Sequence record: CP025907.1
Direction: 5' to 3' (one strand)
From: Escherichia phage 204576
DNA: 31,521 nucleotides
In this document: positions 1 to 31,521 of the stretch, in pieces
Position numbering within the stretch: the first letter of the stretch is position 1
How the letters are laid out: each line of letters begins with the position of its first letter
Notes under the pieces: generated by a model
What the model was told of the DNA's origin: nothing
The model's input: the letters and a program-made list of their open reading frames with translations, nothing else
Database searches by the model: none
Position numbers and translations under genes: made by a program

Positions 1-522
1 TGATGATCTGAAACTTCAGACCGCGCAGGATTCAGACAATGGATTTTCGGCGCTTGAACAGGCGCTGCTGCGGTTATATCGCCGCCGGTCTTGGCGTTTC
101 CTACGAACAGTTGTCCCGTGATTACTCGAAGGTCAGTTATTCAAGTGCGCCGCGCATCCGCCAATGAGTCGTGGCGCTATTTTATGGGGCGGCGAAAATT
201 TATTGCGTCCCGGCTGGCCACGCAGATGTTTTCCTGCTGGCTGGAAGAGGCACTTCTTCGGGGGATTATTCGTCCCCACGGGCACGTTTTGATTTTTATC
301 AGGCGCGATCAGCCTGGTCACGGCTGAGTGGATTGGAGCCGAAGAATGGCCATTGACGGGCTCAAGGAGGTTCAGGAATCAGTGATGCGCATTGAGGCCG
401 GACTGAGCACGTATGAGAAAGAGCTGGCGCTGATGGGCGAGGATTATCAGGACATTTTCCGCCAGCAGGTCAGGGAATCTGCAGAGCGGGAAAAGCCGGA
501 CTCTCACGTCCGGTGTGGATAG
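1..522 (+). CDS. Portal protein (gpB-like), 3' portion; reading frame switches at least once
   Basis: Position immediately upstream of the C/Nu3 protease-scaffold gene in lambda gene order; ORFs 91..327 and 328..522 in different frames. No direct sequence match recalled, assignment by synteny only. Confidence 0.4.
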
Positions 523-582
523 CGCAGGCGTATCAGCAGCAGATAGCGGAGAGTCGCAGGCCGGAAGAGGAGACAACACCAC

Positions 583-2082
583 GTGAGACGTAATCTTTCA
601 CACATTATTGCCGCAGCATTCAATGAACCGCTGCTTCTGGAGCCGCCTATGCGCGGGTTTTCTTTTGCGCGCTCGGCGCGAGATGGGGGCAGCAAGTCTT
701 TCGGTACCACAACAGCAGGTACAGCTTGATGCTCCGGAATGCTGGCTGAAACGGACGAGTACATGGCGGAGGTAAACGACCGGCCCGTGTTTACCGGGTG
801 GTGAACGGTATTGCGGTACTGCCGGTGAGCGGCACGCTGGTGCACGGCTGGGGGGGATGCGGCCATTTTCCGGAATGACTGGCTATGACGGCATTGTCGC
901 CTGTCTTCAGCAGGCAATGGCAGATAGCCAGGTGCGGGGCATACTGCTGGACATTGACAGTCCGGGCGGGCAGGCCGCCGGCGCGTTTGACTGCGCTGAC
1001 ATGATGATTACGCCCTCCGGCAGCAGAAGCCGGTCTGGGCACTGTGTAATGACACGGCCTGTTCTGCGGCCATGCTGCTGGCGTCGGCCTGCTCCCGACG
1101 GCTGGTTACCCAGACATCCCGTATCGGTTCCATTGGCGTGATGATGAGCCATGTCAGCTATGCCGGTCATCTGGCGCAGGCCGGTGTGGATATCACGCTG
1201 ATTTACTCAGGGGCGCACAAGGTGGATGGCAATCAGTTTGAAGCGTTCCGGCAGAGGTTCGCCAGGACATGCAGCAGCGGATTGATGCGGCGCGCCGGAT
1301 GTTTGCCGAAAAGTGGCGATGTTTACCGGTCTGTCTGTTGATGCAGTCACGGGAACAGAGGCCGCTGTTTTTGAAGGTCAGTCCGGCATTGAGGCCGGGC
1401 TGGCGGATGAATTAATCAATGCGTCGGATGCCATCAGTGTGATGGCCACGGCGCTGAACAGTAATGTCAGAGGAGGCACTATGCCGCAATTAACTGCAAC
1501 GGAAGCCGCGCGTGCAGGAGAACCAGCGAGTGATGGGGATCCTGACATGCCAGGAAGCGAAAGGACGTGAACAGCTTGCCACGATGCTGGCAGGGCAACA
1601 GGGCATGAGCGTTGAACAGGCCCGGGCGATTCTGGCCGCGGCGGCACCGCAGCAGCCGGTGGCATCCGCGCAGAGTGAAGCCGATCGCATTATGGCGTGT
1701 GAAGAAGCGAACGGTCGTGAACAACTGGCGGCAACGCTGGCGGCGATGCGGAGATGACGGTGGAAAAAGCCCGCCGATCCTGGCGGCTGCACCACTGGCG
1801 GATGCCGGGCCCTCGCTTCGTGATCAGATCATGGCCCTGGATGAGGCAAAAGGGGCAGAAGCGCAGGCTGAAAAACTGGCGGCCTGCCCGGGAATGACCG
1901 TGGAGAACGCCCGGGCTGTGCTGGCTGCGGGATCAGGTAAGGCCGAACCGGTCTCTGCATCCACAACCGCCCTGTTTGAACATTTCATGGCGAATCATTC
2001 ACCGGCAGCGGTGCGGGGTGGCGTGTCACAGACGTCAGCAGACGGTGATGCGGACGTGAAAATGCTCATGGCCATGCCATGA
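583..2082 (+). CDS. C: Head protease/scaffold (lambda C / Nu3-like, S49 peptidase family); frameshifted into about 5 ORF fragments
   Basis: Fragments read NEPLLLEP, GILLDIDSPGGQAAGAFDCADMM, LLASA.SRRLVTQT.RIGSIGVMM, ITLIYSG.HKVDGN and MGIL.CEEA.GRE, all matching lambda C/Nu3 from memory. GTG start about 583 after a GGAAGAGGAGA ribosome-binding site. Confidence 0.8.
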
Positions 2083-2118
2083 AGTCAGTGCTGACCATCA
2101 ATATGAGGTTTTAACAAA

Positions 2119-2503
2119 ATGGTGACGAAAACCATCACTGAACAGCGTGCGGAAGTACGTATTTTTGCCGGTAATGATCCGGCTCATACCGCCAGGCAGC
2201 AGCGGGATTTCTTCTGCAACACCGGCTCTGACGCCCCTGATGCTGGATGAAGCCACCGGGAAACTGGTGGTCTGGGATGGACAGAAAGCCGGTAGTGCGG
2301 TTGGCATACTGGTACTGCCGCTTGAAGGCACAGAGACGGTGCTGACCTATTACAAGTCGGGGACCTTTGCGACGGAGGCAATCCGCTGGCCTGACAGTGT
2401 GGATGAACACAAAAAGGCAAATGCCTTTGCCGACACAGCCCTGAGTCACGCGGCTCTGCGTAACACGTTATCAGGCCACCATGGTGACCTGACTGATTTC
2501 TGA
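2119..2503 (+). CDS. D: Head decoration protein D; one frameshift near 2195
   Basis: GNDPAHTA in the start frame and PALTPLMLDEATGKLVVWDG...GILVLP...LTYYKSGTF in ORF 2147..2503 match lambda gpD; the frame change lies at accgccagg. Confidence 0.85.
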
Positions 2504-2520
2504 ATGAAAGGAACTGATTT

Positions 2521-3546
2521 ATGGGATTGTTTACGACCCGCCAGTTACTCGGTTATACCGAACAAAAAGTGAAATTCCGTGCGCTGTTTCTGGAGCTGTT
2601 TTTCCGCCGTACGGTGAATTTCCACACCGAAGAGGTGATGCTGGACAAAATTACCGGAAAAACGCCGGTGGCGGCCTATGTCTCCCCGATCGTTGAAGGA
2701 AAAGTGCTTCGCCATCGCGGTGGTGAAACCCGCGTGTTACGTCCGGGCTACGTCAAGCCGAAACACGAATTTAATTACCAGCAGGCGGTTGAGCGCCTTC
2801 CTGGTGAAGATCCGGCTCAGCTGAACGACCCGGCCTACCGTCGTCTGCGTATCATTACCGATAACCTCAAACAGGAAGAGCACGCCATTGTCCAGGTGGA
2901 AGAAATGCAGGCGGTGAATGCCGTGCTGTATGGCAAATACACCATGGAAGGGGATCAGTTTGATACTGTCGAGGTGGATTTCGGGCGCTCTGAAGGAAAT
3001 AACATTGAGCAGGCTGACGGTAAAAATGGTCTGAGCAGGACCGTGATACGTTTGATCCGACGCATGATATTGACCTCTACTGCGATCAGGCCAGCGGCCT
3101 TGTGAATATCGCCATTATGGACGGTACGGTCTGGCGTCTGCTGAATGGCTTTAAGCTGTTCCGCGAAAAACTGGATACCCGTCGCGGCTCAAATTCACAA
3201 CTCGAAACGGCAGTGAAAGATCTGGGCGCAGTGGTGTCCTTCAAGGGGTATTACGGCGATCTGGCCATTGTGGTGGCGAAAACGTCTTATGTGGCAGAGG
3301 ACGGTACCGAAAAACGTTATCTGCCGGAGGGCATGCTGGTGTTGGGGAATACGGCGGCAGAGGGATTCGTTGCTATGGTGCCATTAAGGATGCACAGGCG
3401 TTGTCTGAAGGAGTGGTGGCTTCTTCCCGTTACCCGAACACTGGCTGACCGTGGGCGATCCGTCCTGTGAATTCACCATGACGCAGTCCGCTCCGCTGAT
3501 GGTGCTGCCGGATCCGGATGAGTTTGTGGTGGTACAGGTGAAATAA
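2521..3546 (+). CDS. E: Major capsid protein E; two compensating frameshifts (about 3035 and about 3380)
   Basis: N-terminal ORF 2521..3105 matches lambda gpE (YVSPIV.G.V.R.RGG, PGYVKPKHE, AIVQVEEMQAV.AVL.GKYTM); the middle frame reads KLDTRRGSNS.LETAVKDLG; the C-terminus MTQSAPLMVLPDPDEFVVVQVK ends at 3546. Total span equals 341 codons as in lambda. Confidence 0.9.
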
Positions 3547-3596
3547 TCCGTGAGCGGGGGCGAAATGCCCCGTGTCTTTTTTCACAGGAGGCTGAG

Positions 3597-3979
3597 ATGG
3601 CAACAAAAGAAGAAAATCTGAATCGTCTTCGTCAACTGGCTGACCTGCTGGGCGCGAGGCGGATATGTCGGGGAGTGCTGCGGATATTGCTCAACGTGTG
3701 TCTGAGTGGGAAGAGGAGCTTGCTGTTTCCCCGGAGGGCATTATGCACTCTGATGAGAGCGGGGCTGATCAAAATCACACAGACGATGGTGAGCAGTTGA
3801 ACAACACGGATGCTCCGGATGATGTTAAAGCCGTCCGGGTACGGAAGTGCCTGCAAGTAATGGGGTATTGCCCGGAGACAGGTCGTCCCGTTGAGCTGGC
3901 GTTACGGGGTATGCGTGTTCTGGTGCCATCATCACTGGCAACGGCCATGATACAGCACGGAACGGCTGAATATGCGTGA
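3597..3979 (+). CDS. DNA packaging/head completion protein FI-like; frameshift near 3660
   Basis: Two overlapping ORFs (3597..3800, 3665..3979) between E and FII; acidic protein; assignment mainly by synteny. Confidence 0.55.
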
Positions 3980-4310
3980 TTTTCAGAATGCCTTTGATGC
4001 TGCCCTCGCCGGGGTAGACAGTACGATCGTTGAAGTGATGGGGCTCTGTGCGCAGTTCACCTCGGGGGCACAGTGTGGCAGCGAAGTTCAGGGGGTTTTT
4101 GATGATCCGGAGTCGCTGGGGTTTGTCGGTGGCGGGGTCCGTATTGAAGGAAGCAGCCCGTCATTATTTGTGCGGACGGATACGGTTCGTGCCGTGCGGC
4201 GTGGTGACACGCTGACCATTAATGGTGAGATATTCTGGGTGGATCGTGTTTCTCCGGATGACGGGGGCAGCTGTTATCTCTGGCTCAACCGTGGTCAACC
4301 ACGCAGTTAA
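3972..4310 (+). CDS. FII: Head-tail joining protein FII
   Basis: Intact 112-aa ORF; GVFDDPE, EGSSPSLFVRTD.VR..RRGDTLTI and FWVDRVSPDDGGSC.LWL match lambda gpFII. ATG overlaps the FI stop (ATGCGTGA). Confidence 0.85.
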   Translation: MRDFQNAFDAALAGVDSTIVEVMGLCAQFTSGAQCGSEVQGVFDDPESLGFVGGGVRIEGSSPSLFVRTDTVRAVRRGDTLTINGEIFWVDRVSPDDGGSCYLWLNRGQPRS

Positions 4311-4338
4311 CCGGCGACGATAAACGCAGGGTGAAATT

Positions 4339-4848
4339 ATGGCGATAAAAGGGCTTGATCAGGCGATTGACAATCTGAGCCGGGTTCGTAAAAACGCCAT
4401 TCCGGCGGCTTCAGCAATGGCCATTAACCGCGTGGCCACAACGGCGATTAATCAGTCTTCATCACAGGTTGCCCGGGAGACAAAGATTCGCCGGAAACTG
4501 GTTAAGGAACGGTCCAGACTGAAACGGGCGACGGTCAGAAATCCGAATGCCAGAATTATCGTTAACCGCGGGTGATCTCCCTGTGATTAAGCTGGGGATC
4601 AGGATGCTGGGGCGTCGCCCGAACAGCATACTTAAAGCCGGTCAGCATCGGTATCAGCGGGCATTTATTCAGCGATTAAAAAATGGTCGCTGGCATGTCA
4701 TGCAGCGTGTGGCCGGGAAAACCGTTACCCATTGATGTGGTGAAATCCCGATGGCGGCCCCACTGAAACAGGCATTTGATGAGAATGTTGACCGTATCCG
4801 GCGTGAACGCCTGCCTAAAGAACTGGCATACGCGCTGAACAACAACTG
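4339..4848 (+). CDS. Z: Tail completion protein Z; about 2 frameshifts
   Basis: MAIKGL.QA..NLSR, AMAINRVA, SQVARETK.RRKLVKER.RLKRATV.NP, GDLPVIKLG and AFIQ.LKNGRWHVMQRVAGK match lambda gpZ across three frames. Confidence 0.85.
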
Positions 4849-4865
4849 AGGATTGCAATAAAACG

Positions 4866-5261
4866 ATGAAACACACTGACATTCGTGCCGCAGTGCTGGA
4901 TGCACTCGAGCAGCATGAACACGGGGCGACGCTGTTTGATGGTCGCCCCGTTGTTTTTGACGAAGAGGATTTTCCTGCGATCGCGGTTTATCTGACGGAT
5001 GCAGAGTATACCGGTGAAGAGCTGGATGCAGATACCTGGCGGGCCACGCTGCATATTGAGGTGTTTTTACCGGCACAGGTACCGGATTCAGAGCTTGATC
5101 AGTGGATGGAAAGCCGGATTTACCCGGCGATGACCGCGATCCCGGCACTGGCAGGACTGATTACCACGATGGTTACGCAGGGCTATGAGTATCGTCGTGA
5201 TGACGATATGGCGTTATGGAGTTCTGCAGATCTGACTTATTCCATTACATACGAGATGTGA
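4866..5261 (+). CDS. U: Tail terminator protein U
   Basis: Intact 131-aa ORF, near-identical to lambda gpU ([48 protein letters not shown]). Confidence 0.9.
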
Positions 5262-5268
5262 GGACGAT

Positions 5269-6019
5269 ATGGCAACACCAAATCCCCTTGAGCCGGTAAA
5301 AGGTGCCGGTACCACTCTGTGGGTTTACAACGGCAAGGGTGATGCTTATGCAAACCCGTTGTCAGACGATGACTGGCAGCGACTGGCTAAGGTGAAGGAT
5401 CTGACGCCGGGCGAGATGACGGCAGAATCCTACGATGATACTACCTGGATGATGAAGACGCGGACTGGACCGCGACCGGGCAGGGGCAGAAATCTGCAGG
5501 TGATACCAGTTTTACGCTGGCCTGGAAACCGGGAGAGGAAGGCCAGAAAGGGCTTATAGGCTGGTTTGAAAGCGGCGATGTCCGGGCCTATAAAATCCGT
5601 TTTCCGAATGGCACGGTGGATGTGTTTCGTGGCTGGGTCAGCAGTATCGGTAAGGCCGTGACGGCGAAAGAAGTGATCACCCGCACGGTGAAAGTCACTA
5701 ACGTGGGTAAACCTTCTGTAGCGGAAGAACGCAGCAAAATTACGCCGGTCAGTGCGATTAAGGTGACGCCGACATCCGGTACGGTGGCAAAAGGGAAAAC
5801 AACCACCCTGACGGTTTCTTTTGAGCCGGAAAGTGCAACCGACAAGACGTTCAGAGCGGTTTCCGCCGATCCGTCGAAAGCCACCATTAGTGTGAAAGAT
5901 ATGACAATTACGGTAAACGGCGTGCGACAGGTAAGGTGCAGATCCCTGTGGTGAGCGGAAATGGTCAGTTCGCCGCAGTGGCTGAAGTCACCGTTACTGA
6001 AGCGGGCGCTGCAGGGTAA
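5269..6019 (+). CDS. V: Major tail protein V; frameshifts near 5460 and 5930
   Basis: [46 protein letters not shown] and [36 protein letters not shown] match lambda gpV; C-terminus VVSGNG.FAAVAE.TVT. Confidence 0.9.
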
Positions 6020-6032
6020 ACGGAGGTAATAC

Positions 6033-6463
6033 ATGTTTCTGAAAACAGAACAATTTGAATATAACGGTGTGTCTGTCACGCTTTCCGAATTGTCTGCGCT
6101 GCAGCGTATCGAGCATCTTGCCCTCCTGAAACGGCGTGCAGAACAGGCAGAATCCTGCGGCAACCTGCAGGTAAGCGTGGAAGATCTCGTCAGAACGGCG
6201 CGTTTCTGGTGGCGATGTCCCTGTGGCATAACCATCCACAGAAAACGCAGTCACCGTCAATGAATGAGGCCGTGATGAAGATAGAGCAGGAAGTGCTCAC
6301 CACCTGGCCTGCCGATGCCATTGCCCGGGCGGAAGACGTGGTGTTGTGCCTGTCCGGGATGATCGAAGCTGTTCGTCCGGATACTGATATTACTGAAGTG
6401 GCGAAAAATAACACGCTGACTGATGATGATTTTTCTGCGGGAAAGTCTTCGACGGCGAGCTGA
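6033..6463 (+). CDS. G: Tail assembly chaperone G; one extra frameshift near 6200
   Basis: MFLKTE.FE.NGV.VTLSELSALQRIEHLAL.KR.AEQAES then SLWHNHPQKTQ.PSMNEAV..IEQEVLTTWP match lambda gpG. Confidence 0.85.
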
Positions 6464-6875
6464 ACTTTGCCCTCAGACTGGCGCGTGAGATGGGGAGACC
6501 CGACTGGCGCGCCATGCTTGCCGGGATGACATCCACCGAATATGCCGACTGGCACCGTTTTTACCGCACGCATTATTTTCAGGATACCCAGCTGGATATG
6601 CATTTTTCCGGGCTGACGTACGCTGTACTCAGCCTGTTTTTTGCGATCCGGATATGCATCCTCTGATTTCAGTCTGCTTGTCCCCGGCATGAGGAAGGCA
6701 GGTGGAGAGGCCGGATGAGGACAAAATGCTGATGCAGAAAGCGGCAGGACTTGCCGGAGGCGTCCGGTTCGGTGGGGACGGAGGGCGCGATATTTTATCG
6801 TCTGCGGATGTGGCGGATGTCATGGTGGATGATGCCGCATTAATGATGGCTTCAGCGGGGATCCGGGAGGTGTGA
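6439..6875 (+). CDS. T: T portion of tail assembly protein G-T, reached by programmed -1 frameshift at GGGAAAG; also contains further frame breaks
   Basis: Slippery heptamer GGGAAAG at 6439..6445 in the G frame; the -1 frame reads LRLAREMGRPDWRAMLAGM.STEYADWHRFY.THYF and ends MQKAAGLAGGVRFG, matching lambda gpT. Confidence 0.75.
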
Positions 6876-6878
6876 GAT

Positions 6879-9434
6879 ATGTCCCAGCCGGTTGGTGATC
6901 TTGTTATTGACCTGAGTCTGGATGCTGTCCGTTTCGATGAGCAGATGAGCCGGGTAAGCGTCATTTTCAGGTCTGGATACCGACGCCAGAAAAACCGCCA
7001 GTGCTGTTGAACAGGGCCTGAGCCGCAGGCGCTGGCTGCACAAAAAGCCGGGATTTCCGTCGGGCAGTATAAAGCGGCCATGCGAACCCTGCCGCACAGT
7101 TTACGGATATCGCCACGCAGCTTGCCGGTGGTCAGAATCCCTGGTTGATCCTGCTGCAACAGGGCGGTCAGGTGAAGGACTCCTTCGGCGGGATGATCCC
7201 ATGTTCAGGGGCTTGCCGGTGCGATCACCCTGCCGATGGTCGGGGTCACCTCGCTGGCGGTGGCGACAGGTGCGCTGGCGTACGCCTGGTACCAGGGCGA
7301 CGCACGCTTTCAGAATTTAATAAAACGCTGGTCCTTTCCGGCAATCAGGCCGGACTGACTGCCGATCGTATGCTGACGCTCTCAAGAGCCGGGCAGGCAG
7401 CAGGGCTGACGTTTAACCAGGCGAGAGAGTCACTGGCAGCCCTGGTGAATGCCGGTGTGCGTGGTGGTGAACAGTTTGATGCCATCAACCAGAGTGTCGC
7501 GCGTTTTGCGTCTGCATCCGGTGTGGAGGTGGATAAAGTCGCTGAAGCCTTCGGGAAGCTGACCACTGACCGACGTCGGGACTGATGGCGATGGCGCGCC
7601 AGTTCCGTAACGTGACGGCAGAGCAGATTGCGTATGTTGCACAGCTGCAGCGTTCCGAGACGAGGCCGGGGCATTGCAGGCGGCGAACGATATCGCCACG
7701 AAAGGCTTTGATGAGCAGACCCGTCGCCTGAAAGAAAACATGGGAAACTGGAGACCTGGGCGGATAAAACAGGGAAGGCATTCAAATCGATGTGGGATGC
7801 CATTCTGGATATCGGTCGTCCGGAATCCTCAGCGGATATGCTCGCCAGTGCGCAGAAGGCATTTGATGAGGCGGATAAAAAATGGCAGTGGTACCAGAGC
7901 CGGAGCCAGCGCCGGGGAAAGACCTCCTCTTTTCGTGCGAACCTTCAGGGGGCATGGGATGACGGGAAAATGCCCGTCTGGGTCTGGCAGCGGCCACGCT
8001 GCAGTCGGATATGGAAAAGCCGGTGAACTGGCGGCAAGGGACAGGGCTGAGCGTGAGTCGTCACAGCTGAAGTATACCGGAGAGGCGCAGAAGGCGTATG
8101 AGCGCCTGCAGACGCCGCTGATAAATATACCGGCCCGTCAGAAAGAGCTGAATAAGGCCCTGAAAGACGGAAAAATCCTGCAGGCGGATTACAACACGCT
8201 GATGGCGTCGGCAAAAAAGGATTATGAATCGACGCTGAAAAAGCCGTCAGGTGTGAAGGTGTCTGCCGGTGAGCGCCAGGAAGACCGGGCGCATGCAGCC
8301 CTGCTGGCGCTTGAAACCGAGCTCAGGACGCTGGAAAAACACAGCGGTGTGAATGAGAAAATCAGCCAGCAGCGCCGGGATTTATGGGAAGCGGAAAGTC
8401 AGTATGTGGTCCTGAAAGAGGCCGCCACGAAACGGCAGTTATCTGAGCAGGAAAAATCCCTGCTGGCTCATGAGAAAGAGACGCTGGAGTACAAACGCCA
8501 GCTGGCTGAGCTGGGAGACAAGATTGAACACCAGAAGCGGCTGAATGAGCTGGCACAGCAGGCGGCGCGGTTTGAACAGCAGCAAGCGCGAAGCAGGCGG
8601 CAATCAGCGCAAAGCCGCGGCCTCACCGACCGTCAGGCGCAGCGGGAGTCGAAGAGCAGCGCCTTCGTGAGGTGTACGGTGATAATCCGGCTGCGCTGGC
8701 GAAGGCCACATCGGCACTGAAGAACACCTGGTCTGCGGAGGAGCAGCTTCGTGGAAGCTGGATGGCGGGATGAAGTCCGGCTGGGGAGAGTGGGCGGAAA
8801 GTGCGACGGACAGTTTTTCGCAGGTTAAAAGTGTGGCCACGCAGACCTTTGACGGTATTGCACAGAATATGGCAGCGATGCTGACCGGCAGCGAACAGAA
8901 CTGGCGTGGTTTCACCCGTTCTGTGCTGTCCATGCTGACAGAGATTTTTTCTGAAGCAGGCGATGGTGGGGATAGTCGGGAGTATCGGCAGCGCCATTGC
9001 GGGGCTGTTGGTGGCGGCGCATCCGCGTCAGGCGGTACAGCCATTCAGGCTGCGGCGGCGAACTTCCATTTCGCGACCGGGGGATTTACGGGGACGGGGG
9101 GTAAATATGAACCTGCGGGGATTGTTCATCGCGGGGAGTTTGTCTTCACGAAGGAGGCGACCAGCCGGATTGGTGTCGGCAATCTGTACCGCCTGATGCG
9201 GGGCTATGCGGAAGGTGGTTATGTCGGCGGTGCCGGAAGTCCGGCGCAGATGCGGCGGGCGGAAGGCATTAATTTTAATCAGAACAATCACGTGGTGATT
9301 CAGAACGACGGCCCCAACGGGCGGGCAGGGCCGCAGCTGATGAAAGCGGTGTATGAGATGGCCCGCAAGGGGCACAGGATGAACTCCGGCTGCAGTTGCG
9401 TGATGGCGGTATGTTATCAGGGAGCGGTGGATGA
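6879..9434 (+). CDS. H: Tail tape measure protein H; at least 6 frameshifts
   Basis: Extensive matches to lambda gpH across ORFs 7145..7585, 7674..8720, 7790..8026 and 8770..9723 (LILLQQGGQVKDSFGGMIP, FNKTLVLSGNQAGLTADRML, SQLKYTGEAQKAYERLQTPL, GIVHRGEFVFTKEATSRIGVGNLYRLMRGYA). Span of 852 codons is close to lambda's 853 aa. Confidence 0.9.
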
Positions 9435-9756
9435 AACCTTTCGCTGGAAAGTGAAGCCGGATATGGAGGTGAACTCGCAGCCATCGGTGCGTGAAGTGCG
9501 TTTTGGTGACGGGTACTCACAGCGTATGGCGGCAGGGCTGAATGCTGACCTGAAAACATACAGGGTGACGCTTTCCGTGACCCGGGAGGAGGCCGGCATC
9601 TGGAAGCGTTCCTGGCAGAGCACGGTGGCTGGAAGGATTTTTGTGGAAGCCACCCTATGCATACCGGCAGATAAAGGTGACCTGTGCCGGGTGGTCTGCG
9701 CGGGTCGGGATGTTGCGCGTTGAGTTCAGCGCGGAGTTTAAGCAGGTGGTGAACTG
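9431..9756 (+). CDS. M: Minor tail protein M; frameshift near 9620
   Basis: FRWKVKP.M.V.S.PSVR.VRFGDGYSQR...GLNA.LKTY.VTLSV.REEA and C-terminal MLRVEFSAEF.QVVN match lambda gpM; ATGA overlap with the H stop. Confidence 0.85.
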
Positions 9757-10454
9757 ATGCAGGATATTCGCGAAGAAAGTCTGAACGAGTCGGTTAAGTC
9801 AGAGCAGTCACCGCGGGTGGTACTCTGGGAAATCGACCTGACGGTACAGGGTGGTGAGCGGTATTTTTTCTGTAATGAGCTGAATGAAAAAGGGGAGCCG
9901 GTCACCTGGCAGGGGCGTAAGTATGAGGCGTACCCGATTGATGGCAGCGGCTTTGAAATGAACGGGAAAGGCAGCAGTGCCAGACCGTCGCTGACGGTGT
10001 CCAATCTGTTCGGCCTTGTCACCGGGATGGCGGAAGACCTGCAGAGTCTGGTGGGGGCCACGGTGGTCCGCCGCCGGGTGTATGCCCGTTTTCTGGATGC
10101 GGTGAATTTTGTGGCGGGCAATCCGGAAGCGGACCGGAGCAGGAGCTGAGCGACCGCTGGGTGGTGGAGCAGATGTCGCAGCTGACAGCCATGACGGCCT
10201 CGTTTGTGCTGGCCACACCGACCGAGACGGACGGAGCGCAGTTTCCCGGTCGTATCATGCTGGCGAACACCTGTATGTGGACCTACCGCTCTGATGAGTG
10301 TGGTTACACGGGCGGGGCTGTGGCGGATGAGTTCGATAAACCCACCACGGATATCCGTAAGGACAGATGCAGCAAGTGCATGCGCGGGTGTGAACTGCGC
10401 AGGAATGTCGGCAATTTTGGCGGTTTCCTTTCCATTAATAAACTTTCGCAGTAA
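9757..10454 (+). CDS. L: Minor tail protein L; frameshift near 10140
   Basis: MQDIR.E.LNE, VVLWEIDLT, GGERYFFCNE.NEKGEPVTWQGR and FPGRIMLANTC.WTYR.DECGY...NVGNFGGFLSINKLSQ match lambda gpL. Confidence 0.9.
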
Positions 10455-10464
10455 ATCCCGGTTT

Positions 10465-11207
10465 ATGACACAGACTGAATCAGCGATTCTGGCGCATGCC
10501 CGGCGGTGTGCGCCTGCGGAGTCGTGCGGCTTCGTGATAAGCACGCCGGAGGGGGAGCGGTATATCCCTTGTGTGAATATTTCCGCAGAGCCGGAGGCGT
10601 ATTTCGTATCGCACCGGAAGACTGGCTGCGGGCAGAGATACAGGGGGAGATTGTGGCACTGGTCCACAGTCATCCCGGTGAGCTGCCCTGGCTGAGCGAG
10701 GCTGACCGGCGGCTGCAGATAAAAAGCGCACTGCCCTGGTGGCTGGTCTGCCGGGGGGAAATTCATAAATTCTGCTGTGTGCCACATCTGACAGGACGGC
10801 GCTTTGAGCACGGGGTGACGGACTGTTACACGCTGTTCCGGGATGCATACCATCTGGCGGGAATTGATATGCCGGATTTTCATCGCGAGGATGACTGGTG
10901 GCGCAACGGCCAGAACCTGTACCTGGACAATATGGCAGTCACCGGCTTTTACCGGGTGCCCCTGTCCTCTGCACAGCCGGGCGATATCCTGCTGTGCTGC
11001 TTCGGCGCATCGGTGGCTAATCATGCTGCCATTTACTGCGGCAACGGTGAACTGCTTCACCATATTCCTGAACAACTGAGTAAACGGGAGAGGTATTCCG
11101 AAAAATGGCAACGACGAACGCATTCTGTCTGGCGTCACCGCCACTGGCACACATCTGCCTTCACGGGGATTTACAACGATTTGGCCGCCGCCTCAGCCTG
11201 TATGTGA
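10465..11207 (+). CDS. K: Tail assembly protein K (NlpC/P60-like); frameshift near 10600
   Basis: MTQTESAILAHARRCAPAESCGFV.STPEGERY in the start frame, then GEIVALVHSHPG.LPWLSEADRRLQ and HGVTDCYTLFRDAYHLAGI.MPDFHREDDWWRNGQNLYLDN match lambda gpK. Confidence 0.9.
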
Positions 11208-11784
11208 ACACGGCAGCGGAAGCCATTCGCGCCCTGTCGATGCAGATGCCGGGCTTTCGCCTTCAGATGAACGAAGGCTGGTACCAGATACGTATTGCCG
11301 GTGAAGACACGGCACCGGAGGTGGTGTACGCCCGCCTTCACGAACAGCTGGGTGAGGGAACGGTCATCCACATTGTGCCGCGACTGGCCGGGGCCGGAAA
11401 GGGTGGACTGCAGATTGTGTTGGGGCGGCAGCCATCGTGGGCTCTTTCTTCACTGCCGGGGCATCAATGGCGTTATGGGGTTCAGCCCTGGCAGCCGGTG
11501 GTTTTTCTGCCACCACGATGCTGTTTTCACTTGGAGCCAGCATGATTCTGGGCGGTGTGGCCCAGATGCTGGCCCCGAAGGCAAAAACACCGGATTACCG
11601 CGCAACGGATAACGGCAGACAGAACACGTACTTTTCCTCGCTGGATAACATGATTGCCCAGGGGAACTCGATGCCGGTGCCTTACGGGGAAATGCTGGTT
11701 GGCTCCCGCCGTATATCCCAGGACATCAGCACCCGTGATGAAGGCGGGGGCGGAAAGGTCGTGGTTATCGGGCGACAGGGATAA
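11105..11784 (+). CDS. I: Tail assembly protein I; frameshift near 11430; 5' end overlaps K in another frame
   Basis: LASP..A.ICL.GDLQRFGRR, WYQ.RIAG.D and FSLGASM.LGGVAQMLAPKA.TP...TDNG.QNTYFSSLDNM.AQGN match lambda gpI. Confidence 0.85.
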
Positions 11785-11831
11785 AACATAAAAAAATCCC
11801 GCAGTGATCGCGGAGCTGCGGGGACAGACAA

Positions 11832-11957
11832 ATGAAGATCAATGTGAAGGAGTTGTTTTTGTTACTCGGGCAAAAAAACACTAACGCAGTGAAATTATAC
11901 GCGCCACAGTCAGTGTGTGAAAATGTGAAGATATTCAGAAATTTTATTCCGTCATGA
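11832..11957 (+). CDS. Possible small ORF (41 codons) in the I-J intergenic insert
   Basis: ATG at 11832 with a weak GGGGA ribosome-binding site; MKINVKELFLLLGQKNTNAVKLYAPQSVCENVKIFRNFIPS; lies between hairpins. No homology recalled. Confidence 0.2.
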   Translation: MKINVKELFLLLGQKNTNAVKLYAPQSVCENVKIFRNFIPS

Positions 11958-12024
11958 CGCAGGCACCCGGTGAGGTGCCTGTTGTTTTTGTGAGTGAACA
12001 ATTATCACGGTAAGAGGTGATGTA

Positions 12025-15000
12025 ATGGGCAAAGGTGGCGGCAAGGCGCACACACCGCGTGAGGCGAAAGACAATCTCAAATCCACGCAGATGATGAGCG
12101 TGATTGATGCGATTGGTGAGGGACCGATAGATGGCCCGGTGAAAGGCCTGCAGAGTATTCTGGTGAACAAAACCCCGCTGACGGACACGGACGGTAATCC
12201 CGTGATACACGGTGTGACCGCGGTCTGGCGTGCCGGGGAGCAGGAGCAGACACCACCGGAAGGCTTTGAGTCCTCCGGCTCTGAAACTGTACTGGGTGTC
12301 GAAGTGACCAGGGCAAAACCGGTAACACGCACCATTACGTCAGCGAACATTGACCGCCTGCGGGTGACCTTCGGGGTGCAGTCACTGGTGGAGACCACGT
12401 CAAAGGGTGACCGTAATCCGTCCTCTGTCCGTCTGCTGATTCAGTTACAGCGTAACGGTAACTGGGTGACAGAAAAGGATGTCACCATTAACGGCAAGAC
12501 CACCTCACAGTTCCTGGCCTCGGTGATTCTGGATAATCTGCCTCCCCGCCCCTTTAACATCCGGATGGTCAGGGAGACGGCGGACAGCACCACGGACCAG
12601 CTGCAGAACAGAACGCTGTGGTCGTCATACACCGAAATCATCGATGTGAAACAGTGCTACCCGAACACGGCCATTGTGGGGATGCAGGTGGATGCGGAGC
12701 AGTTTGGTGGTCAGCAGATGACGGTGAACTACCATATCCGCGGTCGCATCATCCAGGTGCCGTCAAACTATGACCCGGAAAAACGCACGTACAGTGGTAT
12801 CTGGGACGGCAGTCTGAAACCGGCATACAGCAACAATCCGGCCTGGTGTCTGTGGGACATGCTGACTCACCCGCGCTACGGCATGGAAAACGTCTGGGGG
12901 CGGCGGATGTGGACAAGTGGGCGCTGTATGCCATCGGGCAGTACTGCGACCAGATGGTGCCGGATGGCTTCGGGGGCACCGAGCCGCGGATGACCTTCAA
13001 TGCGTACCTGGCACAACAGCGTAAGGCGTGGGATGTTCTCAGTGATTTCTGCTCGGCGATGCGCTGTATGCCGGTATGGAACGGCCAGATGCTGACGTTT
13101 GTTCAGGACCGCCTGTCGGATGTGGTGTGGCCGTACACCAACAGCGATGTGGTGGTGGATGATAACGGCGTGGGGTTCCGCTACAGCTTCAGTGCCCTGA
13201 AGGACCGGCACACGGCGGTGGAGGTGAATTACACCGACCCGCAGAACGGCTGGCAGACCTCCACGGAGCTGGTGGAAGACCCGGAAGCCATACTGCGCTA
13301 CGGGCGCAATCTGCTGAAGATGGACGCGTTCGGCTGTACCAGCCGCGGTCAGGCCCACCGTGCCGGACTGTGGGTGATAAAGACCGAACTGCTGGAAACG
13401 CAGACGGTGGATTTCACGCTCGGGTCTCAGGGGCTGCGGCACACACCCGGTGACATTATTGAAATCTGTGATAATGACTATGCCGGGACCCTGACCGGCG
13501 GACGTGTCCTGTCCATTGATGCTGCCACCCGCACCCTGACGCTGGACCGTGAGGTTACCCTGCCGGAGACCGGTGCCGCCACGGTGAACCTGATTAACGG
13601 CAGCGGTAAGCCGGTGAGTGTGGACATCACCGAACACCCCGCGCCGGACCGGATACAGGTCAGTACCCTGCCTGATGGTGTGGAGACATACGGGGTGTGG
13701 GGACTCTCCCTGCCGTCACTGCGCCGTCGCCTGTTCCGCTGTGTCTCCATCCGGGAAAACACGGACGGCACCTTTGCCATCACGGCGGTGCAGCACGTAC
13801 CGGAAAAAGAAGCCATCGTGGATAACGGTGCCCGCTTTGAGCCGCAGTCAGGTTCCCTGAACAGCGTCATCCCACCGGCAGTGCAGCACCTGACGGTGGA
13901 GGTGAGCGCAGCTGACGGCCAGTATCTGGCGCAGGCGAAATGGGACACGCCGCGGGTGGTGAAGGGTGTGCGCTTCAGTCTGCGCCTGACCAGTGGTAAG
14001 GGAACGGATGCCAGACTGGTGACCACCGCCATCACCGCAGACACGGAGCACCGTTTCAGCGGCCTGCCGCTCGGGGAATACACCCTGACGGTGCGGGCGA
14101 TAAACAGCTATGGCCAGCAGGGTGAACCTGCCACCACCACCTTCCGGATTGCCGCACCGGCAGCACCGTCGCGGATTGAGCTGACGCCGGGCTATTTTCA
14201 GATAACCGCCACGCCGCATCTTGCCGTTTATGACCCGACGGTACAGTTTGAGTTCTGGTTCTCGGAAAAGCGGATTGCGGATATCAGGCAGGTTGAAACC
14301 GCAGCCCGCTATCTTGGCTCGGCGCTGTACTGGATAGCTGCCAGTATCAATATCAAACCGGGCCATGATTATTATTTTTATATCCGCAGTGTGAATACTG
14401 TTGGCAAATCGGCATTTGTGGAGGCTGTTGGCCAGCCGAGTGATGATGCATCCGGCTATCTGGATTTTTTCAAAGGAGAGATAGGGAAAACCCATCTGGC
14501 TCAGGAGTTGTGGACGCAGATTGATAACGGTCAGCTTGCGCCTGACCTGGCTGAAATCAGGACGTCCATTACGGATGTCAGCAATGAAATCACGCAGACC
14601 GTCAATAAAAAACTGGAAGACCAGAGTGCAGCGATCCAGCAGATACAGAAGGTTCAGGTTGATACAAATAATAATCTGAACAGCATGTGGGCTGTGAAGC
14701 TGCAGCAGATGCAGGACGGACGCCTTTATATTGCGGGTATCGGTGCCGGTATTGAGAACACCCCCGACGGCATGCAGAGTCAGGTGCTGCTGGCGGCAGA
14801 CAGGATTGCGATGATTAATCCTGCAAATGGCAACACAAAACCGATGTTTGTTGGTCAGGGTGATCAGATATTCATGAACGAAGTGTTCCTGAAATACCTG
14901 ACGGCTCCCACCATTACCAGCGGCGGTAATCCTCCGGCATTTTCCCTGACACCGGACGGGCGGCTGACGGCGAAAAATGCCGATATCAGCGGTAACGTGA

Positions 15001-15497
15001 ATGCGAACTCCGGGACGCTCAACAACGTCACGATTAACGAGAACTGTCGGGTTCTGGGAAAATTGTCCGCCAACCAGATTGAAGGCGATCTCGTTAAAAC
15101 AGTGGGCAAAGCTTTCCCCCGGGACTCCCGTGCACCGGAACGGTGGCCATCAGGGACCATCACCGTCAGGGTTTATGACGATCAGCCGTTTGACCGGCAG
15201 ATTGTTATTCCGGCGGTGGCATTCAGCGGCGCTAAACATGAGCGGGAGAATAACGATATTTATTCGTCATGCCGCCTGATAGTACGGAAAAACGGTGCTG
15301 AAATTTATAACCGTACCGCGCTGGATAATACGCTGATTTACAGTGGTGTTATTGATATGCCAGCTGGTCGCGGCCACATGACGCTGGAGTTTTCGGTGTC
15401 AGCATGGCTGGTGAATAACTGGTATCCCACAGCAAGTATCAGCGATTTGCTGGTTGTGGTGATGAAGAAAGCCACCGCAGGCATCAGTATCAGCTGA
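12025..15497 (+). CDS. J: Central tail fibre / host specificity protein J; single frameshift near 12890
   Basis: Near-collinear match to lambda gpJ from [19 protein letters not shown] to the C-terminus. The frame break is at ggcatggaaaacgt where lambda encodes YGMGKRL, consistent with loss of one G. Confidence 0.95.
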
Positions 15498-15514
15498 ATT
15501 TTATAACCCATATA

Positions 15515-15542
15515 CGGGCGCCAGAAATGGCGCCTTTTTTAT
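15515..15542 (+). terminator. Rho-independent terminator after J
   Basis: GGCGCC-agaaat-GGCGCC stem-loop followed by TTTTTT. Confidence 0.7.
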
Positions 15543-15564
15543 TGCAGAAAAGCGAGAGGTAATT

Positions 15565-16164
15565 ATGCGTAAAGTTTGTGCAGTCATTTTGTCCGCAGCC
15601 ATCTGTCTGTCCGTATCCGGTGCGCCTGCATGGGCGTCTGAACATCAGTCCACACTGAGCGCGGGGTATCTTCATGCCCGTACGAACGCTCCCGGCAGCG
15701 ATAATCTGAACGGGATTAACGTGAAATACCGTTATGAGTTTACGGACGCGCTGGGGCTGATTACGTCCTTCAGTTATGCCAATGCTGAGGATGAGCAAAA
15801 AACGCACTACAGCGATACCCGCTGGCATGAAGATTCCGTGCGTAACCGCTGGTTCAGCGTGATGGCGGGGCCGTCTGTACGCGTGAATGAATGGTTCAGC
15901 GCGTATGCGATGGCGGGTGTAGCTTACAGCCGTGTGTCGACTTTCTCCGGGGATTATCTTCGCGTAACTGACAACAAGGGGAAAAAGCACGATGTGCTGA
16001 CCGGAAGTGATGACGGTCGTCACAGCAACACGTCTCTGGCGTGGGGGGCTGGCGTGCAGTTTAACCCGACCGAATCCGTGGCCATTGATATTGCTTATGA
16101 AGGCTCCGGCAGTGGTGACTGGCGCACTGACGGTTTCATCGTGGGTGTCGGTTATAAATTCTGA
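15565..16164 (+). CDS. lom: Lom outer-membrane protein (Ail/Lom family)
   Basis: Intact 199-aa ORF with signal-peptide-like N-terminus; INVKYRYE, YAMAGVA.SR and C-terminal IAYEGSGSGDWRTDGFIVGVGYKF identical to the lambda Lom end. Confidence 0.9.
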   Translation: MRKVCAVILSAAICLSVSGAPAWASEHQSTLSAGYLHARTNAPGSDNLNGINVKYRYEFTDALGLITSFSYANAEDEQKTHYSDTRWHEDSVRNRWFSVMAGPSVRVNEWFSAYAMAGVAYSRVSTFSGDYLRVTDNKGKKHDVLTGSDDGRHSNTSLAWGAGVQFNPTESVAIDIAYEGSGSGDWRTDGFIVGVGYKF

Positions 16165-16189
16165 TTAGCCAGGTAACACAGTGTTATGA

Positions 16190-16218
16190 CAGCCCGCCGG
16201 TTCAGGCGGGCTTTTTTG
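16190..16218 (+). terminator. Rho-independent terminator after lom
   Basis: GCCCGCC-ggttca-GGCGGGC stem followed by TTTTTT. Confidence 0.7.
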
Positions 16219-16228
16219 TGGGGTGAAT

Positions 16229-19200
16229 ATGGCAGTAAAGATTTCAGGTGTACTGAAAGACGGCACAGGAAAACCGGTACAGAACTGCACAATCCAGCTG
16301 AAAGCAAAACGTAACAGCACCACGGTGGTGGTGAACACGCTGGCCTCAGAAAATCCGGATGAAGCCGGGCGTTACAGCATGGACGTTGAGTACGGGCAGT
16401 ACAGCGTTATTCTGTTGGTGGAGGGATTCCCGCCGTCACATGCCGGGACCATCACCGTGTATGAAGATTCCAGACCAGGTACGCTGAATGATTTTCTCGG
16501 TGCCATGACGGAGGATGATGCCCGTCCTGAGGCACTGCGCCGTTTTGAACTGATGGTGGAAGAGGTGGCGCGTAACGCGTCCGCGGTGGCACAGAACACG
16601 GCAGCCGCGAAGAAGTCAGCCAGCGATGCCGGCACATCAGCCCGTGAGGCGGCAACCCATGCGACTGATGCTGCAGGCTCAGCACGCGCAGCCAGCACGT
16701 CAGCCGGACAGGCCGCGTCGTCGGCTCAGTCAGCATCTTCCAGCGCAGGAACGGCATCAACAAAGGCCAGTGAAGCATCGAAAAGTGCTGCTGCTGCAGA
16801 GTCCTCAAAAAGCGCGGCAGCTACCAGTGCCGCTGCGGCGAAAACGTCAGAAACGAATGCGGCAGCGTCACAACAATCAGCAGCCACTTCTGCATCCGCC
16901 GCGACCACGAAGGCGTCAGAAGCAGCCACCTCAGCCCGGGATGCGGCGGCCTCAAAAGAGGCAGCGAAATCATCAGAAACGAACGCATCATCAAGCGCCA
17001 GTAGTGCCGCTTCCTCGGCAACGGCGGCAGCAAATTCCGCGAAGGCGGCAAAAACGTCCGAGACGAACGCCAGGTCTTCTGAAACGGCAGCGGGACAGAG
17101 CGCCTCAGCTGCGGCAGGCTCAAAAACAGCGGCTGCGTCGTCTGCCAGTGCCGCGTCAACAAGTGCCGGGCAGGCCTCAGCCAGTGCCACCGCCGCCGGA
17201 AAATCGGCAGAAAGTGCCGCATCGTCTGCTTCAACAGCCACAACGAAGGCTGGCGAAGCCACTGAACAGGCCAGCGCAGCAGCGAGGTCTGCTTCCGCAG
17301 CGAAGACATCCGAGACGAACGCGAAAGCGTCGGAAACCAGCGCAGAATCCTCAAAAACGGCTGCCGCATCGTCCGCCAGTTCGGCGGCGTCATCGGCATC
17401 ATCGGCGTCTGCTTCAAAAGATGAGGCGACCAGACAAGCGTCCGCAGCGAAGGGCAGCGCCACGACAGCATCCACGAAGGCGACAGAGGCAGCTGGCAGT
17501 GCGACGGCGGCAGCACAGAGCAAAAGTACGGCGGAATCCGCGGCAACGCGCGCCGAGACAGCGGCAAAACGGGCAGAGGATATTGCATCCGCCGTGGCGC
17601 TTGAGGATGCAAGTACGACGAAAAAGGGGATAGTACAGCTCAGCAGTGCGACCAACAGTACGTCTGAAACGCTGGCGGCAACGCCAAAGGCAGTAAAATC
17701 AGCCTATGACAATGCAGAGAAACGTCTGCAGAAAGACCAGAACGGCGCTGATATACCCGATAAGGGACGCTTCCTGAACAACATTAACGCGGTCAGTAAA
17801 ACAGACTTTGCTGATAAGCGTGGTATGCGTTATGTGCGGGTTAACGCTCCTGCAGGTGCAATATCTGGAAAATATTACCCTGTTGTTGTTATGCGTTCTG
17901 CTGGCTCAGTAAGCGAACTGGCATCAAGGGTCATTATCACCACGGCAACGCGAGCCGCAGGCGATCCGATGAATAACTGCGAGTTTAACGGATTTGTTAT
18001 GCCAGCCGGATGGACTGACAGAGGGCGTTATGCCTATGGAATGTTCTGGCAATATCAAAACAATGAACGAGCCATTCACTCAATAATGATGAGTAATAAG
18101 GGCGATGATTTGCGCTCTGTGTTCTATGTTGATGGCGCTGCTTTCCCTGTTTTTGCGTTTATCGAAGATGGCCTGTCAATATCCGCACCTGGTGCTGATC
18201 TCGTTGTTAACGATACGACCTACAAGTTTGGGGCAACAAATCCGGCGACTGAATGTATCGCGGCGGACGTTATCCTTGATTTTAAGAGTGGGCGTGGTTT
18301 TTATGAGTCTCATTCGTTAATCGTTAACGATAACTTGTCGTGCAAAAAACTTTTTGCCACAGACGAAATTGTAGCGCGTGGTGGTAATCAGATTCGAATG
18401 ATAGGTGGGGAGTATGGGGCATTATGGCGTAATGATGGCGCTAAAACTTACCTGCTGCTTACCAATCAAGGTGATGTTTATGGTGGCTGGAATACATTAA
18501 GACCGTTTGCTATTGATAACGCAACCGGCGAACTGGTTATTGGAACCAAACTGTCTGCAAGTCTGAACGGTAACGCATTGACAGCAACAAAGCTGCAAAC
18601 GCCAAGACGGGTTTCTGGGATTGAGTTTGATGGTTCCAGAGATATTACTTTAACCGCCGCGCATGTGGCTGCTTTTGCCAGAAGGGCAACGGATACATAT
18701 GCCGATGCGGATGGTGGCGTTCCCTGGAATGCCGAATCAGGCGCTTATAATGTCACCCGCTCTGGCTACAGCTATATTCTGGTTAACTTCTATACCGGAG
18801 TCGGAAGTTGCCGGACCTTGCAGATGAAGGCGCATTACAGAAATGGTGGTCTGTTCTACCGTTCTTCAAGAGACGGTTATGGTTTTGAGGAAGACTGGGC
18901 AGAAGTTTATACCTCGAAAAATCTTCCACCAGAAAGCTACCCAGTCGGCGCACCAATCCCGTGGCCATCAGATACCGTTCCGTCTGGTTATGCCCTGATG
19001 CAGGGGCAGACTTTTAACAAATCTGCCTACCCGAAACTTGCAGCCGCTTATCCGTCAGGCGTGATCCCTGATATGCGTGGCTGGACGATTAAGGGCAAAC
19101 CTGCCAGTGGTCGGGCCGTATTGTCTCAGGAACAGGACGGCATTAAATCGCATACCCACAGCGCCAGCGCATCCAGTACGGATTTGGGGACGAAAACCAC

Positions 19201-19642
19201 ATCGTCGTTTGATTACGGCACTAAATCCACGAATAACACCGGGGCGCATACGCACAGTCTGAGTGGCTCTACGGGGTCTGCCGGTGTTCATACTCATGGT
19301 AATGGTATTCGTTGGCCAGGAGGCGGCGGTTCTGCGTTAGCATTTTATGATGGCGGTGGGTTCACTTATGTCCAGAATTCACAGTATCAAGTAAGCCCGG
19401 GGACTTCTTCCTATAGATCGTATTATCAACGTATTCAGACACAGTCAGCAGGTGCTCATACCCACTCGCTGTCTGGTACTGCAGCAAGTTCTGGCGCACA
19501 TGCACATACTGTAGGTATTGGTGCGCATACGCACTCCGTTGCGATTGGTTCACATGGACACACCATCACCGTTAACGCTGCGGGTAACGCGGAAAACACC
19601 GTCAAAAACATCGCATTTAACTATATTGTGAGGCTTGCATAA
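16229..19642 (+). CDS. stf: Side tail fibre protein Stf (long variant, about 1137 aa)
   Basis: N-terminus [26 protein letters not shown] matches lambda Stf; Ala/Ser/Thr-rich repeat region; C-terminus with GAHTHSLSG/HxH repeats and [26 protein letters not shown] identical to the lambda Stf end. Confidence 0.9.
16600..17600 (+). repeat. Low-complexity Ala/Ser/Thr-rich coding repeats within stf
   Basis: Repeated AAKTSETNA / SASAAS motifs; generates long spurious ORFs in the other five frames. Confidence 0.8.
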
Positions 19643-20226
19643 TGGCATTCAGAATGAGTGAACAAGCACGGACCATAAAAATTTATAATCTGCTGGCCGG
19701 AACTAATGAATTTATTGGTGAAGGTGACGCATATATTCCGCCTCATACAGGTCTGCCAGCAAACAGTACCGATATTGCACCACCAGATATTCCTGCTGGC
19801 TTTGTGGCTGTTTTCAACAGTGATGAGGCATCGTGGCATCTCGTTGAAGACCATCGGGGTAAAACGGTTTATGACGTAGCGTCAGGGGACGAGTTATTTA
19901 TTTCTGAACTCGGTCCGTTACCGGAAAATGTTACCTGGTTATCGCCGGAAGGGGAGTTTCAGAAGTGGAACGGCACAGCCTGGGTGAAGGATACGGAAGC
20001 AGAAAAAATGTTCCGGATCCGGGAGGCGGAAGAAACAAAAAACAACCTGATGCAGGTAGCCAGTGAGCATATTGCGCCGCTTCAGGATGCTGCAGATCTG
20101 GAAATTGCAACGGAGGAAGAAACCTCATTGCTGGAAGCCTGGAAAAAGTATCGGGTGTTGCTGAACCGTGTTGATACATCAACTGCACCTGATATTGAGT
20201 GGCCTACGAACCCTGTCAGGGAGTAA
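19642..20226 (+). CDS. tfa: Tail fibre assembly protein Tfa
   Basis: Intact 194-aa ORF, same length as lambda Tfa; start overlaps the stf stop (TAATGG). Confidence 0.85.
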
Positions 20227-20280
20227 TCATTGGGATTATGCCGCAGCACGTCTTAAGCAAGAACGTGCTGCGGTTGGATG

Positions 20281-20937
20281 CTATTTTTTCCCTGAAGCGG
20301 AAAACATTACTACAGTACCTTGAACCTTGGTTTTAACATTCTCGAAATGCTCTGAGAGTATATGTGTTAAGCCTTCTTCGGAATCTTTTGTGTTTGAAAA
20401 GATGCCTTTCTGATTGTAAATGCGCATCAGTTTTTGACCGAAGCTATTGTGCACAACTCCATCGCCAAGAATTGTGGCTCCGTATAGAGTTCCATCGTCA
20501 GTTAAGGCCTGCGCCGCATTGCGTATTACACAGCTTTTTGTAGATATATTTCCAGGCAGGCAGTGAAGAAGGTAAAACATGGAAATGGAATCAAATTGAC
20601 CATGTAACGCCGCGGGATAAGGTTCAAAAACATCATGGCTAATTTTATGTTTAATTTTTGATTCCCCAGCCCTTGTAGATGCCGCGTTCAGGCTAGCTTC
20701 GTTCAAATCCATTAAAGATATCAGACTACTCTCAGGTACGTGAGTAAGGTAAAACCCAGTTCCAACACCAATATCCAGATGGTTGTTACCTACATGTTCC
20801 AGAAAGTGTGGAAGAAGGTGTTCCTTTGTAGGACATCCCCATGCAAGCCGATTTGATACTCCCAAAACCCACCAGTCATAAAGCTTTAGGGTAAGTGGTG
20901 TGTAAATTTTAGCCCCATCATCTGTGTTTTTTTTCAT
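20281..20937 (-). CDS. Class I SAM-dependent methyltransferase (non-DNA type), low-GC cargo gene
   Basis: Motif I DIGVGTGFY (GxGxG), acidic post-I LMDLNEASL, motif II/III region FDSISMFYLLHCLP; no DPPY/NPPY DNA-methyltransferase motif. Preferred start MKKNTDDG with a GGTGA ribosome-binding site (ORF track start 20949). Confidence 0.7.
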   Translation of the reverse strand: MKKNTDDGAKIYTPLTLKLYDWWVLGVSNRLAWGCPTKEHLLPHFLEHVGNNHLDIGVGTGFYLTHVPESSLISLMDLNEASLNAASTRAGESKIKHKISHDVFEPYPAALHGQFDSISMFYLLHCLPGNISTKSCVIRNAAQALTDDGTLYGATILGDGVVHNSFGQKLMRIYNQKGIFSNTKDSEEGLTHILSEHFENVKTKVQGTVVMFSASGKK

Positions 20938-21005
20938 TGATTTCACCATGTTATAGTTTTATTTGTGAATTAAATCAATTATGGCGATGAATTACAAGGG
21001 GTTAA

Positions 21006-21275
21006 ATGCTGCCGCAGCATAGCGATATTGAAATAGCCTGGTATGCTTCGATACAGCAGGAGCCGAATGGCTGGAAGACCGTCACCACACAGTTCTACAT
21101 CCAGGAATTCAGTGAGTATATTGCGCCACTGCAGGATGCTGTAGATCTGGAAATCGCAACGGAGGAAGAAAGATCGTTGCTGGAGGCATGGAATAAATAT
21201 CGGGTATTGTTGAATCGTGTTGATACATCAACTGCACCTGATATTGAGTGGCCTGCAAATCCTGTCAGGGAGTAA
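21006..21275 (+). pseudogene. Remnant second tfa (C-terminal part of a different tfa allele)
   Basis: C-terminal 50 aa ([52 protein letters not shown]) near-identical to the end of the tfa at 19642..20226; the N-terminal part is short and not Tfa-like. Confidence 0.65.
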
Positions 21276-21278
21276 TCA

Positions 21279-21560
21279 TTGGGATTATGCCGCAGACACG
21301 TCGTATGCAGGAACGTGCTGCGGTTAGTTTGTGAGCTTTCGATAGTGGTTGTTATTTTTGCCCTTATTTGTTCCGGAGGCCATGGTTCAATGGTCCGTCT
21401 GCCCCCTGTGGTGATGTCAGCAAAATCAGCCACTGCGCGAACCACAATAGCCCGGGAAGATGCTGAAGATCACCAGGTAAAGCTATCAGCGCAGAAACTG
21501 GAAGAACTGCTCGCATCAATGGTTAAGGATGAGGTTGATCGCAATGATGGGATTTATTGA
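21279..21560 (+). CDS. Hypothetical small protein (possibly starting at the internal Met, about 56 aa)
   Basis: ORF only; GGAGG upstream of the internal ATG; no recognisable motifs. Confidence 0.2.
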   Translation: MGLCRRHVVCRNVLRLVCELSIVVVIFALICSGGHGSMVRLPPVVMSAKSATARTTIAREDAEDHQVKLSAQKLEELLASMVKDEVDRNDGIY

Positions 21561-21699
21561 CGTCAGCGAGAGCAGAAGGAAGAACTGAATAACCTGAATG
21601 ATTTACGCTCAATCAGAGCGATGATGATTGGCAGTAATTAGCGGTCAATTTCGGTTTTTTTGGCTGTGCGCTCCCCGCCCAGCATTGCGCGTCAATTAG

Positions 21700-22050
21700 C
21701 CCCAAAAAAACGAAAAAGTTACAATCAAGTAAAAAATTCCTTCTGCAAAACTAAAAAAGATTTCAATAAAATCAGACAGTTAAAAACATAAAAAAAAGGT
21801 ACAAAAAAACATCTCAAAGTCTTGTTTTTTGCTTCAAATACAATTGGTTATTGTGTTTTTTGAAACCTACCAGTGTGGTACATGGATATCGATACCACGG
21901 CTAAGTACAAATCTGGTGTTACTACCGTAAAAGACTCGGTACGACTGGATCCGTGGGTGTTTATGTTCTCCGCAGGATATCGTTTTTAATTTTCTCTGCA
22001 AAACCTCTGCAAAACCCCTCTGCAAAACTGGTCATCAAATGACCAGTTTT
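21700..22050. other. Putative attP region with arm-type integrase-binding repeats
   Basis: AT-rich segment adjacent to the int 3' end; three tandem CTCTGCAAAAC repeats at 21994..22028 and one TCTGCAAAAC at 21742..21751; placement as in lambda attP. Confidence 0.55.
22024..22050. terminator. Palindromic hairpin overlapping the int stop codon (terminator or sib-like element)
   Basis: AAAACTGGTCAT-caa-ATGACCAGTTTT perfect inverted repeat flanked by A/T runs on both sides. Confidence 0.4.
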
Positions 22051-23165
22051 TTCCATTCCTTACCGCGTGCGTCGTTGTAAATATCGGTCATTTTTTGATT
22101 CGAATGGCCTAGCAAAATTTTGGTATCAACCCCCTGCTCTCTTAACAATCGCTCTGATAAAGATCTCTGCTCATGGAAAGAGGGAGGGGTGCCATTAGCA
22201 CGCCAGTTGTAATCCACAGAATCCCGGGCTTTTTTAAATGCAACGGTTAATGTTGCTGGCTTAACCATCCCGCCGCGCTTAGCTGTCCCTTTCGCGTGAT
22301 GGTGGTGCAATAGCCACGGACTAAGAACGCAATCGCGGCAGGATGACACCACATCATCCAGGGTGAGATTTAATTTATCGCAACGCAGAGCCAGAGGGAT
22401 GGCAATCCGGGTTCCTGTTTTTTGCTGTTCGACATGAAGATAACCATCCCGGATATCCGAAAATTGCATTTTGCAAATATCTGAAAGGCGCTGGCCTGTC
22501 ATCAGTGCCAGCAGCATACCGCGCTGTAAAAAGTAACCATCCTTTTCCGCTGCGTTATAAATCATCATCCACTCATCAAAAGTCAGTCGCTGTCTTGATA
22601 TCCGCACCTGCGGTTTTTTTGCCGATTCTGCAGGGTTAAAGCCTGGCGGGACATCGCCCGTTTGCTGAGCTTCCCGGAAAACATCGATCAGTACCTTCCT
22701 GAAAATTTGTCCCATTCTGTTATGTCCTCTGGCCTTGTACTCTTCCAGTACTGATACCACATCTTTTACGGTTATGGCATCTAACGGTCTGGTGCCAAAA
22801 CGTTCATCAAATACCCTGAGAGGGGCCGCTTTCTGTTTCAGCGTGTTGAGTTTGATCTCGCCGTTTTCATATCTTTCCTGTTGAATTTTTCTGTAATTAT
22901 TCAGAAAAATGGTAACGGTTGATGAACCGCCGGTATCACTAATAATTTTCTCCTGCAGACTGAGCATTTGTTCCATTTGCTGCCGGGCAAGACGGCTGTT
23001 CGCTTCTGCTGCAATAGTTTCTGCCAGTTTCTGGTCAATACTGCCGAGACCGTGATTTTTGCCTGTTATGGGATGCCTGTAACGCCAGTAAACTTTGTTA
23101 TTTCTTTTGTCAAAATACGGAGATAATCCCGGAACATTGGTTTTATATTTTCGCGGGCGCGCCAT
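22035..23165 (-). CDS. int: Tyrosine integrase (lambda Int family)
   Basis: Intact 376-aa ORF; C-terminal catalytic region (TFHE.RSLS.RL, LLGHSNQKMTDIYNDARGKEWKKL) parallels lambda Int (LLGHKSDTMASQYRDDRGREWDKI). Confidence 0.9.
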   Translation of the reverse strand: MARPRKYKTNVPGLSPYFDKRNNKVYWRYRHPITGKNHGLGSIDQKLAETIAAEANSRLARQQMEQMLSLQEKIISDTGGSSTVTIFLNNYRKIQQERYENGEIKLNTLKQKAAPLRVFDERFGTRPLDAITVKDVVSVLEEYKARGHNRMGQIFRKVLIDVFREAQQTGDVPPGFNPAESAKKPQVRISRQRLTFDEWMMIYNAAEKDGYFLQRGMLLALMTGQRLSDICKMQFSDIRDGYLHVEQQKTGTRIAIPLALRCDKLNLTLDDVVSSCRDCVLSPWLLHHHHAKGTAKRGGMVKPATLTVAFKKARDSVDYNWRANGTPPSFHEQRSLSERLLREQGVDTKILLGHSNQKMTDIYNDARGKEWKKLVI

Positions 23166-23391
23166 CTTCCAGTATCCTCTTCAAAGCAGGGTGATCTGTG
23201 GCGATCACCTCCGGCTTGTTTACCATTCCGACAAAGCGAGCTTGCGGATCCACTCGCCAGCGTCTTCCAACTTTTTTGGGGAGAGGAAATATCATTCCGG
23301 CTTTAGCGTATTTACTTAACGTACTCGGAGTTGGGACCGGTTCACTGAATTCCTCTTTTGCCCACTCAGTGAGCAGAATAAGTCTTGCCAT
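23143..23391 (-). CDS. xis: Excisionase (Xis-like)
   Basis: 82-aa ORF overlapping the int start by 23 nt; LTEWAK......P.P.TLSKYAKAGMIFP.PKKVGRRW resembles lambda Xis. Confidence 0.7.
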   Translation of the reverse strand: MARLILLTEWAKEEFSEPVPTPSTLSKYAKAGMIFPLPKKVGRRWRVDPQARFVGMVNKPEVIATDHPALKRILEDGAPAKI

Positions 23392-23455
23392 GAGCGTCGT
23401 TCGCTAATCATGGTCGCCGCCACTATAGCTGGTGGGCAACGACCGGGGTTGAACA

Positions 23456-25926
23456 TTAAAAATCAGCCTGATTCGGGATCAGTTTTTGCCAGATAACTGA
23501 AACGTATTTTGCCTGGTAACGGGCGTCATCAAGTGCATTATGGCGCTCACCTTCGAATGGAATAGCCGTTCTGGCATCGAAGTCTATGGCTTTCCCCAGC
23601 TCAACGATTGTGCGTACATCGCGATCGTTGTAGTAACGCCACGGGCAGGGGATCCCCTGCCGTTCGTATGAACGGCGCAAAATCGTGTTGTCGAAGTTGG
23701 CTCCATTTCCCCAGACATGAACAAAAAATTCACCGGAGTTTTCGTCGATAAATTCCCGCAATTGTAACAGTGCATCATCTAACGGGATTTCATCGGTCAT
23801 AATGGCAGACTGCGCTTCACGTGATTGCTTCAGCCACCTTTTAATGACGTCACGATCAATGACTCCGCCAGCAGTTTCCAGATCGATAGTCTTACTAAAT
23901 TCCGGTCCCATATCTCCGGTTTGCGGATCGAAAAATATTGCACCTATTGAGATAATCGGGGCATCAGGATTTTTTCCCATGGTTTCAAGGTCGATCATTA
24001 GATGGTCACACGTCCTGCTGGTGGATGTGATAACGTGATGACCGTTCATCGTAATTAAGGGATCTGCCGTCTCGCCAGTTTCACTATCGCTGGCGTGATC
24101 CTGAGCGCTACCAGCATTCTCCTTGTGTGGATGTTCAGCGCCTTCCATTTCCTTCGGATCATTTTCCTGAACTTCAACCTGATTCTCTTCATCGAATGTT
24201 TCCTGGTATGTTGCGTCACCCATCACCGCGCCACAATCAGGGCAGTTGCCGCCACCGCTTTGACCGCAGGCGGTGCAGACTTTTTCCGGTTCCTGTTGCG
24301 CTACTGGCTCAGGTTGTTTCGTTTCTGGCTCGTTTTGTAACGCATTTGGGCTGTTTTGTTCCGCTTTCTGGCCGTTCTGTTCCGTTTCTTGTTGGTTCTG
24401 ATTCACTGAATCGCGGGTTTCAATCCCCTTCACCCATTTCGGATCATTCGGGTCGCTAATCCCTGCAACAAATTCACCACGTGATACAGCAAGCAACTTA
24501 TTGGCGTCAGGCTGGCTGATATTGGCTGCCTGCATAATTTTGTTTACTTCGTCAGCGGTAACTTTTACCGGCTCTGGTTGTGCGATCGTGTCAGATGCAC
24601 CAGTATTTTGTTGTGAACCTGAGTATGTACTGTTTTTGCGGGCGAAATATTCTTCTTTCGTGATTTCAGTAGCCCCGGCAGCCAGCGCCTTATCCAGACC
24701 AGAAAGTTTGTTTGCGCGACCGTATTTTTCGCCATCCTTGTCGGTGAAGAGGAAGTAGAACGGCCCTTCACGCTCTACAGATGGTTCGACTTCCACTTTG
24801 CATTCGGTTTTTTCGTTGTCCGGAATTGCCGTTTCCACTGCATCAGTTTCTGGTACTGGCGACGAGAGAGTATCAGTTGCGCTCTGATTTCTTCCTTCAT
24901 CTTCAAACACGCCCTTTGTAGTCAGGTATTCAGTAATGTATTTGTTCAGTGCCACAGGGTCTTTGTGAATGTCGATCGGACGTTCACGGACAAGGCCAAA
25001 AATAGTCTGGCGGTCGTAGCGAAGGGCATCAGGCTGTTTGCGCATTGATGCCGAGATACGCTTCCAGTCTTCGCGGTCGTTGTCGATAACTTCATTTTTT
25101 GCCCAGCGATGGATGCTGCCGTCAATGTTTCCGGCATCCACATCACCAGGCCAGAGAGCGTAGGCCAGTTCGTCATCCAGTGTTTTCCATGTCTGCTTGT
25201 ATTCGCGATGAATGGCAGCAATGACCGGGCTGATTTTTCCTGTTGAATTTTCACTGTGCTGTTGATTGGTTCTGGCGCAGGCGAGATCAACAACAGACGT
25301 GTATTTTCCGGTTTCCTTGCGTTCACCTTCGCGACGTTTTTCCAGATGCGCATCTCTGCCTGAATTTCGGGCCATTTGGCACCAGGCTTACATTTATGCT
25401 TAACCCACCCGATGGCATGCAGCTTAAGCTCCGGATACATGGCGTTAACTTCTGGCATTTTCATCAACGCTTCAACGATATGTCCGTCGAATGTTGCCAT
25501 GTCTTCCTGCAACAATTCCTGTGCGCTAATAACCATATCAACGGTGATGTTTTCACATGTGTCGAACTTAACCATGACAGCGTTCTGTACTTCAGGGGAC
25601 AGCTTGTCAAAATTGACGTTCATCGGATCGGATTCTGGTTCGACTGGAATAAAGGAAGCGGATTCCTCATCCCAGCGGTTTTCCTGCATATATTCAGCAT
25701 CCCAGGAATCGAGGGCAGGGCGGGGTATACCGGGTTTATCCTCGCAGACAAGAAATTTATAAGCGCAGTCCTGAGCAGCCGGATAATGTTCCAGGAATTG
25801 CCAGTGAAATTTTGCGCGGGCGCGACGTTCATCACCGGCTTCAATGGCAGTGGCTACAGCGACGGCACCTTCTTCCTTTATTGCCTGTTCGTCCGGAATG
25901 GCGGCGCAAATAAAGACTTTACTCAT
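23456..25926 (-). CDS. Large exonuclease-like protein: acidic N-terminal domain, Cys4 zinc ribbon, C-terminal DEDDh (DnaQ-like) 3'-5' exonuclease domain; probably one frameshift near 25250-25375
   Basis: ORFs 24946..25926 and 23456..25375 overlap in different frames and both look protein-like near the junction. C-terminus carries DEDDh motifs (IDLETMG, VWGNGANFDNTIL, HNALDDARYQA) and a central CTACG...CPDCG zinc ribbon. Confidence 0.65.
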
Positions 25927-26205
25927 TTTGTTTTAACCTCATTACAGATTTCAGGGTGAACGAATCCCTGCCATTGCTGGCATTTTTAATCCGTTGGTAT
26001 GGCGTTAATATGGCTGGCGGGTTATCCAGCCGGTATTTCGTTATTCAGGTTCAGCGATACTTTTTTAACGGGAGGCATTCACCGGGGATTTTTTGTTCGT
26101 CCCTTACCTGAATGCAGGATGACTTACTGTCATAAATTCCGGTAATCACATTTTGTGGCTCACCCGTTATAAGAAAAACGGTCATCACCAGTGCAAATGC
26201 TGAAG

Positions 26206-26394
26206 TCACTGCTGTTCTCCGATAATACCAAGTTCAAGAAGGGCAATTCTGGAAAGTATGGAATTATCATTGAGAAGATAAGGTTCATATTTTCTCATCT
26301 TAATGGCATCTTCCGTAAACTCCCGGTTACTGAGCAGAACACCAATATCAAAACAACCTTCAGACGTATTAACGTTTGGTAATAACGTTTCCAT
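26206..26394 (-). CDS. dicB: DicB-like cell-division inhibitor (62 aa)
   Basis: METLLPNVNTSEGCFDIGV...TEDAI matches my recollection of E. coli Qin DicB (MKTLLPNVNTSEGCFEIGV...); GAGGA ribosome-binding site 7 nt upstream; same length (62 aa); immediately downstream of a DicF-like sequence. Confidence 0.7.
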   Translation of the reverse strand: METLLPNVNTSEGCFDIGVLLSNREFTEDAIKMRKYEPYLLNDNSILSRIALLELGIIGEQQ

Positions 26395-26563
26395 TATCGC
26401 GTCCTCAACAATGAATTTTGTGATGCGGTGCCTGGTGCCTCCAGGTGACGTTAACCAGTTAACAATTAACGCCGGATACAGAGAATCCACCCATAACACT
26501 GTTTTTGGTTTTAACTGTTCCGCGTGCGCTCAGCCGCATTCACCACATCACAAAATTCACTTT

Positions 26564-26621
26564 AAAAAGGGCGGCAGAGCAGTCACGGAGTAAAACTGAT
26601 ACCGCCAAACGTCACCAGAAA
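26564..26621 (-). ncRNA. dicF: DicF-like small RNA with intrinsic terminator
   Basis: Minus-strand sequence UUUCUGGUGACGUUUGGCGGUAUCAGUUUUACUCCGUGACUGCUCUGCCGCCC followed by UUUUU; matches recalled 53-nt DicF (ftsZ-targeting sRNA) and sits directly upstream of dicB as in the Qin operon. Confidence 0.75.
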
Positions 26622-26961
26622 ATTGATAACAGAGGGCGTTGCAGCGGAGTTGTCACTTAAGCGTATGGTCAACCTGACAACCCGGTGTCCTCAACGGAGG
26701 AAGGAATAACCCGCCATACTTACCGCCGCGCCATTTCGCGGATTGCCACAACCGGAAGCGCACGGTCGACGAAAATTTAACGACAGGCTATCTATGAACC
26801 AGCTACCTCGCCGTGCGCTTTCGCGTTATGGTCTGACTTTTCAGGGAAATATCCTTTCAGTAAACTGTCAGTGCCGGATGCTCACCCGTGTCCGGCGCAC
26901 GCACTCCACCTCACCCGTGGAGAACTCCTTAATTACTAACCTTAGCTTTGTTGATTAGCTA

Positions 26962-27180
26962 CTAACGCGGGTATGTAATCATTCTGGCAATGCTTAATGC
27001 CGCTGCTTTTTCCAGATTGGTGATATCCTGCTCCAGAGCGGACAGATTTTCAGCCTGCTTAGCCCTGGTTTCATTGGCCCATTTCAAATCCTGCGCTGCA
27101 TTAATTTTCTGGCGCATCCACTCATAAAGTTCATCATCGGTATAGTCTGGCGCGATGATGACGGGTTCTCGTTTCTGCAT
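26962..27180 (-). CDS. YdfC-like small protein (72 aa)
   Basis: GAGGAA ribosome-binding site; 72 aa, the same length and operon position as ydfC in the Qin dicB operon; no independent sequence recall. Confidence 0.55.
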   Translation of the reverse strand: MQKREPVIIAPDYTDDELYEWMRQKINAAQDLKWANETRAKQAENLSALEQDITNLEKAAALSIARMITYPR

Positions 27181-27209
27181 ACTGATTCCTCGCGGTGCTG
27201 TTTCGCTTA

Positions 27210-27338
27210 TCAGCCGTTAGATTTTGCCGAACTGGAAAGCACCTGTTTAAATTCGTTGAAGCTGTGAGCTTCTTCGCCTTCGGCAAGGCCTTCGAAGTAT
27301 TCTTCGTAAGCCTTTTCCATGATTGTGTCAAAATCCAT
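27210..27338 (-). CDS. YdfB-like small acidic protein (42 aa)
   Basis: ATG 1 nt after the upstream stop (TGAtATG), AGGTGA ribosome-binding site; MDFDTIMEKAYEEYFEGLAEGEEAHSFNEFKQVLSSSAKSNG; length and position match ydfB of Qin. Confidence 0.45.
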   Translation of the reverse strand: MDFDTIMEKAYEEYFEGLAEGEEAHSFNEFKQVLSSSAKSNG

Positions 27339-27339
27339 A

Positions 27340-27495
27340 TCACTCACCTGAGTTTCTTTCCAGCCAGCGACGGGCACCATTTTCGGTTTGAAACGTTTTG
27401 CTTTTGGTATACGTCATCGCGGTGAACGTACCGTCCTGGTTGGGGAACACGCCACATACCAGAGATTCGCTGTTGCCAAGATCGATAGTATCCAT
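27340..27495 (-). CDS. YdfA/YdaF-like DUF1391 small protein (51 aa)
   Basis: Internal start MDTIDLGNSESLVCGVFPNQDGTFTAMTYTKSKTF with a GAGGT ribosome-binding site; 51 aa, first gene of the leftward operon as ydfA is in Qin. Confidence 0.55.
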   Translation of the reverse strand: MDTIDLGNSESLVCGVFPNQDGTFTAMTYTKSKTFQTENGARRWLERNSGE

Positions 27496-27674
27496 GCTGA
27501 CCTCATTTCCCCTTAACGCCGGGGTAGCGGAACAAAAACCTGCTGCATAGTTATTAAAGTTGAACCCTGCCGTCATGTTCTTACGCCTCGGGCTGGCTAC
27601 TTAACCCCTGACCACTGCCTGGTAACTCGAAGTATTGCCCTGCATTCTGTGGGGTGGGGAGAGGGAATGAATGA

Positions 27675-27703
27675 AGTTTAGAAAAATGAACTTTTTATGT
27701 CAA
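27675..27703 (-). promoter_or_regulatory. Candidate pL-like promoter for the leftward early operon
   Basis: Minus-strand TTGACA (27703..27698), 17-nt spacer, TAAACT (27680..27675); located between the repressor gene and the ydfA-like gene. Confidence 0.35.
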
Positions 27704-27787
27704 TGTTTTTTTATCAAAACATTTTAAGCAGGCAGCTGTTAAGCCATCACCACGATGGCATACAGTTAATCAAATAGATGAGGTCGG

Positions 27788-28425
27788 TTAAATATCTTGT
27801 TGAATTTTAAAGCATACGCCCAATATGCAAGATAGATCATCCAGCATAATTGAAGGGTAGCGAGGATTCGTGGGGACTAAAAGAATATCCGGCCCTTCTA
27901 TCTCCAGTTTACGAATGACAGGTGTTGTGGTCCCTTTGGGTAAGGCAAGGACAATATTTCCTGGTTGTACGGTTCGATCGGGATCAACAAAAACTGTTGA
28001 ACCATTTGGGATGGAAACTCCCCCACCAGATGTTGACATACTGTCACTCTCTAGAACAACTGCAAAGGTATTGGCCGGGATTTCTCCGACAAGCTGCACA
28101 CAAGAGGTTATTGAGGAATTTTTCATATAATCACTCCAGCTTGCTGCCTGCTGAAGTGATAGTAGCGGAACCGTTTTTATCGGCGGTAAAGATAGATCAA
28201 GCGAATCACTGTATTTAACTCTCCTCCATTAAGAAGCCAATTTTCGTTTACTTTCAATATTTTTGCCAGTGAACTTATGTAACGCGAGGACGGCGCTCCT
28301 CCACCGTTCATCCATTGACTTACGGAGCCTTTTGATGCGCCAGTGGCATTGACAAGGTCTTTGCCTTTCAGGTTTAGCGCATGCATACGTTGGGTTATGC
28401 GTTCAGATATTGTTTGCTTGCTCAT
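27788..28425 (-). CDS. cI-like repressor (N-terminal HTH plus C-terminal S24 LexA-type peptidase domain); one frameshift near 28180-28228
   Basis: HTH ORF 28177..28425 (LKGKDLVNATGASKGSVSQWMNG); S24 frame open from 28228 to 27788 with linker VPLLSLQQAAS, nucleophile region LESDSMS and lysine region PVIRKLE. Confidence 0.75.
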
Positions 28426-28458
28426 GTTTTGATTTTAAAACACAGATGGTTTTGTTTC

Positions 28459-28487
28459 TTGACTTTCTTTGGTTTTGATTATTAAAC
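28459..28487 (+). promoter_or_regulatory. Candidate pR-like promoter upstream of the cro-like gene
   Basis: TTGACT at 28459..28464 with a TATTAA/TTAAAC -10-like element 15-17 nt downstream; TGGTTTTG direct repeats nearby may be operator half-sites. Confidence 0.3.
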
Positions 28488-28516
28488 TTTTGGCGTTCAG
28501 TTTTATGGAGCGACTC

Positions 28517-28747
28517 ATGAAAAAATCAGAAGTATTAGGCTATTTTGGCGGAGTTGTTAAAACAGCCGCAGCTCTAGGAACGTCAAAAACCACAGTCAGC
28601 ATGTGGGGGGAAGAGGTTCCGTGGAAATGGGCGTTGCTAATTCAGGCAGTCACTGCCGGGGCGCTCAAATATGAGTTACACATACCGACGGTTGTCATTC
28701 CCGGTTCTGATCATAATCCGCCTTCTAACCAAGGGGGGGATTCATGA
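28517..28747 (+). CDS. Cro-like HTH regulator (DicC/YdaS-like, 76 aa)
   Basis: MKKSEVLGYFGGVVKTAAALGTSKTTVSMWGE HTH motif; divergent from the repressor; GGAG ribosome-binding site. Confidence 0.65.
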   Translation: MKKSEVLGYFGGVVKTAAALGTSKTTVSMWGEEVPWKWALLIQAVTAGALKYELHIPTVVIPGSDHNPPSNQGGDS

Positions 28748-29168
28748 AAATCAAGCATGAACACATCCGCATGGCGATGAATGCCTGGGCGCGTCCTGAT
28801 GGCGAAAAAGTTCCGGCAGCTGGAATAACCCAGGCTTATTTTGAGTTGGGTATGACGTTTCCTGAACTGTACGACGACAGCCATCCGGAAGCCCTGGCTC
28901 GCAATACCCAGAAAATTTTCCGCTGGATAGAGAAAGACACCCCTGATGCAGTTGAAAAATTCAGGCGTTGTTACCAGCGATCGAAAAGGCAATGCCACCT
29001 TTGCTGGTGGCCAGAATGCGCAGCCACAGTTCAGCTTATTTTCGGGAGCTGGTGGAGACGCGGGAGCGACTGGTGAGAGACGCTGATGATTTTGTCGCAG
29101 TGGCAATCGCCGGTTTCAATCAGATGAACCGTGGTGGCCCGGCAGGAAATGCTGTGGCAGTACATTGA
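28744..29168 (+). CDS. YdaT-like protein (proposed CII functional analogue); frameshift near 28970-29000
   Basis: N-terminus MKIKHEHI matches my recollection of Rac YdaT; combined length about 141 aa (YdaT is 140 aa); start overlaps the cro-like stop (ATGA). Confidence 0.5.
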
Positions 29169-29233
29169 CTGACAATAGCCATATCGAATCGCTTCCGGCA
29201 ACTCGTGAGTAAAAAGATTCGGTATCAGAAGAG

Positions 29234-30231
29234 GTGAGTATGGCTAACGCCTGGCTCAGATTATGGCATGACATGCCAAATGACCCTAAGTGGCGAACAA
29301 TTGCCAGGGTGTCAGGGCAGCCAATTGCAACAGTGATGGCAGTGTATATCCACCTCCTGGTGAGCGCGTCACGAAATGTCACGCGAGGTCACATTGATGT
29401 CACGACAGAAGATTTGGCAAGTGCGCTCGACGTGACAGAAGAGGTAATTGATTCAATTTTGCAGACGATGCAGGGGCGGGTACTTGATGGTGATTTAATC
29501 ACTGGATGGGAAAAACGCCAGGTGCTTAAAGAGGACAACGGCAATATTTCGCAACCGCAAAATCTCCTGCAGAGCGCAAGAGGGCGCAGCGAGAGAGGGA
29601 AAGAAAGCGGGAACAAAATGGCGATTGTCACGGCACGTCACGAAATGTCACGCACATGTCACGACGAGTCACGACAGATAAAGATACAGATAAAGATACA
29701 GATCAAGAAGATCAAAACACTATGGTCCATGGCGTAAAAAACGCCACGAACCAGGCAGGGGATGTTCAGACCGTCAATCTTGGTCAGCCAGCAGGCACGA
29801 CACCGGAAGCCGATTCAGCGTATGCGCTGAAAGCCGATTCGGGCGCTGTGCAGCAGGTGATGACCGCAAGGCCGGAGCAATCACACCAACTGCAGCAGCC
29901 TGAAGCCGATTCCGCCATTCAGCGGGAAGCCGATCGGGTAGTCCCGGAAAACACCGGGCAGTCTGTGGGACGAGTGGATTATCCGGATGTGTTCGAACAG
30001 GTCTGGCGGGAGTACCCGTTGCGTGCTGGGGCAAACCCGAAGAAATCCGCTTTCAGTGCCTGGAAGGCCAGATTACGCGAGGGGGTGCCACCAGAGGCCA
30101 TGCTGGATGGCGTGAGGCGTTACGCAAGATACTTGGCGGCTACCGGGAAAACGGGAACGGAATTTGTTCAGCGAGCGACGACGTTTTTTGGACCGGACCG
30201 GAATTTGAGAACTCCTGGTTGCTCCCGGTAA
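29234..30231 (+). CDS. Replication initiator (phage O-like replisome organiser) containing internal origin iterons; frame change inside the second iteron cluster
   Basis: ORFs 29234..29737 and 29656..30231 overlap in different frames across the iterons; position after the cro/cII-like genes as for lambda O; ori-within-gene architecture. Confidence 0.6.
29368..29405. repeat. Iteron cluster 1: four GTCAC(G/A) repeats at 10-11 bp spacing
   Basis: GTCAC at 29368, 29378, 29388 and 29399. Confidence 0.7.
29627..29720. repeat. Iteron cluster 2 (five GTCACG repeats at about 10-bp phasing) plus A-rich GATAAAGATACA tandem repeat; candidate replication origin
   Basis: GTCAC at 29627, 29637, 29647, 29658 and 29668, then gataaagatacagataaagatacagatcaagaagatcaaaac. 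Confidence 0.7.
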
Positions 30232-30348
30232 GCGGCACGAACAACCAGCGTTGTGTGAATCATATTTCTGAACCGGATAACGAAATTCCGCCGGGCTTCA
30301 GGGGGTAAGTGTTAATTTCTGGTCATGAGGTAATTTTCAGGAGGGCTT

Positions 30349-30747
30349 GTGGCAAAAGTTTTTACACAAGAAGAGCGGGAAAAAATTAAAGGACAGGTTG
30401 TTGAACTCGTACGCCAGAGTGGGCGTGAGACGTTACGGCAACTGGAAGTCAAGACAGGTGCGACAAGATATCTGATGAGCGTTCTCGCAAGAGAGCTGGT
30501 TGCCAGCGGCGATGTATACAACTCTGGTTACGGGTTATTCCCGTCTGAACAGGCGCGTAAGGACTGGCAAAATGCCCGTAAAAAGCTCTCAAGGGCAAAG
30601 CTGAAGAAACCATCTGCGGTTGATCCGGACCTTATCTGGTCATTACCTGACGGAGAAATACGTCGCTACGACAGGCGTCAGAACATAATCTGTCGCGAGT
30701 GCGGAAGAGTGAAGTTATGCAGCGCATATTGTCGTTTTATCAGGTGA
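30349..30747 (+). CDS. Hypothetical protein with C-terminal Cys cluster (CRECG...C..C)
   Basis: GTG start 5 nt after AGGAGG; 132 aa; no family recognised. Confidence 0.5.
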   Translation: MAKVFTQEEREKIKGQVVELVRQSGRETLRQLEVKTGATRYLMSVLARELVASGDVYNSGYGLFPSEQARKDWQNARKKLSRAKLKKPSAVDPDLIWSLPDGEIRRYDRRQNIICRECGRVKLCSAYCRFIR

Positions 30748-30915
30748 TGTTCGGTATTTATTGAAGTGACGAGATTAAAGTGCATTAGTTCAGATGCAAA
30801 TTGACATTTTGTGGCACAGGGTAGAGCTAGCGTGGTTGTCCGCTTTGTGCCAACAGCGGACATTATAGATGGTATATGTAGAAAGTGAACATGCGTAGAT
30901 TGTATGATTTAGCCG

Positions 30916-31152
30916 TCACTTAATTATTGGATAACTCACACAAGTATGACCGTTGCTTATCGCATACATTTGGTTTCCCTTAAGATTTACAAATGGAAAT
31001 GTCGTATACTCATAATTTATAGAGGTCATATTAAATGTAAGGAATTTATCTTCAAGTTCTAATTTTGTAGAGTGGGCAGGGTATGTTCCTTCATTTTCAT
31101 TGTGATAATAAACCGATAGGAAAAAAATGTAAAGCACAAATAAATGCCACAT
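30916..31152 (-). CDS. Hypothetical small protein with hydrophobic N-terminus inside the AT-rich terminal segment
   Basis: ORF only (78 aa), LFVLYIFFLSVYY hydrophobic stretch; low GC. Confidence 0.25.
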   Translation of the reverse strand: MWHLFVLYIFFLSVYYHNENEGTYPAHSTKLELEDKFLTFNMTSINYEYTTFPFVNLKGNQMYAISNGHTCVSYPIIK

Positions 31153-31521
31153 GTCCTTCGTTCATAAATGCTACACTTTGAGCGGATATGTGCATTCTGT
31201 GTGGGTAAAACCAGTAGTAAATATCATGAGTTTCTCAAAACTTGAATTTTTACCCAAAACATAATCCTTTAAAGGTGTATAGAAGGGGCTATCTACGGGT
31301 TCTTTTTTACAATCTTCAACTGAAGTTGCTGATAGCACGTGCCCAATCATAGCCTTAGTGAAAGATATGCTATCAAAGGTATTCTAATGAATGGATATAC
31401 ATTCATACCATTCATATATCGACTTAACTGTTCTTTAAAGGACTTTGTTACATTTTCAATTGCAACATCGAGCCCACCTAATACCTTATTGTTACAGTGG
31501 CTGCAAATGGTTCTGAAATAA

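Follow-up and report, generated by a model that had tools for sequence, protein, structure and literature searches.

Clustered frameshifts in the genome record of a lambdoid phage of enterotoxigenic Escherichia coli are very probably consensus errors

An ompW-integrating lambdoid phage and its relatives

Cryptic and defective lambdoid prophages of the Rac, DLP12, Qin and e14 type carry large deletions, IS insertions, rearrangements, and substitution divergence that are common to related strains. Lambdoid prophages integrated at ompW are found in enterotoxigenic Escherichia coli (ETEC), among them strains 103605, ETEC-2265, 120899, and others. The window, i.e., the whole stretch of 31,521 nucleotides of record CP025907.1 (Escherichia phage 204576) analyzed here, has the same gene order as these prophages from B to the replication genes. 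The prophage of strain 103605 is the same as the window except for the indels, and both share the order tail-attP-int, as in a phage or circular form; ETEC-2265 and most other ETEC prophages, in contrast, are in the integrated order, flanked by ompW/yciE sequence of the host. The head module resembles that of phage 21 (about 84% at the nucleotide level) and, at about 95%, that of the PhiR12 phages. Judged by gene similarity, the phage of the window is composed of phage-21-like head genes and lambda-like tail genes. The underlying DNA is almost certainly that of an intact lambdoid temperate phage of ETEC, which integrates at ompW.

The window aligns end to end with the 103605 prophage in one colinear block and is 65 bases shorter. 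The alignment contains 75 deleted and 10 inserted bases in 82 gap openings, and two mismatch columns. Both of these columns lie inside one garbled spot of eight bases (1006-1013), with zero substitutions elsewhere in the 31,521 bases. Positions 1-21991 are also colinear with the ETEC-2265 prophage, which differs from the first 13 kb of the window by two substitutions beyond the indels. Colinear alignments to these two intact prophages revealed no large deletion, IS insertion, or rearrangement in the window. According to the PGAP annotation, the matching head and tail genes are all intact in both 103605 and ETEC-2265. The window is 99.4-99.7% identical in DNA to the intact genes and nearly all differences are single-base indels, which indicates that the broken genes are not a chance resemblance. 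About ten ETEC genomes hold the intact version at 99.4% identity, and the shortfall corresponds essentially to the indels of the window itself.

Frame changes in the head and tail genes

Alignment to intact relatives upholds the claim of the original prediction that the head and tail genes are broken, as, of the structural genes B to J, only U is free of frameshifts. The damage had been put at two to six reading frames per gene, which is too low; up to 22 breaks occur in a single gene. There are 12 frame segments in C/Nu3, 3 in D, 4 in E, 2 in FI, 2 in FII, 6 in Z, 1 in U, 3 in V, 2 in G, 6 in T, 23 in H, 4 in M, and 2 each in L, K, I, and J.

All of these genes lie on the + strand. The 3' part of the portal gene B (1..593) has six indels, four deletions and two insertions. 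C/Nu3, the S49 peptidase/scaffold gene (583..2082), has nine deletions and three insertions and contains the garbled spot (1006..1013, + strand), where the consensus reads ATGATGATTACGCCC in the window and ATGATTTACCGCC in the reference. Three bases are deleted from the head decoration gene D (2119..2463). The major capsid gene E (2521..3546) has deletions at 3021 (A6 to A5), 3361, and 3436, and its product from the true start comprises 194 aa versus 342 aa when intact. One deletion, at 3649, affects FI (3597..3979). FII (3972..4323) had been regarded, together with U, as the only intact gene. This is true of U (4866..5261; 131 aa), the sole indel-free structural gene of the first error-rich block, but not of FII, in which two bases are missing at 4301, close to the 3' end (reference ACCACCCGC, window ACCACGC), so that the last codons are shifted and 112 aa instead of 117 remain. 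In Z (4339..4869), there are four deletions and one insertion; for three of the deletions (4721, 4727, and 4742), the reference bases are AAAAA/CCCC/AAAA.

The major tail gene V (5269..6019) has two deletions, the tail assembly chaperone gene G (6033..6463) has one at 6195, and T (6490..6898) has five. The tape measure gene H (6879..9433) is the most affected, with 21 deletions and two insertions, including the adjacent pair 8613/8614 in the stretch 8580-8660, within which the reference reads AAAAGCCC. M has three deletions and L, K, and I have one each (9431..11784). J (12025..15497) has lost just one base, a G of GGG at 12884, the final error of the first block. The lost G proposed for J near 12890 was correctly recognized, whereas the break in H near 7745, proposed as a run contraction, is the loss of a lone C (reference GGGAACACTGG). 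Intergenic DNA is also affected, e.g., at 3567, 26019, 26709, and 28208.

The indels of E and H had been considered to compensate each other. In E, this is a coincidence; the span of 1026 nt is kept since its three deletions total -3. In H, the net change is -19, and the resulting span of 2555 nt is not divisible by three, which rules out compensation. Length-preserving compensation was rejected in general. The balance of inserted and deleted bases is divisible by three only for C/Nu3, D, E, Z, and M, as opposed to B, FI, FII, V, G, T, H, L, K, I, and J, a split that equals the chance expectation.

Spectrum, privacy and distribution of the indels

Deletions outnumber insertions by 7.5:1. The tabulation of indels by homopolymer against close relatives, which the original prediction had proposed, gave a strong run bias. 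Runs of at least two identical bases contain 69 of the 75 deletions (background 46.5%, p = 6e-17), and 47 lie in runs of at least three (background 17%, p = 1e-18). The deletion rate per run increases from 0.05% for single bases to 7-29% for runs of five. Very short runs of two or three C or G account for many hits, often at junctions of C and G runs such as CCGG, and six hits are outside any run. In the first block, C runs are affected at a higher rate than G runs (25/602 versus 15/993, p = 0.0015), and the asymmetry between A and T runs is not significant. The C/G asymmetry is unlike fixed double-strand mutations and is as expected of read errors on one strand.

The indels are specific to this record. 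In a MAFFT alignment of positions 1-12950 with five relatives, phage 21 and PhiR12_2_star among them, 58 of the 61 deletions and seven insertions occur in none of the five. No indel is shared with 103605, ETEC-2265, or FDAARGOS_1304 in the MAFFT alignment. The triple deletion in Z was found at none of 7,718 matching places in 3,896 complete E. coli genomes, and the A6 to A5 change in E at none of 1,077 matching places in 886 complete E. coli genomes. Exact scans of viral_contigs, genome_contigs, and metagenome_contigs with a 44-mer across the Z triple deletion gave no match, and a look-up of the truncated V product specific to the window (96 aa) gave no record. The truncated 194-aa E product, by contrast, has exact matches on five other public contigs, from SRR18681698, ERR4563278, ERR10498411, ERR10499097, and GCA_052952955.1, in phage backgrounds 94.8-97.9% identical. 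This suggests that the E site alone could be a real slippage hot spot, though the truncation occurs in no complete genome.

The indels fall into two blocks. Block 1 (1..12884) contains 70 indel columns relative to intact relatives, a loss of about 61 and a gain of about 9 bases, with a density of about six per kb up to 9.7 kb that drops to about one per kb by 12.9 kb. It is followed by a clean block (12885..25335), whose 12,451 bases have zero differences from 103605 and comprise most of J, lom, the tail fibre gene, tfa, a methyltransferase gene, the ompW fragment (attP), int, xis, and most of exo. At the per-run rates of block 1, about 62 deletions would be expected here and none is observed (P about 1e-27). 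Block 2 (25336..31521) has 13 deletions and two insertions, which break exo, DUF1482, cro, ydaT, the replisome organizer, DUF977, and one hypothetical gene, and its density climbs toward the end of the window. The density of one indel per 3-4 kb given earlier for the sequence after 12 kb conceals this unevenness, with one indel at 12884, none in 12885-25335, and 15 in 25336-31521.

Block 2 is a second error region, located beyond the 12-kb area described in the original prediction. G+C content was discarded as the cause of the blocks; positions 13-17.9 kb have 52-62% G+C like block 1, yet they are error-free. As to errors at Dam or Dcm methylation motifs, the two substitution columns of the window are confined to the garbled spot, and in the list of indels between the window and ETEC-2265, CCWGG was noted at one deletion only.

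Consensus error, its alternatives and known systems

The frameshifts are very probably (about 95%) errors in the deposited consensus and not mutations of the phage. This reading derives from the comparison with related genomes only. The original prediction had offered two alternatives, systematic indel sequencing error, which the data strongly support, and a degraded prophage, which the same data contradict. In blocks 1-12884 and 25336-31521, the consensus would have been built from too scant or poor read data of a single-molecule type, and such reads would cause bases to be dropped mainly in short runs of the same letter; between them (12885-25335), the consensus is perfect. The platform was probably a long-read or other homopolymer-prone chemistry. 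The likeliest cause of the blocks may be a depth or read quality that falls toward both ends.

Technical errors could also have been left if the blocks were repeats, shared with other lambdoid prophages of the same genome, that stayed uncorrected when short reads were used to polish a long-read or hybrid assembly, with clean unique sequence in between. Residual errors after such polishing are mostly in repeats (PMC8812927), and close ETEC genomes have four to seven places matching positions 1-12000. However, E has three errors and is single-copy in 103605, 120899, 204446, and others. The clean block is at least as repeated, with 9-13 places per record in a crude count of matching places. The density, moreover, falls smoothly toward the center from both ends, as would be more readily expected from a gradient in depth than from the edges of repeats. 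Unpolished repeats are thus unlikely and probably not the cause of the blocks. Programmed recoding, by ribosomal frameshifting or transcriptional slippage, would make the frame changes readable without any error. It explains a single one. The heptamer GGGAAAG at 6439..6445 (+ strand), near the 3' end of G, is followed by T in the -1 frame and is unchanged in the reference, and the annotation of phage 21 includes the joined GT product. We take this heptamer to be the slippery site of the programmed -1 frameshift between G and GT established in lambda. The change from G to T is a natural programmed frameshift, biological unlike the other breaks. A conserved slippery heptamer was found at this position only; the other approximately 80 sites share no slippery motif, are absent from all relatives, including the functional phages 21 and PhiR12, are in some cases intergenic, and are often a few bases apart (4721/4727/4742; 8613/8614). 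Except for G/GT, recoding is refuted by the absence of these sites in functional phages, and as a general explanation it has practically no chance of being correct.

The remaining alternatives accept the indels as real. In a genuinely degraded, non-inducible prophage, head and tail frameshifts would have gathered after selection was lost. The disruption of all structural genes but U is as in a possible dead prophage, homopolymer runs are natural slippage hot spots too (10.1101/346874), and the E truncation recurs on the five other contigs. The proportion of substitutions argues against decay. With two mismatch columns per 82 gap openings, the window lies far outside the range of natural relatives of the same module, which show 26-125 mismatches per gap opening (232/9, 624/5, and 2130/31). 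In mutation-accumulation lines of E. coli, substitutions exceed small indels by 10:1 in the wild type and by 5:1 in mismatch-repair mutants (10.1101/346874). From both ratios, 82 real indels would be expected to bring hundreds to thousands of substitutions. A decayed prophage should also show neutral substitutions at the usual ratio, lesions common to relatives, and large lesions, and the window has none of the three; no inheritance signal links its indels to the near-identical prophages of the approximately ten ETEC genomes. Decay likewise leaves unexplained the preference for C over G runs and the difference-free 12.45 kb between two error blocks, and the tail-attP-int order is unexpected from a long-dead prophage. 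Taken together, decay is very improbable. A localized hyper-indel process, e.g., in a mismatch-repair-deficient host or during error-prone repair or recombination synthesis, would account for the clustering, and the loss of mismatch repair raises the rate of homopolymer indels (10.1101/346874). Nevertheless, the substitution excess of mismatch-repair mutants in the same study is opposite to the window, at about 1:40. Indels at 0.5% of bases would be orders of magnitude above known mutational processes that leave no other change, and both the deletion bias and the run-length dependence match the error profiles of platforms. Such a process almost certainly did not operate here. The A6 run of E (3016-3021) might be a recurrent slippage hot spot that switches off capsid production in several independent lambdoid lineages, or, more broadly, some indels might be real and represent a burst of homopolymer contractions in two segments, through localized slippage-prone synthesis without substitutions. 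These two versions together deserve very little credence.

The frameshifts themselves offer no new biology, and their main relevance is for quality control. Taken at face value, the record would describe a dead prophage with about 25 pseudogenes. Its use in this form would bring dozens of spurious truncated proteins into databases and distort any tally of how many ETEC prophages are intact and how many are cryptic. The comparison provides a reusable, read-free test to distinguish consensus error from decay, based on the ratio of indels to substitutions relative to near-identical genomes, together with run-length dependence, privacy to one record, and occurrence in blocks.

With the cryptic lambdoid prophages Rac, DLP12, Qin, and e14, the window has in common its lambdoid gene content and structural genes that are untranslatable as written. 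It differs from them by its complete gene order and length, by the absence of substitutions, and by lesions that occur in no relative. The G/GT frameshift of phage lambda accounts for just one of the counted frame changes, and G and T of the window also have one and five deletions, respectively, which are probably artefactual. Errors left in long-read assemblies are mostly homopolymer indels that result in frameshifted ORFs (PMC8812927; PMC12007338). The features that the window shares with errors of long-read or low-depth assemblies (Wick & Holt 2022, PMC8812927; Kastor, PMC12007338) are indel-only differences dominated by deletions and dependent on run length, frameshifted ORFs, a lack of substitutions, and privacy to one record. 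Unlike evenly spread assembly errors, those of the window form two blocks, one on either side of an error-free core of 12.45 kb, and include many hits in very short runs.

Comparison with intact prophages

The first 12 kb of the window share 99.4% identity with a lambdoid prophage found in roughly ten genomes of enterotoxigenic E. coli (ETEC), 95-96% with PhiR12 phages, and about 84% with phage 21 and other lambda-like phages. The matching region of strain ETEC-2265 carries an unbroken gene series in its PGAP annotation: portal, S49 peptidase (C/Nu3), decoration protein (D), major capsid (E), FI, FII, Z, U, V, G, T, tape measure (H), M, L, K, I, J, lom, tail fibre, and tfa. Positions 1-21991 align to ETEC-2265 as a single colinear block that has 73 gap openings. 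All but 4 of its 19 mismatches lie within the last 90 bases, at the attachment site, where phage-borne and host-borne ompW sequences diverge. In strain 103605, the entire window is colinear, including the junction from the tail through the ompW fragment to int. Over the 31,521 bases, only 2 columns are mismatched; the alignment has 82 gap openings, through which the window lacks 75 bases and gains 10.

Frame segments per reference gene were counted in the window by following the alignment gene by gene. One segment was found in U; two each in FI, FII, G, L, K, I, and J; three in D and V; four in E and M; six in Z and T; 12 in C/Nu3; and 23 in H. The original prediction of broken head and tail genes is thus borne out in outline, with 2-23 segments in every listed gene except U. 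It had also regarded FII and U as intact, which holds for U, but the last codons of FII are altered by a 2-base deletion at 4301. The compensating indels proposed for E and H were not confirmed: E keeps a whole-codon length only because three deletions happen to sum to -3, and H, with 21 deletions and 2 insertions, has a net change of -19. The break in H near 7745 is real in the alignment, but here a lone C has disappeared (GGGAACACTGG to GGGAAACTGG), and no run was shortened; the lost G in J was found as GGG to GG at 12884. The lom, tail fibre, and tfa genes have no indels.

Spectrum and context of the indels

The two substituted columns both fall within a garbled 8-base spot in C/Nu3 (1006-1013; window ATGATGATTACGCCC, reference ATGATTTACCGCC), the sole non-indel difference in the window. 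Natural divergence in the same 13-kb module has another composition: ETEC-2265 differs from FDAARGOS_1304 by 232 mismatches and 9 gap openings, from PhiR12_2_star by 624 and 5, and from phage 21 by 2130 and 31. E. coli mutation-accumulation lines gain 10 substitutions per small indel in the wild type, and 5 per small indel when they are mismatch-repair mutants (10.1101/346874). From this excess, 82 real indels predict hundreds to thousands of substitutions, and none accompany them.

Deletions outnumber insertions 7.5 to 1. Of the 75 deletions, 69 lie in runs of at least two identical bases (background 46.5%, p = 6e-17), and 47 in runs of at least three (background 17%, p = 1e-18). Longer runs are steadily more prone to lose a base: about 0.05% of single bases are affected, but 7-29% of runs of five. 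Within positions 1-12884, loss affected 25 of 602 C runs and 15 of 993 G runs (p = 0.0015), more than twice as often per run for C. Such asymmetry is not expected of fixed double-strand mutation but can arise from single-strand read error. Many deletions in this block sit at junctions of C and G runs (CCGG, CCCGG, GCCGG). The C-run excess and the junction sites may constitute a platform signature that could reveal the chemistry.

Distribution and recurrence

Block 1 (1-12884) contains 70 indel columns; their density is about 6 per kb as far as 9.7 kb and then declines to about 1 per kb. It is followed by 12,451 bases (12885-25335) with zero differences, where the per-run rates of block 1 would give about 62 deletions (P(0) about 1e-27). 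Block 2 (25336 to the end), beyond the region originally highlighted, holds 13 deletions and 2 insertions, denser toward the window end, and breaks exo, DUF1482, cro, ydaT, the replisome organizer, DUF977, and one hypothetical gene. Intergenic indels also occur (3567, 26019, 26709, and 28208). Because density falls smoothly from either side to an error-free centre, the likeliest cause of the blocks is a loss of read depth or read quality toward the two ends of the stretch. A crude test gave no support to the alternative of repeats that short-read polishing had missed: gene E is single-copy in close relatives yet carries three errors, and the clean block has at least as many matching places per genome as block 1. 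G+C content also fails to account for the blocks.

In a six-way alignment of 1-12950, 58 of 61 deletions and all 7 insertions are found in the window only, with the reference state in 5 of 5 relatives; the other three deletions fall at a phage 21 gap or where shorter loci stop. Across all complete E. coli genomes, none of the 7,718 matching places (3,896 genomes) showed the Z deletions at 4721, 4727, and 4742, and none of 1,077 places (886 genomes) showed the A6-to-A5 change in E. The 194-aa truncated E that results from the latter (2521-3105; A run at 3016-3021) is encoded in exact copy on five other public contigs, namely the NCBI draft GCA_052952955.1 and the Logan contigs SRR18681698, ERR4563278, ERR10498411, and ERR10499097. 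These represent different lambdoid phage backgrounds, 94.8-97.9% identical. In the NCBI draft (JBQMUQ010000008.1), lambdoid structural genes are also fragmented (terminase 363+157 aa, portal 65+460, E 194+143, V 41+138, H 203+530), and 3 of its 47 indels are shared with the window. It looks like an independent error-rich assembly. As A5 occurs in no complete genome and the draft has many other broken genes, a recurrent platform error at the A6 run is likelier than a true slippage hot spot.

Origin of the frame breaks

The window runs from tail fibre through methyltransferase, ompW fragment (attP), int, and xis to exo (ompW fragment and int, 21864-23165, int on the minus strand), an order that fits a phage, circular or tandem form and not the integrated one. 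The chromosome record of strain 103605 (NZ_CP025920.1) has the same order, with two hokD-DUF968-rusA-Q-tRNA copies flanking the locus about 43.9 kb apart and a single gene E; ETEC-2265 and others show the normal integrated order beside ompW/yciE. Of the DUF968 copies in the duplicated hokD-Q segment of strain 103605 (2137-3192 and 46083-47141 of the locus), one is intact and one carries a frameshift in its annotation; a similar consensus error may have entered this RefSeq genome within a repeat. A class I SAM-dependent methyltransferase (20281-20949, minus strand) lies after the tail-fibre assembly gene and before attP, and next to it come fragments of tfa and DUF4376 genes (21099-21641). This moron-like cargo region is error-free.

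The original prediction had left sequencing error and a degraded prophage as alternatives, and only the former is supported. A genuinely decayed prophage is contradicted by the substitution ratio, by the lack of inherited and of large lesions, and by the error-free block in the centre. Moreover, tail-attP-int is the order of a phage or circular form, not of a long-dead insertion. Three defining features of decay were looked for and none was seen, so the record should not be labelled a cryptic prophage. The same substitution-to-indel ratio also contradicts a mutator or a local hyper-indel process. Recoding explains only G/GT, where one frame change is an ordinary programmed -1 frameshift: the window keeps the GGGAAAG heptamer at 6439, as in the reference, and the annotation of phage 21 includes a joined GT product.

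The frameshifts are almost certainly not a real biological feature but errors in the record, a known class of artefact on a known ETEC prophage. With no substitutions, a marked excess of deletions, and many affected C or G runs of 2-3 bases, the pattern suggests that a single-molecule-type consensus, rather than natural slippage, would have dropped the bases. Residual errors in long-read or low-depth assemblies are mostly of homopolymer length, frameshift ORFs, and spoil annotation (PMC8812927; PMC12007338), and the pattern in the window matches them.

Follow-up and report, generated by a model that had tools for sequence, protein, structure and literature searches.

The closest described counterpart of the locus analyzed in this study lies in the DLP12 prophage of Escherichia coli K-12 MG1655, where an arrangement annotated as tfaD-ybcY-tfaX, with ybcY on the minus strand, is found. 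The RefSeq names occur in thousands of genomes and both ORFs, ybcY and tfaX, belong to PHROG families. On the function of ybcY and tfaX only promoter-mapping and expression lists turned up in the literature, and nothing specific was found in that on morons or methyltransferases. Morons, a concept attributed to Hendrix and colleagues, are reportedly extra, independently transcribed genes of lambdoid phages, such as lom and bor of lambda, that are carried as cargo downstream of the tail-fibre genes. Another group of described systems consists of the invertible modules Mu G/Gin, P1 C/Cin and e14 P/Pin, with copies in inverted orientation, short crossover sites and a serine invertase gene next to them.

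The DNA analyzed here, referred to as the window, is a stretch of 31,521 nucleotides of Escherichia phage 204576 (CP025907.1). The repeat-flanked methyltransferase gene in it is the ybcY-tfaX cargo module, which is already known and is found beside the tail-fibre genes in most E. coli prophages. Thus, the locus represents a mosaic junction of an ordinary kind rather than a new system. With a probability of about 0.8, it is a ybcY-tfaX moron module in the usual cargo position between tfa and the attachment site of an ompW-integrating lambda-like phage. Its features are as follows.

19642–20226, plus strand: tfa, full-length tail fibre assembly gene, 194 aa (Pfam PF02413 Caudo_TAP; PHROG 105)
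20050–20275, plus strand: direct repeat copy A, the tfa 3' end (conserved C-terminal domain) with hairpin A
20241–20273, no strand assigned: hairpin A (CCGCAGCACGT...ACGTGCTGCGG), between the convergent tfa and methyltransferase genes
20281–20949, minus strand: predicted class I SAM-dependent methyltransferase, ybcY homologue (Pfam, PHROG 2132, AlphaFold model)
20950–21005, minus strand: divergent promoter region with candidate hexamers (sequence reading and a published list)
21006–21275, plus strand: 89-codon ORF, tfaX homologue (partial Caudo_TAP match; PHROG 2341)
21099–21325, plus strand: direct repeat copy B, including hairpin B at 21290–21323
21372–21641, plus strand: DUF4376 tail-fibre-related gene fragment (RefSeq in UTI89, EFF60 and 190693; PHROG 7703/1141)

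Self-alignment of the window identified a 226-bp direct repeat (20050–20275 versus 21099–21325), whose copies were 89–90% identical and differed by one 1-nt indel. The repeat comprised a block of 197 nt (20050–20246 and 21099–21295, 89%) and a block of 29 nt (20247–20275 and 21297–21325, 90%), with the indel after 20246. Its identity was high from 20061/21110 and ended sharply at 20275/21325, and the longest perfect stretches were 39 bp (20167–20205) and 35 bp (20212–20246). Such identity over 226 bp is far beyond background and chance expectation for a window of 31.5 kb. A sequence-only reading of the same DNA had placed the repeats at 20062–20276 and 21111–21320, in direct orientation and 85–90% identical by eye. 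The measured boundaries are within a few bases of these positions, and the alignment agrees on the orientation. The repeated segment consists of the final ~59 codons of tfa and the downstream hairpin. The 5' part of copy B carried tfaX-specific alleles, and its last codons and hairpin were identical to the tfa 3' end of cassette-less prophages.

The upstream gene, tfa, encodes a tail fibre assembly protein. Residues 72–191 matched Caudo_TAP with an E-value of 1.3e-44 (151.9 bits; cut-off 22.1), a full-length match, and residues 1–192 matched PHROG 105, 'tail fiber assembly'. At the DNA level, tfa was ~92% identical to orf-194 of lambda. It is directly downstream of the side tail fibre gene, stf, and its start overlaps the stf stop at 19642. 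The 89-codon ORF, in which copy B ends, is truncated and tfa-like, as had been noticed from the sequence. It consists of 31 codons of other sequence fused to the final ~58 codons of tfa, and its residues 31–86 matched only positions 75–130 of the 131-position Caudo_TAP model. A protein search with the N-terminal 31 residues gave no longer natural protein that contains them and returned only the N-terminus of the ORF's own family; the N-terminal codons gave a weak match to PHROG 3893. In Tfa proteins, the variable N-terminal domain binds the fibre and the conserved C-terminal helical domain serves as a trimerisation module (PMC9608196). Pfam detected no two-domain Tfa architecture in the 89-codon ORF, from which the variable N-terminal domain is missing. 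According to this domain description (PMC9608196) and the matched Pfam positions, the repeated segment encodes the conserved C-terminal domain. Given that the remnant and the functional tfa both encode it, the 226-bp direct repeat brackets the cassette.

Hairpin A had a folding energy of -28.6 kcal/mol on the plus strand (z = -3.5) and -25.4 kcal/mol on the minus strand (z = -3.35), and hairpin B one of -24.2 kcal/mol. Hairpin A is probably a two-way terminator. No U-tract was found in the sequence on the minus strand, at the 3' side of the methyltransferase gene, and an interrupted U-tract caused hairpin A to be missed by a consensus terminator scan. In addition, hairpin A marks the left edge of the mobile module. 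The sequences of O157 FRIK2455 and phage Turner become homologous to the window at 20235/20241, and the DNA leftward of this point is unrelated.

Between the repeat copies a single ORF was found, the minus-strand gene at 20281–20949. Its GC content was 0.411, compared with 0.479 for tfa, 0.536 for stf and 0.524 for the window, and it matched Pfam methyltransferase families, in line with the low-GC methyltransferase gene that had been proposed for this interval. Translation probably starts at the ATG at 20937, which gives 218 aa. The identified Pfam families were Methyltransf_12 (37.5 bits, cut-off 30), Methyltransf_23 (29, cut-off 27) and Methyltransf_25 (27.7, cut-off 27), with Methyltransf_11 also at threshold; all NCBIfam matches were far below their cut-offs. 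Residues 5–222 matched PHROG 2132 (E = 4e-157), and the protein was 100% identical to cluster P0002 of 6589 member sequences. Its AlphaFold model (pLDDT 90.3) has a Rossmann methyltransferase fold and matched more than 1300 methyltransferase chains of the PDB at E ≤ 0.001. Moreover, motif I, DIGVGTG, was invariant among 29 aligned homologues, which shared 60 invariant residues. The domain and the glycine-rich SAM-binding motif I thus identify the predicted product as a class I SAM-dependent methyltransferase.

The top 50 structural matches were all small-molecule, lipid or natural-product methyltransferases. From sequence and model, the enzyme is probably of the small-molecule/lipid type and its target a small molecule or lipid rather than DNA, which refines the earlier assignment to methyltransferases; the class I SAM fold itself agrees with that assignment. 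A role as DNA methylase or in anti-restriction was rejected, since no DNA methylase family was among the Pfam and NCBIfam matches and sequence and fold searches of the PDB returned small-molecule/lipid methyltransferases only. Membership in a defence system was also rejected, the PADLOC match being 12.9 bits, which is noise. No characterised close relative was present among the homologues. Copies of the gene from E. coli and phages differed by 0–5 synonymous and 2–4 non-synonymous substitutions, which are too few to test purifying selection.

Two candidate promoters were found on the minus strand of the divergent region. The first is TTGATT (20978–20973) and TATAAC (20955–20950) with a spacing of 17 nt, and the second, from a consensus scan, is TTAACC-16-CATAAT (21005–20978). 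Genomic SELEX of the RpoD holoenzyme gave TTGATT-17-TATAAC for ybcY in the ybcY/tfaX spacer of K-12, where H-NS is also marked (PMC3946193), and these published hexamers were found unchanged in the window. The candidate -10 hexamer abuts the first ATG of the methyltransferase ORF, which makes the transcript start and the start codon uncertain. In a lysogen, the gene would probably be transcribed from its own predicted sigma-70 promoter, under H-NS silencing.

The methyltransferase segment (20281–21005) was found in 3836 of 5426 complete E. coli genomes (71%), at 4882 places and always with at least 95% identity. The whole context of the window type was present in 763 genomes, including UTI89, S88, APEC O1 and ATCC 11775 with 100% identity. 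The module was also found in the isolated phages PhiR26_1, PhiR30_1, 2G7b, ev243, Turner and Kati. The edges of the module coincided between contexts. Its left edge was at 20235/20241 (O157 and Turner) or 20106/20110 (2G7b and UPEC 26-1). Its right edge was at 21230, followed by an alpha/beta hydrolase gene that is upstream of ompT in three phages, or at 21252 in K-12, and the O157 copy was also broken at its right edge by an IS66-family element. The module adjoined different tfa alleles and also non-tfa genes; it moves from prophage to prophage together with a tfa remnant of its own. The proposal that the gene was acquired by recombination between tfa alleles is consistent with these results, with the refinement that the cassette is a pre-existing, very widespread ybcY-tfaX module and not one assembled here.

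The cassette was absent from lambda, in which the hairpin follows directly after tfa, and from 20 E. coli genomes of the same prophage type, in which tfa is joined directly to the DUF4376 fragment. It is thus accessory and not a core component of all relatives, the finding that would have spoken against a cargo gene. The DUF4376 fragment, whose translation contains an internal stop, is downstream of the cassette and was present in filled as well as empty alleles. Of nine empty alleles examined, eight were at the ompW/yciE-trp site, and in eight the last tfa codons and the hairpin were of the copy-B type. The B-specific alleles at 20052–20166 were absent from all nine. In EFF60, the junction was of the copy-A type through 20211 and of the copy-B type from 20246, and no junction of this type was found in any other of the 5426 genomes. 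In UTI89, K-12, 2G7b and PhiR26_1, the A-type end (ACGAAC and hairpin A) accompanies the cassette. EFF60 has the chimera of copy A and copy B that recombination between the repeats would be expected to produce. Its flanks were just 95–97% identical to the window, so it is not a recent derivative of the window's exact lineage and could be another type of recombinant.

At the sites that distinguish deletion from an ancestral state, EFF60 was resolved and the other eight empties examined were ambiguous. For most empties, an ancestral allele that was never filled and an old deletion in the 39-bp stretch fit equally well. An account by insertion only, in which all empties are ancestral, the cassette entered once through a double crossover, leaving the repeats as a passive scar without meaningful loss, is rather unlikely. 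In its favor, the 20 empties had diverse tfa alleles, 93–99% identical to the window, and came from unrelated strains from pigs, humans and water, whereas the filled form was 100% identical across many B2 strains, as in recent clonal spread. The 3' end of eight of nine empties, which equals the distal part of copy B, also fits, as if copy B had kept the resident tfa end. Against it, EFF60 joins a cassette-linked A-type tfa end to hairpin B in a junction unique among the 5426 genomes. Moreover, the 39-bp and 35-bp perfect stretches are exactly where both observed junction classes fall, and there homologous recombination would proceed in either direction. Cassette loss through recombination between the repeats is plausible from the sequences compared. 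The precise loss suggested by the sequence-only reading fits EFF60; a recent deletion in the window's own lineage was not seen.

The moron reading suggests the following history. Homologues with 56–65% identity were single genes in ordinary chromosomal neighborhoods of Salmonella, Enterobacter and Erwinia. Given that these distant homologues stand alone in chromosomes, capture of the phage gene from a host is probable. The methyltransferase gene would have been captured from a bacterial chromosome, and an illegitimate join of its upstream DNA with the middle of a tfa gene would have created tfaX. In the window, this host-type gene has an AT-rich upstream region and a 3' hairpin and is antisense to the late operon, with the 5'-truncated tfa remnant beyond. 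The module may then have spread by homologous recombination, with conserved tfa 3' sequence as homology arms. In the lineage of the window, the right-hand exchange may have taken place inside tfaX, so copy B would be a hybrid, with tfaX-type alleles to ~21215 and then the tfa end, hairpin and DUF4376 fragment of the resident prophage. Recombination between the repeats, easiest in the 39-bp and 35-bp perfect stretches, would remove the cassette precisely and leave tfa intact.

The 89-codon ORF is probably a relic. That it is a working stand-alone Tfa C-terminal domain, which aids or disturbs fibre trimerisation and for which the repeat is kept by selection, is very unlikely. The ORF is open in the window with a Shine-Dalgarno-like AAGGGG 4 nt upstream of its ATG, matches its own PHROG family over its full length (PHROG 2341, 1–88 of 88), occurs in hundreds of near-identical copies and retains the trimerisation module (PMC9608196). 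However, in most contexts the tfa homology stops at 21230 and is followed by unrelated codons, so the C-terminus varies among forms of 82, 89, 101 and 142 aa. The remnant has a 7-nt deletion in 2G7b and an in-frame stop in K-12 and is wholly absent from UPEC 26-1. Moreover, the UTI89 copy is a RefSeq pseudogene labeled 'missing N-terminus', in keeping with the lost fibre-binding domain, and the -10 element of the reported tfaX promoter overlaps the ATG of the ORF.

Similarly improbable is that the module is an active unit of lysogenic conversion or exclusion, in which methylation of an envelope lipid or small molecule would alter susceptibility to phages or host factors and the Tfa peptide would act as a decoy against superinfecting lambdoid phages. 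If this were true, selection rather than hitch-hiking would account for the occurrence of the module in 71% of E. coli genomes. Finally, a remnant of an invertible or switchable host-range module of the Mu G, P1 C or e14 P type, which duplicated tfa sequences typify and to which the DNA invertase between tfa and the same methyltransferase module in phage Turner might point, is effectively refuted by the direct orientation of the copies, a metabolic-type methyltransferase between them and the lack of flanking inverted repeats (two weak unrelated inverted pairs in 17000–24000), of an alternative fibre tip gene and of an invertase (no resolvase domain among the ORFs scanned and no invertase-sized ORF between tfa and int), as the sequence-only reading had held.

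As the arrangement was already annotated in K-12, the discovery value of the locus is small. It is a clean worked example of cargo shuffling in lambdoid phages. Coding sequence for a conserved chaperone domain would serve as portable homology, by which a captured host gene moves between prophages with different tail fibres, and the cassette may be lost again with tfa undamaged.

Compared with known systems, the locus shares duplicated Tfa-coding sequence beside fibre genes with Mu G/Gin, P1 C/Cin and e14 P/Pin. Different from these systems, it has direct copies, lacks an invertase and carries between the copies a gene that has nothing to do with fibres. Its contents, one methyltransferase ORF and a tfa remnant, are not those of a transposon, IS or integron cassette, and a flanking repeat of 226 bp of phage coding sequence rules out a target-site duplication. 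Similar to morons, the methyltransferase gene is missing at the same junction of related phages (lambda and the 20 E. coli genomes), deviates in composition and occupies the cargo region from the tail fibres to att, in antisense orientation relative to the late operon. It also has promoter-like sequence, with hexamers identical to those of ybcY, and a stable 3' hairpin without a U-tract on that strand. A flanking duplication of phage coding sequence, 226 bp long here, is lacking in most described morons. In sequence and structure, the gene product was best matched by juvenile hormone acid methyltransferase, UbiG, bacterial phosphatidylethanolamine N-methyltransferase, NodS and SgvM, with which it shares the Rossmann methyltransferase fold and the GxGxG SAM-binding motif. 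The identities to these enzymes were 13–21%, the structural matches were generic with TM-scores of 0.55–0.66, and the phage family has its own invariant N-terminal motif, YDWWVL...AW.C.T.

The DLP12 region of K-12 has the gene order and orientation of the window. It is colinear with 19788–21252 of the window at 96.9% identity and shares the internal repeat and the ybcY promoter hexamers. However, ybcY of K-12 is a frameshifted pseudogene with two gaps, whereas the methyltransferase gene of the window is intact. In K-12, the homology of tfaX to tfa ends at 21252, and appY and ompT come next. Different from K-12, copy B of the window reaches the natural tfa stop, the hairpin and the DUF4376 fragment near the ompW attachment site.

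The region from the fibre genes to the integration genes contained the following features, with Pfam used for domain assignment.

15565-16164: lom, upstream of the side tail fibre gene
16223-19642: side tail fibre gene (stf), 1139 aa
19642-20226: tail fibre assembly gene (tfa), after stf
20281-20949, minus strand: methyltransferase ORF
21006-21275, plus strand: 89-codon ORF
22035-23165, minus strand: lambda-type integrase gene (int)
23143-23391, minus strand: xis, adjoining int
23456-25375, minus strand: 639-aa protein, adjoining xis; Pfam places an Rv2179c-like 3'-5' exoribonuclease (DEDDh) domain at its C-terminus (E=6e-63), and its N-terminal part is long, acidic and of low complexity

A repeat finder and pairwise alignment revealed one direct repeat, whose two copies, copy A and copy B, bracket the methyltransferase cassette. 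It consists of a 197-nt block (20050-20246 and 21099-21295, 89% identity) and a 29-nt block (20247-20275 and 21297-21325, 90%), and copy B has 1 extra base relative to copy A. Per-base comparison showed a sharp onset of identity near 20061, an end at 20275, and two perfectly matching stretches, one of 39 bp (20167-20205) and one of 35 bp (20212-20246). Each copy covers the final ~59 codons of tfa together with a GC-rich hairpin; the folding energies of the hairpins were -28.6 and -24.2 kcal/mol. The GC content was 41% between the copies, compared with 52% for the window and 48–54% for the fibre genes. Thus, the repeats of the tfa end and stem-loop, their direct orientation and the low GC between them, all described in the sequence-only reading, were borne out to within a few bases.

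In lambda, tfa is followed by the hairpin and then ea47, and both copies map to this single lambda site. An artificial query in which tfa, one repeat and the DNA downstream of copy B were joined gave a single uninterrupted match in each of E. coli EFF60 and 190693, where it lies within the same prophage, again at the ompW/yciE-trp site. With a balanced 600-nt junction query, of which a locus carrying the cassette cannot cover 80%, the empty arrangement, where tfa is joined directly to a DUF4376 gene fragment, was found in exactly 20 genomes at 93–99% identity. Given the empty junctions of lambda and E. coli, the methyltransferase gene is accessory rather than a conserved core gene of all related phages.

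Nine of the empty genomes were scored at the sites where the two copies differ. None possessed the B-specific alleles at 20052-20166; in eight, tfa ended in the B-type codons (GCAAAT), and the hairpin of copy B was present in all nine. EFF60 alone was A-type through 20211 and B-type from 20246. If the empty forms are ancestral, copy B would be a hybrid, of which the 5' part, with tfaX-type alleles, arrived with the module and the 3' part is the resident tfa end kept after a crossover in shared sequence. Alternatively, the empty forms would have arisen by deletion, through crossovers within the perfect stretch of 39 bp. Each reading fits most of the data, and the two would be the forward and reverse directions of the same reaction, which site patterns alone cannot separate. 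In UTI89, K-12, 2G7b and PhiR26_1, the A-type end (ACGAAC) was linked to the hairpin of copy A and the cassette. In EFF60, the ACGAAC end was joined to the hairpin of copy B, a junction present in no other of 5426 genomes and the product that would be expected of an exchange between the copies in the 35-bp perfect stretch. The flanks of EFF60 were only 95–97% identical to the window; therefore, EFF60 was not derived from this exact lineage. Recombination at the repeats demonstrably connects the filled and empty forms, at least one loss of the cassette is likely, and the majority of the empty forms may well be ancestral. The finding is real, and its earlier interpretation, a cargo gene gained by recombination between tfa alleles, is essentially right.

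The module edges were determined by comparison with six other contexts. The hairpin of copy A is part of the methyltransferase unit. In E. coli O157:H7 FRIK2455 and in phage Turner, tfa is separated from the module by a catalase/yciGFE-like cluster and by a DNA invertase with small ORFs, respectively, and both sequences become homologous to the window at 20235/20241. The left arm of 2G7b and UPEC 26-1 is merely a 3' fragment of tfa, from 20106/20110. At the right end, homology stops at 21230 in PhiR26_1, 2G7b, Turner and O157, with the ORF continuing into unrelated codons, at 21252 in K-12 and at 21032 in UPEC 26-1. Among the contexts compared, copy B runs through the natural tfa stop and the hairpin only in the ompW-type prophage. 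In 2G7b, Turner and PhiR26_1, the module is followed by an alpha/beta hydrolase gene (~1.4–1.5 kb) and then ompT; thus, the omptin travels as phage cargo beside the ybcY-tfaX module. In FRIK2455, an IS66-family element interrupts the copy at the right end and is followed by the hydrolase gene, with no ompT within the stretch read.

The 89-aa ORF matched only the C-terminal 56 positions of the Pfam Tfa model. In Tfa proteins, this segment is a conserved helical trimerisation domain, and fibre binding is the role of the N-terminal domain, which is variable (PMC9608196). In a protein search, the first 31 codons were found in no longer protein and solely at the N-terminus of the same ORF family. 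That the ORF, which is open in the window and preceded by a Shine-Dalgarno-like sequence, encodes a functional mini-Tfa is conceivable but improbable, as its C-terminus varies with context, the ORF is disrupted in 2G7b and K-12, and UPEC 26-1 lacks it. An invertible fibre switch, already discounted in the sequence-only reading because of the direct repeats and the lack of a Gin/Pin-type invertase, is excluded by the direct copies, the absence of flanking inverted repeats and the absence of an invertase from tfa to int and among the ORFs scanned, and the cassette content excludes a transposon or integron cassette.

The methyltransferase ORF reached the Pfam thresholds of four class I methyltransferase families, and its SAM-binding motif DIGVGTG was invariant in 29 homologs. 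Its predicted structure is a Rossmann methyltransferase (pLDDT 90.3). The closest solved relatives by sequence or fold were juvenile-hormone acid methyltransferase, UbiG, bacterial phosphatidylethanolamine N-methyltransferase, NodS, SgvM and similar small-molecule enzymes, with identities of 13–21% and TM-scores of 0.55–0.66. Profile searches matched neither DNA-methylase nor defence families. A length of 218 aa in the homologs and a PHROG profile alignment that begins at residue 5 make the ATG at 20937 the probable true start. The protein family has >2000 members in Enterobacterales and beyond. Members with 56–65% identity occur singly among ordinary chromosomal genes: near cybB/hrpA in Salmonella, next to an ABC transporter in Enterobacter, and in Erwinia. 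Those with 68–90% identity in Citrobacter freundii and C. braakii have dinI, sodC, a transthyretin-like gene and sopA-type effector/prophage cargo as neighbours, which suggests recurrent prophage cargo in other enterobacteria too. Together, these homologs are consistent with a phage having captured a host gene that then spread as a moron, an extra phage cargo gene.

The 56-bp spacer between the methyltransferase gene and the 89-aa ORF contains TTGATT-17-TATAAC on the minus strand. In a map of RpoD holoenzyme sites obtained by genomic SELEX, these hexamers are assigned to ybcY in its spacer with tfaX, where H-NS is also marked (PMC3946193). A second promoter-like site lies just upstream. Given these hexamers and the H-NS mark, independent expression of the methyltransferase in the lysogen, damped by H-NS, is plausible. 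The hairpin between the convergent tfa and methyltransferase genes was predicted by folding to be stable on both strands, without a clean U-tract on the minus strand.

Downstream of copy B, 21372-21641 contains the DUF4376 gene fragment with an internal stop, a second tail-fibre-related relic common to prophages with and without the cassette. Some relatives (NMBU-W13E19 and EC15) carry an insertion of rha and ash-family genes between this relic and the ompW fragment. Within 21640-22035, an AT-rich stretch (GC 0.36) and a copy of the last 41 codons of ompW (...DPWVFMFSAGYRF*, 21864-21989) follow the tail genes and cargo, with int and xis coming next. The window is therefore in phage (circular) rather than prophage gene order; attP lies inside the ompW 3' copy, and the phage would integrate into ompW and rebuild the 3' end of the gene. 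In UTI89, the same sequence makes up the attR side, beside yciE.

When 13350-21991 was compared with UTI89, only 18947-21991 was about 98.8–100% identical to its prophage; J, lom and the 5' part of stf were 89–92% identical, and 17700-18950 did not align at all. Thus, the fibre tip, tfa, cargo and att region are a separately exchanged mosaic block. Within stf, 16600-17650 encodes a long Ala/Ser/Thr-rich low-complexity region in the N-terminal third of the fibre and differs from the rest of stf, with internal 30–37-nt repeats, a GC of 0.60–0.64 and strong AT skew. Several structural genes appeared broken (2521-3105, 8770-9723, 12025-12993 and 12846-15497): the capsid E-like ORF has just 194 aa (Pfam positions 1–178 of 329), one ORF fuses the tape-measure C-terminus to a minor tail protein, and J is split into two overlapping ORFs. 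These suggest frameshifts through prophage decay or sequencing errors.

The 2 kb at 19642-21640 was 100% identical to prophages in UTI89, S88, APEC O1, ATCC 11775 and many other strains, and 763 of the 5426 complete genomes held at least 80% of it. RefSeq labels the genes in these prophages as a tail fibre assembly protein, a class I SAM-dependent methyltransferase and a tfa pseudogene without the N-terminus. The methyltransferase segment alone (20281-21005) occurred in 3836 of the 5426 genomes, at 4882 places and always with at least 95% identity; about 70% of E. coli strains carry the methyltransferase. The segment was also found in the isolated phages PhiR26_1, PhiR30_1, 2G7b, ev243, Turner and Kati, and the methyltransferase and 89-aa ORFs have separate PHROG families of their own. 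The cassette is thus a prophage cargo module that is already known and annotated and is extremely common, and the junction where it sits is a typical mosaic one. The DLP12 prophage of K-12 MG1655 has the same order, tfaD, ybcY (a minus-strand pseudogene) and tfaX, colinear with 19788-21252 of the window at 96.9% identity.

What the first reader, a model, noticed from the sequence alone, without database searches (positions are those of the whole stretch)
20281..20937. Cargo methyltransferase of unknown substrate at the tail-fibre/attP moron position
The encoded protein has class I SAM-binding motifs (DIGVGTGFY, an acidic residue ending beta-2, FDSISMFYLLHCLP) but lacks DPPY/NPPY-type DNA-methyltransferase motifs, so it is more likely a small-molecule, protein, RNA or polysaccharide methyltransferase than an anti-restriction DNA methylase. 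Its position (between tail fibre genes and attP/int, opposite strand, own hairpin downstream) is where serotype-converting and other lysogenic-conversion genes sit in related temperate phages. I could not assign a substrate; this is the strongest candidate for an uncharacterised function in the window.
Basis: partly seen in the sequence, partly recalled or inferred. Interest (0 to 1): 0.6.

Follow-up and report, generated by a model that had tools for sequence, protein, structure and literature searches.

The report
Prophage YbcY-family orphan methyltransferase
This is an intact copy of ybcY, a very common E. coli prophage cargo gene for a small soluble SAM-dependent methyltransferase; its target is still unknown, so the finding is real but already annotated.

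Summary
Window 20281-20937 (-) encodes a 218-aa class I SAM-dependent methyltransferase. It is 100% identical to RefSeq WP_000240999.1 and is the intact form of the frameshifted E. coli K-12 DLP12 pseudogene ybcY. It occurs in 3832 of 5426 complete E. coli genomes and belongs to PHROG 2132 ("unknown function").

The gene sits in a roughly 1.05-kb cassette absent from phage lambda. The cassette is bounded by two direct copies of the tfa 3' end plus hairpin. It lies 0.93 kb from an ompW-type att region and the integrase. So "cargo/moron between tail fibre and attP" is supported. The "own hairpin" is really the duplicated tfa terminator.

The AlphaFold model (pLDDT 91) resembles only small-molecule, lipid and natural-product methyltransferases. 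There is no DNA-methyltransferase motif, domain or fold match.

The family is large (1754 representatives, bacteria and fungi), always solitary and often on mobile elements. No member I saw carries a functional name, and I found no paper on function.

My best reading is a cytoplasmic small-molecule methyltransferase made in the lysogen from its own promoter. The substrate is unresolved, and I rate this already known with modest interest.

The parts
20281..20937 (-). Methyltransferase CDS (218 aa, intact ybcY homologue, identical to WP_000240999.1). An in-frame upstream ATG at 20949 would give 222 aa but is probably not used.
20950..20978 (-). Candidate sigma-70 promoter TTGATT (20978-20973), 17 nt, TATAAC (20955-20950). 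These are the same hexamers reported for K-12 ybcY as an RpoD 'constitutive promoter', with an H-NS mark in that spacer.
   Evidence: (PMC3946193)
20978..21005 (-). Alternative promoter-like site TTAACC, 16 nt, CATAAT. It would give a leader of about 34 nt containing the GGTGA Shine-Dalgarno-like element at 20947-20943.
   Evidence: Consensus match only; the number of such sites in the region is no higher than in shuffles.
20240..20274 (.). Strong hairpin (dG about -25 to -28 kcal/mol) starting 7 nt beyond the methyltransferase stop codon. It is part of the tfa 3' flank, and the T-run follows it on the + strand only.
20050..20275 (+). Direct repeat, copy 1: 3' end of tfa plus the hairpin. Left boundary of the methyltransferase cassette.
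   Evidence: (families D1 and D4, spacing 1049-1050)
21099..21325 (+). Direct repeat, copy 2 (89-90% identical to copy 1): 3' end of the truncated tfa plus a weaker hairpin. Right boundary of the cassette.
19642..20226 (+). Full-length tail fibre assembly gene tfa (194 aa, Caudo_TAP).
21006..21275 (+). 5'-truncated tfa remnant (89 aa; Caudo_TAP profile positions 75-130 only), equivalent to K-12 tfaX and divergent from the methyltransferase gene.
21864..21989 (+). Phage-borne 3' end of ompW (last 41 codons). This is the att region. Records of integrated PPompW prophages begin to match the window at about 21871 and annotate a 121-bp att duplication.
22035..23165 (-). Lambda-type tyrosine integrase (arm-binding plus catalytic domains).

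Best explanation
The gene is an intact member of the YbcY family (PHROG 2132). It encodes a soluble, solitary, 24-kDa class I SAM-dependent methyltransferase carried as prophage cargo.

Shown:
- The fold is a seven-stranded Rossmann-like core with SAM-binding motifs. It has a family-specific N-terminal two-helix lid and a conserved insertion between beta-5 and beta-6.
- The gene is a monocistronic unit on the strand opposite to the tail genes. It lies inside a roughly 1.05-kb cassette that lambda lacks, bounded by about 226-bp direct repeats of the tfa 3' end.
- The upstream spacer carries the same hexamers that bind RpoD holoenzyme in vitro at K-12 ybcY, in a spacer marked for H-NS.

Inferred:
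- The protein is made in the lysogen, independently of late phage transcription and probably damped by H-NS.
- It transfers a methyl group from SAM to an O, N or S atom of a small or lipid-like cytoplasmic molecule. The family-invariant residues Y20 and H125 are candidate catalytic residues, on my recollection (not checked here) of the Tyr/His pair of phosphoethanolamine N-methyltransferases.
- The lid and cap residues are invariant from enterobacteria to fungi, and no partner gene is conserved. The substrate is therefore more likely a widespread metabolite or common xenobiotic than a species-specific natural product. From general knowledge, this resembles how the trans-aconitate methyltransferase Tam/Tmt1 works.
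- The flanking repeats let the cassette be gained or lost by homologous recombination between lambdoid phages, which would explain its spread.
For: Identity and family:
- Pfam Methyltransf_12/23/25/11 are above their cut-offs, and PHROG 2132 matches full length at E 4e-157.
- The K-12-like DLP12 locus shows the same tfa-ybcY-tfaX synteny at 96.9% identity over 1465 bp.
- The gene is found in 3832 of 5426 complete E. coli genomes at 95% identity or more.

Structure:
- The AlphaFold model has pLDDT 91.4 and pTM 0.88 with canonical class I topology.
- Foldseek ranks PmtA, JHAMT, PfPMT, SgvM, CysG and NodS highest.
- The protein is soluble, with a maximum 19-residue hydropathy of 0.95.

Conservation:
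- Invariant across 55 sequences at about 40% mean identity: Y20, W33, H53, G57, G61, D77, S117, H125, G153, N182, D185.

Solitary and mobile:
- No neighbour is conserved across the genomic contexts examined in ten genera and species.
- Copies sit in prophages, integrase islands, effector loci and Nocardia/Rhodococcus plasmids.
- In 73 of 80 IMG/VR loci the gene lies within 2.4 kb of the viral contig end.

Moron anatomy:
- Lambda matches 19600-20275 and again 21110-21329, with nothing in between.
- GC is 0.38-0.43 inside the cassette against about 0.50 in tfa.
- Promoter hexamers are identical to those in the K-12 SELEX report.
Against: - No substrate is identified. All similarities to characterised enzymes are at superfamily level: 11-21% identity, TM 0.55-0.68, PDB profile E no better than 6e-7 and covering only the Rossmann core.
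- Family pI is often basic (median 8.9 in the enterobacterial set), which does not argue against RNA binding.
- Expression in the lysogen is inferred from an in vitro binding study of the K-12 pseudogene locus, not measured. The consensus promoter scan finds no more sites than in shuffled sequence.
- K-12 tolerates a frameshifted copy, and an ethanol-adapted K-12 line lost the region. The gene is dispensable in the laboratory.
Confidence: 0.55

Rival explanations
1. It methylates a macromolecule: a host or phage protein, or a tRNA/rRNA nucleotide. It would change translation, signalling or virion proteins rather than a metabolite.
Against: Those hits are no stronger than the many small-molecule hits and concern few members (2-4 of 55). 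There is no RNA-binding or extra recognition domain; the whole protein is the core plus a short lid. Distribution is patchy and linked to mobile elements, unlike housekeeping modification enzymes.
Confidence: 0.2
2. It is a cell-envelope converting enzyme. It could be a PmtA-like phospholipid N-methyltransferase making methylated phosphatidylethanolamine, or a methyltransferase acting on LPS or another polysaccharide precursor. Either would change the lysogen's surface and its phage or host interactions.
Against: The NCBIfam PmtA score is 15.7 bits against a cut-off of 390, and identity to 8ys9 is 15-17%. From general knowledge, known serotype-converting modules (GtrABC, Oac) are membrane proteins, whereas this protein is soluble and has no partner. 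The family is common in fungi and in many bacteria as a solitary gene in unrelated contexts, which fits poorly with an LPS-specific role.
Confidence: 0.13
3. It is an anti-restriction or epigenetic DNA methyltransferase.
For: Phages often carry orphan DNA methyltransferases, and the protein has a SAM-binding Rossmann fold.
Confidence: 0.02
4. It is a functionless hitch-hiker, carried along by recombination at the tfa repeats and slowly decaying.
For: K-12 carries a frameshifted copy. Truncated variants are frequent in the protein database, for example a 161-aa form with 445 members. A K-12 deletion mutant showed no different effect in the one assay found, growth under Hha overexpression.
Against: The intact 222-aa form has 6589 member sequences. 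Catalytic and lid residues are invariant across genera and kingdoms. E. coli copies are 95-100% identical, and 3799 genomes hold at least 80% of the gene.
Confidence: 0.08

Closest known systems
E. coli K-12 ybcY (DLP12 prophage pseudogene, 'putative SAM-dependent methyltransferase'); RefSeq WP_000240999.1; PHROG 2132
   Same: It is the same gene. The protein is identical to WP_000240999.1. The K-12-like DLP12 locus is 96.9% identical over 1465 bp, with the same tfa / ybcY / truncated-tfa arrangement. The promoter hexamers are those reported for K-12 ybcY.
   Different: The K-12 copy is frameshifted, whereas this one is intact. In DLP12 and in phages such as 2G7b and PhiR26_1 the cassette is followed by appY or an alpha/beta hydrolase and then ompT. 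Here it is followed by a further tfa-like remnant, an ompW-type att region and int.
Small solitary class I small-molecule and lipid methyltransferases with solved structures: PmtA (8ys9), JHAMT (7ec0), BelI/CysG (9fce, 9g0k), NodS (3ofj), PfPMT (3uj7), RebM (3bus)
   Different: Identity is only 11-21%, and sequence-profile similarity is limited to the Rossmann core. A profile of the N-terminal lid finds nothing in the PDB even at E 10. The substrate-determining parts are therefore unrelated, and no function can be transferred.
Classical lambdoid morons and exchangeable cargo between tail fibres and att: lom and bor of lambda, the T3SS effector genes of EHEC PPompW prophages, and the gtr/oac serotype-conversion genes
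   Same: It is an independent transcription unit of lower GC, inserted between conserved phage modules next to att, and it varies between otherwise related phages.
   Different: The product is a soluble enzyme rather than a surface protein, an effector or a membrane-bound O-antigen modifier. The cassette is bounded by duplicated tfa 3' ends and shares the tfa terminator hairpin instead of having its own.

Membership tests
Class I (Rossmann-fold) SAM-dependent methyltransferase superfamily | Motif I GxGxG after beta-1, and an acidic residue at the end of beta-2 | tested here: met
   D55-I-G57-V-G59-T-G61 and D77. G57, G61 and D77 are invariant in 55 sequences and G59 is at least 90% conserved.
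Class I (Rossmann-fold) SAM-dependent methyltransferase superfamily | Seven-stranded beta-sheet fold and a match to curated methyltransferase domain models | tested here: met
Class I (Rossmann-fold) SAM-dependent methyltransferase superfamily | Binds SAM and transfers a methyl group | not testable with these tools
   This needs purified protein.
YbcY family / PHROG 2132 | Full-length match to the family profile | tested here: met
   E 4.2e-157, with residues 5-222 matching profile positions 1-218 of 218.
YbcY family / PHROG 2132 | Orthology and synteny with K-12 ybcY (between a tfa gene and the tfaX remnant) | tested here: met
DNA methyltransferases (N6-adenine, N4-cytosine or C5-cytosine) | Catalytic motif IV (D/N/S)PP(Y/F/W), or PCQ plus ENV, together with a target-recognition domain | tested here: not met
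   I see no such motif in the 218-aa sequence printed. There is no DNA-methylase Pfam or NCBIfam hit. None appears among the top fold matches.
Phospholipid N-methyltransferase PmtA | Score above the curated NCBIfam cut-off | tested here: not met
   NF045882 scores 15.7 bits against a cut-off of 390. The structural match is only at fold level (TM 0.63-0.67, 15-17% identity).
BioC, UbiG, UbiE, RquA, CpaM and NodS (curated small-molecule methyltransferase families) | Score above the curated cut-off | tested here: not met
   CpaM scores 18 against 180 and RquA 16.9 against 175. In the family scan the window protein matches no family at E 0.001 or better, and other members give only weak hits.
Moron (independent lysogen-expressed cargo unit in a temperate phage) | Inserted between conserved phage genes, absent from close relatives, and of different base composition | tested here: met
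   Lambda lacks the stretch from about 20276 to 21109. GC is 0.38-0.43 against about 0.50. The cargo near this end differs in PPompW prophages that share the att/int segment.
Moron (independent lysogen-expressed cargo unit in a temperate phage) | Own promoter and own terminator, with expression from the repressed prophage | tested here: inconclusive
   The promoter hexamers equal those of the K-12 ybcY RpoD-binding site. The terminator hairpin is shared with tfa and has no T-run on the gene's strand. Expression was not measured.
Serotype-converting O-antigen modification modules (GtrABC, Oac) | Integral-membrane modification enzymes next to att/int | tested here: not met
   The position criterion is met, but the protein has no hydrophobic segment (maximum KD19 0.95). 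The only ORFs between tfa and int are tfa remnants and the ompW fragment.
Known anti-phage defence systems (PADLOC-DB) | Match to a defence-system protein model | tested here: not met
   The only hit is mad2 at E 0.0096 and 12.8 bits.

The most novel reading that the evidence does not exclude
The YbcY family catalyses a methylation not yet described, on one conserved substrate shared by bacteria and fungi. A carboxyl methyl-ester or a detoxifying O/N/S-methylation would be examples. Under this reading the prophage copy, present in about 70% of E. coli genomes, gives lysogens a measurable fitness or surface phenotype. The invariant lid and cap residues (Y20, W33, H53, H125, N182, D185), the lack of any partner gene, and repeated capture by prophages, islands and plasmids are all compatible with it.
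Probability: 0.25. Interest if true: 0.5.

Novelty: already known. Interest (0 to 1): 0.3.

Why it matters
The gene is among the commonest prophage cargo genes in E. coli: 3832 of 5426 complete genomes, with up to 4 places per genome. It belongs to a family of at least 1754 50%-identity clusters spanning bacteria and fungi. No member I inspected carries a functional name, and I found no paper on function. Finding the substrate would annotate thousands of genomes at once. It would also show what a soluble methyltransferase contributes to a lysogen. As it stands, the window adds no new biology beyond an intact, well-placed copy of a known orphan gene.

Tried and rejected
1. Looking for a characterised relative.
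- NCBIfam gave nothing near any cut-off.
- PDB sequence searches with the single protein and two family profiles gave a best E of 6e-7, covering the core only.
- A profile of the N-terminal lid alone found nothing at E 10 or better.
- The AlphaFold-database libraries were not available.

2. Looking for named homologues.
- Three searches, seeded with the window protein, an Aspergillus member and a Nocardia member, returned only generic names.
- One cluster look-up did the same.

3. Rosetta-stone fusions.
- Longer family members showed no informative extra Pfam domain except an RCC1 fusion in one eukaryotic protein.
- My guess that one N-terminal extension was U32-peptidase-like got no Pfam support.

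4. A conserved esterase partner (BioC/BioH-like logic).
- Alpha/beta-hydrolase or esterase genes lie near homologues in E. coli phages, Enterobacter, Erwinia and Yersinia.
- They belong to different families, and the phage and Erwinia proteins, the one pair compared directly, show no similarity. None is in this window. I dropped this as evidence.

5. Defence-system models: no hit.

6. Literature: 12 papers mention ybcY and none addresses function. The five I opened give genome context, one null phenotype, a promoter list, a deletion and one microarray row.

7. dN/dS: the E. coli copies I held differ by at most 2 codons, so this was uninformative.

Full report
**1. What is in the sequence**

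An ORF on the minus strand runs 20281..20949 (222 aa).
- The 218-position PHROG 2132 profile aligns with residues 5-222.
- Homologues from other genera start at the equivalent Met.
- A GGTGA element lies 5 nt upstream of that ATG.
- The -10 hexamer of the promoter reported for K-12 ybcY ends directly at the upstream ATG.

The quoted motifs are present. The protein is predicted soluble: maximum 19-residue hydropathy 0.95, pI 6.9.

**2. Identity**

The protein matches the generic Pfam methyltransferase domains above their cut-offs (Methyltransf_12, 37.5 bits against 30). It matches PHROG 2132, "unknown function", at E 4e-157. No NCBIfam family comes near its cut-off.

The DNA is found at 95% identity or more in 3832 of 5426 complete E. 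coli genomes, with up to four places per genome. RefSeq annotates it as "class I SAM-dependent methyltransferase", WP_000240999.1. A K-12-like chromosome carries the frameshifted copy in prophage DLP12, between a tfa remnant and a second truncated tfa, next to appY and ompT. From general knowledge, these are the genes known as ybcY and tfaX. Sequenced lambdoid phages (PhiR26_1, 2G7b, ev243 and others) carry the same tfa / methyltransferase / truncated-tfa block. One annotation notes it as "putative uncharacterized protein YbcY". The gene is therefore known and annotated, but only generically.

**3. Anatomy of the locus**

The order is:
- stf, 16223-19642 (+)
- tfa, 19642-20226 (+)
- the methyltransferase (-)
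- an 89-aa tfa remnant, 21006-21275 (+), which matches only the last 56 positions of the Caudo_TAP model
- a further tfa-like pseudogene (annotated DUF4376), about 21372-21641
- the last 41 codons of an ompW gene, 21864-21989 (+)
- int, 22035-23165 (-)
- xis, 23143-23391 (-)

Records of integrated "PPompW" prophages begin to match the window at about 21871 and annotate a 121-bp att duplication. The att region is therefore about 0.93 kb from the methyltransferase start codon. Those EHEC prophages share a 99.8% identical att/int segment. Near the same end, upstream of the att duplication, they carry the T3SS effector genes espO, nleG and espM.

Two direct repeats, 20050-20275 and 21099-21325 (89-90% identical, spacing 1049-1050), bracket the gene. 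Each is the 3' end of a tfa gene plus the hairpin that follows it. Phage lambda matches 19600-20275, and again 21110-21329 to the same lambda segment, with nothing in between. Relative to lambda, then, the methyltransferase sits in a roughly 1.05-kb insertion that homologous recombination between the repeats could add or remove.

The hairpin at 20240-20274 (dG -25 to -28 kcal/mol) has a T-run only on the + strand. It is the tfa terminator, not a structure specific to the methyltransferase. GC is 0.38-0.43 across the cassette against about 0.50 in tfa.

Upstream of the gene, the minus strand reads TTGATT, 17 nt, TATAAC (20978-20950). These are the hexamers listed for ybcY in a genomic-SELEX catalogue of RpoD holoenzyme "constitutive promoters". 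The ybcY-tfaX spacer is also marked for H-NS there (PMC3946193). This supports transcription independent of the phage late operon, but it is indirect evidence.

**4. Structure and family**

An AlphaFold model built on 37 homologues is confident (pLDDT 91.4, pTM 0.88). It shows a canonical seven-stranded class I fold, a two-helix N-terminal lid (residues 14-48) and a conserved insertion between beta-5 and beta-6.

An exhaustive profile search finds 1754 representative clusters, 414 of them below E 1e-30. Members come from Enterobacterales, Pseudomonas, Lysobacter and Dyella, Janthinobacterium, Acidobacteria, Bacteroidota, Nocardia and Rhodococcus (some on plasmids). Ascomycete fungi are also represented. 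All carry generic names.

Across 55 diverse members these residues are invariant: Y20, W33, H53, G57, G61, D77, S117, H125, G153, N182 and D185. The conservation extends well beyond the SAM site into the lid and cap. I take this as a sign of one conserved substrate.

**5. Genomic contexts of homologues**

| Organism | Context |
|---|---|
| Enterobacter hormaechei | Solitary chromosomal gene between an ABC transporter and an alpha/beta hydrolase, MerR and DJ-1 group |
| Erwinia | Divergent from a carboxylesterase |
| Testudinibacter | At the end of an integrase island, next to an OmpW-family gene |
| E. ludwigii | In an island next to a pertactin autotransporter |
| Yersinia | Near a GDSL-lipase autotransporter |
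| Pseudomonas | After a DUF892, Mn-catalase, DUF6388 group |
| Dyella | Between MATE and RND efflux genes |
| Janthinobacterium | After a chemoreceptor gene |
| E. albertii | Among NleG, OspG and EspF-like effector genes and cdtA |
| Salmonella | In an integrase island at mutS, next to a ricin-B lectin |

No partner is conserved. The nearby hydrolases belong to different families, and the one pair compared directly shows no similarity. In 73 of 80 IMG/VR loci the gene lies within 2.4 kb of the end of the viral contig.

**6. Interpretation**

Shown:
- The gene is an intact YbcY-family class I methyltransferase.
- It is not a DNA methyltransferase by motif, domain or fold.
- It sits in a repeat-bounded cassette at the tail-fibre/att cargo position.

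Inferred:
- It is transcribed on its own in the lysogen.
- It methylates a small or lipid-like cytoplasmic molecule that is widespread rather than lineage-specific, with Y20 and H125 as candidate catalytic residues.

I put about 0.55 on the small-molecule reading, 0.2 on an RNA or protein substrate, 0.13 on a lipid or envelope substrate, 0.08 on a functionless passenger and 0.02 on DNA.

**7. Novelty and score**

The gene is already known and annotated, and its function is unknown. I found no paper that addresses function. The finding does not go beyond what databases already state: "class I SAM-dependent methyltransferase, function unknown". It remains a reasonable target for substrate discovery because of its prevalence. 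Interest 0.3.

Noticed in passing
window 19985-20183 (+): Rfam RF02111 'IS009' matches at 223.8 bits (gathering 117), entirely inside the 3' part of the tfa coding sequence, overlapping the segment that is duplicated at 21099-21325. The family may describe a tfa remnant rather than an independent sRNA. The second copy did not reach the gathering score.
   Followed up: no
window 26569-26620 (-): A DicF antisense sRNA (RF00039, 76.7 bits) lies in the early region. In the 100%-matching chromosome the same region carries dicB and ydfC, so the early module is Qin/Rac-like.
   Followed up: no
window 21864-21989 (+), and 21200-22400 as a whole: A phage-borne ompW 3' end lies 45 bp from the int stop codon and marks the att region. 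The junction of tfa remnant, ompW fragment and int is contiguous in only 18 of 5426 E. coli genomes, for example strain 103605 at 100% identity. The window is therefore in vegetative (attP) order, or comes from a tandem lysogen at ompW.
   Followed up: partly
window ~21372-21641 (+): A third tail-fibre-assembly-like remnant lies between the truncated tfa and the att region. RefSeq annotates it as a DUF4376 pseudogene with an internal stop. The tfa-to-att interval looks like a graveyard of tfa 3' ends left by repeated recombination.
   Followed up: partly
window 20199-20336 (+): A 45-aa ORF overlaps the 3' end of tfa, the hairpin and the 3' end of the methyltransferase gene. RefSeq annotates it as 'hypothetical protein' or even 'nucleocapsid protein'. 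It is probably a spurious call.
   Followed up: no
window 20240-20277 and 21289-21347; L033 4731-4789 (lambda 24161-24219): The hairpin-containing sequence after tfa also matches a short segment in the lambda b region at 87-90% identity. It may be a recurrent boundary or recombination sequence flanking cargo in lambdoid phages.
   Followed up: no
window 16223-19642 (+): The side tail fibre protein (1139 aa) has a very long Ala/Ser/Thr-rich low-complexity stretch, roughly residues 100-500. It lies between the conserved N-terminal domain and the Gp34-trimer, collar and fibre-repeat C-terminal domains.
   Followed up: no
window 23456-25375 (-): A 639-aa protein next to xis has a C-terminal Rv2179c-like 3'-5' exoribonuclease domain (E 6e-63) and a long acidic, low-complexity N-terminal half. 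In the matching chromosome a longer ORF here is annotated 'exonuclease'.
   Followed up: no
L028 7001-9072 (E. albertii); L115 (PPompW_132418): A 64%-identical homologue of the methyltransferase sits among T3SS effector genes (NleG, OspG-like kinases, an EspF-repeat protein) and cdtA in E. albertii. EHEC PPompW prophages carry effector genes where this window carries the methyltransferase.
   Followed up: partly

What the first reader, a model, noticed from the sequence alone, without database searches (positions are those of the whole stretch)
26206..27495. ydfA/ydfB/ydfC-dicF-dicB-like division-control module in the leftward early operon
The order of gene sizes on the minus strand (51 aa, 42 aa, 72 aa, a small RNA, 62 aa) reproduces the E. 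coli Qin prophage dicB operon as I remember it. The last ORF begins METLLPNVNTSEGCF, like DicB, which inhibits septation through MinC. Each small ORF has a good ribosome-binding site and tight translational coupling (TGAtATG). The module sits downstream of the candidate pL promoter and upstream of the exonuclease, suggesting expression on derepression and cell-division arrest during induction. A further short ORF candidate (about 44 codons, MTVFLITGEP...) lies between dicB and the exonuclease gene (about 26000..26140, minus strand).
Basis: partly seen in the sequence, partly recalled or inferred. Interest (0 to 1): 0.55.

Follow-up and report, generated by a model that had tools for sequence, protein, structure and literature searches.

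The report
Known prophage dicBF cell-division-inhibitor operon
This stretch is an ordinary, already annotated copy of the E. coli prophage dicBF operon (ydfA-ydfB-ydfC-DicF sRNA-dicB-ydfD), which blocks host cell division, sitting in the early-left operon of a lambda-like prophage.

Summary
On the minus strand lie ydfA (27495..27340), ydfB (27338..27210), ydfC (27180..26962), the DicF sRNA (26621..26569), dicB (26394..26206) and, overlapping the dicB stop, a ydfD/DUF1482 gene (from 26209).

- **Order and spacing:** gene order and every intergenic distance equal those of the E. coli K-12 Qin dicBF operon.
- **DicF:** it scores 76.7 bits against Rfam RF00039 and is base-for-base identical to K-12 DicF.
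- **DicB:** it passes the Pfam and NCBIfam DicB cut-offs.
- **YdfA/B/C:** they are 93-99% identical to K-12.
- **Source:** the window is a 99.7% copy, rich in single-base indels, of an ompW-integrated lambdoid prophage of ETEC strain 103605. RefSeq already annotates these genes there.
- **Prevalence:** parts of the module occur in 4759 of 5426 complete E. coli genomes and in isolated phages such as Tritos.

Three things differ from Qin. The immunity region is different: a 212-aa CI-like repressor with an S24 domain, and other operators. The C-terminal half of DicB is a minority allele (42% identical to K-12 over residues 37-62). The YdfD allele is divergent.

The "44-codon ORF" is ydfD. It starts at GTG 26209 and is truncated in the window by a probable homopolymer sequencing error. 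Verdict: already known, low interest.

The parts
27675..27703 (-). pL-like promoter of the operon (the dicBp equivalent): -35 TTGACA, 17-nt spacer, -10 TAAACT
   Evidence: The consensus scan matches 10 of 12 positions. It is the only strong minus-strand match between the repressor gene and ydfA. Function is inferred, not shown.
27674..27722 (.). Two operator-like 20-bp palindromes: 27703..27722 ATGTTTT-N6-AAAACAT, abutting the -35, and 27674..27693 AAGTT-N10-AACTT, covering the spacer and -10
   Evidence: The same motif recurs three times at 23-bp spacing between the cI-like and cro genes (28424..28489). It differs from the Qin DicA operators TGTTAG-N6-CTAACA. Repressor binding is inferred.
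27496..27668 (-). 5' leader of about 173 nt, if transcription starts about 7 nt after the -10
   Evidence: Read from the sequence. Only the last 38 nt are homologous to Qin.
27340..27495 (-). ydfA (51 aa, DUF1391)
   Evidence: PF07151 at 92.5 bits, 48/51 identical to K-12 YdfA, phrog_751. An in-frame upstream ATG at 27576 would give 78 aa, as annotated in phage Tritos. RefSeq uses the 51-aa start.
27210..27338 (-). ydfB (42 aa)
   Evidence: 39/42 identical to K-12 YdfB, phrog_2061 E 2.5e-26. The start lies 1 nt after the ydfA stop (TGAtATG).
26962..27180 (-). ydfC (72 aa)
   Evidence: 71/72 identical to K-12 YdfC, phrog_1744 E 3e-39. Annotated as ydfC in RefSeq.
26622..26961 (-). 340-nt untranslated spacer holding the DicF precursor. 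In K-12 this stretch carries the RNase III site that yields the 190-nt species.
   Evidence: Same length as in K-12 and about 97-98% identical. The processing sites come from PMC10448788 and were not tested here.
26569..26621 (-). DicF sRNA (53 nt) with its terminator hairpin GGCGG...CCGCC, followed by TTTTT (to 26564)
   Evidence: Rfam RF00039 at 76.7 bits against a gathering score of 48, covering the full model. Identical to K-12 dicF.
26395..26568 (-). 174-nt dicF-dicB spacer, the dicB 5' UTR
   Evidence: One difference from K-12. There is a sub-threshold Rfam STnc100 match at 26362..26571 (38.7 bits, gathering score 47).
26206..26394 (-). dicB (62 aa), cell-division inhibitor, with the minority C-terminal allele
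   Evidence: PF05358 at 129.5 bits and NF049927 at 111 bits against a cut-off of 100. It is 38/62 identical to K-12 DicB and 100% identical to the DicB of PPompW prophages. RefSeq annotates the identical product as DicB, WP_000449172.1.
26022..26209 (-). ydfD-like gene (DUF1482). The GTG start overlaps the dicB stop. The frame breaks in the window at about 26061, so the ORF as read ends at 26051.
   Evidence: PF07358 E 1.3e-14 and phrog_1092 E 1e-32 for the repaired 62-aa product. The intact 62-aa ORF is seen in L001 and L003. Adding one A restores ...LPLKKVSLNLNNEIPAG.
27788..28425 (-). cI-like repressor gene (HTH plus S24 peptidase domain), presumed repressor of the operon. It is split in the window by a 1-nt deletion at about 28209.
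   Evidence: PF01381 and PF00717 match the two fragments. The ORF is an intact 212 aa in L003. It aligns with lambda CI along its length, with the Ser (SDSM) and Lys (IRKL) conserved, but has Ala-Ala where lambda has the Ala-Gly cleavage bond. The N-terminal 65 aa are 37% identical to DicA.
23456..25926 (-). Downstream exonuclease gene of the same leftward transcription unit, split in the window by a 1-nt deletion at about 25337
   Evidence: It is a single 823-aa 'exonuclease' CDS in RefSeq. The indel is listed.

Best explanation
This is a canonical dicBF operon (ydfA-ydfB-ydfC-dicF-dicB-ydfD). It occupies the early-left (pL) operon of a lambda-like prophage integrated at ompW in an enterotoxigenic E. 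coli.

**Shown here:** the identity of each part, their order and spacing, and their position between a repressor-type immunity region and the exonuclease, xis and int genes.

**Inferred from the anatomy:** in the lysogen, the CI-like repressor occupies palindromic operators that overlap the TTGACA-17-TAAACT promoter and keeps the operon silent. Loss of the repressor lets a polycistronic transcript run leftward.

**Taken from experiments on the K-12 Qin copy:**
- RNase III and RNase E cut the long ydfC-dicB spacer to release the 53-nt DicF. Its 3' end is its own terminator hairpin.
- DicF, with Hfq, pairs with the ribosome-binding region of ftsZ mRNA (and with xylR, pykA and manX) and lowers FtsZ synthesis.
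- Transcripts that read through the DicF terminator are translated into DicB. DicB binds MinC and directs it, via ZipA, to FtsZ rings, which blocks septation. DicB also inhibits the ManYZ inner-membrane route of phage DNA entry.
- YdfD causes lysis by blocking IspG when over-produced.
- YdfA, YdfB and YdfC have no known function.

The net effect is division arrest, and probably exclusion of superinfecting phage, whenever the prophage is derepressed.
For: - **DicF:** Rfam 76.7 bits with the full model, and identical to K-12.
- **DicB:** above the curated Pfam and NCBIfam cut-offs.
- **Other proteins:** YdfA, YdfB and YdfC are 93-99% identical to K-12. YdfD is DUF1482.
- **Layout:** spacing is identical to Qin. 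DNA identity to Qin is 96.6% over 27533..26283.
- **Public annotation:** RefSeq annotation of the 99.7-99.9% identical loci names ydfC and dicB. It lists the ydfA and ydfD homologues as DUF1391 and DUF1482 family proteins and ydfB as hypothetical.
- **Same layout in an isolated phage:** CI - ydfABC - DicF - dicB - ydfD - exonuclease - xis - int in phage Tritos.
- **Control elements:** promoter and operators.
- **Mechanism:** PMC5069750, PMC6832061, PMC10448788 and PMC8835842.
Against: - Nothing in the window tests function.
- The DicB characterised experimentally is the K-12 allele. Residues 37-62 here are only 11/26 identical to it.
- Induction by the SOS response is uncertain, because the repressor has Ala-Ala where lambda CI has its Ala-Gly scissile bond.
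- The in-silico DicF-ftsZ duplex is only modestly better than shuffled controls: -38.5 against -31.9 +/- 4.2 kcal/mol, with 33 of 500 shuffles as good.
- ydfD, the repressor gene and the exonuclease gene are frameshifted in the window as given.
Confidence: 0.92

Rival explanations
1. The module is a dicBF operon, but what it is selected for is protection of the lysogen or of the lytic cycle from superinfecting phages (DicB blocking ManYZ-type inner-membrane entry). Division arrest would be a side effect.
For: In K-12, brief induction of the operon lowers lambda-vir plating to 4%, and dicB is the gene responsible (PMC6832061). dicBF sequences are kept in 88% of complete E. coli genomes, often in several copies, despite their toxicity.
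Against: This does not exclude the main explanation, since the same protein does both in K-12. Nothing in the sequence separates the two roles. The allele here has a different C-terminal half and has never been tested for either activity.
Confidence: 0.3
2. The window-type DicB has a replaced C-terminal half (residues 37-62) and binds a different partner from MinC/ZipA, so it is a DicB family member with altered function.
For: DNA homology to Qin stops inside dicB at about codon 37. The C-terminal half is 11/26 identical against 27/36 for the N-terminal half. Two discrete C-terminal classes exist, with natural recombinants between the halves. The window class is in 572 of 5426 genomes and the K-12 class in 3694.
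Against: Both classes keep the same length and the same pattern of conserved positions (E37, L40, L41, N42, I46, S48, A51). Both pass the curated DicB models. Gene context is unchanged. I know of no evidence on which DicB residues contact MinC.
Confidence: 0.1
3. The locus is a decaying relic. The frameshifts in ydfD, the repressor gene and the exonuclease gene are real, and the operon is no longer controlled or used.
For: Three genes in and around the module are interrupted in the window as given.
Against: Against the RefSeq copy the window has 85 gap positions, mostly single bases missing from the window and often in short runs of the same base, and only 2 substitutions in 31.5 kb. That is the signature of uncorrected long-read sequencing errors, not of decay. 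All three genes are intact in strains 103605 and ETEC-2265. ydfA, ydfB, ydfC, dicF and dicB are intact in the window itself.
Confidence: 0.04

Closest known systems
dicBF operon (ydfABC-dicF-dicB-ydfD) of cryptic prophage Qin, E. coli K-12
   Same: Gene order, gene sizes and all intergenic distances are the same. DicF is identical. YdfA, YdfB and YdfC are 93-99% identical and the untranslated spacers about 97-99%. The operon sits downstream of a repressor gene and a sigma-70 promoter with overlapping operators.
   Different: The repressor is a 212-aa CI-like protein with an S24 domain, not the 135-aa DicA. The operators are ATGTTTT-N6-AAAACAT rather than TGTTAG-N6-CTAACA. The leader is about 173 nt against about 75 nt. 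The C-terminal half of DicB and all of YdfD are divergent alleles (42% and about 35% identical). Downstream, the exonuclease, xis and int genes are intact instead of the ydfE pseudogene and IS2.
Early-left operons of PPompW prophages and of the phages Tritos, mEp460_ev081, Evi and vB_Eco-689R5
   Same: The layout is the same: repressor - ydfABC - DicF - dicB - ydfD - exonuclease - xis - int. PPompW DicB is 100% identical to the window's. Tritos DNA is 96% identical over ydfA to dicB.
   Different: Tritos has a short, 139-aa CI and the K-12-like DicB C-terminal class (65% identity). The STEC PPompW prophages match only from ydfC onward.
Lambda Kil (pL operon) and Rac KilR
   Same: These are small proteins from the early-left operon of lambdoid phages that stop host division by disabling FtsZ rings after derepression. 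Kil is also ZipA-dependent (PMC3961180, listed; otherwise from general knowledge).
   Different: There is no sequence relationship. Kil acts on FtsZ directly rather than through MinC, and there is no companion sRNA.
Salmonella sRNA candidate STnc100 (Rfam RF02076)
   Same: The dicF-dicB spacer matches the full 206-position model at E 2.9e-6.
   Different: The score of 38.7 is below the gathering score of 47. Here the stretch is simply the dicB 5' UTR and is about 99% identical to K-12.

Membership tests
DicF sRNA (Rfam RF00039) | Score at or above the curated gathering score, over the full covariance model including the terminator hairpin | tested here: met
   76.7 bits against 48, model positions 1-52 of 52, no non-standard pairs flagged.
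DicF sRNA (Rfam RF00039) | Sequence identity with the experimentally characterised K-12 DicF | tested here: met
   53 of 53 identical.
DicF sRNA (Rfam RF00039) | Complementarity to the ftsZ ribosome-binding region | tested here: inconclusive
   RNAduplex against K-12 ftsZ -60..+30 pairs DicF with the GGAGAG/AUG region at -38.5 kcal/mol. However, 33 of 500 shuffles do as well. Since the sequence equals K-12 DicF, the published pairing (PMC5069750) applies.
DicF sRNA (Rfam RF00039) | [quoted passage not shown] | not testable with these tools
   The precursor region is about 97-98% identical to K-12 and of the same length. Processing was shown only in K-12.
DicB (Pfam PF05358 / NCBIfam NF049927) | Score above the curated cut-offs over the full length | tested here: met
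   129.5 bits against 27 and 111 bits against 100. Both matches cover residues 1-62 of 62.
DicB (Pfam PF05358 / NCBIfam NF049927) | MinC-dependent, ZipA-targeted inhibition of septation | not testable with these tools
   This needs expression in minC and zipA backgrounds. There is no solved structure of any DicB. The AlphaFold model is too weak to use (pLDDT 68.7).
dicBF operon (Qin type) | Order ydfA-ydfB-ydfC-dicF-dicB-ydfD on one strand with Qin spacing | tested here: met
   Gaps of 1, 29, 340 and 174 nt and a 4-nt overlap in both.
dicBF operon (Qin type) | YdfA (DUF1391), YdfB, YdfC and YdfD (DUF1482) homologues present | tested here: met
   PF07151 and PF07358 hits. Identity to K-12 is 48/51, 39/42 and 71/72, and about 35% for YdfD. 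ydfD is frameshifted in the window but intact in near-identical genomes.
dicBF operon (Qin type) | Control by the DicA repressor and DicA operators | tested here: not met
   The repressor is a 212-aa CI/S24 protein, only 37% identical to DicA over 65 aa. The operators differ. This changes the immunity type, not the identity of the operon. Phage Tritos shows the operon behind yet another repressor.
LexA/CI-type self-cleaving repressor (Peptidase S24) | Ser-Lys dyad and an Ala-Gly scissile bond | tested here: inconclusive
   The Ser (SDSM) and Lys (IRKL) align with lambda CI S149 and K192, but the residues aligned with A111-G112 are Ala-Ala.

The most novel reading that the evidence does not exclude
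The minority DicB allele carried here has a C-terminal half swapped by recombination at about codon 37. It is found in about 10% of complete E. coli genomes and in PPompW prophages. It might have a target specificity different from K-12 DicB: a partner other than MinC, or other inner-membrane transporters. The two DicB halves would then be exchangeable modules that diversify under phage-phage or phage-host conflict. Coupled to a possibly SOS-cleavable repressor in an apparently intact prophage, the operon would act as a true lytic-cycle host-takeover module rather than a domesticated relic.
Probability: 0.1. Interest if true: 0.35.

Novelty: already known. Interest (0 to 1): 0.1.

Why it matters
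It matters little beyond correct annotation. The dicBF operon has been studied since the 1980s, and near-identical DNA (99.7-99.9%) is in RefSeq with dicB and ydfC named. RefSeq does not list dicF there, but it is annotated in K-12 and in phage Tritos.

Two modest points are worth keeping. First, the operon is now seen in isolated or inducible lambdoid phages and in an apparently complete prophage. This updates the 2016 remark that no phage genome carried it. Second, DicB exists as two C-terminal allele classes with recombinants, and only the K-12 class has been studied experimentally.

Tried and rejected
- **AlphaFold2 model of DicB:** built from a 31-sequence family alignment, it gave a mean pLDDT of 68.7 and pTM of 0.46, an all-helical model. 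That is too weak for a fold search, so none was run.
- **PDB sequence search with DicB:** no hit.
- **DicF-ftsZ duplex energy:** only marginally better than shuffles, so I do not use it as evidence.
- **Permissive Rfam scan of 25900..28600:** run to look for other RNA elements, such as antitermination elements in the leader. It returned DicF, a sub-threshold STnc100 match over the dicB 5' UTR and a chance-level hit.
- **Fold of the 402-nt ydfC-DicF region:** z = -1.95, unremarkable.
- **Upstream ATG at 27576:** I considered whether it makes a 78-aa YdfA, as annotated in Tritos. The extension is not conserved in K-12, where homology begins only 38 nt before the 51-aa start, and the 51-aa start has the better Shine-Dalgarno sequence. 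I kept the 51-aa start.
- **Are the frameshifts biological?** Rejected, because of the indel-only pattern of differences.
- **Literature on YdfA/B/C function (2020 onward):** nothing beyond lists of uncharacterised genes.

Full report
**Observation.** Reading the minus strand of 25700..28300 and listing ORFs shows the following elements:

| Element | Window coordinates (minus strand) | Size |
|---|---|---|
| ydfA-like ORF | 27495..27340 | 51 aa |
| ydfB-like ORF | 27338..27210 | 42 aa |
| ydfC-like ORF | 27180..26962 | 72 aa |
| Untranslated stretch | 26961..26395 | 567 nt |
| dicB-like ORF | 26394..26206 | 62 aa, METLLPNVNTSEGCF... |
| Further ORF from GTG overlapping the dicB stop (GTGA) | from 26209 | 52 aa as read |

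Each start has a Shine-Dalgarno-like motif 5-8 nt upstream. The TGAtATG junction exists only between ydfA and ydfB, and ydfB and ydfC are 29 nt apart.

**Identity of the parts.**
- **DicF.** A scan of the whole window against Rfam places DicF (RF00039) at 26620..26569 on the minus strand. It scores 76.7 bits against a gathering score of 48, covering the whole model. With the preceding T, the 53 nt are identical to the annotated K-12 dicF.
- **DicB.** The 62-aa product scores 129.5 bits against Pfam DicB (cut-off 27) and 111 bits against NCBIfam NF049927 (cut-off 100).
- **YdfA and the last ORF.** The 51-aa product is DUF1391/YdfA (92.5 bits). The last ORF is DUF1482/YdfD (E 1.3e-14).
- **PHROG families.** All five proteins fall in PHROG families of phage proteins of unknown function.
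- **Identity to the K-12 Qin locus (L002).** YdfA is 48/51, YdfB 39/42, YdfC 71/72 and DicB 38/62 identical, and YdfD about 35%.
- **Spacing.** The intergenic distances are the same in both: 1, 29, 340 and 174 nt, then a 4-nt overlap.
- **DNA identity.** It is 96.6% from 27533 (38 nt before ydfA) to 26283 (dicB codon 37). The two untranslated spacers, aligned together, show a mean column identity of 99% with K-12.

The module therefore is a dicBF operon, and it has six products, not five.

**Where it comes from and how common it is.**
- The 1.85-kb region is 99.9% identical to six enterotoxigenic E. coli chromosomes.
- The whole window is 99.7% identical to strain 103605 (NZ_CP025920.1).
- In these records RefSeq names ydfC and dicB. 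It lists the ydfA and ydfD homologues as DUF1391 and DUF1482 family proteins and the ydfB homologue as hypothetical. dicF is not listed there.
- Some part of the query is found in 4759 of 5426 complete E. coli genomes, with a median of 2 and up to 10 places per genome.
- It is also in 59 phage records. Phage Tritos has the same layout and an annotated DicF: CI - ydfA/B/C - DicF - dicB - ydfD - exonuclease VIII - xis - int.
- The prophage is of the type integrated at ompW. ompW follows int in ETEC-2265, and a partial ompW lies between tail genes and int in strain 103605. This is the PPompW class described in PMC8112680. PPompW records carry a DicB 100% identical to the window's.
- A 2016 paper noted that no phage genome then held dicB or dicF (PMC5069750). 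That is no longer so.

**Control region.** This is inferred from the sequence.
- Between the repressor gene and ydfA, the only strong minus-strand sigma-70 match is TTGACA-17-TAAACT at 27703..27675.
- It is bracketed by a perfect palindrome, ATGTTTT-N6-AAAACAT (27703..27722), and a second dyad over the spacer and -10 (27674..27693).
- The same motif occurs three times, 23 bp apart, between the repressor and cro genes (28424..28489). This is the classical lambdoid OL/OR arrangement.
- The Qin operators (TGTTAG-N6-CTAACA) and promoter differ, so the prophage is heteroimmune to Qin.
- The repressor is split in the window. In strain 103605 it is an intact 212-aa protein with an HTH domain 37% identical to DicA and an S24 domain.
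- Aligned with lambda CI, the repressor keeps the Ser and Lys of the catalytic dyad but has Ala-Ala where lambda has the Ala-Gly scissile bond.
- DicA of Qin is short and not SOS-responsive (PMC10448788). Whether this repressor is SOS-cleavable is therefore plausible but open.

**Differences inside the module.** Homology to Qin ends inside dicB.
- Residues 1-36 are 27/36 identical to K-12 and residues 37-62 only 11/26.
- A family search returned 141 cluster representatives, those listed all carrying PF05358. Most are from E. coli, with a few from Salmonella, Citrobacter and E. albertii.
- Aligned, they fall into two C-terminal classes: ...YEPYLLNDNSILSRIALLELGIIGEQQ, as here, and ...QERELLNKICIVSMLARLRLMPKGCAQ, as in K-12.
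- Natural recombinants exist between N-terminal and C-terminal types. A shared set of conserved positions runs through both classes: E37, L40, L41, N42, I46, S48 and A51.
- At the DNA level the window class is in 572 of 5426 complete genomes and the K-12 class in 3694.
- Both classes are called DicB by the curated models. As far as I could find, only the K-12 class has been tested experimentally.

**How it most likely works.**
- *Shown here:* the parts, their order and their position.
- *Inferred:* repression by the CI-like protein at the operators, and leftward transcription on derepression.
- *From K-12 experiments:*
  - The polycistronic transcript is cut by RNase III (190-nt species) and RNase E (53-nt DicF) (PMC10448788).
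  - DicF represses ftsZ, xylR and pykA (PMC5069750).
  - DicB stops division through MinC and ZipA, and protects against lambda by inhibiting inner-membrane receptor proteins (PMC6832061).
  - YdfD is a lysis protein that blocks IspG (PMC8835842).
  - YdfA, YdfB and YdfC remain uncharacterised.

**Data quality.** Against strain 103605 the window has 85 gap positions and 2 substitutions in 31.5 kb. Most of the gaps are single bases missing from the window, often in short runs of the same base. Four fall in or near the module:
- 26061, in the A7 run of ydfD;
- 26710, in the ydfC-dicF spacer;
- 28209, in the repressor gene;
- 25337, in the exonuclease gene.

These are most simply sequencing errors. 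The 52-aa ydfD ORF, the split repressor gene and the split exonuclease gene should not be read as biology.

**What led nowhere.**
- The AlphaFold model of DicB had a pLDDT of 68.7.
- No solved DicB relative exists in the PDB.
- The DicF-ftsZ duplex energy was barely better than shuffles.
- The permissive Rfam scan found only a sub-threshold STnc100 match over the dicB 5' UTR.
- The fold of the precursor region was unremarkable.

**Verdict.** The feature is already known and annotated. Interest is low.

Noticed in passing
whole window, for example 25337, 26061, 26710 and 28209: The window differs from E. coli strain 103605 (NZ_CP025920.1) by 85 gap positions and only 2 substitutions in 31.5 kb. 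Most gaps are single bases missing from the window, often in short runs of the same base. This looks like an uncorrected long-read assembly. Many ORFs, including the tail genes, exonuclease, repressor and ydfD, are artificially split.
   Followed up: yes
window 27788..28425 (-): The CI-like repressor (212 aa when intact) has a conserved Ser/Lys dyad but Ala-Ala where lambda CI has its Ala-Gly self-cleavage bond. RefSeq annotates only the C-terminal 112 aa ('LexA family protein'), although the full ORF is open in strains 103605 and ETEC-2265.
   Followed up: partly
window 27674..27722 and 28424..28489: There are five operator-like 20-bp dyads (consensus ATGTTTT-N6-AAAACAT). Two lie at the leftward promoter, and three lie 23 bp apart between the cI-like and cro genes. 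They differ from the Qin DicA operators.
   Followed up: partly
window about 19600..23200: The tail-fibre and tail-fibre-assembly genes are followed by a methyltransferase gene, tail-fibre fragments, a partial ompW and then int. This means two lambdoid prophages sit in tandem at ompW, or a tandem duplication, as in strain 103605.
   Followed up: partly
window 19985..20183 (+): A full-length Rfam IS009 match (223.8 bits against a gathering score of 117) lies inside the tail-fibre assembly gene (19642..20226).
   Followed up: no
window 26362..26571 (-): A sub-threshold match to the Salmonella sRNA candidate STnc100 (38.7 bits against a gathering score of 47, E 2.9e-6) covers the dicF-dicB spacer and the first codons of dicB. 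STnc100 may simply be the dicB 5' UTR of Salmonella prophages.
   Followed up: no
window 26206..26290 (-), DicB residues 37-62: DicB comes in two C-terminal allele classes, with natural recombinants between N-terminal and C-terminal types. The window class is the minority: 572 against 3694 of 5426 complete E. coli genomes.
   Followed up: yes
window 28518..28747 (+) and 28744..29076 (+): A P22-Cro-like gene (PF14549) is followed by a YdaT-family gene. One window-versus-RefSeq indel falls in each: an extra G at the end of the cro gene (about 28733) and a missing A in the YdaT-family gene (about 28955). Both change the reading frames seen in the window.
   Followed up: no

What the first reader, a model, noticed from the sequence alone, without database searches (positions are those of the whole stretch)
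29234..30231. Origin iterons inside the initiator gene, with the frame break located in the iteron array
Two clusters of GTCAC(G) repeats with helical phasing (4 copies at 29368..29405, 5 copies at 29627..29675) lie inside the initiator coding region, the second followed by an A-rich tandem repeat (GATAAAGATACA x2 plus GATCAAGAAGATCAAAAC). This resembles the lambda arrangement of ori iterons plus an AT-rich unwinding element within O. The two overlapping ORFs (29234..29737, 29656..30231) switch frame exactly within cluster 2, so iteron copy-number change or slippage could toggle initiator integrity, or the assembly is wrong in the repeats. The N-terminal domain is encoded partly by iteron cluster 1.
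Basis: seen in the sequence. Interest (0 to 1): 0.45.

Follow-up and report, generated by a model that had tools for sequence, protein, structure and literature searches.

The report
Phage origin repeats; frameshifts are sequencing errors
The short GTCAC repeats inside this phage replication gene are real and very probably its replication origin, but the "broken" reading frame comes from single-base sequencing errors elsewhere in the gene, so the locus is an ordinary, already annotated phage replication module.

Summary
The repeats are real. GTCAC(G) units spaced 10-11 nt form two arrays (29368-29404 and 29627-29673) plus one inverted copy, followed by an A-rich (GATAAA/GATACA)n tract.

In about 45 of 59 homologous loci from many genera, the same two-array-plus-tract layout is kept. 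Synonymous sites inside the repeats are frozen. The repeat unit switches (GTCACG / GTAACG / CGAACG) in both arrays together. This supports origin iterons plus an unwinding element inside the initiator gene, as in lambda O and SPP1 gene 38.

The frame-break claim is wrong. The gene (29240-30308) is interrupted by two 1-nt homopolymer deletions, at 29552 (AAA to AA, 75 nt upstream of array 2) and at 30203 (TTTT to TTT). Neither lies in a repeat. The window carries about 90 such indels against 17 substitutions relative to a finished E. coli genome, so these are assembly errors. Restoring the two bases gives a 356-aa protein identical to an annotated "phage replisome organizer", whose protein cluster holds 5,786 database sequences.

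Natural changes in iteron number always stay in frame.

Side lead: this is an "O-only" replication module, and its initiator ends in a DnaT-like tail.

The parts
29240..30308 (+). Replication initiator gene ('phage replisome organizer', 356 aa when intact). In this window it is split over three frames by two 1-nt deletions.
   Evidence: It corresponds to the annotated CDS L001:3091-4161 (WP_089516821.1). Adding one A at 29552 and one T at 30203 gives a translation identical to that CDS. It is a full-length match to phrog_3729 'replication initiation protein', E = 7.7e-257. A GAGGTGA Shine-Dalgarno sequence lies 5 nt before the ATG at 29240.
29368..29404 (+). Iteron cluster 1: four GTCAC(G) units at 10, 10, 11 nt spacing. 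It encodes the loop at aa 43-55 (SRNVTRGHIDVT) of the winged-helix domain.
   Evidence: The same positions (nt 129, 139, 149, 160 from the ATG) occur in most loci of the GTCAC subgroup across about 20 genera. Third codon positions inside the units are 0.95 conserved against 0.54 outside, p = 1.3e-5. The region is a loop with lower pLDDT in the model.
29431..29436 (-). Single inverted GTCACG copy, 27 nt downstream of cluster 1.
   Evidence: Found. A GTGAC at nt 193 from the ATG (181 in loci whose match starts at residue 5) recurs in most GTCAC-subgroup loci.
29551..29552 (+). Frame break 1: AA where intact copies have AAA (codon 105). It lies 75 nt upstream of cluster 2.
   Evidence: Seen in the alignments to L001/L002/L003. 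The repair restores the ORF.
29627..29673 (+). Iteron cluster 2: five GTCACG units at 10, 10, 11, 10 nt spacing. It encodes aa 130-145 at the start of the disordered linker, with the unit read in all three frames (CH / SR / VT).
   Evidence: Homologs carry 3-7 copies at the equivalent place. Across all subgroups the spacing is 10 nt in 151 cases and 11 nt in 36. The linker is predicted disordered.
29674..29721 (+). A-rich, purine-skewed tract, (ACAGATAAAGAT)x2 plus GATCAAGAAGATCAAAAC. It is the putative DNA-unwinding element and encodes (DK/DT)n, aa 146-161. It contains two GATC sites.
   Evidence: It is the least stable 40-mer in 28400-31000 (dG -44 against a mean of -55.4, sd 4.1), in the top 0.4% of the window, and 75% purine. 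An AGATAAAGATAAAG-type tract follows cluster 2 in all three iteron subgroups, even in genes of 60-66% GC.
29723..29753 (.). Imperfect inverted repeat (13-nt arms, 5-nt spacer, core GGCGTAAAAAACGCC) just after the A-rich tract. Its role is unknown.
   Evidence: It is pair I16. Its conservation in homologs was not examined.
30201..30203 (+). Frame break 2: TTT where intact copies have TTTT (codon 322).
   Evidence: Seen. The repair restores the C-terminus ...FFGPDRNFENSWLLPVSG....
30231..30305 (+). Coding region for the C-terminal 25 residues (SGTNNQRCVNHISEPDNEIPPGFRG), which match the extreme C-terminus of host primosomal protein DnaT.
   Evidence: NCBIfam DnaT NF002770 positions 156-179, E = 6.7e-4. 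PDB 6aep, 2ru8 and 9zbt_D DnaT chains. The tail is invariant in O-like proteins with unrelated N-domains.

Best explanation
The region is the replication module of a temperate lambdoid E. coli phage (Tritos-like, a DicB/Qin-type early region).

One gene, 29240-30308, encodes the initiator. It has an N-terminal DnaD-NTD-like winged-helix domain, a long disordered linker, a helical C-terminal domain and a DnaT-like tail. The phage origin lies inside this gene. It consists of two arrays of GTCACG iterons phased at one helical turn. The second array abuts an easily melted, purine-skewed (GATAAA/GATACA)n tract.

Inferred mechanism: initiator molecules bind the phased iterons on one face of the helix and oligomerise, possibly bridging the two arrays about 260 bp apart. 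They open the adjacent A-rich tract. Their C-terminal part then brings in the host helicase-loading machinery, because the phage carries no helicase or loader gene.

Shown here: the iterons sit where the protein tolerates arbitrary sequence (a surface loop and a disordered linker) and are under DNA-level selection.

The apparent split into overlapping ORFs is not biological. It results from two single-base homopolymer undercalls at 29552 and 30203, two of about 90 such errors in this window.
For: Frame breaks are errors:
- Window 21871-31521 against the finished genome NZ_CP025916 has 0 substitutions and 14 one-base homopolymer indels.
- Window 1-21991 has 65 deletions, 11 insertions and only 17 mismatches.
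- Neighbouring genes (YdaT-like, DUF977) are broken in the same way.
- Repairing the two bases yields exactly the annotated 356-aa protein.
- 1,646 E. coli genomes carry at least 80% of this segment. The 99%-identical protein P0121 represents a cluster of 5,786 database sequences named 'phage replisome organizer'.

Origin:
- The local excess of GTCAC has P = 1.7e-10.
- The same two-array layout occurs in homologs of 58-99% identity from about 20 genera.
- Third codon positions inside the iterons are 0.95 conserved against 0.54 outside, p = 1.3e-5.
- The unit is read in three frames.
- The unit changes to GTAACG or CGAACG in other subfamilies, in both arrays at once, with the same 10/11-nt spacing.
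- The A-rich tract is the stability minimum of the region and is conserved even in GC-rich hosts.

Protein:
- phrog_3729 'replication initiation protein'.
- The model places the arrays in a loop and in the disordered linker.

Helicase recruitment:
- No helicase or loader gene is annotated in the prophage stretch examined, from the integrase to the antiterminator gene.
- The tail matches the DnaT C-terminus.
Against: - There is no experimental evidence for binding, unwinding or autonomous replication for any member of this family. I found no paper on it.
- The N-domain misses the curated cutoff of TIGR01714 (15.4 against 49.8 bits) and has no Pfam hit.
- The helix in the usual 'recognition' position is acidic. 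No residues outside the iteron-encoded loop track the iteron type. How, or whether, this domain reads the repeats is therefore unclear.
- The function of the extreme DnaT tail is not stated in the preprimosome paper I read.
- Without the raw reads I cannot formally exclude that the indels are real.
Confidence: 0.78

Rival explanations
1. The frameshifts are genuine mutations. On this reading the initiator, YdaT-like and DUF977 genes are pseudogenes of a decaying, defective prophage.
For: Cryptic prophages do accumulate frameshifts. The reference prophage itself has several genes annotated as frameshifted in the lysis and terminase region. Another frameshifted variant of this gene exists in databases (P0026).
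Against: The window has about 90 one-base indels against 17 substitutions, and 0 substitutions in the 9.6 kb around the gene. The indels are overwhelmingly deletions in homopolymers. Real decay would give far more substitutions than indels. The window joins the right and left prophage arms across the attachment overlap at 21871-21991, so it is an excised or circularly permuted phage genome, which implies a recently active phage.
Confidence: 0.05
2. This is a contingency locus. Slipped-strand gain or loss of 10-11-nt iterons shifts the frame and switches the initiator on and off.
For: The unit lengths of 10 and 11 nt are not multiples of 3, so a single-unit change would shift the frame. Iteron copy number does vary among alleles.
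Against: Neither frame break lies in an array. All natural variants seen are frame-preserving: +21 nt (two iterons, 7 codons) in E. albertii and in P0123, P0142 and P0225; a 12-nt tract unit in P0122; and an in-frame 54-codon deletion in P0140. The iteron count in this window equals that of the intact reference.
Confidence: 0.02
3. The repeats are functional DNA sites but not, or not all, origin iterons. For example, cluster 1 could be an autoregulatory or copy-control (handcuffing, incompatibility) array, or the sites could bind a different protein.
For: Two arrays 260 bp apart resemble the origin-plus-control iteron sets of plasmids such as P1 and F (my own knowledge). Some homologs (L043, L062) have only cluster 2, so cluster 1 is dispensable for some relatives. 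No N-domain residues outside the loop track iteron type.
Against: Cluster 2 directly abuts the conserved low-stability tract, which is the classic origin layout. Both arrays switch unit together and occur only with this N-domain. Nuclease fusions of the same domain lack them. This rival differs from the best explanation only in the role assigned to cluster 1.
Confidence: 0.12
4. The repeats are only a by-product of a repetitive or low-complexity peptide that the protein needs, with no DNA-level function.
For: Both arrays lie in coding sequence, and the (DK/DT)n tract looks like a flexible charged linker.
Against: The same DNA unit is translated in three different frames (SR, VT, xH). Synonymous positions inside the units are frozen while neighbouring ones vary. 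AT-rich codons are kept in GC-rich hosts. The units are helically phased, not codon-phased.
Confidence: 0.03

Closest known systems
Bacteriophage lambda ori within gene O (and the O/ori of Stx lambdoid phages)
   Same: The origin lies inside the initiator gene (PMC6022878 abstract; PMC7466680). It has direct repeats bound by the N-terminal domain, followed by an AT-rich region. The repeats fall at the domain/linker boundary. The genomic position is the same: cI - cro - cII-like - initiator.
   Different: The N-domain has no detectable sequence homology to lambda O, with no Pfam hit. The units are 6 bp at 10-11 bp spacing in two arrays, rather than four 19-bp units in one array (the lambda details are from my own knowledge). 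There is no P gene, and the C-terminus carries a DnaT-like tail instead of a P-binding domain.
Bacillus phage SPP1 replisome organizer G38P and oriL
   Same: [quoted passage not shown] NCBI gives this protein the same name. The NCBIfam model TIGR01714 ('phage replisome organizer, putative, N-terminal region') aligns end to end with aa 5-125 but scores below its cutoff. From my own knowledge, not checked here, the description of that model says the protein's low-complexity region reflects origin repeats.
   Different: The TIGR01714 score is below its cutoff (15.4 against 49.8 bits). SPP1 also encodes its own loader gp39 and helicase gp40, whereas this phage encodes neither. SPP1 has a second, distant origin (oriR), whereas here both arrays are in one gene.
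'O-only' lambdoid replication modules (e.g. phage LLS; 34 of 314 phages)
   Same: There is a single initiator gene with no helicase or loader. PMC12315714 states that these are unstudied and that their replication is 'not yet understood'. Tritos, which is 98.3% identical here, is in that paper's phage set.
   Different: That paper describes the LLS initiator as a lambda O homolog. The N-domain here is a different family. Whether LLS has the DnaT-like tail was not checked. HannyBb, which has an O-like initiator followed by a Ren-like gene rather than a loader gene, does have the tail.
Host primosomal protein DnaT, and O-like proteins with a DnaT C-terminal motif (DopC)
   Same: The last 22-25 residues match the DnaT C-terminus. 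Some relatives fuse the same N-domain to a full Pfam DnaT domain, PF17948. An O-like N-terminus combined with a DnaT C-terminal motif was noted for DopC (PMC5509034).
   Different: Only the tail matches here: 19.3 bits against the 201-bit equivalog cutoff. No iterons were detected at the dopC locus. DnaT acts in PriA-dependent restart, not at an origin.
RepA_N-type plasmid initiators / DnaD N-terminal winged helix
   Different: The similarity is structural only and is barely above that to generic winged-helix regulators. No sequence-level membership was found.

Membership tests
Iteron-type phage origin embedded in its initiator gene (lambda O/ori, SPP1 gene 38/oriL kind) | An array of at least 3 direct repeats inside the initiator coding sequence | tested here: met
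   There are 4 + 5 GTCAC(G) units, plus 1 inverted copy, inside 29240-30308.
Iteron-type phage origin embedded in its initiator gene (lambda O/ori, SPP1 gene 38/oriL kind) | Repeats under DNA-level selection, conserved in relatives independently of the coding requirement | tested here: met
   Synonymous sites are 0.95 conserved inside against 0.54 outside, p = 1.3e-5. The positions are conserved in about 20 genera. The unit switches concertedly in both arrays.
Iteron-type phage origin embedded in its initiator gene (lambda O/ori, SPP1 gene 38/oriL kind) | An adjacent AT-rich, easily melted region (DUE) | tested here: met
   29675-29715 is the stability minimum of the region and is in the top 0.4% of the window. 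The tract is conserved in all iteron subgroups.
Iteron-type phage origin embedded in its initiator gene (lambda O/ori, SPP1 gene 38/oriL kind) | The initiator binds the repeats, and the fragment supports autonomous replication | not testable with these tools
   This needs EMSA or footprinting and a plasmid replication assay. No literature on this family was found.
Lambda O protein family (sequence homology) | A match to the lambda-O-type N-terminal domain model in Pfam | tested here: not met
   There is no Pfam hit other than a sub-threshold HTH_Crp_2 match, E = 0.063. The lambda-O-like protein of HannyBb aligns only in the C-terminal part.
Phage replisome organizer, N-terminal region (NCBIfam TIGR01714) | HMM score at or above the curated cutoff | tested here: not met
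   15.4 bits against a cutoff of 49.8, E = 0.016, although the alignment spans the whole model (aa 5-125 to positions 1-119 of 119). RefSeq nevertheless names the protein 'phage replisome organizer'.
Phage replisome organizer, N-terminal region (NCBIfam TIGR01714) | A DnaD-NTD-like winged-helix fold followed by a low-complexity region that mirrors DNA repeats | tested here: inconclusive
PHROG 3729 'replication initiation protein' | A full-length profile match | tested here: met
   E = 7.7e-257, aa 1-356 against profile positions 1-356 of 356.
DnaT (primosomal protein 1) | An equivalog-level match over the whole protein, or the Pfam DnaT domain PF17948 | tested here: not met
   NF002770 scores 19.3 bits against a cutoff of 201, and only positions 156-179 align. 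There is no PF17948 hit for this protein, although some relatives have it.
Slipped-strand contingency (phase-variable) locus | The frame disruption maps inside the repeat array, and close relatives differ by frame-shifting copy-number changes | tested here: not met
   The breaks are at 29552 and 30203, outside the arrays. The copy-number variants seen are all in frame.

The most novel reading that the evidence does not exclude
Self-referential specificity. The only N-domain residues that track the iteron type (GTCACG, GTAACG or CGAACG) lie in the loop at aa 45-55, and that loop is itself encoded by iteron cluster 1. If this loop helps read the repeats, the same nucleotides would be both the binding site and the code for its specificity determinant. 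A change in cluster 1 would then alter site and reader together, and would spread to cluster 2 by conversion. That would be a built-in route to new replicon specificities.

A second, more probable novelty (about 0.4) is that the DnaT-mimicking tail lets the initiator recruit the host primosome or DnaB-DnaC directly. This would explain how 'O-only' lambdoid phages replicate without a loader.
Probability: 0.12. Interest if true: 0.75.

Novelty: new member of a known kind. Interest (0 to 1): 0.3.

Why it matters
For this finding, mainly as a caution. Overlapping ORFs in a repeat-rich gene invited a phase-variation story, but the cause is homopolymer undercalling that affects the whole contig, so every 'split gene' in this window should be distrusted.

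On the positive side, the comparison defines a probable origin for a very common family of proteobacterial prophages, found in thousands of E. coli genomes. The origin has a bipartite array of phased 6-bp iterons plus a conserved (GATAAA)n tract, and at least three iteron 'alleles'. None of the four annotated GenBank/RefSeq records I inspected marks it, and I found no paper on it.

The module is also of the 'O-only' type, whose replication was recently called not understood. The DnaT-like tail is a concrete, testable handle on how such phages obtain a helicase.

Tried and rejected
- Pfam scan of the intact initiator: no usable hit.
- A first Pfam call failed because of a frame error in my coordinates.
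- A first alignment script failed on a missing file.
- Foldseek against the PDB: no significant hit, best E = 0.59.
- Sequence search of the PDB gave only the DnaT tail and a designed-repeat protein, which I judged spurious.
- Literature searches for iterons of this family returned only unrelated papers. The terms were 'replisome organizer' + iterons + prophage, 'gtcacg' + iteron, and replisome organizer + direct repeats + lambdoid.
- The preprimosome paper does not say what the extreme DnaT tail contacts, so I could not assign the tail a partner.
- Programmed ribosomal frameshifting was considered and rejected, because intact homologs simply have one more base at each site.
- I looked for specificity-determining residues in the helices of the winged-helix domain. 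None was found outside the iteron-encoded loop.
- I did not use the representative-protein HMM search, the metagenome scan or the viral-contig scans. The genome scan already gave 59 diverse loci.

Full report
**1. What is in the sequence**

GTCAC occurs on the + strand at 29368, 29378, 29388 and 29399, and again at 29627, 29637, 29647, 29658 and 29668. An inverted GTCACG lies at 29431-29436. Spacings are 10 or 11 nt. Over the whole window GTCACG is not enriched (19 observed, 15.4 ± 3.9 expected), but 9 of the 19 sites lie in these 310 nt. From the flank frequency of GTCAC (35 in 30,771 nt), the Poisson probability of at least 9 copies in 310 nt is 1.7e-10. A tandem ACAGATAAAGAT ×2, plus a degenerate third copy, follows directly at 29674-29708. 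The repeat observation is therefore correct.

**2. The frame break**

The two listed ORFs exist, but their overlap within cluster 2 is an accident of where an ATG and a stop codon fall. The second frame is already open from 29530, and a third frame carries the C-terminus.

Megablast against complete E. coli genomes gave 1251 window bases aligned to 1253 reference bases at 99.8% identity. The base-by-base comparison with E. coli 120899 (L001/L003) and with phage Tritos (L002) shows zero substitutions over window 21871-31521. There are 14 one-base homopolymer indels, 13 of them deletions.

- Two indels fall in this gene: AAA→AA at 29552 (codon 105, 75 nt upstream of cluster 2) and TTTT→TTT at 30203 (codon 322).
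- Others break the neighbouring YdaT/cII-like gene (28954) and the DUF977 gene (30701, 30742).
- The left 22 kb of the window shows 65 deletions, 11 insertions and only 17 mismatches against the same genome.

An indel-to-substitution ratio of about 5:1, with a deletion bias in homopolymers, is the signature of an unpolished error-prone assembly, not of gene decay. Restoring the two bases gives a 1071-nt ORF (ATG 29240 to TAA 30308, preceded by a GAGGTGA Shine-Dalgarno sequence). Its translation is identical to the annotated 356-aa 'phage replisome organizer' WP_089516821.1. The 99%-identical protein P0121 represents a cluster of 5,786 database sequences with that name, and 1,646 of 5,426 complete E. 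coli genomes hold at least 80% of the segment.

**3. Context**

The gene order is dicB/dicF/ydfC, a LexA-like repressor, cro, a YdaT/cII-like gene, the initiator, a DUF977 (Ren-like) gene and hokD. This is the early region of a lambdoid temperate phage. The window joins the prophage's tail end to its integrase end across an overlap at 21871-21991. It therefore represents the excised or circularly permuted phage. No helicase or helicase-loader gene is annotated in the prophage stretch examined, from the integrase to the antiterminator gene.

**4. Are the repeats functional DNA?**

I collected 59 genomic loci encoding homologs of the N-terminal domain from Gamma-, Beta- and Alphaproteobacteria and a few other phyla.

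- In the subgroup at 58-99% identity, spanning about 20 genera, GTCAC units in most loci start at nt 129, 139, 149 and 160 from the ATG. An inverted copy lies at nt 193, and 3-5 (rarely more) further copies lie at about nt 370-480, mostly 387-430. The flanks hold about one copy per 1-2 kb.
- In 16 genera, third codon positions of invariant residues inside the iterons are 0.95 conserved, against 0.54 outside (Mann-Whitney p = 1.3e-5).
- The same unit is translated in all three frames (SR, VT, xH), so the peptide is a consequence of the DNA and not the reverse.
- Other subfamilies carry GTAACG or CGAACG(C) units instead. These again form two arrays at the equivalent places with the same phasing: over all loci the spacing is 10 nt in 151 cases and 11 nt in 36.
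- The protein alignment shows the same concerted switch: 'SRNVTRGH..VT' with 'CH..SRNVT', against 'NATERGRTQ' with 'NAAERKRT'.
- Relatives in which the domain is fused to HNH or GIY-YIG-like nucleases have no arrays.
- An AGATAAAGATAAAG-type tract follows array 2 in all three subgroups, even in genes of 60-66% GC. In this window it is the least stable 40-mer of the immunity/replication region (ΔG −44 against −55.4 ± 4.1). It is in the top 0.4% of the window, is 75% purine on one strand, and holds two GATC sites.

**5. The protein**

The intact protein is a full-length match to phrog_3729 'replication initiation protein'. It has no Pfam hit. It also has a below-cutoff but end-to-end alignment to TIGR01714, the 'phage replisome organizer' N-terminal region.

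An AlphaFold model built on 38 sequences has a mean pLDDT of 64, with both domains scoring higher.

- It gives a confident winged-helix-like N-domain (aa 1-97), a disordered linker (aa 129-244) and a helical C-domain (aa 245-330).
- Cluster 1 encodes the H1-H2 loop (aa 43-55).
- Cluster 2 and the tract encode the start of the linker (aa 130-161).

The last 25 residues match the extreme C-terminus of DnaT. This tail is invariant in O-like proteins that have unrelated N-domains and different repeats: PhiR5_2, and HannyBb with GGTCAAAATG ×4.

**6. Mechanism**

Shown: conserved, phased, DNA-selected repeats in two arrays; a conserved low-stability tract next to array 2; an initiator-family protein encoded over them; and no phage helicase or loader gene.

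Inferred:
- The initiator binds the iterons, oligomerises and melts the tract, by analogy with λ O/oriλ and with SPP1 gp38/oriL. [quoted passage not shown]
- The C-terminal part recruits host helicase-loading factors. The DnaT C-terminal domain docks on PriA and filaments on ssDNA, and DnaT is suspected to recruit DnaB/DnaC. What the extreme tail contacts is not stated there.

A 2025 survey notes that 34 of 314 lambdoid phages have only an O-type gene and that their replication is 'not yet understood'. Tritos, 98.3% identical here, belongs to that phage set.

**7. Slippage idea**

Iteron number does vary in nature, but only in frame-preserving steps.
- +21 nt (two iterons, 7 codons) in E. albertii and in several E. 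coli and Yersinia alleles.
- ±12 nt in the tract.
- One in-frame 54-codon deletion removing most of array 2 and the tract.

No variant with a frame-shifting copy number was seen, and this window has the same copy number as the intact reference.

**8. Open point**

Residues that discriminate the iteron subgroups lie almost only in the loop encoded by cluster 1. The helix in the canonical recognition position is acidic. Three readings remain open:
- The protein reads mainly the shared ACG core (GTC-ACG / GTA-ACG / CGA-ACG).
- The loop contributes to specificity, which would be a self-referential arrangement.
- Something else reads the repeats.

This cannot be settled computationally here.

**9. 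Verdict**

The observation of repeats is correct, and the origin interpretation is well supported. This is a new, uncharacterised member of the well-known 'iterons inside the initiator gene' kind. The frame-break-in-iterons claim is an artefact of homopolymer sequencing errors. Overall interest is low to moderate. The O-only module with a DnaT-like tail and the concerted iteron switching are the parts worth following.

Noticed in passing
window 1-31521 (whole window): The window has about 90 single-base indels (78 deletions, 12 insertions, mostly in homopolymers) against only 17 substitutions relative to E. coli 120899. Many ORFs across the window will look split. The source looks like an unpolished error-prone assembly.
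   Followed up: yes
window 21871-21991: The alignments to the two ends of the chromosomal prophage overlap here by 121 bp, next to a duplicated ompW 3' fragment in the reference. The window is therefore the excised or circularly permuted phage, with the attachment site in this interval.
   Followed up: partly
window 28744-29168 and 30349-30771: The YdaT/cII-like gene is broken by A6 to A5 at 28954. The DUF977 / Ren-like (LygF) gene is broken by two deletions at 30701 and 30742. G7 instead of G6 at 28727-28733 alters the end of the cro-like ORF.
   Followed up: partly
window 30231-30305; L004:1900-2982; L005:1598-2563: The 19-residue tail RCVNHISEPD(N/T)EIPPGFRG, equal to the DnaT C-terminus, is shared by initiators with three unrelated N-domains. 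Two of them (this one and HannyBb) have no loader gene next to the initiator, and one (PhiR5_2) is followed by a DnaC homolog, which mirrors the host dnaT-dnaC operon order.
   Followed up: partly
L049, L060, L064; proteins P0043, P0061, P0062, P0074: The same N-terminal domain, with the WLRLWHDMPNDPKWRT motif, is fused to HNH domains or to GIY-YIG-like sequences in some bacteria. Those genes lack iteron arrays, which suggests the domain is reused as a DNA-targeting module of nucleases.
   Followed up: no
L005:1947-2099 (phage HannyBb): A different O-like initiator carries GGTCAAAATG x4 at 23-24-nt spacing, followed by an A-rich TACAGAGAATA(C/A)AA x2 repeat. The 'iterons then A-rich repeat' grammar recurs with a different unit and period.
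   Followed up: partly
protein P0140 (E. coli, 302 aa): This allele has an in-frame 54-codon deletion running from inside iteron cluster 2 through the A-rich tract into the linker. It is likely an origin-dead copy in a defective prophage.
   Followed up: no
window 29723-29753: An imperfect inverted repeat (core GGCGTAAAAAACGCC) lies immediately after the A-rich tract, reminiscent of the palindrome to the right of lambda's AT-rich region (from my own knowledge). Its conservation was not examined.
   Followed up: no
window 27788-28425 (- strand): The repressor appears as two ORFs, an HTH part (28177-28425) and an S24-peptidase part (27788-28126). One indel lies at 28208. The reference genome annotates only the 112-aa peptidase part, whereas Tritos annotates a 139-aa CI.
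   Followed up: no
L063 (Collinsella MAG), L028 (Anaerolineaceae MAG), P0019 (Staphylococcus saprophyticus): Fragments of this proteobacterial phage gene sit on very short contigs assigned to unrelated phyla. L063 and P0019 are 99-100% identical to the E. coli gene, and L028 is about 68% identical. This probably reflects contamination or mis-binning.
   Followed up: no

What the first reader, a model, noticed from the sequence alone, without database searches (positions are those of the whole stretch)
30748..31521. Abrupt AT-rich segment at the window end: probable inserted cargo island, truncated by the window
Base composition drops sharply immediately after the stop at 30747 and stays AT-rich to the end of the window. 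Coding potential switches to the minus strand: ORF 30916..31152 has a hydrophobic N-terminus, and a further minus-strand reading frame enters from beyond 31521 and ends about 31350 (...ICSHCNNKVLGGLDVAIENVTKSF...). A hairpin (GTCCGCT-ttgtgccaac-AGCGGAC, about 30838..30861) lies near the boundary. The replication/nin region of lambdoid phages is a known hotspot for accessory genes; this looks like one such insertion, but its content cannot be determined because it continues outside the window.
Basis: seen in the sequence. Interest (0 to 1): 0.55.

Follow-up and report, generated by a model that had tools for sequence, protein, structure and literature searches.

The report
Single-gene mobile cassette in phage hotspot
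The AT-rich end of the window is a 1-kb mobile cassette carrying one uncharacterised nuclease-like gene, probably an anti-phage gene, that sits between short palindromic recombination sites which also bound other cargo genes in lambda-like phages, P2-like phages and plasmids.

Summary
The AT-rich drop (GC 0.34 against 0.52) and the hairpin at 30838-30861 are real. The ORF picture is not. The window differs from 79 E. coli genomes only by single-base homopolymer deletions (13 over 9.6 kb, no substitutions). These break one 810-nt minus-strand gene into fragments and create the false stop at 30747.

The extension shows a 984-bp single-gene cassette, not a large island, followed by ordinary hokD, nin and Q genes.

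The gene encodes a 269-aa protein with an invariant zinc/HNH-like motif (CxxC..DHVPP..CxxCN) and a C-terminal domain without fold relatives. Its family is large (1797 clusters) and has no curated domain or known-defence match.

The hairpin is a 9-6-9 recombination site. A GTGCCA-spacer site and a TCGCTC-spacer site bracket 17 alternative cargos at this lambdoid slot, including validated PD-T7-1 and three PADLOC candidates. The same sites flank fun(Z) in phage P2 (inverted repeats reported by Nilsson 2004, per a review) and delimit cassettes on IncF plasmids. Two of those plasmids carry the same units in permuted order, as spacer-specific recombination predicts. A 200-aa tyrosine recombinase is itself one of the cassettes.

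Best reading: a mobile candidate defence nuclease cassette. Its function is untested.

The parts
30349..30769 (+). Backbone: DUF977/LygF-family gene, the last conserved gene before the hotspot. In the window its frame is broken by 1-nt deletions at 30701 and 30742, which give a false stop at 30747.
   Evidence: The intact 140-aa CDS is at L001 14050-14472.
30838..30861 (.). Left recombination site: 9-nt arm, 6-nt spacer, 9-nt arm (GTCCGCTTT-GTGCCA-ACAGCGGAC). The left arm and spacer go with the phage backbone. The right arm ACAGCGGAC goes with the cassette.
   Evidence: Homology to other phages ends here, and homology to the P2-like and plasmid copies begins here.
30862..31521 (.). Body of the AT-rich cassette: the first 660 of 984 bp. 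The rest, including the right site GTCTGCTTT-TCGCTC-AAAGCGGAC, lies about 325-350 bp beyond the window end.
   Evidence: GC 0.34.
30916..31521 (-). 3' three-quarters of the single 810-nt cassette gene: residues 68-269 plus the stop codon at 30916-30918. The product is the 269-aa HNH-like, zinc-binding protein WP_000161640.1. In the window it is split by 1-nt homopolymer deletions at 31093, 31109, 31233 and 31374. Residues 1-67, which hold the first CxxC and the DH motif, lie outside the window.

Best explanation
The AT-rich segment is a roughly 1-kb single-gene mobile cassette in the variable slot of a Qin/Rac-like lambdoid phage, between the replication genes and hokD/nin.

Shown: the slot is bracketed by two 24-bp sites made of 9-nt inverted arms around a 6-nt spacer. 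The upstream site has spacer GTGCCA and the downstream site has TCGCTC. Cargo boundaries fall at the spacers.

Inferred: cassettes are swapped by a site-specific recombinase that pairs only sites with the same spacer. The most likely enzyme is the 200-aa tyrosine recombinase that is itself carried as a cassette. This would give cassette exchange without cargo loss.

Shown: the cassette gene is really intact. The breaks seen in the window are homopolymer errors.

Inferred from the motif: the gene encodes a stand-alone 269-aa protein whose N-terminal 90 residues form a zinc-stabilised HNH (beta-beta-alpha-metal) nuclease core. The beta-rich C-terminal 170 residues are an orphan domain that I take to be the specificity or sensor module.

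Inferred from context: it is expressed against the phage's rightward early transcription and protects the lysogen by cutting incoming phage or other foreign DNA. It could do this as a solo, McrA-like enzyme that spares host DNA, or as an infection-triggered suicide nuclease.
For: Gene intact, window errors:
- All 13 differences over 9.6 kb are 1-nt gaps and there are 0 substitutions.
- The gene is intact in 136 E. coli genomes and about 50 plasmids.

Single-gene cassette:
- CDS at L001 14619-15428, followed by hokD, DUF968, RusA and Q. GC is 0.34 against 0.52-0.54 in the flanks.
- The same 1 kb is found 99-100% identical on IncF plasmids and 94% identical in P2-like phages at the tail-fibre/sheath hotspot, with breakpoints at the sites.

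Sites and hotspot:
- 65 loci carry both sites, with 17 cargo types.
- Each cargo type has a single arm variant at each end, while one identical 40-nt backbone is joined to 5 different arms.
- Internal sites subdivide compound cargos.
- Arrays of the form site G, cassette, site T, 18 bp, site G occur in other Enterobacterales and in an E. coli chromosomal island.
- Plasmids NZ_CP020517 and NZ_CP023918 carry units in the order A-B-C and C-B-A in the same orientation, with hybrid arms at every junction. This is what excision through the GTGCCA sites and reintegration through a TCGCTC site would produce.

Recombinase:
- Pfam Phage_integrase at 1e-17, with R, HxxR, H and Y present.
- It is always flanked by the two site types.
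- It is present in 864 of 5426 E. coli genomes.

Protein:
- Invariant C21, D30, H31, V32, P33, P34, C73, C76, N77.
- HNH_5 is the recurrent sub-threshold Pfam hit, in 23 of 33 members.
- AF2 model pLDDT 84.8, with the DH pair at the end of a strand and CxxCN entering a helix.

Defence context:
- Slot-mates are PD-T7-1 (4e-157), PDC-S39, PDC-S15, PDC-S33 and a HEPN/RES-like pair.
- P2 fun(Z), the T5-exclusion gene, lies between the same two site types.
- Homologues are solo genes in a P4-like satellite, at the end of a filamentous prophage and in a recombinase island.
Against: - No match to any PADLOC, NCBIfam or Pfam model at threshold.
- Cassette cargo is not exclusively defensive. betT, LysR/MFS genes and an iron-uptake operon are also cassettes, so guilt by association is only moderate.
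- No consensus promoter or terminator was found in the cassette.
- The recombinase is absent from the window and from the 29 kb of the reference locus, and recombination was not observed directly.
- The plasmid permutation is a single pair of records.
- The P2 copy of this cassette lacks a right-hand site.
Confidence: 0.6

Rival explanations
1. The gene is a free-standing HNH homing endonuclease. It is a selfish gene that spreads by cutting cassette-free alleles and being copied in during repair, and it gives the host no benefit.
For: HNH-like motif. AT-rich. Near-identical copies in unrelated replicons.
Against: Its boundaries are the same short sites that bound at least 17 unrelated cargos, most of them not nucleases. 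Mobility is therefore explained without homing. It occurs in three unrelated backbones with no shared target gene. It also carries a large conserved C-terminal domain and is found as a solo gene in many other kinds of element.
Confidence: 0.08
2. The copy in this window is a truly decayed pseudogene remnant of a former cargo gene, as the fragmented ORFs suggest.
For: Four frame breaks within 606 bp of coding sequence in the window.
Against: Every difference from intact copies is a 1-nt deletion inside a homopolymer, and there are no substitutions over 9.6 kb. The same error type also breaks essential backbone genes: the replisome organiser, the DUF977 gene and the portal region. Real decay would also produce substitutions.
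Confidence: 0.04
3. The protein is not a defence nuclease but has some other accessory role for mobile elements. Examples are a zinc-binding regulator, an addiction toxin, or an anti-defence or exclusion factor acting on proteins. The CxxC/DH motif would then be structural only.
For: No significant nuclease homology. Database names are inconsistent ('chaperonin', 'metal-binding protein'). Cassette cargo includes non-defence genes. The Pectobacterium homologue sits next to ParE/RelB modules.
Against: D30, H31 and N77 are invariant across sequences down to 22% identity, along with the four cysteines. That pattern is expected for a catalytic site rather than a bare zinc ribbon. There is no conserved partner gene, so an antitoxin is unlikely; the cassette holds one ORF in 984 bp. 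The 'chaperonin' label has no support in any domain or fold search.
Confidence: 0.2
4. The 24-bp palindromes are only conserved transcription or RNA-stability hairpins. Cargo turnover would then be by ordinary homologous recombination in the flanking backbone, not by a site-specific recombinase.
For: The recombinase is absent from most loci (4 of 110 viral loci). The hairpins are stable. Flanking backbone is conserved among lambdoid phages.
Against: The hairpins have no T-tract and none scores as an intrinsic terminator. The same cassette moves between backbones with no flanking homology (lambdoid, P2-like, IncF), with breakpoints inside the sites. Arms co-vary with the adjacent unit on each side of the spacer. 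The plasmid permutation respects spacer identity. The recombinase gene is always embedded between the two site types, across genera.
Confidence: 0.15

Closest known systems
Phage P2 fun(Z) locus, a variable locus between tail-fibre gene G and sheath gene FI. According to review PMC8987985, Nilsson et al. 2004 reported that it is flanked by inverted repeats enabling site-specific recombination.
   Same: Same two site types. P2 fun(Z) lies between GTCCACTCT-GTGCCA-AAAGCGGAC and TTCCGCTTC-TCGCTC-AAAGGAAAC. A 94%-identical copy of this very cassette occupies that locus in phage pro147 and in E. coli prophages. The cargo is AT-rich, on the opposite strand and non-essential.
   Different: Here the platform is in a lambdoid phage, at the junction between the replication genes and hokD. 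The cargo protein is a different gene from fun(Z) (269 aa against 528 aa; their sequences were not compared here). I could not read the 2004 paper, so I do not know whether it described the two spacer classes, the arrays or a recombinase.
Integron gene cassettes (IntI with attC and attI)
   Same: Mostly single-gene, often promoterless-looking cassettes, bounded by imperfect palindromes and stacked in arrays. They are reshuffled without inversion and carried on phages, plasmids and chromosomes. They are known to hold defence genes.
   Different: The sites are 24-bp 9-6-9 palindromes, not 57-141-bp attC sites with R''/L''-L'/R' boxes. There are two alternating spacer classes instead of one site type. 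The candidate recombinase is 200 aa and contains only the catalytic domain. It scores 53.6 bits against a cut-off of 220 for the XerA/integron-integrase model. No attI or Pc-like platform was seen.
EcoKMcrA, the Type IV HNH restriction enzyme of prophage e14
   Same: A solo, prophage-borne gene with no partner. It has the same Cys4-zinc HNH motif order: CxxC, then (D/H)H-V-(I/P)-P, then N, then CxxC(H/N).
PD-T7-1 (Vassallo et al. 2022) and the PADLOC candidates PDC-S15, PDC-S33 and PDC-S39
   Same: They occupy exactly the same site-bounded slot in sister phages, as single-gene cassettes, mostly on the minus strand.
   Different: There is no sequence relationship to the 269-aa protein.

Membership tests
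HNH / beta-beta-alpha-metal nuclease superfamily | Two CxxC pairs forming a structural zinc site around the active-site hairpin | tested here: met
   C21, C73 and C76 are invariant and C18 is at least 90% conserved in 33 sequences down to 22% identity.
HNH / beta-beta-alpha-metal nuclease superfamily | Catalytic His, usually preceded by D/E/H, at the end of the first strand, and a metal-ligand Asn/His at the start of the helix after the second CxxC | tested here: met
   D30-H31 is invariant and lies at the end of strand 24-32. N77 is invariant and lies in helix 74-81 of the AF2 model. This is sequence and model level only.
HNH / beta-beta-alpha-metal nuclease superfamily | Significant profile or fold match to established HNH families | tested here: inconclusive
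HNH / beta-beta-alpha-metal nuclease superfamily | Metal-dependent nucleic-acid cleavage | not testable with these tools
   Needs biochemistry.
P2 Z/fun-type site-bounded cassette | Cargo flanked by the conserved inverted-repeat sites | tested here: met
   The left site is at window 30838-30861. The right site is at L001 15549-15572 in the otherwise identical prophage. Reference P2 fun(Z) has the same pair.
P2 Z/fun-type site-bounded cassette | The same cargo is found in unrelated replicons, with breakpoints at the sites | tested here: met
   Lambdoid, P2-like and IncF copies share only L001 14541-15514 or 14532/14549-15572. The plasmid unit permutation has hybrid arms at the junctions.
P2 Z/fun-type site-bounded cassette | Recombinase-catalysed exchange at the sites | not testable with these tools
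   The only evidence is comparative.
Known or candidate anti-phage defence systems (PADLOC-DB 2.0.0) | HMM match to a system component | tested here: not met
   0 families at E <= 10.
Integron cassette | attC site and IntI-type integrase | tested here: not met
   The sites are 24 bp, 9-6-9. The associated recombinase is 200 aa and far below the integron/XerA model cut-off.
Free-standing HNH homing endonuclease gene | Private insertion point next to or within a cognate conserved target gene | tested here: not met
   The boundaries are shared with at least 17 unrelated cargos and occur in three unrelated backbones.
Type IV (modification-dependent) restriction enzyme | Nuclease fused to a recognisable modified-base reader domain (SRA, EVE, PUA-like and similar) | tested here: inconclusive

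The most novel reading that the evidence does not exclude
The hairpin at 30838-30861 belongs to an undescribed, integron-like but mechanistically distinct cassette-exchange platform.

Its proposed features are:
- A minimal 200-aa tyrosine recombinase, itself a cassette and present in 16% of complete E. coli genomes, with relatives in at least 546 of the species-representative genomes searched.
- The recombinase acts on 24-bp sites with two mutually incompatible spacers (GTGCCA and TCGCTC).
- Cargo can therefore be swapped but not lost, as in engineered recombinase-mediated cassette exchange.

The platform would link the defence hotspots of lambdoid phages, P2-like phages, IncF plasmids and chromosomal islands. 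The 269-aa HNH-like protein would be a new single-gene defence family that travels on it.
Probability: 0.4. Interest if true: 0.8.

Novelty: new member of a known kind. Interest (0 to 1): 0.6.

Why it matters
How phage defence hotspots swap their cargo so quickly is an open question. Recent surveys of P2 and P4 hotspots describe the turnover, but the ones I searched do not mention hairpin or palindromic sites.

This locus gives a concrete and testable mechanism: defined 24-bp sites, two spacer classes, a candidate 200-aa recombinase, and a natural pair of plasmids that differ by the predicted reaction.

It also links the lambdoid hotspot between the replication genes and hokD to the classical P2 fun(Z) locus, and to resistance plasmids of E. 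coli, Klebsiella and Shigella.

Separately, the cargo gene belongs to a large protein family (1797 clusters at 50% identity) with no curated domain, an orphan fold and a nuclease-like motif. It is a good candidate for a new single-gene anti-phage system.

On the practical side, the finding shows that the window carries systematic homopolymer deletions that fragment real genes. This affects how every ORF in the window should be read.

Tried and rejected
Searches on the 269-aa protein:
- Pfam, NCBIfam and PADLOC: nothing at threshold.
- PHROGs: only phrog_21495, of unknown function.
- PDB sequence-profile search: nothing.
- Foldseek against PDB and BFVD: no hit with E below 0.1.
- The afdb50 library was not available.
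- hhalign of the family against E. coli McrA aligned only the first CxxC and was not significant.

Other checks:
- The promoter and terminator scan of the cassette showed no excess of promoters and no terminator. The hairpins are therefore not canonical terminators, and the gene's promoter is unresolved.
- Literature searches by accession, PHROG id and site sequence found nothing relevant. Nilsson 2004 and Odegrip 2006 are not held.
- K-12 Qin has no remnant of the small recombinase.
- The 269-aa ORF next to the recombinase in APEC O2-211 is unrelated, and the equal length is a coincidence.

Readings considered and rejected:
- A large multi-gene island.
- A membrane protein with a hydrophobic N-terminus, which is a frameshift artefact.
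- The hairpin having arrived in P2 together with this gene. The site is part of the P2 hotspot and is followed there by at least 5 cargos.

Full report
**Observation.** The composition drop is real. GC is 0.338 in window 30862-31521, 0.515 in 28800-30800 and 0.524 overall. The hairpin GTCCGCTTTGTGCCAACAGCGGAC is at 30838-30861. It is the only match to the site pattern in the window, with 0.01 expected by chance, and it folds well as single-stranded DNA (-7.4 kcal/mol, z -3.9).

**The window carries homopolymer errors.** Window 30300-31521 matches 79 complete E. coli genomes at 99.5%. A base-by-base comparison with strain 504237 (locus L001) shows that every difference is a 1-nt deletion inside a homopolymer. 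There were 9 such deletions over window 28700-31521, and 13 gaps with 0 mismatches over window 21871-31521. This points to sequencing or assembly error, not decay.
- The errors create the 'stop at 30747'. The real DUF977 gene ends near 30769.
- They split the replisome-organiser gene.
- The 'hydrophobic N-terminus' is out-of-frame translation.

**What lies beyond the window.** In the intact prophage the AT-rich stretch is about 1.2 kb and holds a single CDS (L001 14619-15428, 269 aa, WP_000161640.1). It is followed by hokD, DUF968, RusA, Q, tRNAs and lysis genes of normal GC. The window contains residues 68-269. It is therefore a single-gene insert and not an island.

**The protein.**
- No Pfam, NCBIfam or PADLOC family matches at threshold, and only PHROG 21495 of unknown function matches.
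- The family is well conserved: 93 clusters of about 270 aa in Gammaproteobacteria, inconsistently named 'chaperonin' or 'metal-binding protein', and 1797 clusters at 50% identity in the exhaustive profile search.
- Invariant residues are C21, D30-H31-V-P-P, C73-x2-C76-N77, D85, H128, W171, Y173, F200, P202 and P244.
- The N-terminal pattern follows the order of a Cys4-zinc HNH motif, as in McrA.
- HNH_5 is the recurrent sub-threshold Pfam hit (23 of 33 members, best E 0.0023), and Endonuclease_7 and HNH also appear.
- hhalign against McrA is not significant.
- The HNH call is therefore met at motif level and statistically inconclusive. The beta-rich C-terminal domain is an orphan.

**The cassette and its sites.**
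- The same 1 kb occurs 99-100% identical on conjugative IncF plasmids of E. coli, Klebsiella, Shigella and Enterobacter. It is 94% identical in P2-like phages between the tail-fibre and sheath genes.
- The shared DNA is only L001 14541-15514 (P2-like) or 14532/14549-15572 (plasmids). The left edge is the hairpin, and a second, similar hairpin (GTCTGCTTT-TCGCTC-AAAGCGGAC) is the right edge.
- Phages Tritos, Evi and mEp460 share the backbone up to the left hairpin and again from the right hairpin, but carry other cargo between them.
- A scan of viral contigs found 110 loci with the left site. Of these, 65 have both sites and 17 distinct cargos of 984 bp to 6.7 kb.
- Each cargo type has one right-arm variant at its left site and essentially one left-arm variant at its right site. 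One identical 40-nt backbone is joined to five different arms. The break is therefore at the 6-nt spacer.
- Compound cargos are subdivided by internal sites.
- Other Enterobacterales and an E. coli chromosomal island show arrays of the form [GTGCCA site]-cassette-[TCGCTC site]-about 18 bp-[GTGCCA site]....

**Evidence for site-specific exchange.**
- Plasmids NZ_CP020517 and NZ_CP023918 carry three units in the orders X-[G]-A-[T]-B-[G]-C-[T]-D and X-[G]-C-[T]-B-[G]-A-[T]-D. All units keep the same orientation, and every junction is a hybrid of the neighbouring units' arms.
- This is the product expected from excision of A-[T]-B through the two GTGCCA sites and reinsertion through a TCGCTC site.
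- Unit A is the HNH-like gene. Unit B is a 200-aa tyrosine recombinase (Pfam Phage_integrase 1e-17, with R51, H148xxR151, H173 and Y183).
- In every Enterobacterales relative examined, that recombinase is preceded by a TCGCTC site and followed by a GTGCCA site. Equivalent sites flank it in Pseudomonas and Burkholderiales.
- It occurs in 864 of 5426 complete E. coli genomes, but in only 4 of the 110 viral loci. It is absent from the window.
- Catalysis by this enzyme is inferred and not shown.

**Prior art.** A review (PMC8987985) states that Nilsson et al. [quoted passage not shown] In reference P2, fun(Z) lies between GTCCACTCT-GTGCCA-AAAGCGGAC and TTCCGCTTC-TCGCTC-AAAGGAAAC, so these are almost certainly the same sites. 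I could not read the 2004 paper. The papers on P2, P4 and E. coli hotspots that I searched do not mention the sites. As far as I can tell, the following appear to be additions:
- the lambdoid hotspot;
- the two spacer classes;
- the arrays;
- the recombinase candidate;
- the plasmid permutation.

**Function.**
- Slot-mates include PD-T7-1 (experimentally validated by Vassallo 2022; E 4e-157), PDC-S39, PDC-S15 (FRG domain), PDC-S33 (RelA/SpoT) and a HEPN/RES-like pair. P2 fun(Z) excludes T5 (annotation).
- Vassallo et al. call the fun locus a second P2 defence hotspot.
- Homologues elsewhere are solo genes in a P4-like satellite next to ParE/RelB, at the end of a filamentous prophage next to DUF2726, and in a serine-recombinase island.
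- This supports a single-gene defence or exclusion role.
- Against it, cassettes also carry betT, LysR/MFS genes and an iron-uptake operon. No known defence model matches, and no promoter was resolved.

**Verdict.** The 'island' is one small cassette, the ORF details are artefacts, and ordinary nin and Q genes follow.

My confidence in each claim is:

| Claim | Confidence |
|---|---|
| Site-bounded single-gene cassette | about 0.9 |
| Gene intact in reality | about 0.95 |
| Exchange by a site-specific recombinase | about 0.65 |
| The 200-aa enzyme is that recombinase | about 0.5 |
| Defence function | about 0.5 |
| HNH nuclease mechanism | about 0.45 |

Noticed in passing
window 21871-31521 and 1-1629 (compared with L001): The window is the same phage as the ompW-adjacent prophage of E. 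coli 504237, but in vegetative (excised) gene order. It carries systematic 1-nt homopolymer deletions: 13 in 9.6 kb with 0 substitutions, and 15-16 gaps in the first 1.6 kb. Many ORFs in the window are therefore artificially broken.
   Followed up: partly
window 19985-20183 (+) and 26569-26620 (-): Rfam matches above gathering score: IS009 RNA (RF02111, 223.8 bits) and the DicF antisense sRNA (RF00039, 76.7 bits). This fits a Qin-like immunity and dicB region.
   Followed up: no
window 20500-22000: A second low-GC stretch (0.39-0.40) lies just before the point where homology to the prophage's ompW/integrase junction begins (window 21871 = L001 5565). It may be another accessory 'b-region' cargo next to attP.
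   Followed up: no
window 16501-17500: Unusual composition: GC 0.62-0.63, AT skew +0.34 to +0.36 and GC skew near 0, inside the structural gene region.
   Followed up: no
L119 (E. coli K-12 Qin) 5982-6005 and 6973-6996: In K-12 the same two site types (GTCCGCTTT-GTGCCA-GGAGCAGCC and TTCCGCTTC-TTGCTC-TTAGCGGAC) flank flxA. Their orientation is inverted relative to the hokD backbone. No remnant of the small recombinase was detected.
   Followed up: partly
L120-L199 (genome-contig hits to the 200-aa recombinase): The recombinase family has at least 546 relatives (61-95% identity) among the species-representative genomes, across Gamma- and Betaproteobacteria. In Pseudomonas it is flanked by inverted copies of one site (GTCCGCTTC-TGGCCG-GTTAGCGAC and GTCGCTAAC-CGGCCA-GAAGCGGCC), as if a small element sat inside a palindrome. 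What it mobilises there was not examined.
   Followed up: partly
L225 (E. coli APEC O2-211 chromosome) 7436-17447: A chromosomal array of the same sites around the recombinase. Its cassettes include an ETEC_3214-family gene, an unrelated 269-aa ORF and a 5.7-kb TonB-receptor/ABC iron-uptake operon. It lies next to a dynamin/RdcB/patatin cluster. Cassette cargo is therefore not only defensive.
   Followed up: partly
L003 3269-6965 and viral loci L019, L029, L039, L043: A 3673-bp betT (choline transporter) plus DUF2254 unit is itself a site-bounded cassette. It is found both in lambdoid phage hotspots and on IncF plasmids, and in the loci examined it is always the first unit of a compound array.
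   Followed up: partly
L070 5817-5882; L123 15695-15760; L124 13942-14007: Adjacent cassettes are joined by a TCGCTC site, about 18 bp, then a GTGCCA-type site. This looks like an 'empty' version of the unit that elsewhere holds the recombinase gene.
   Followed up: no
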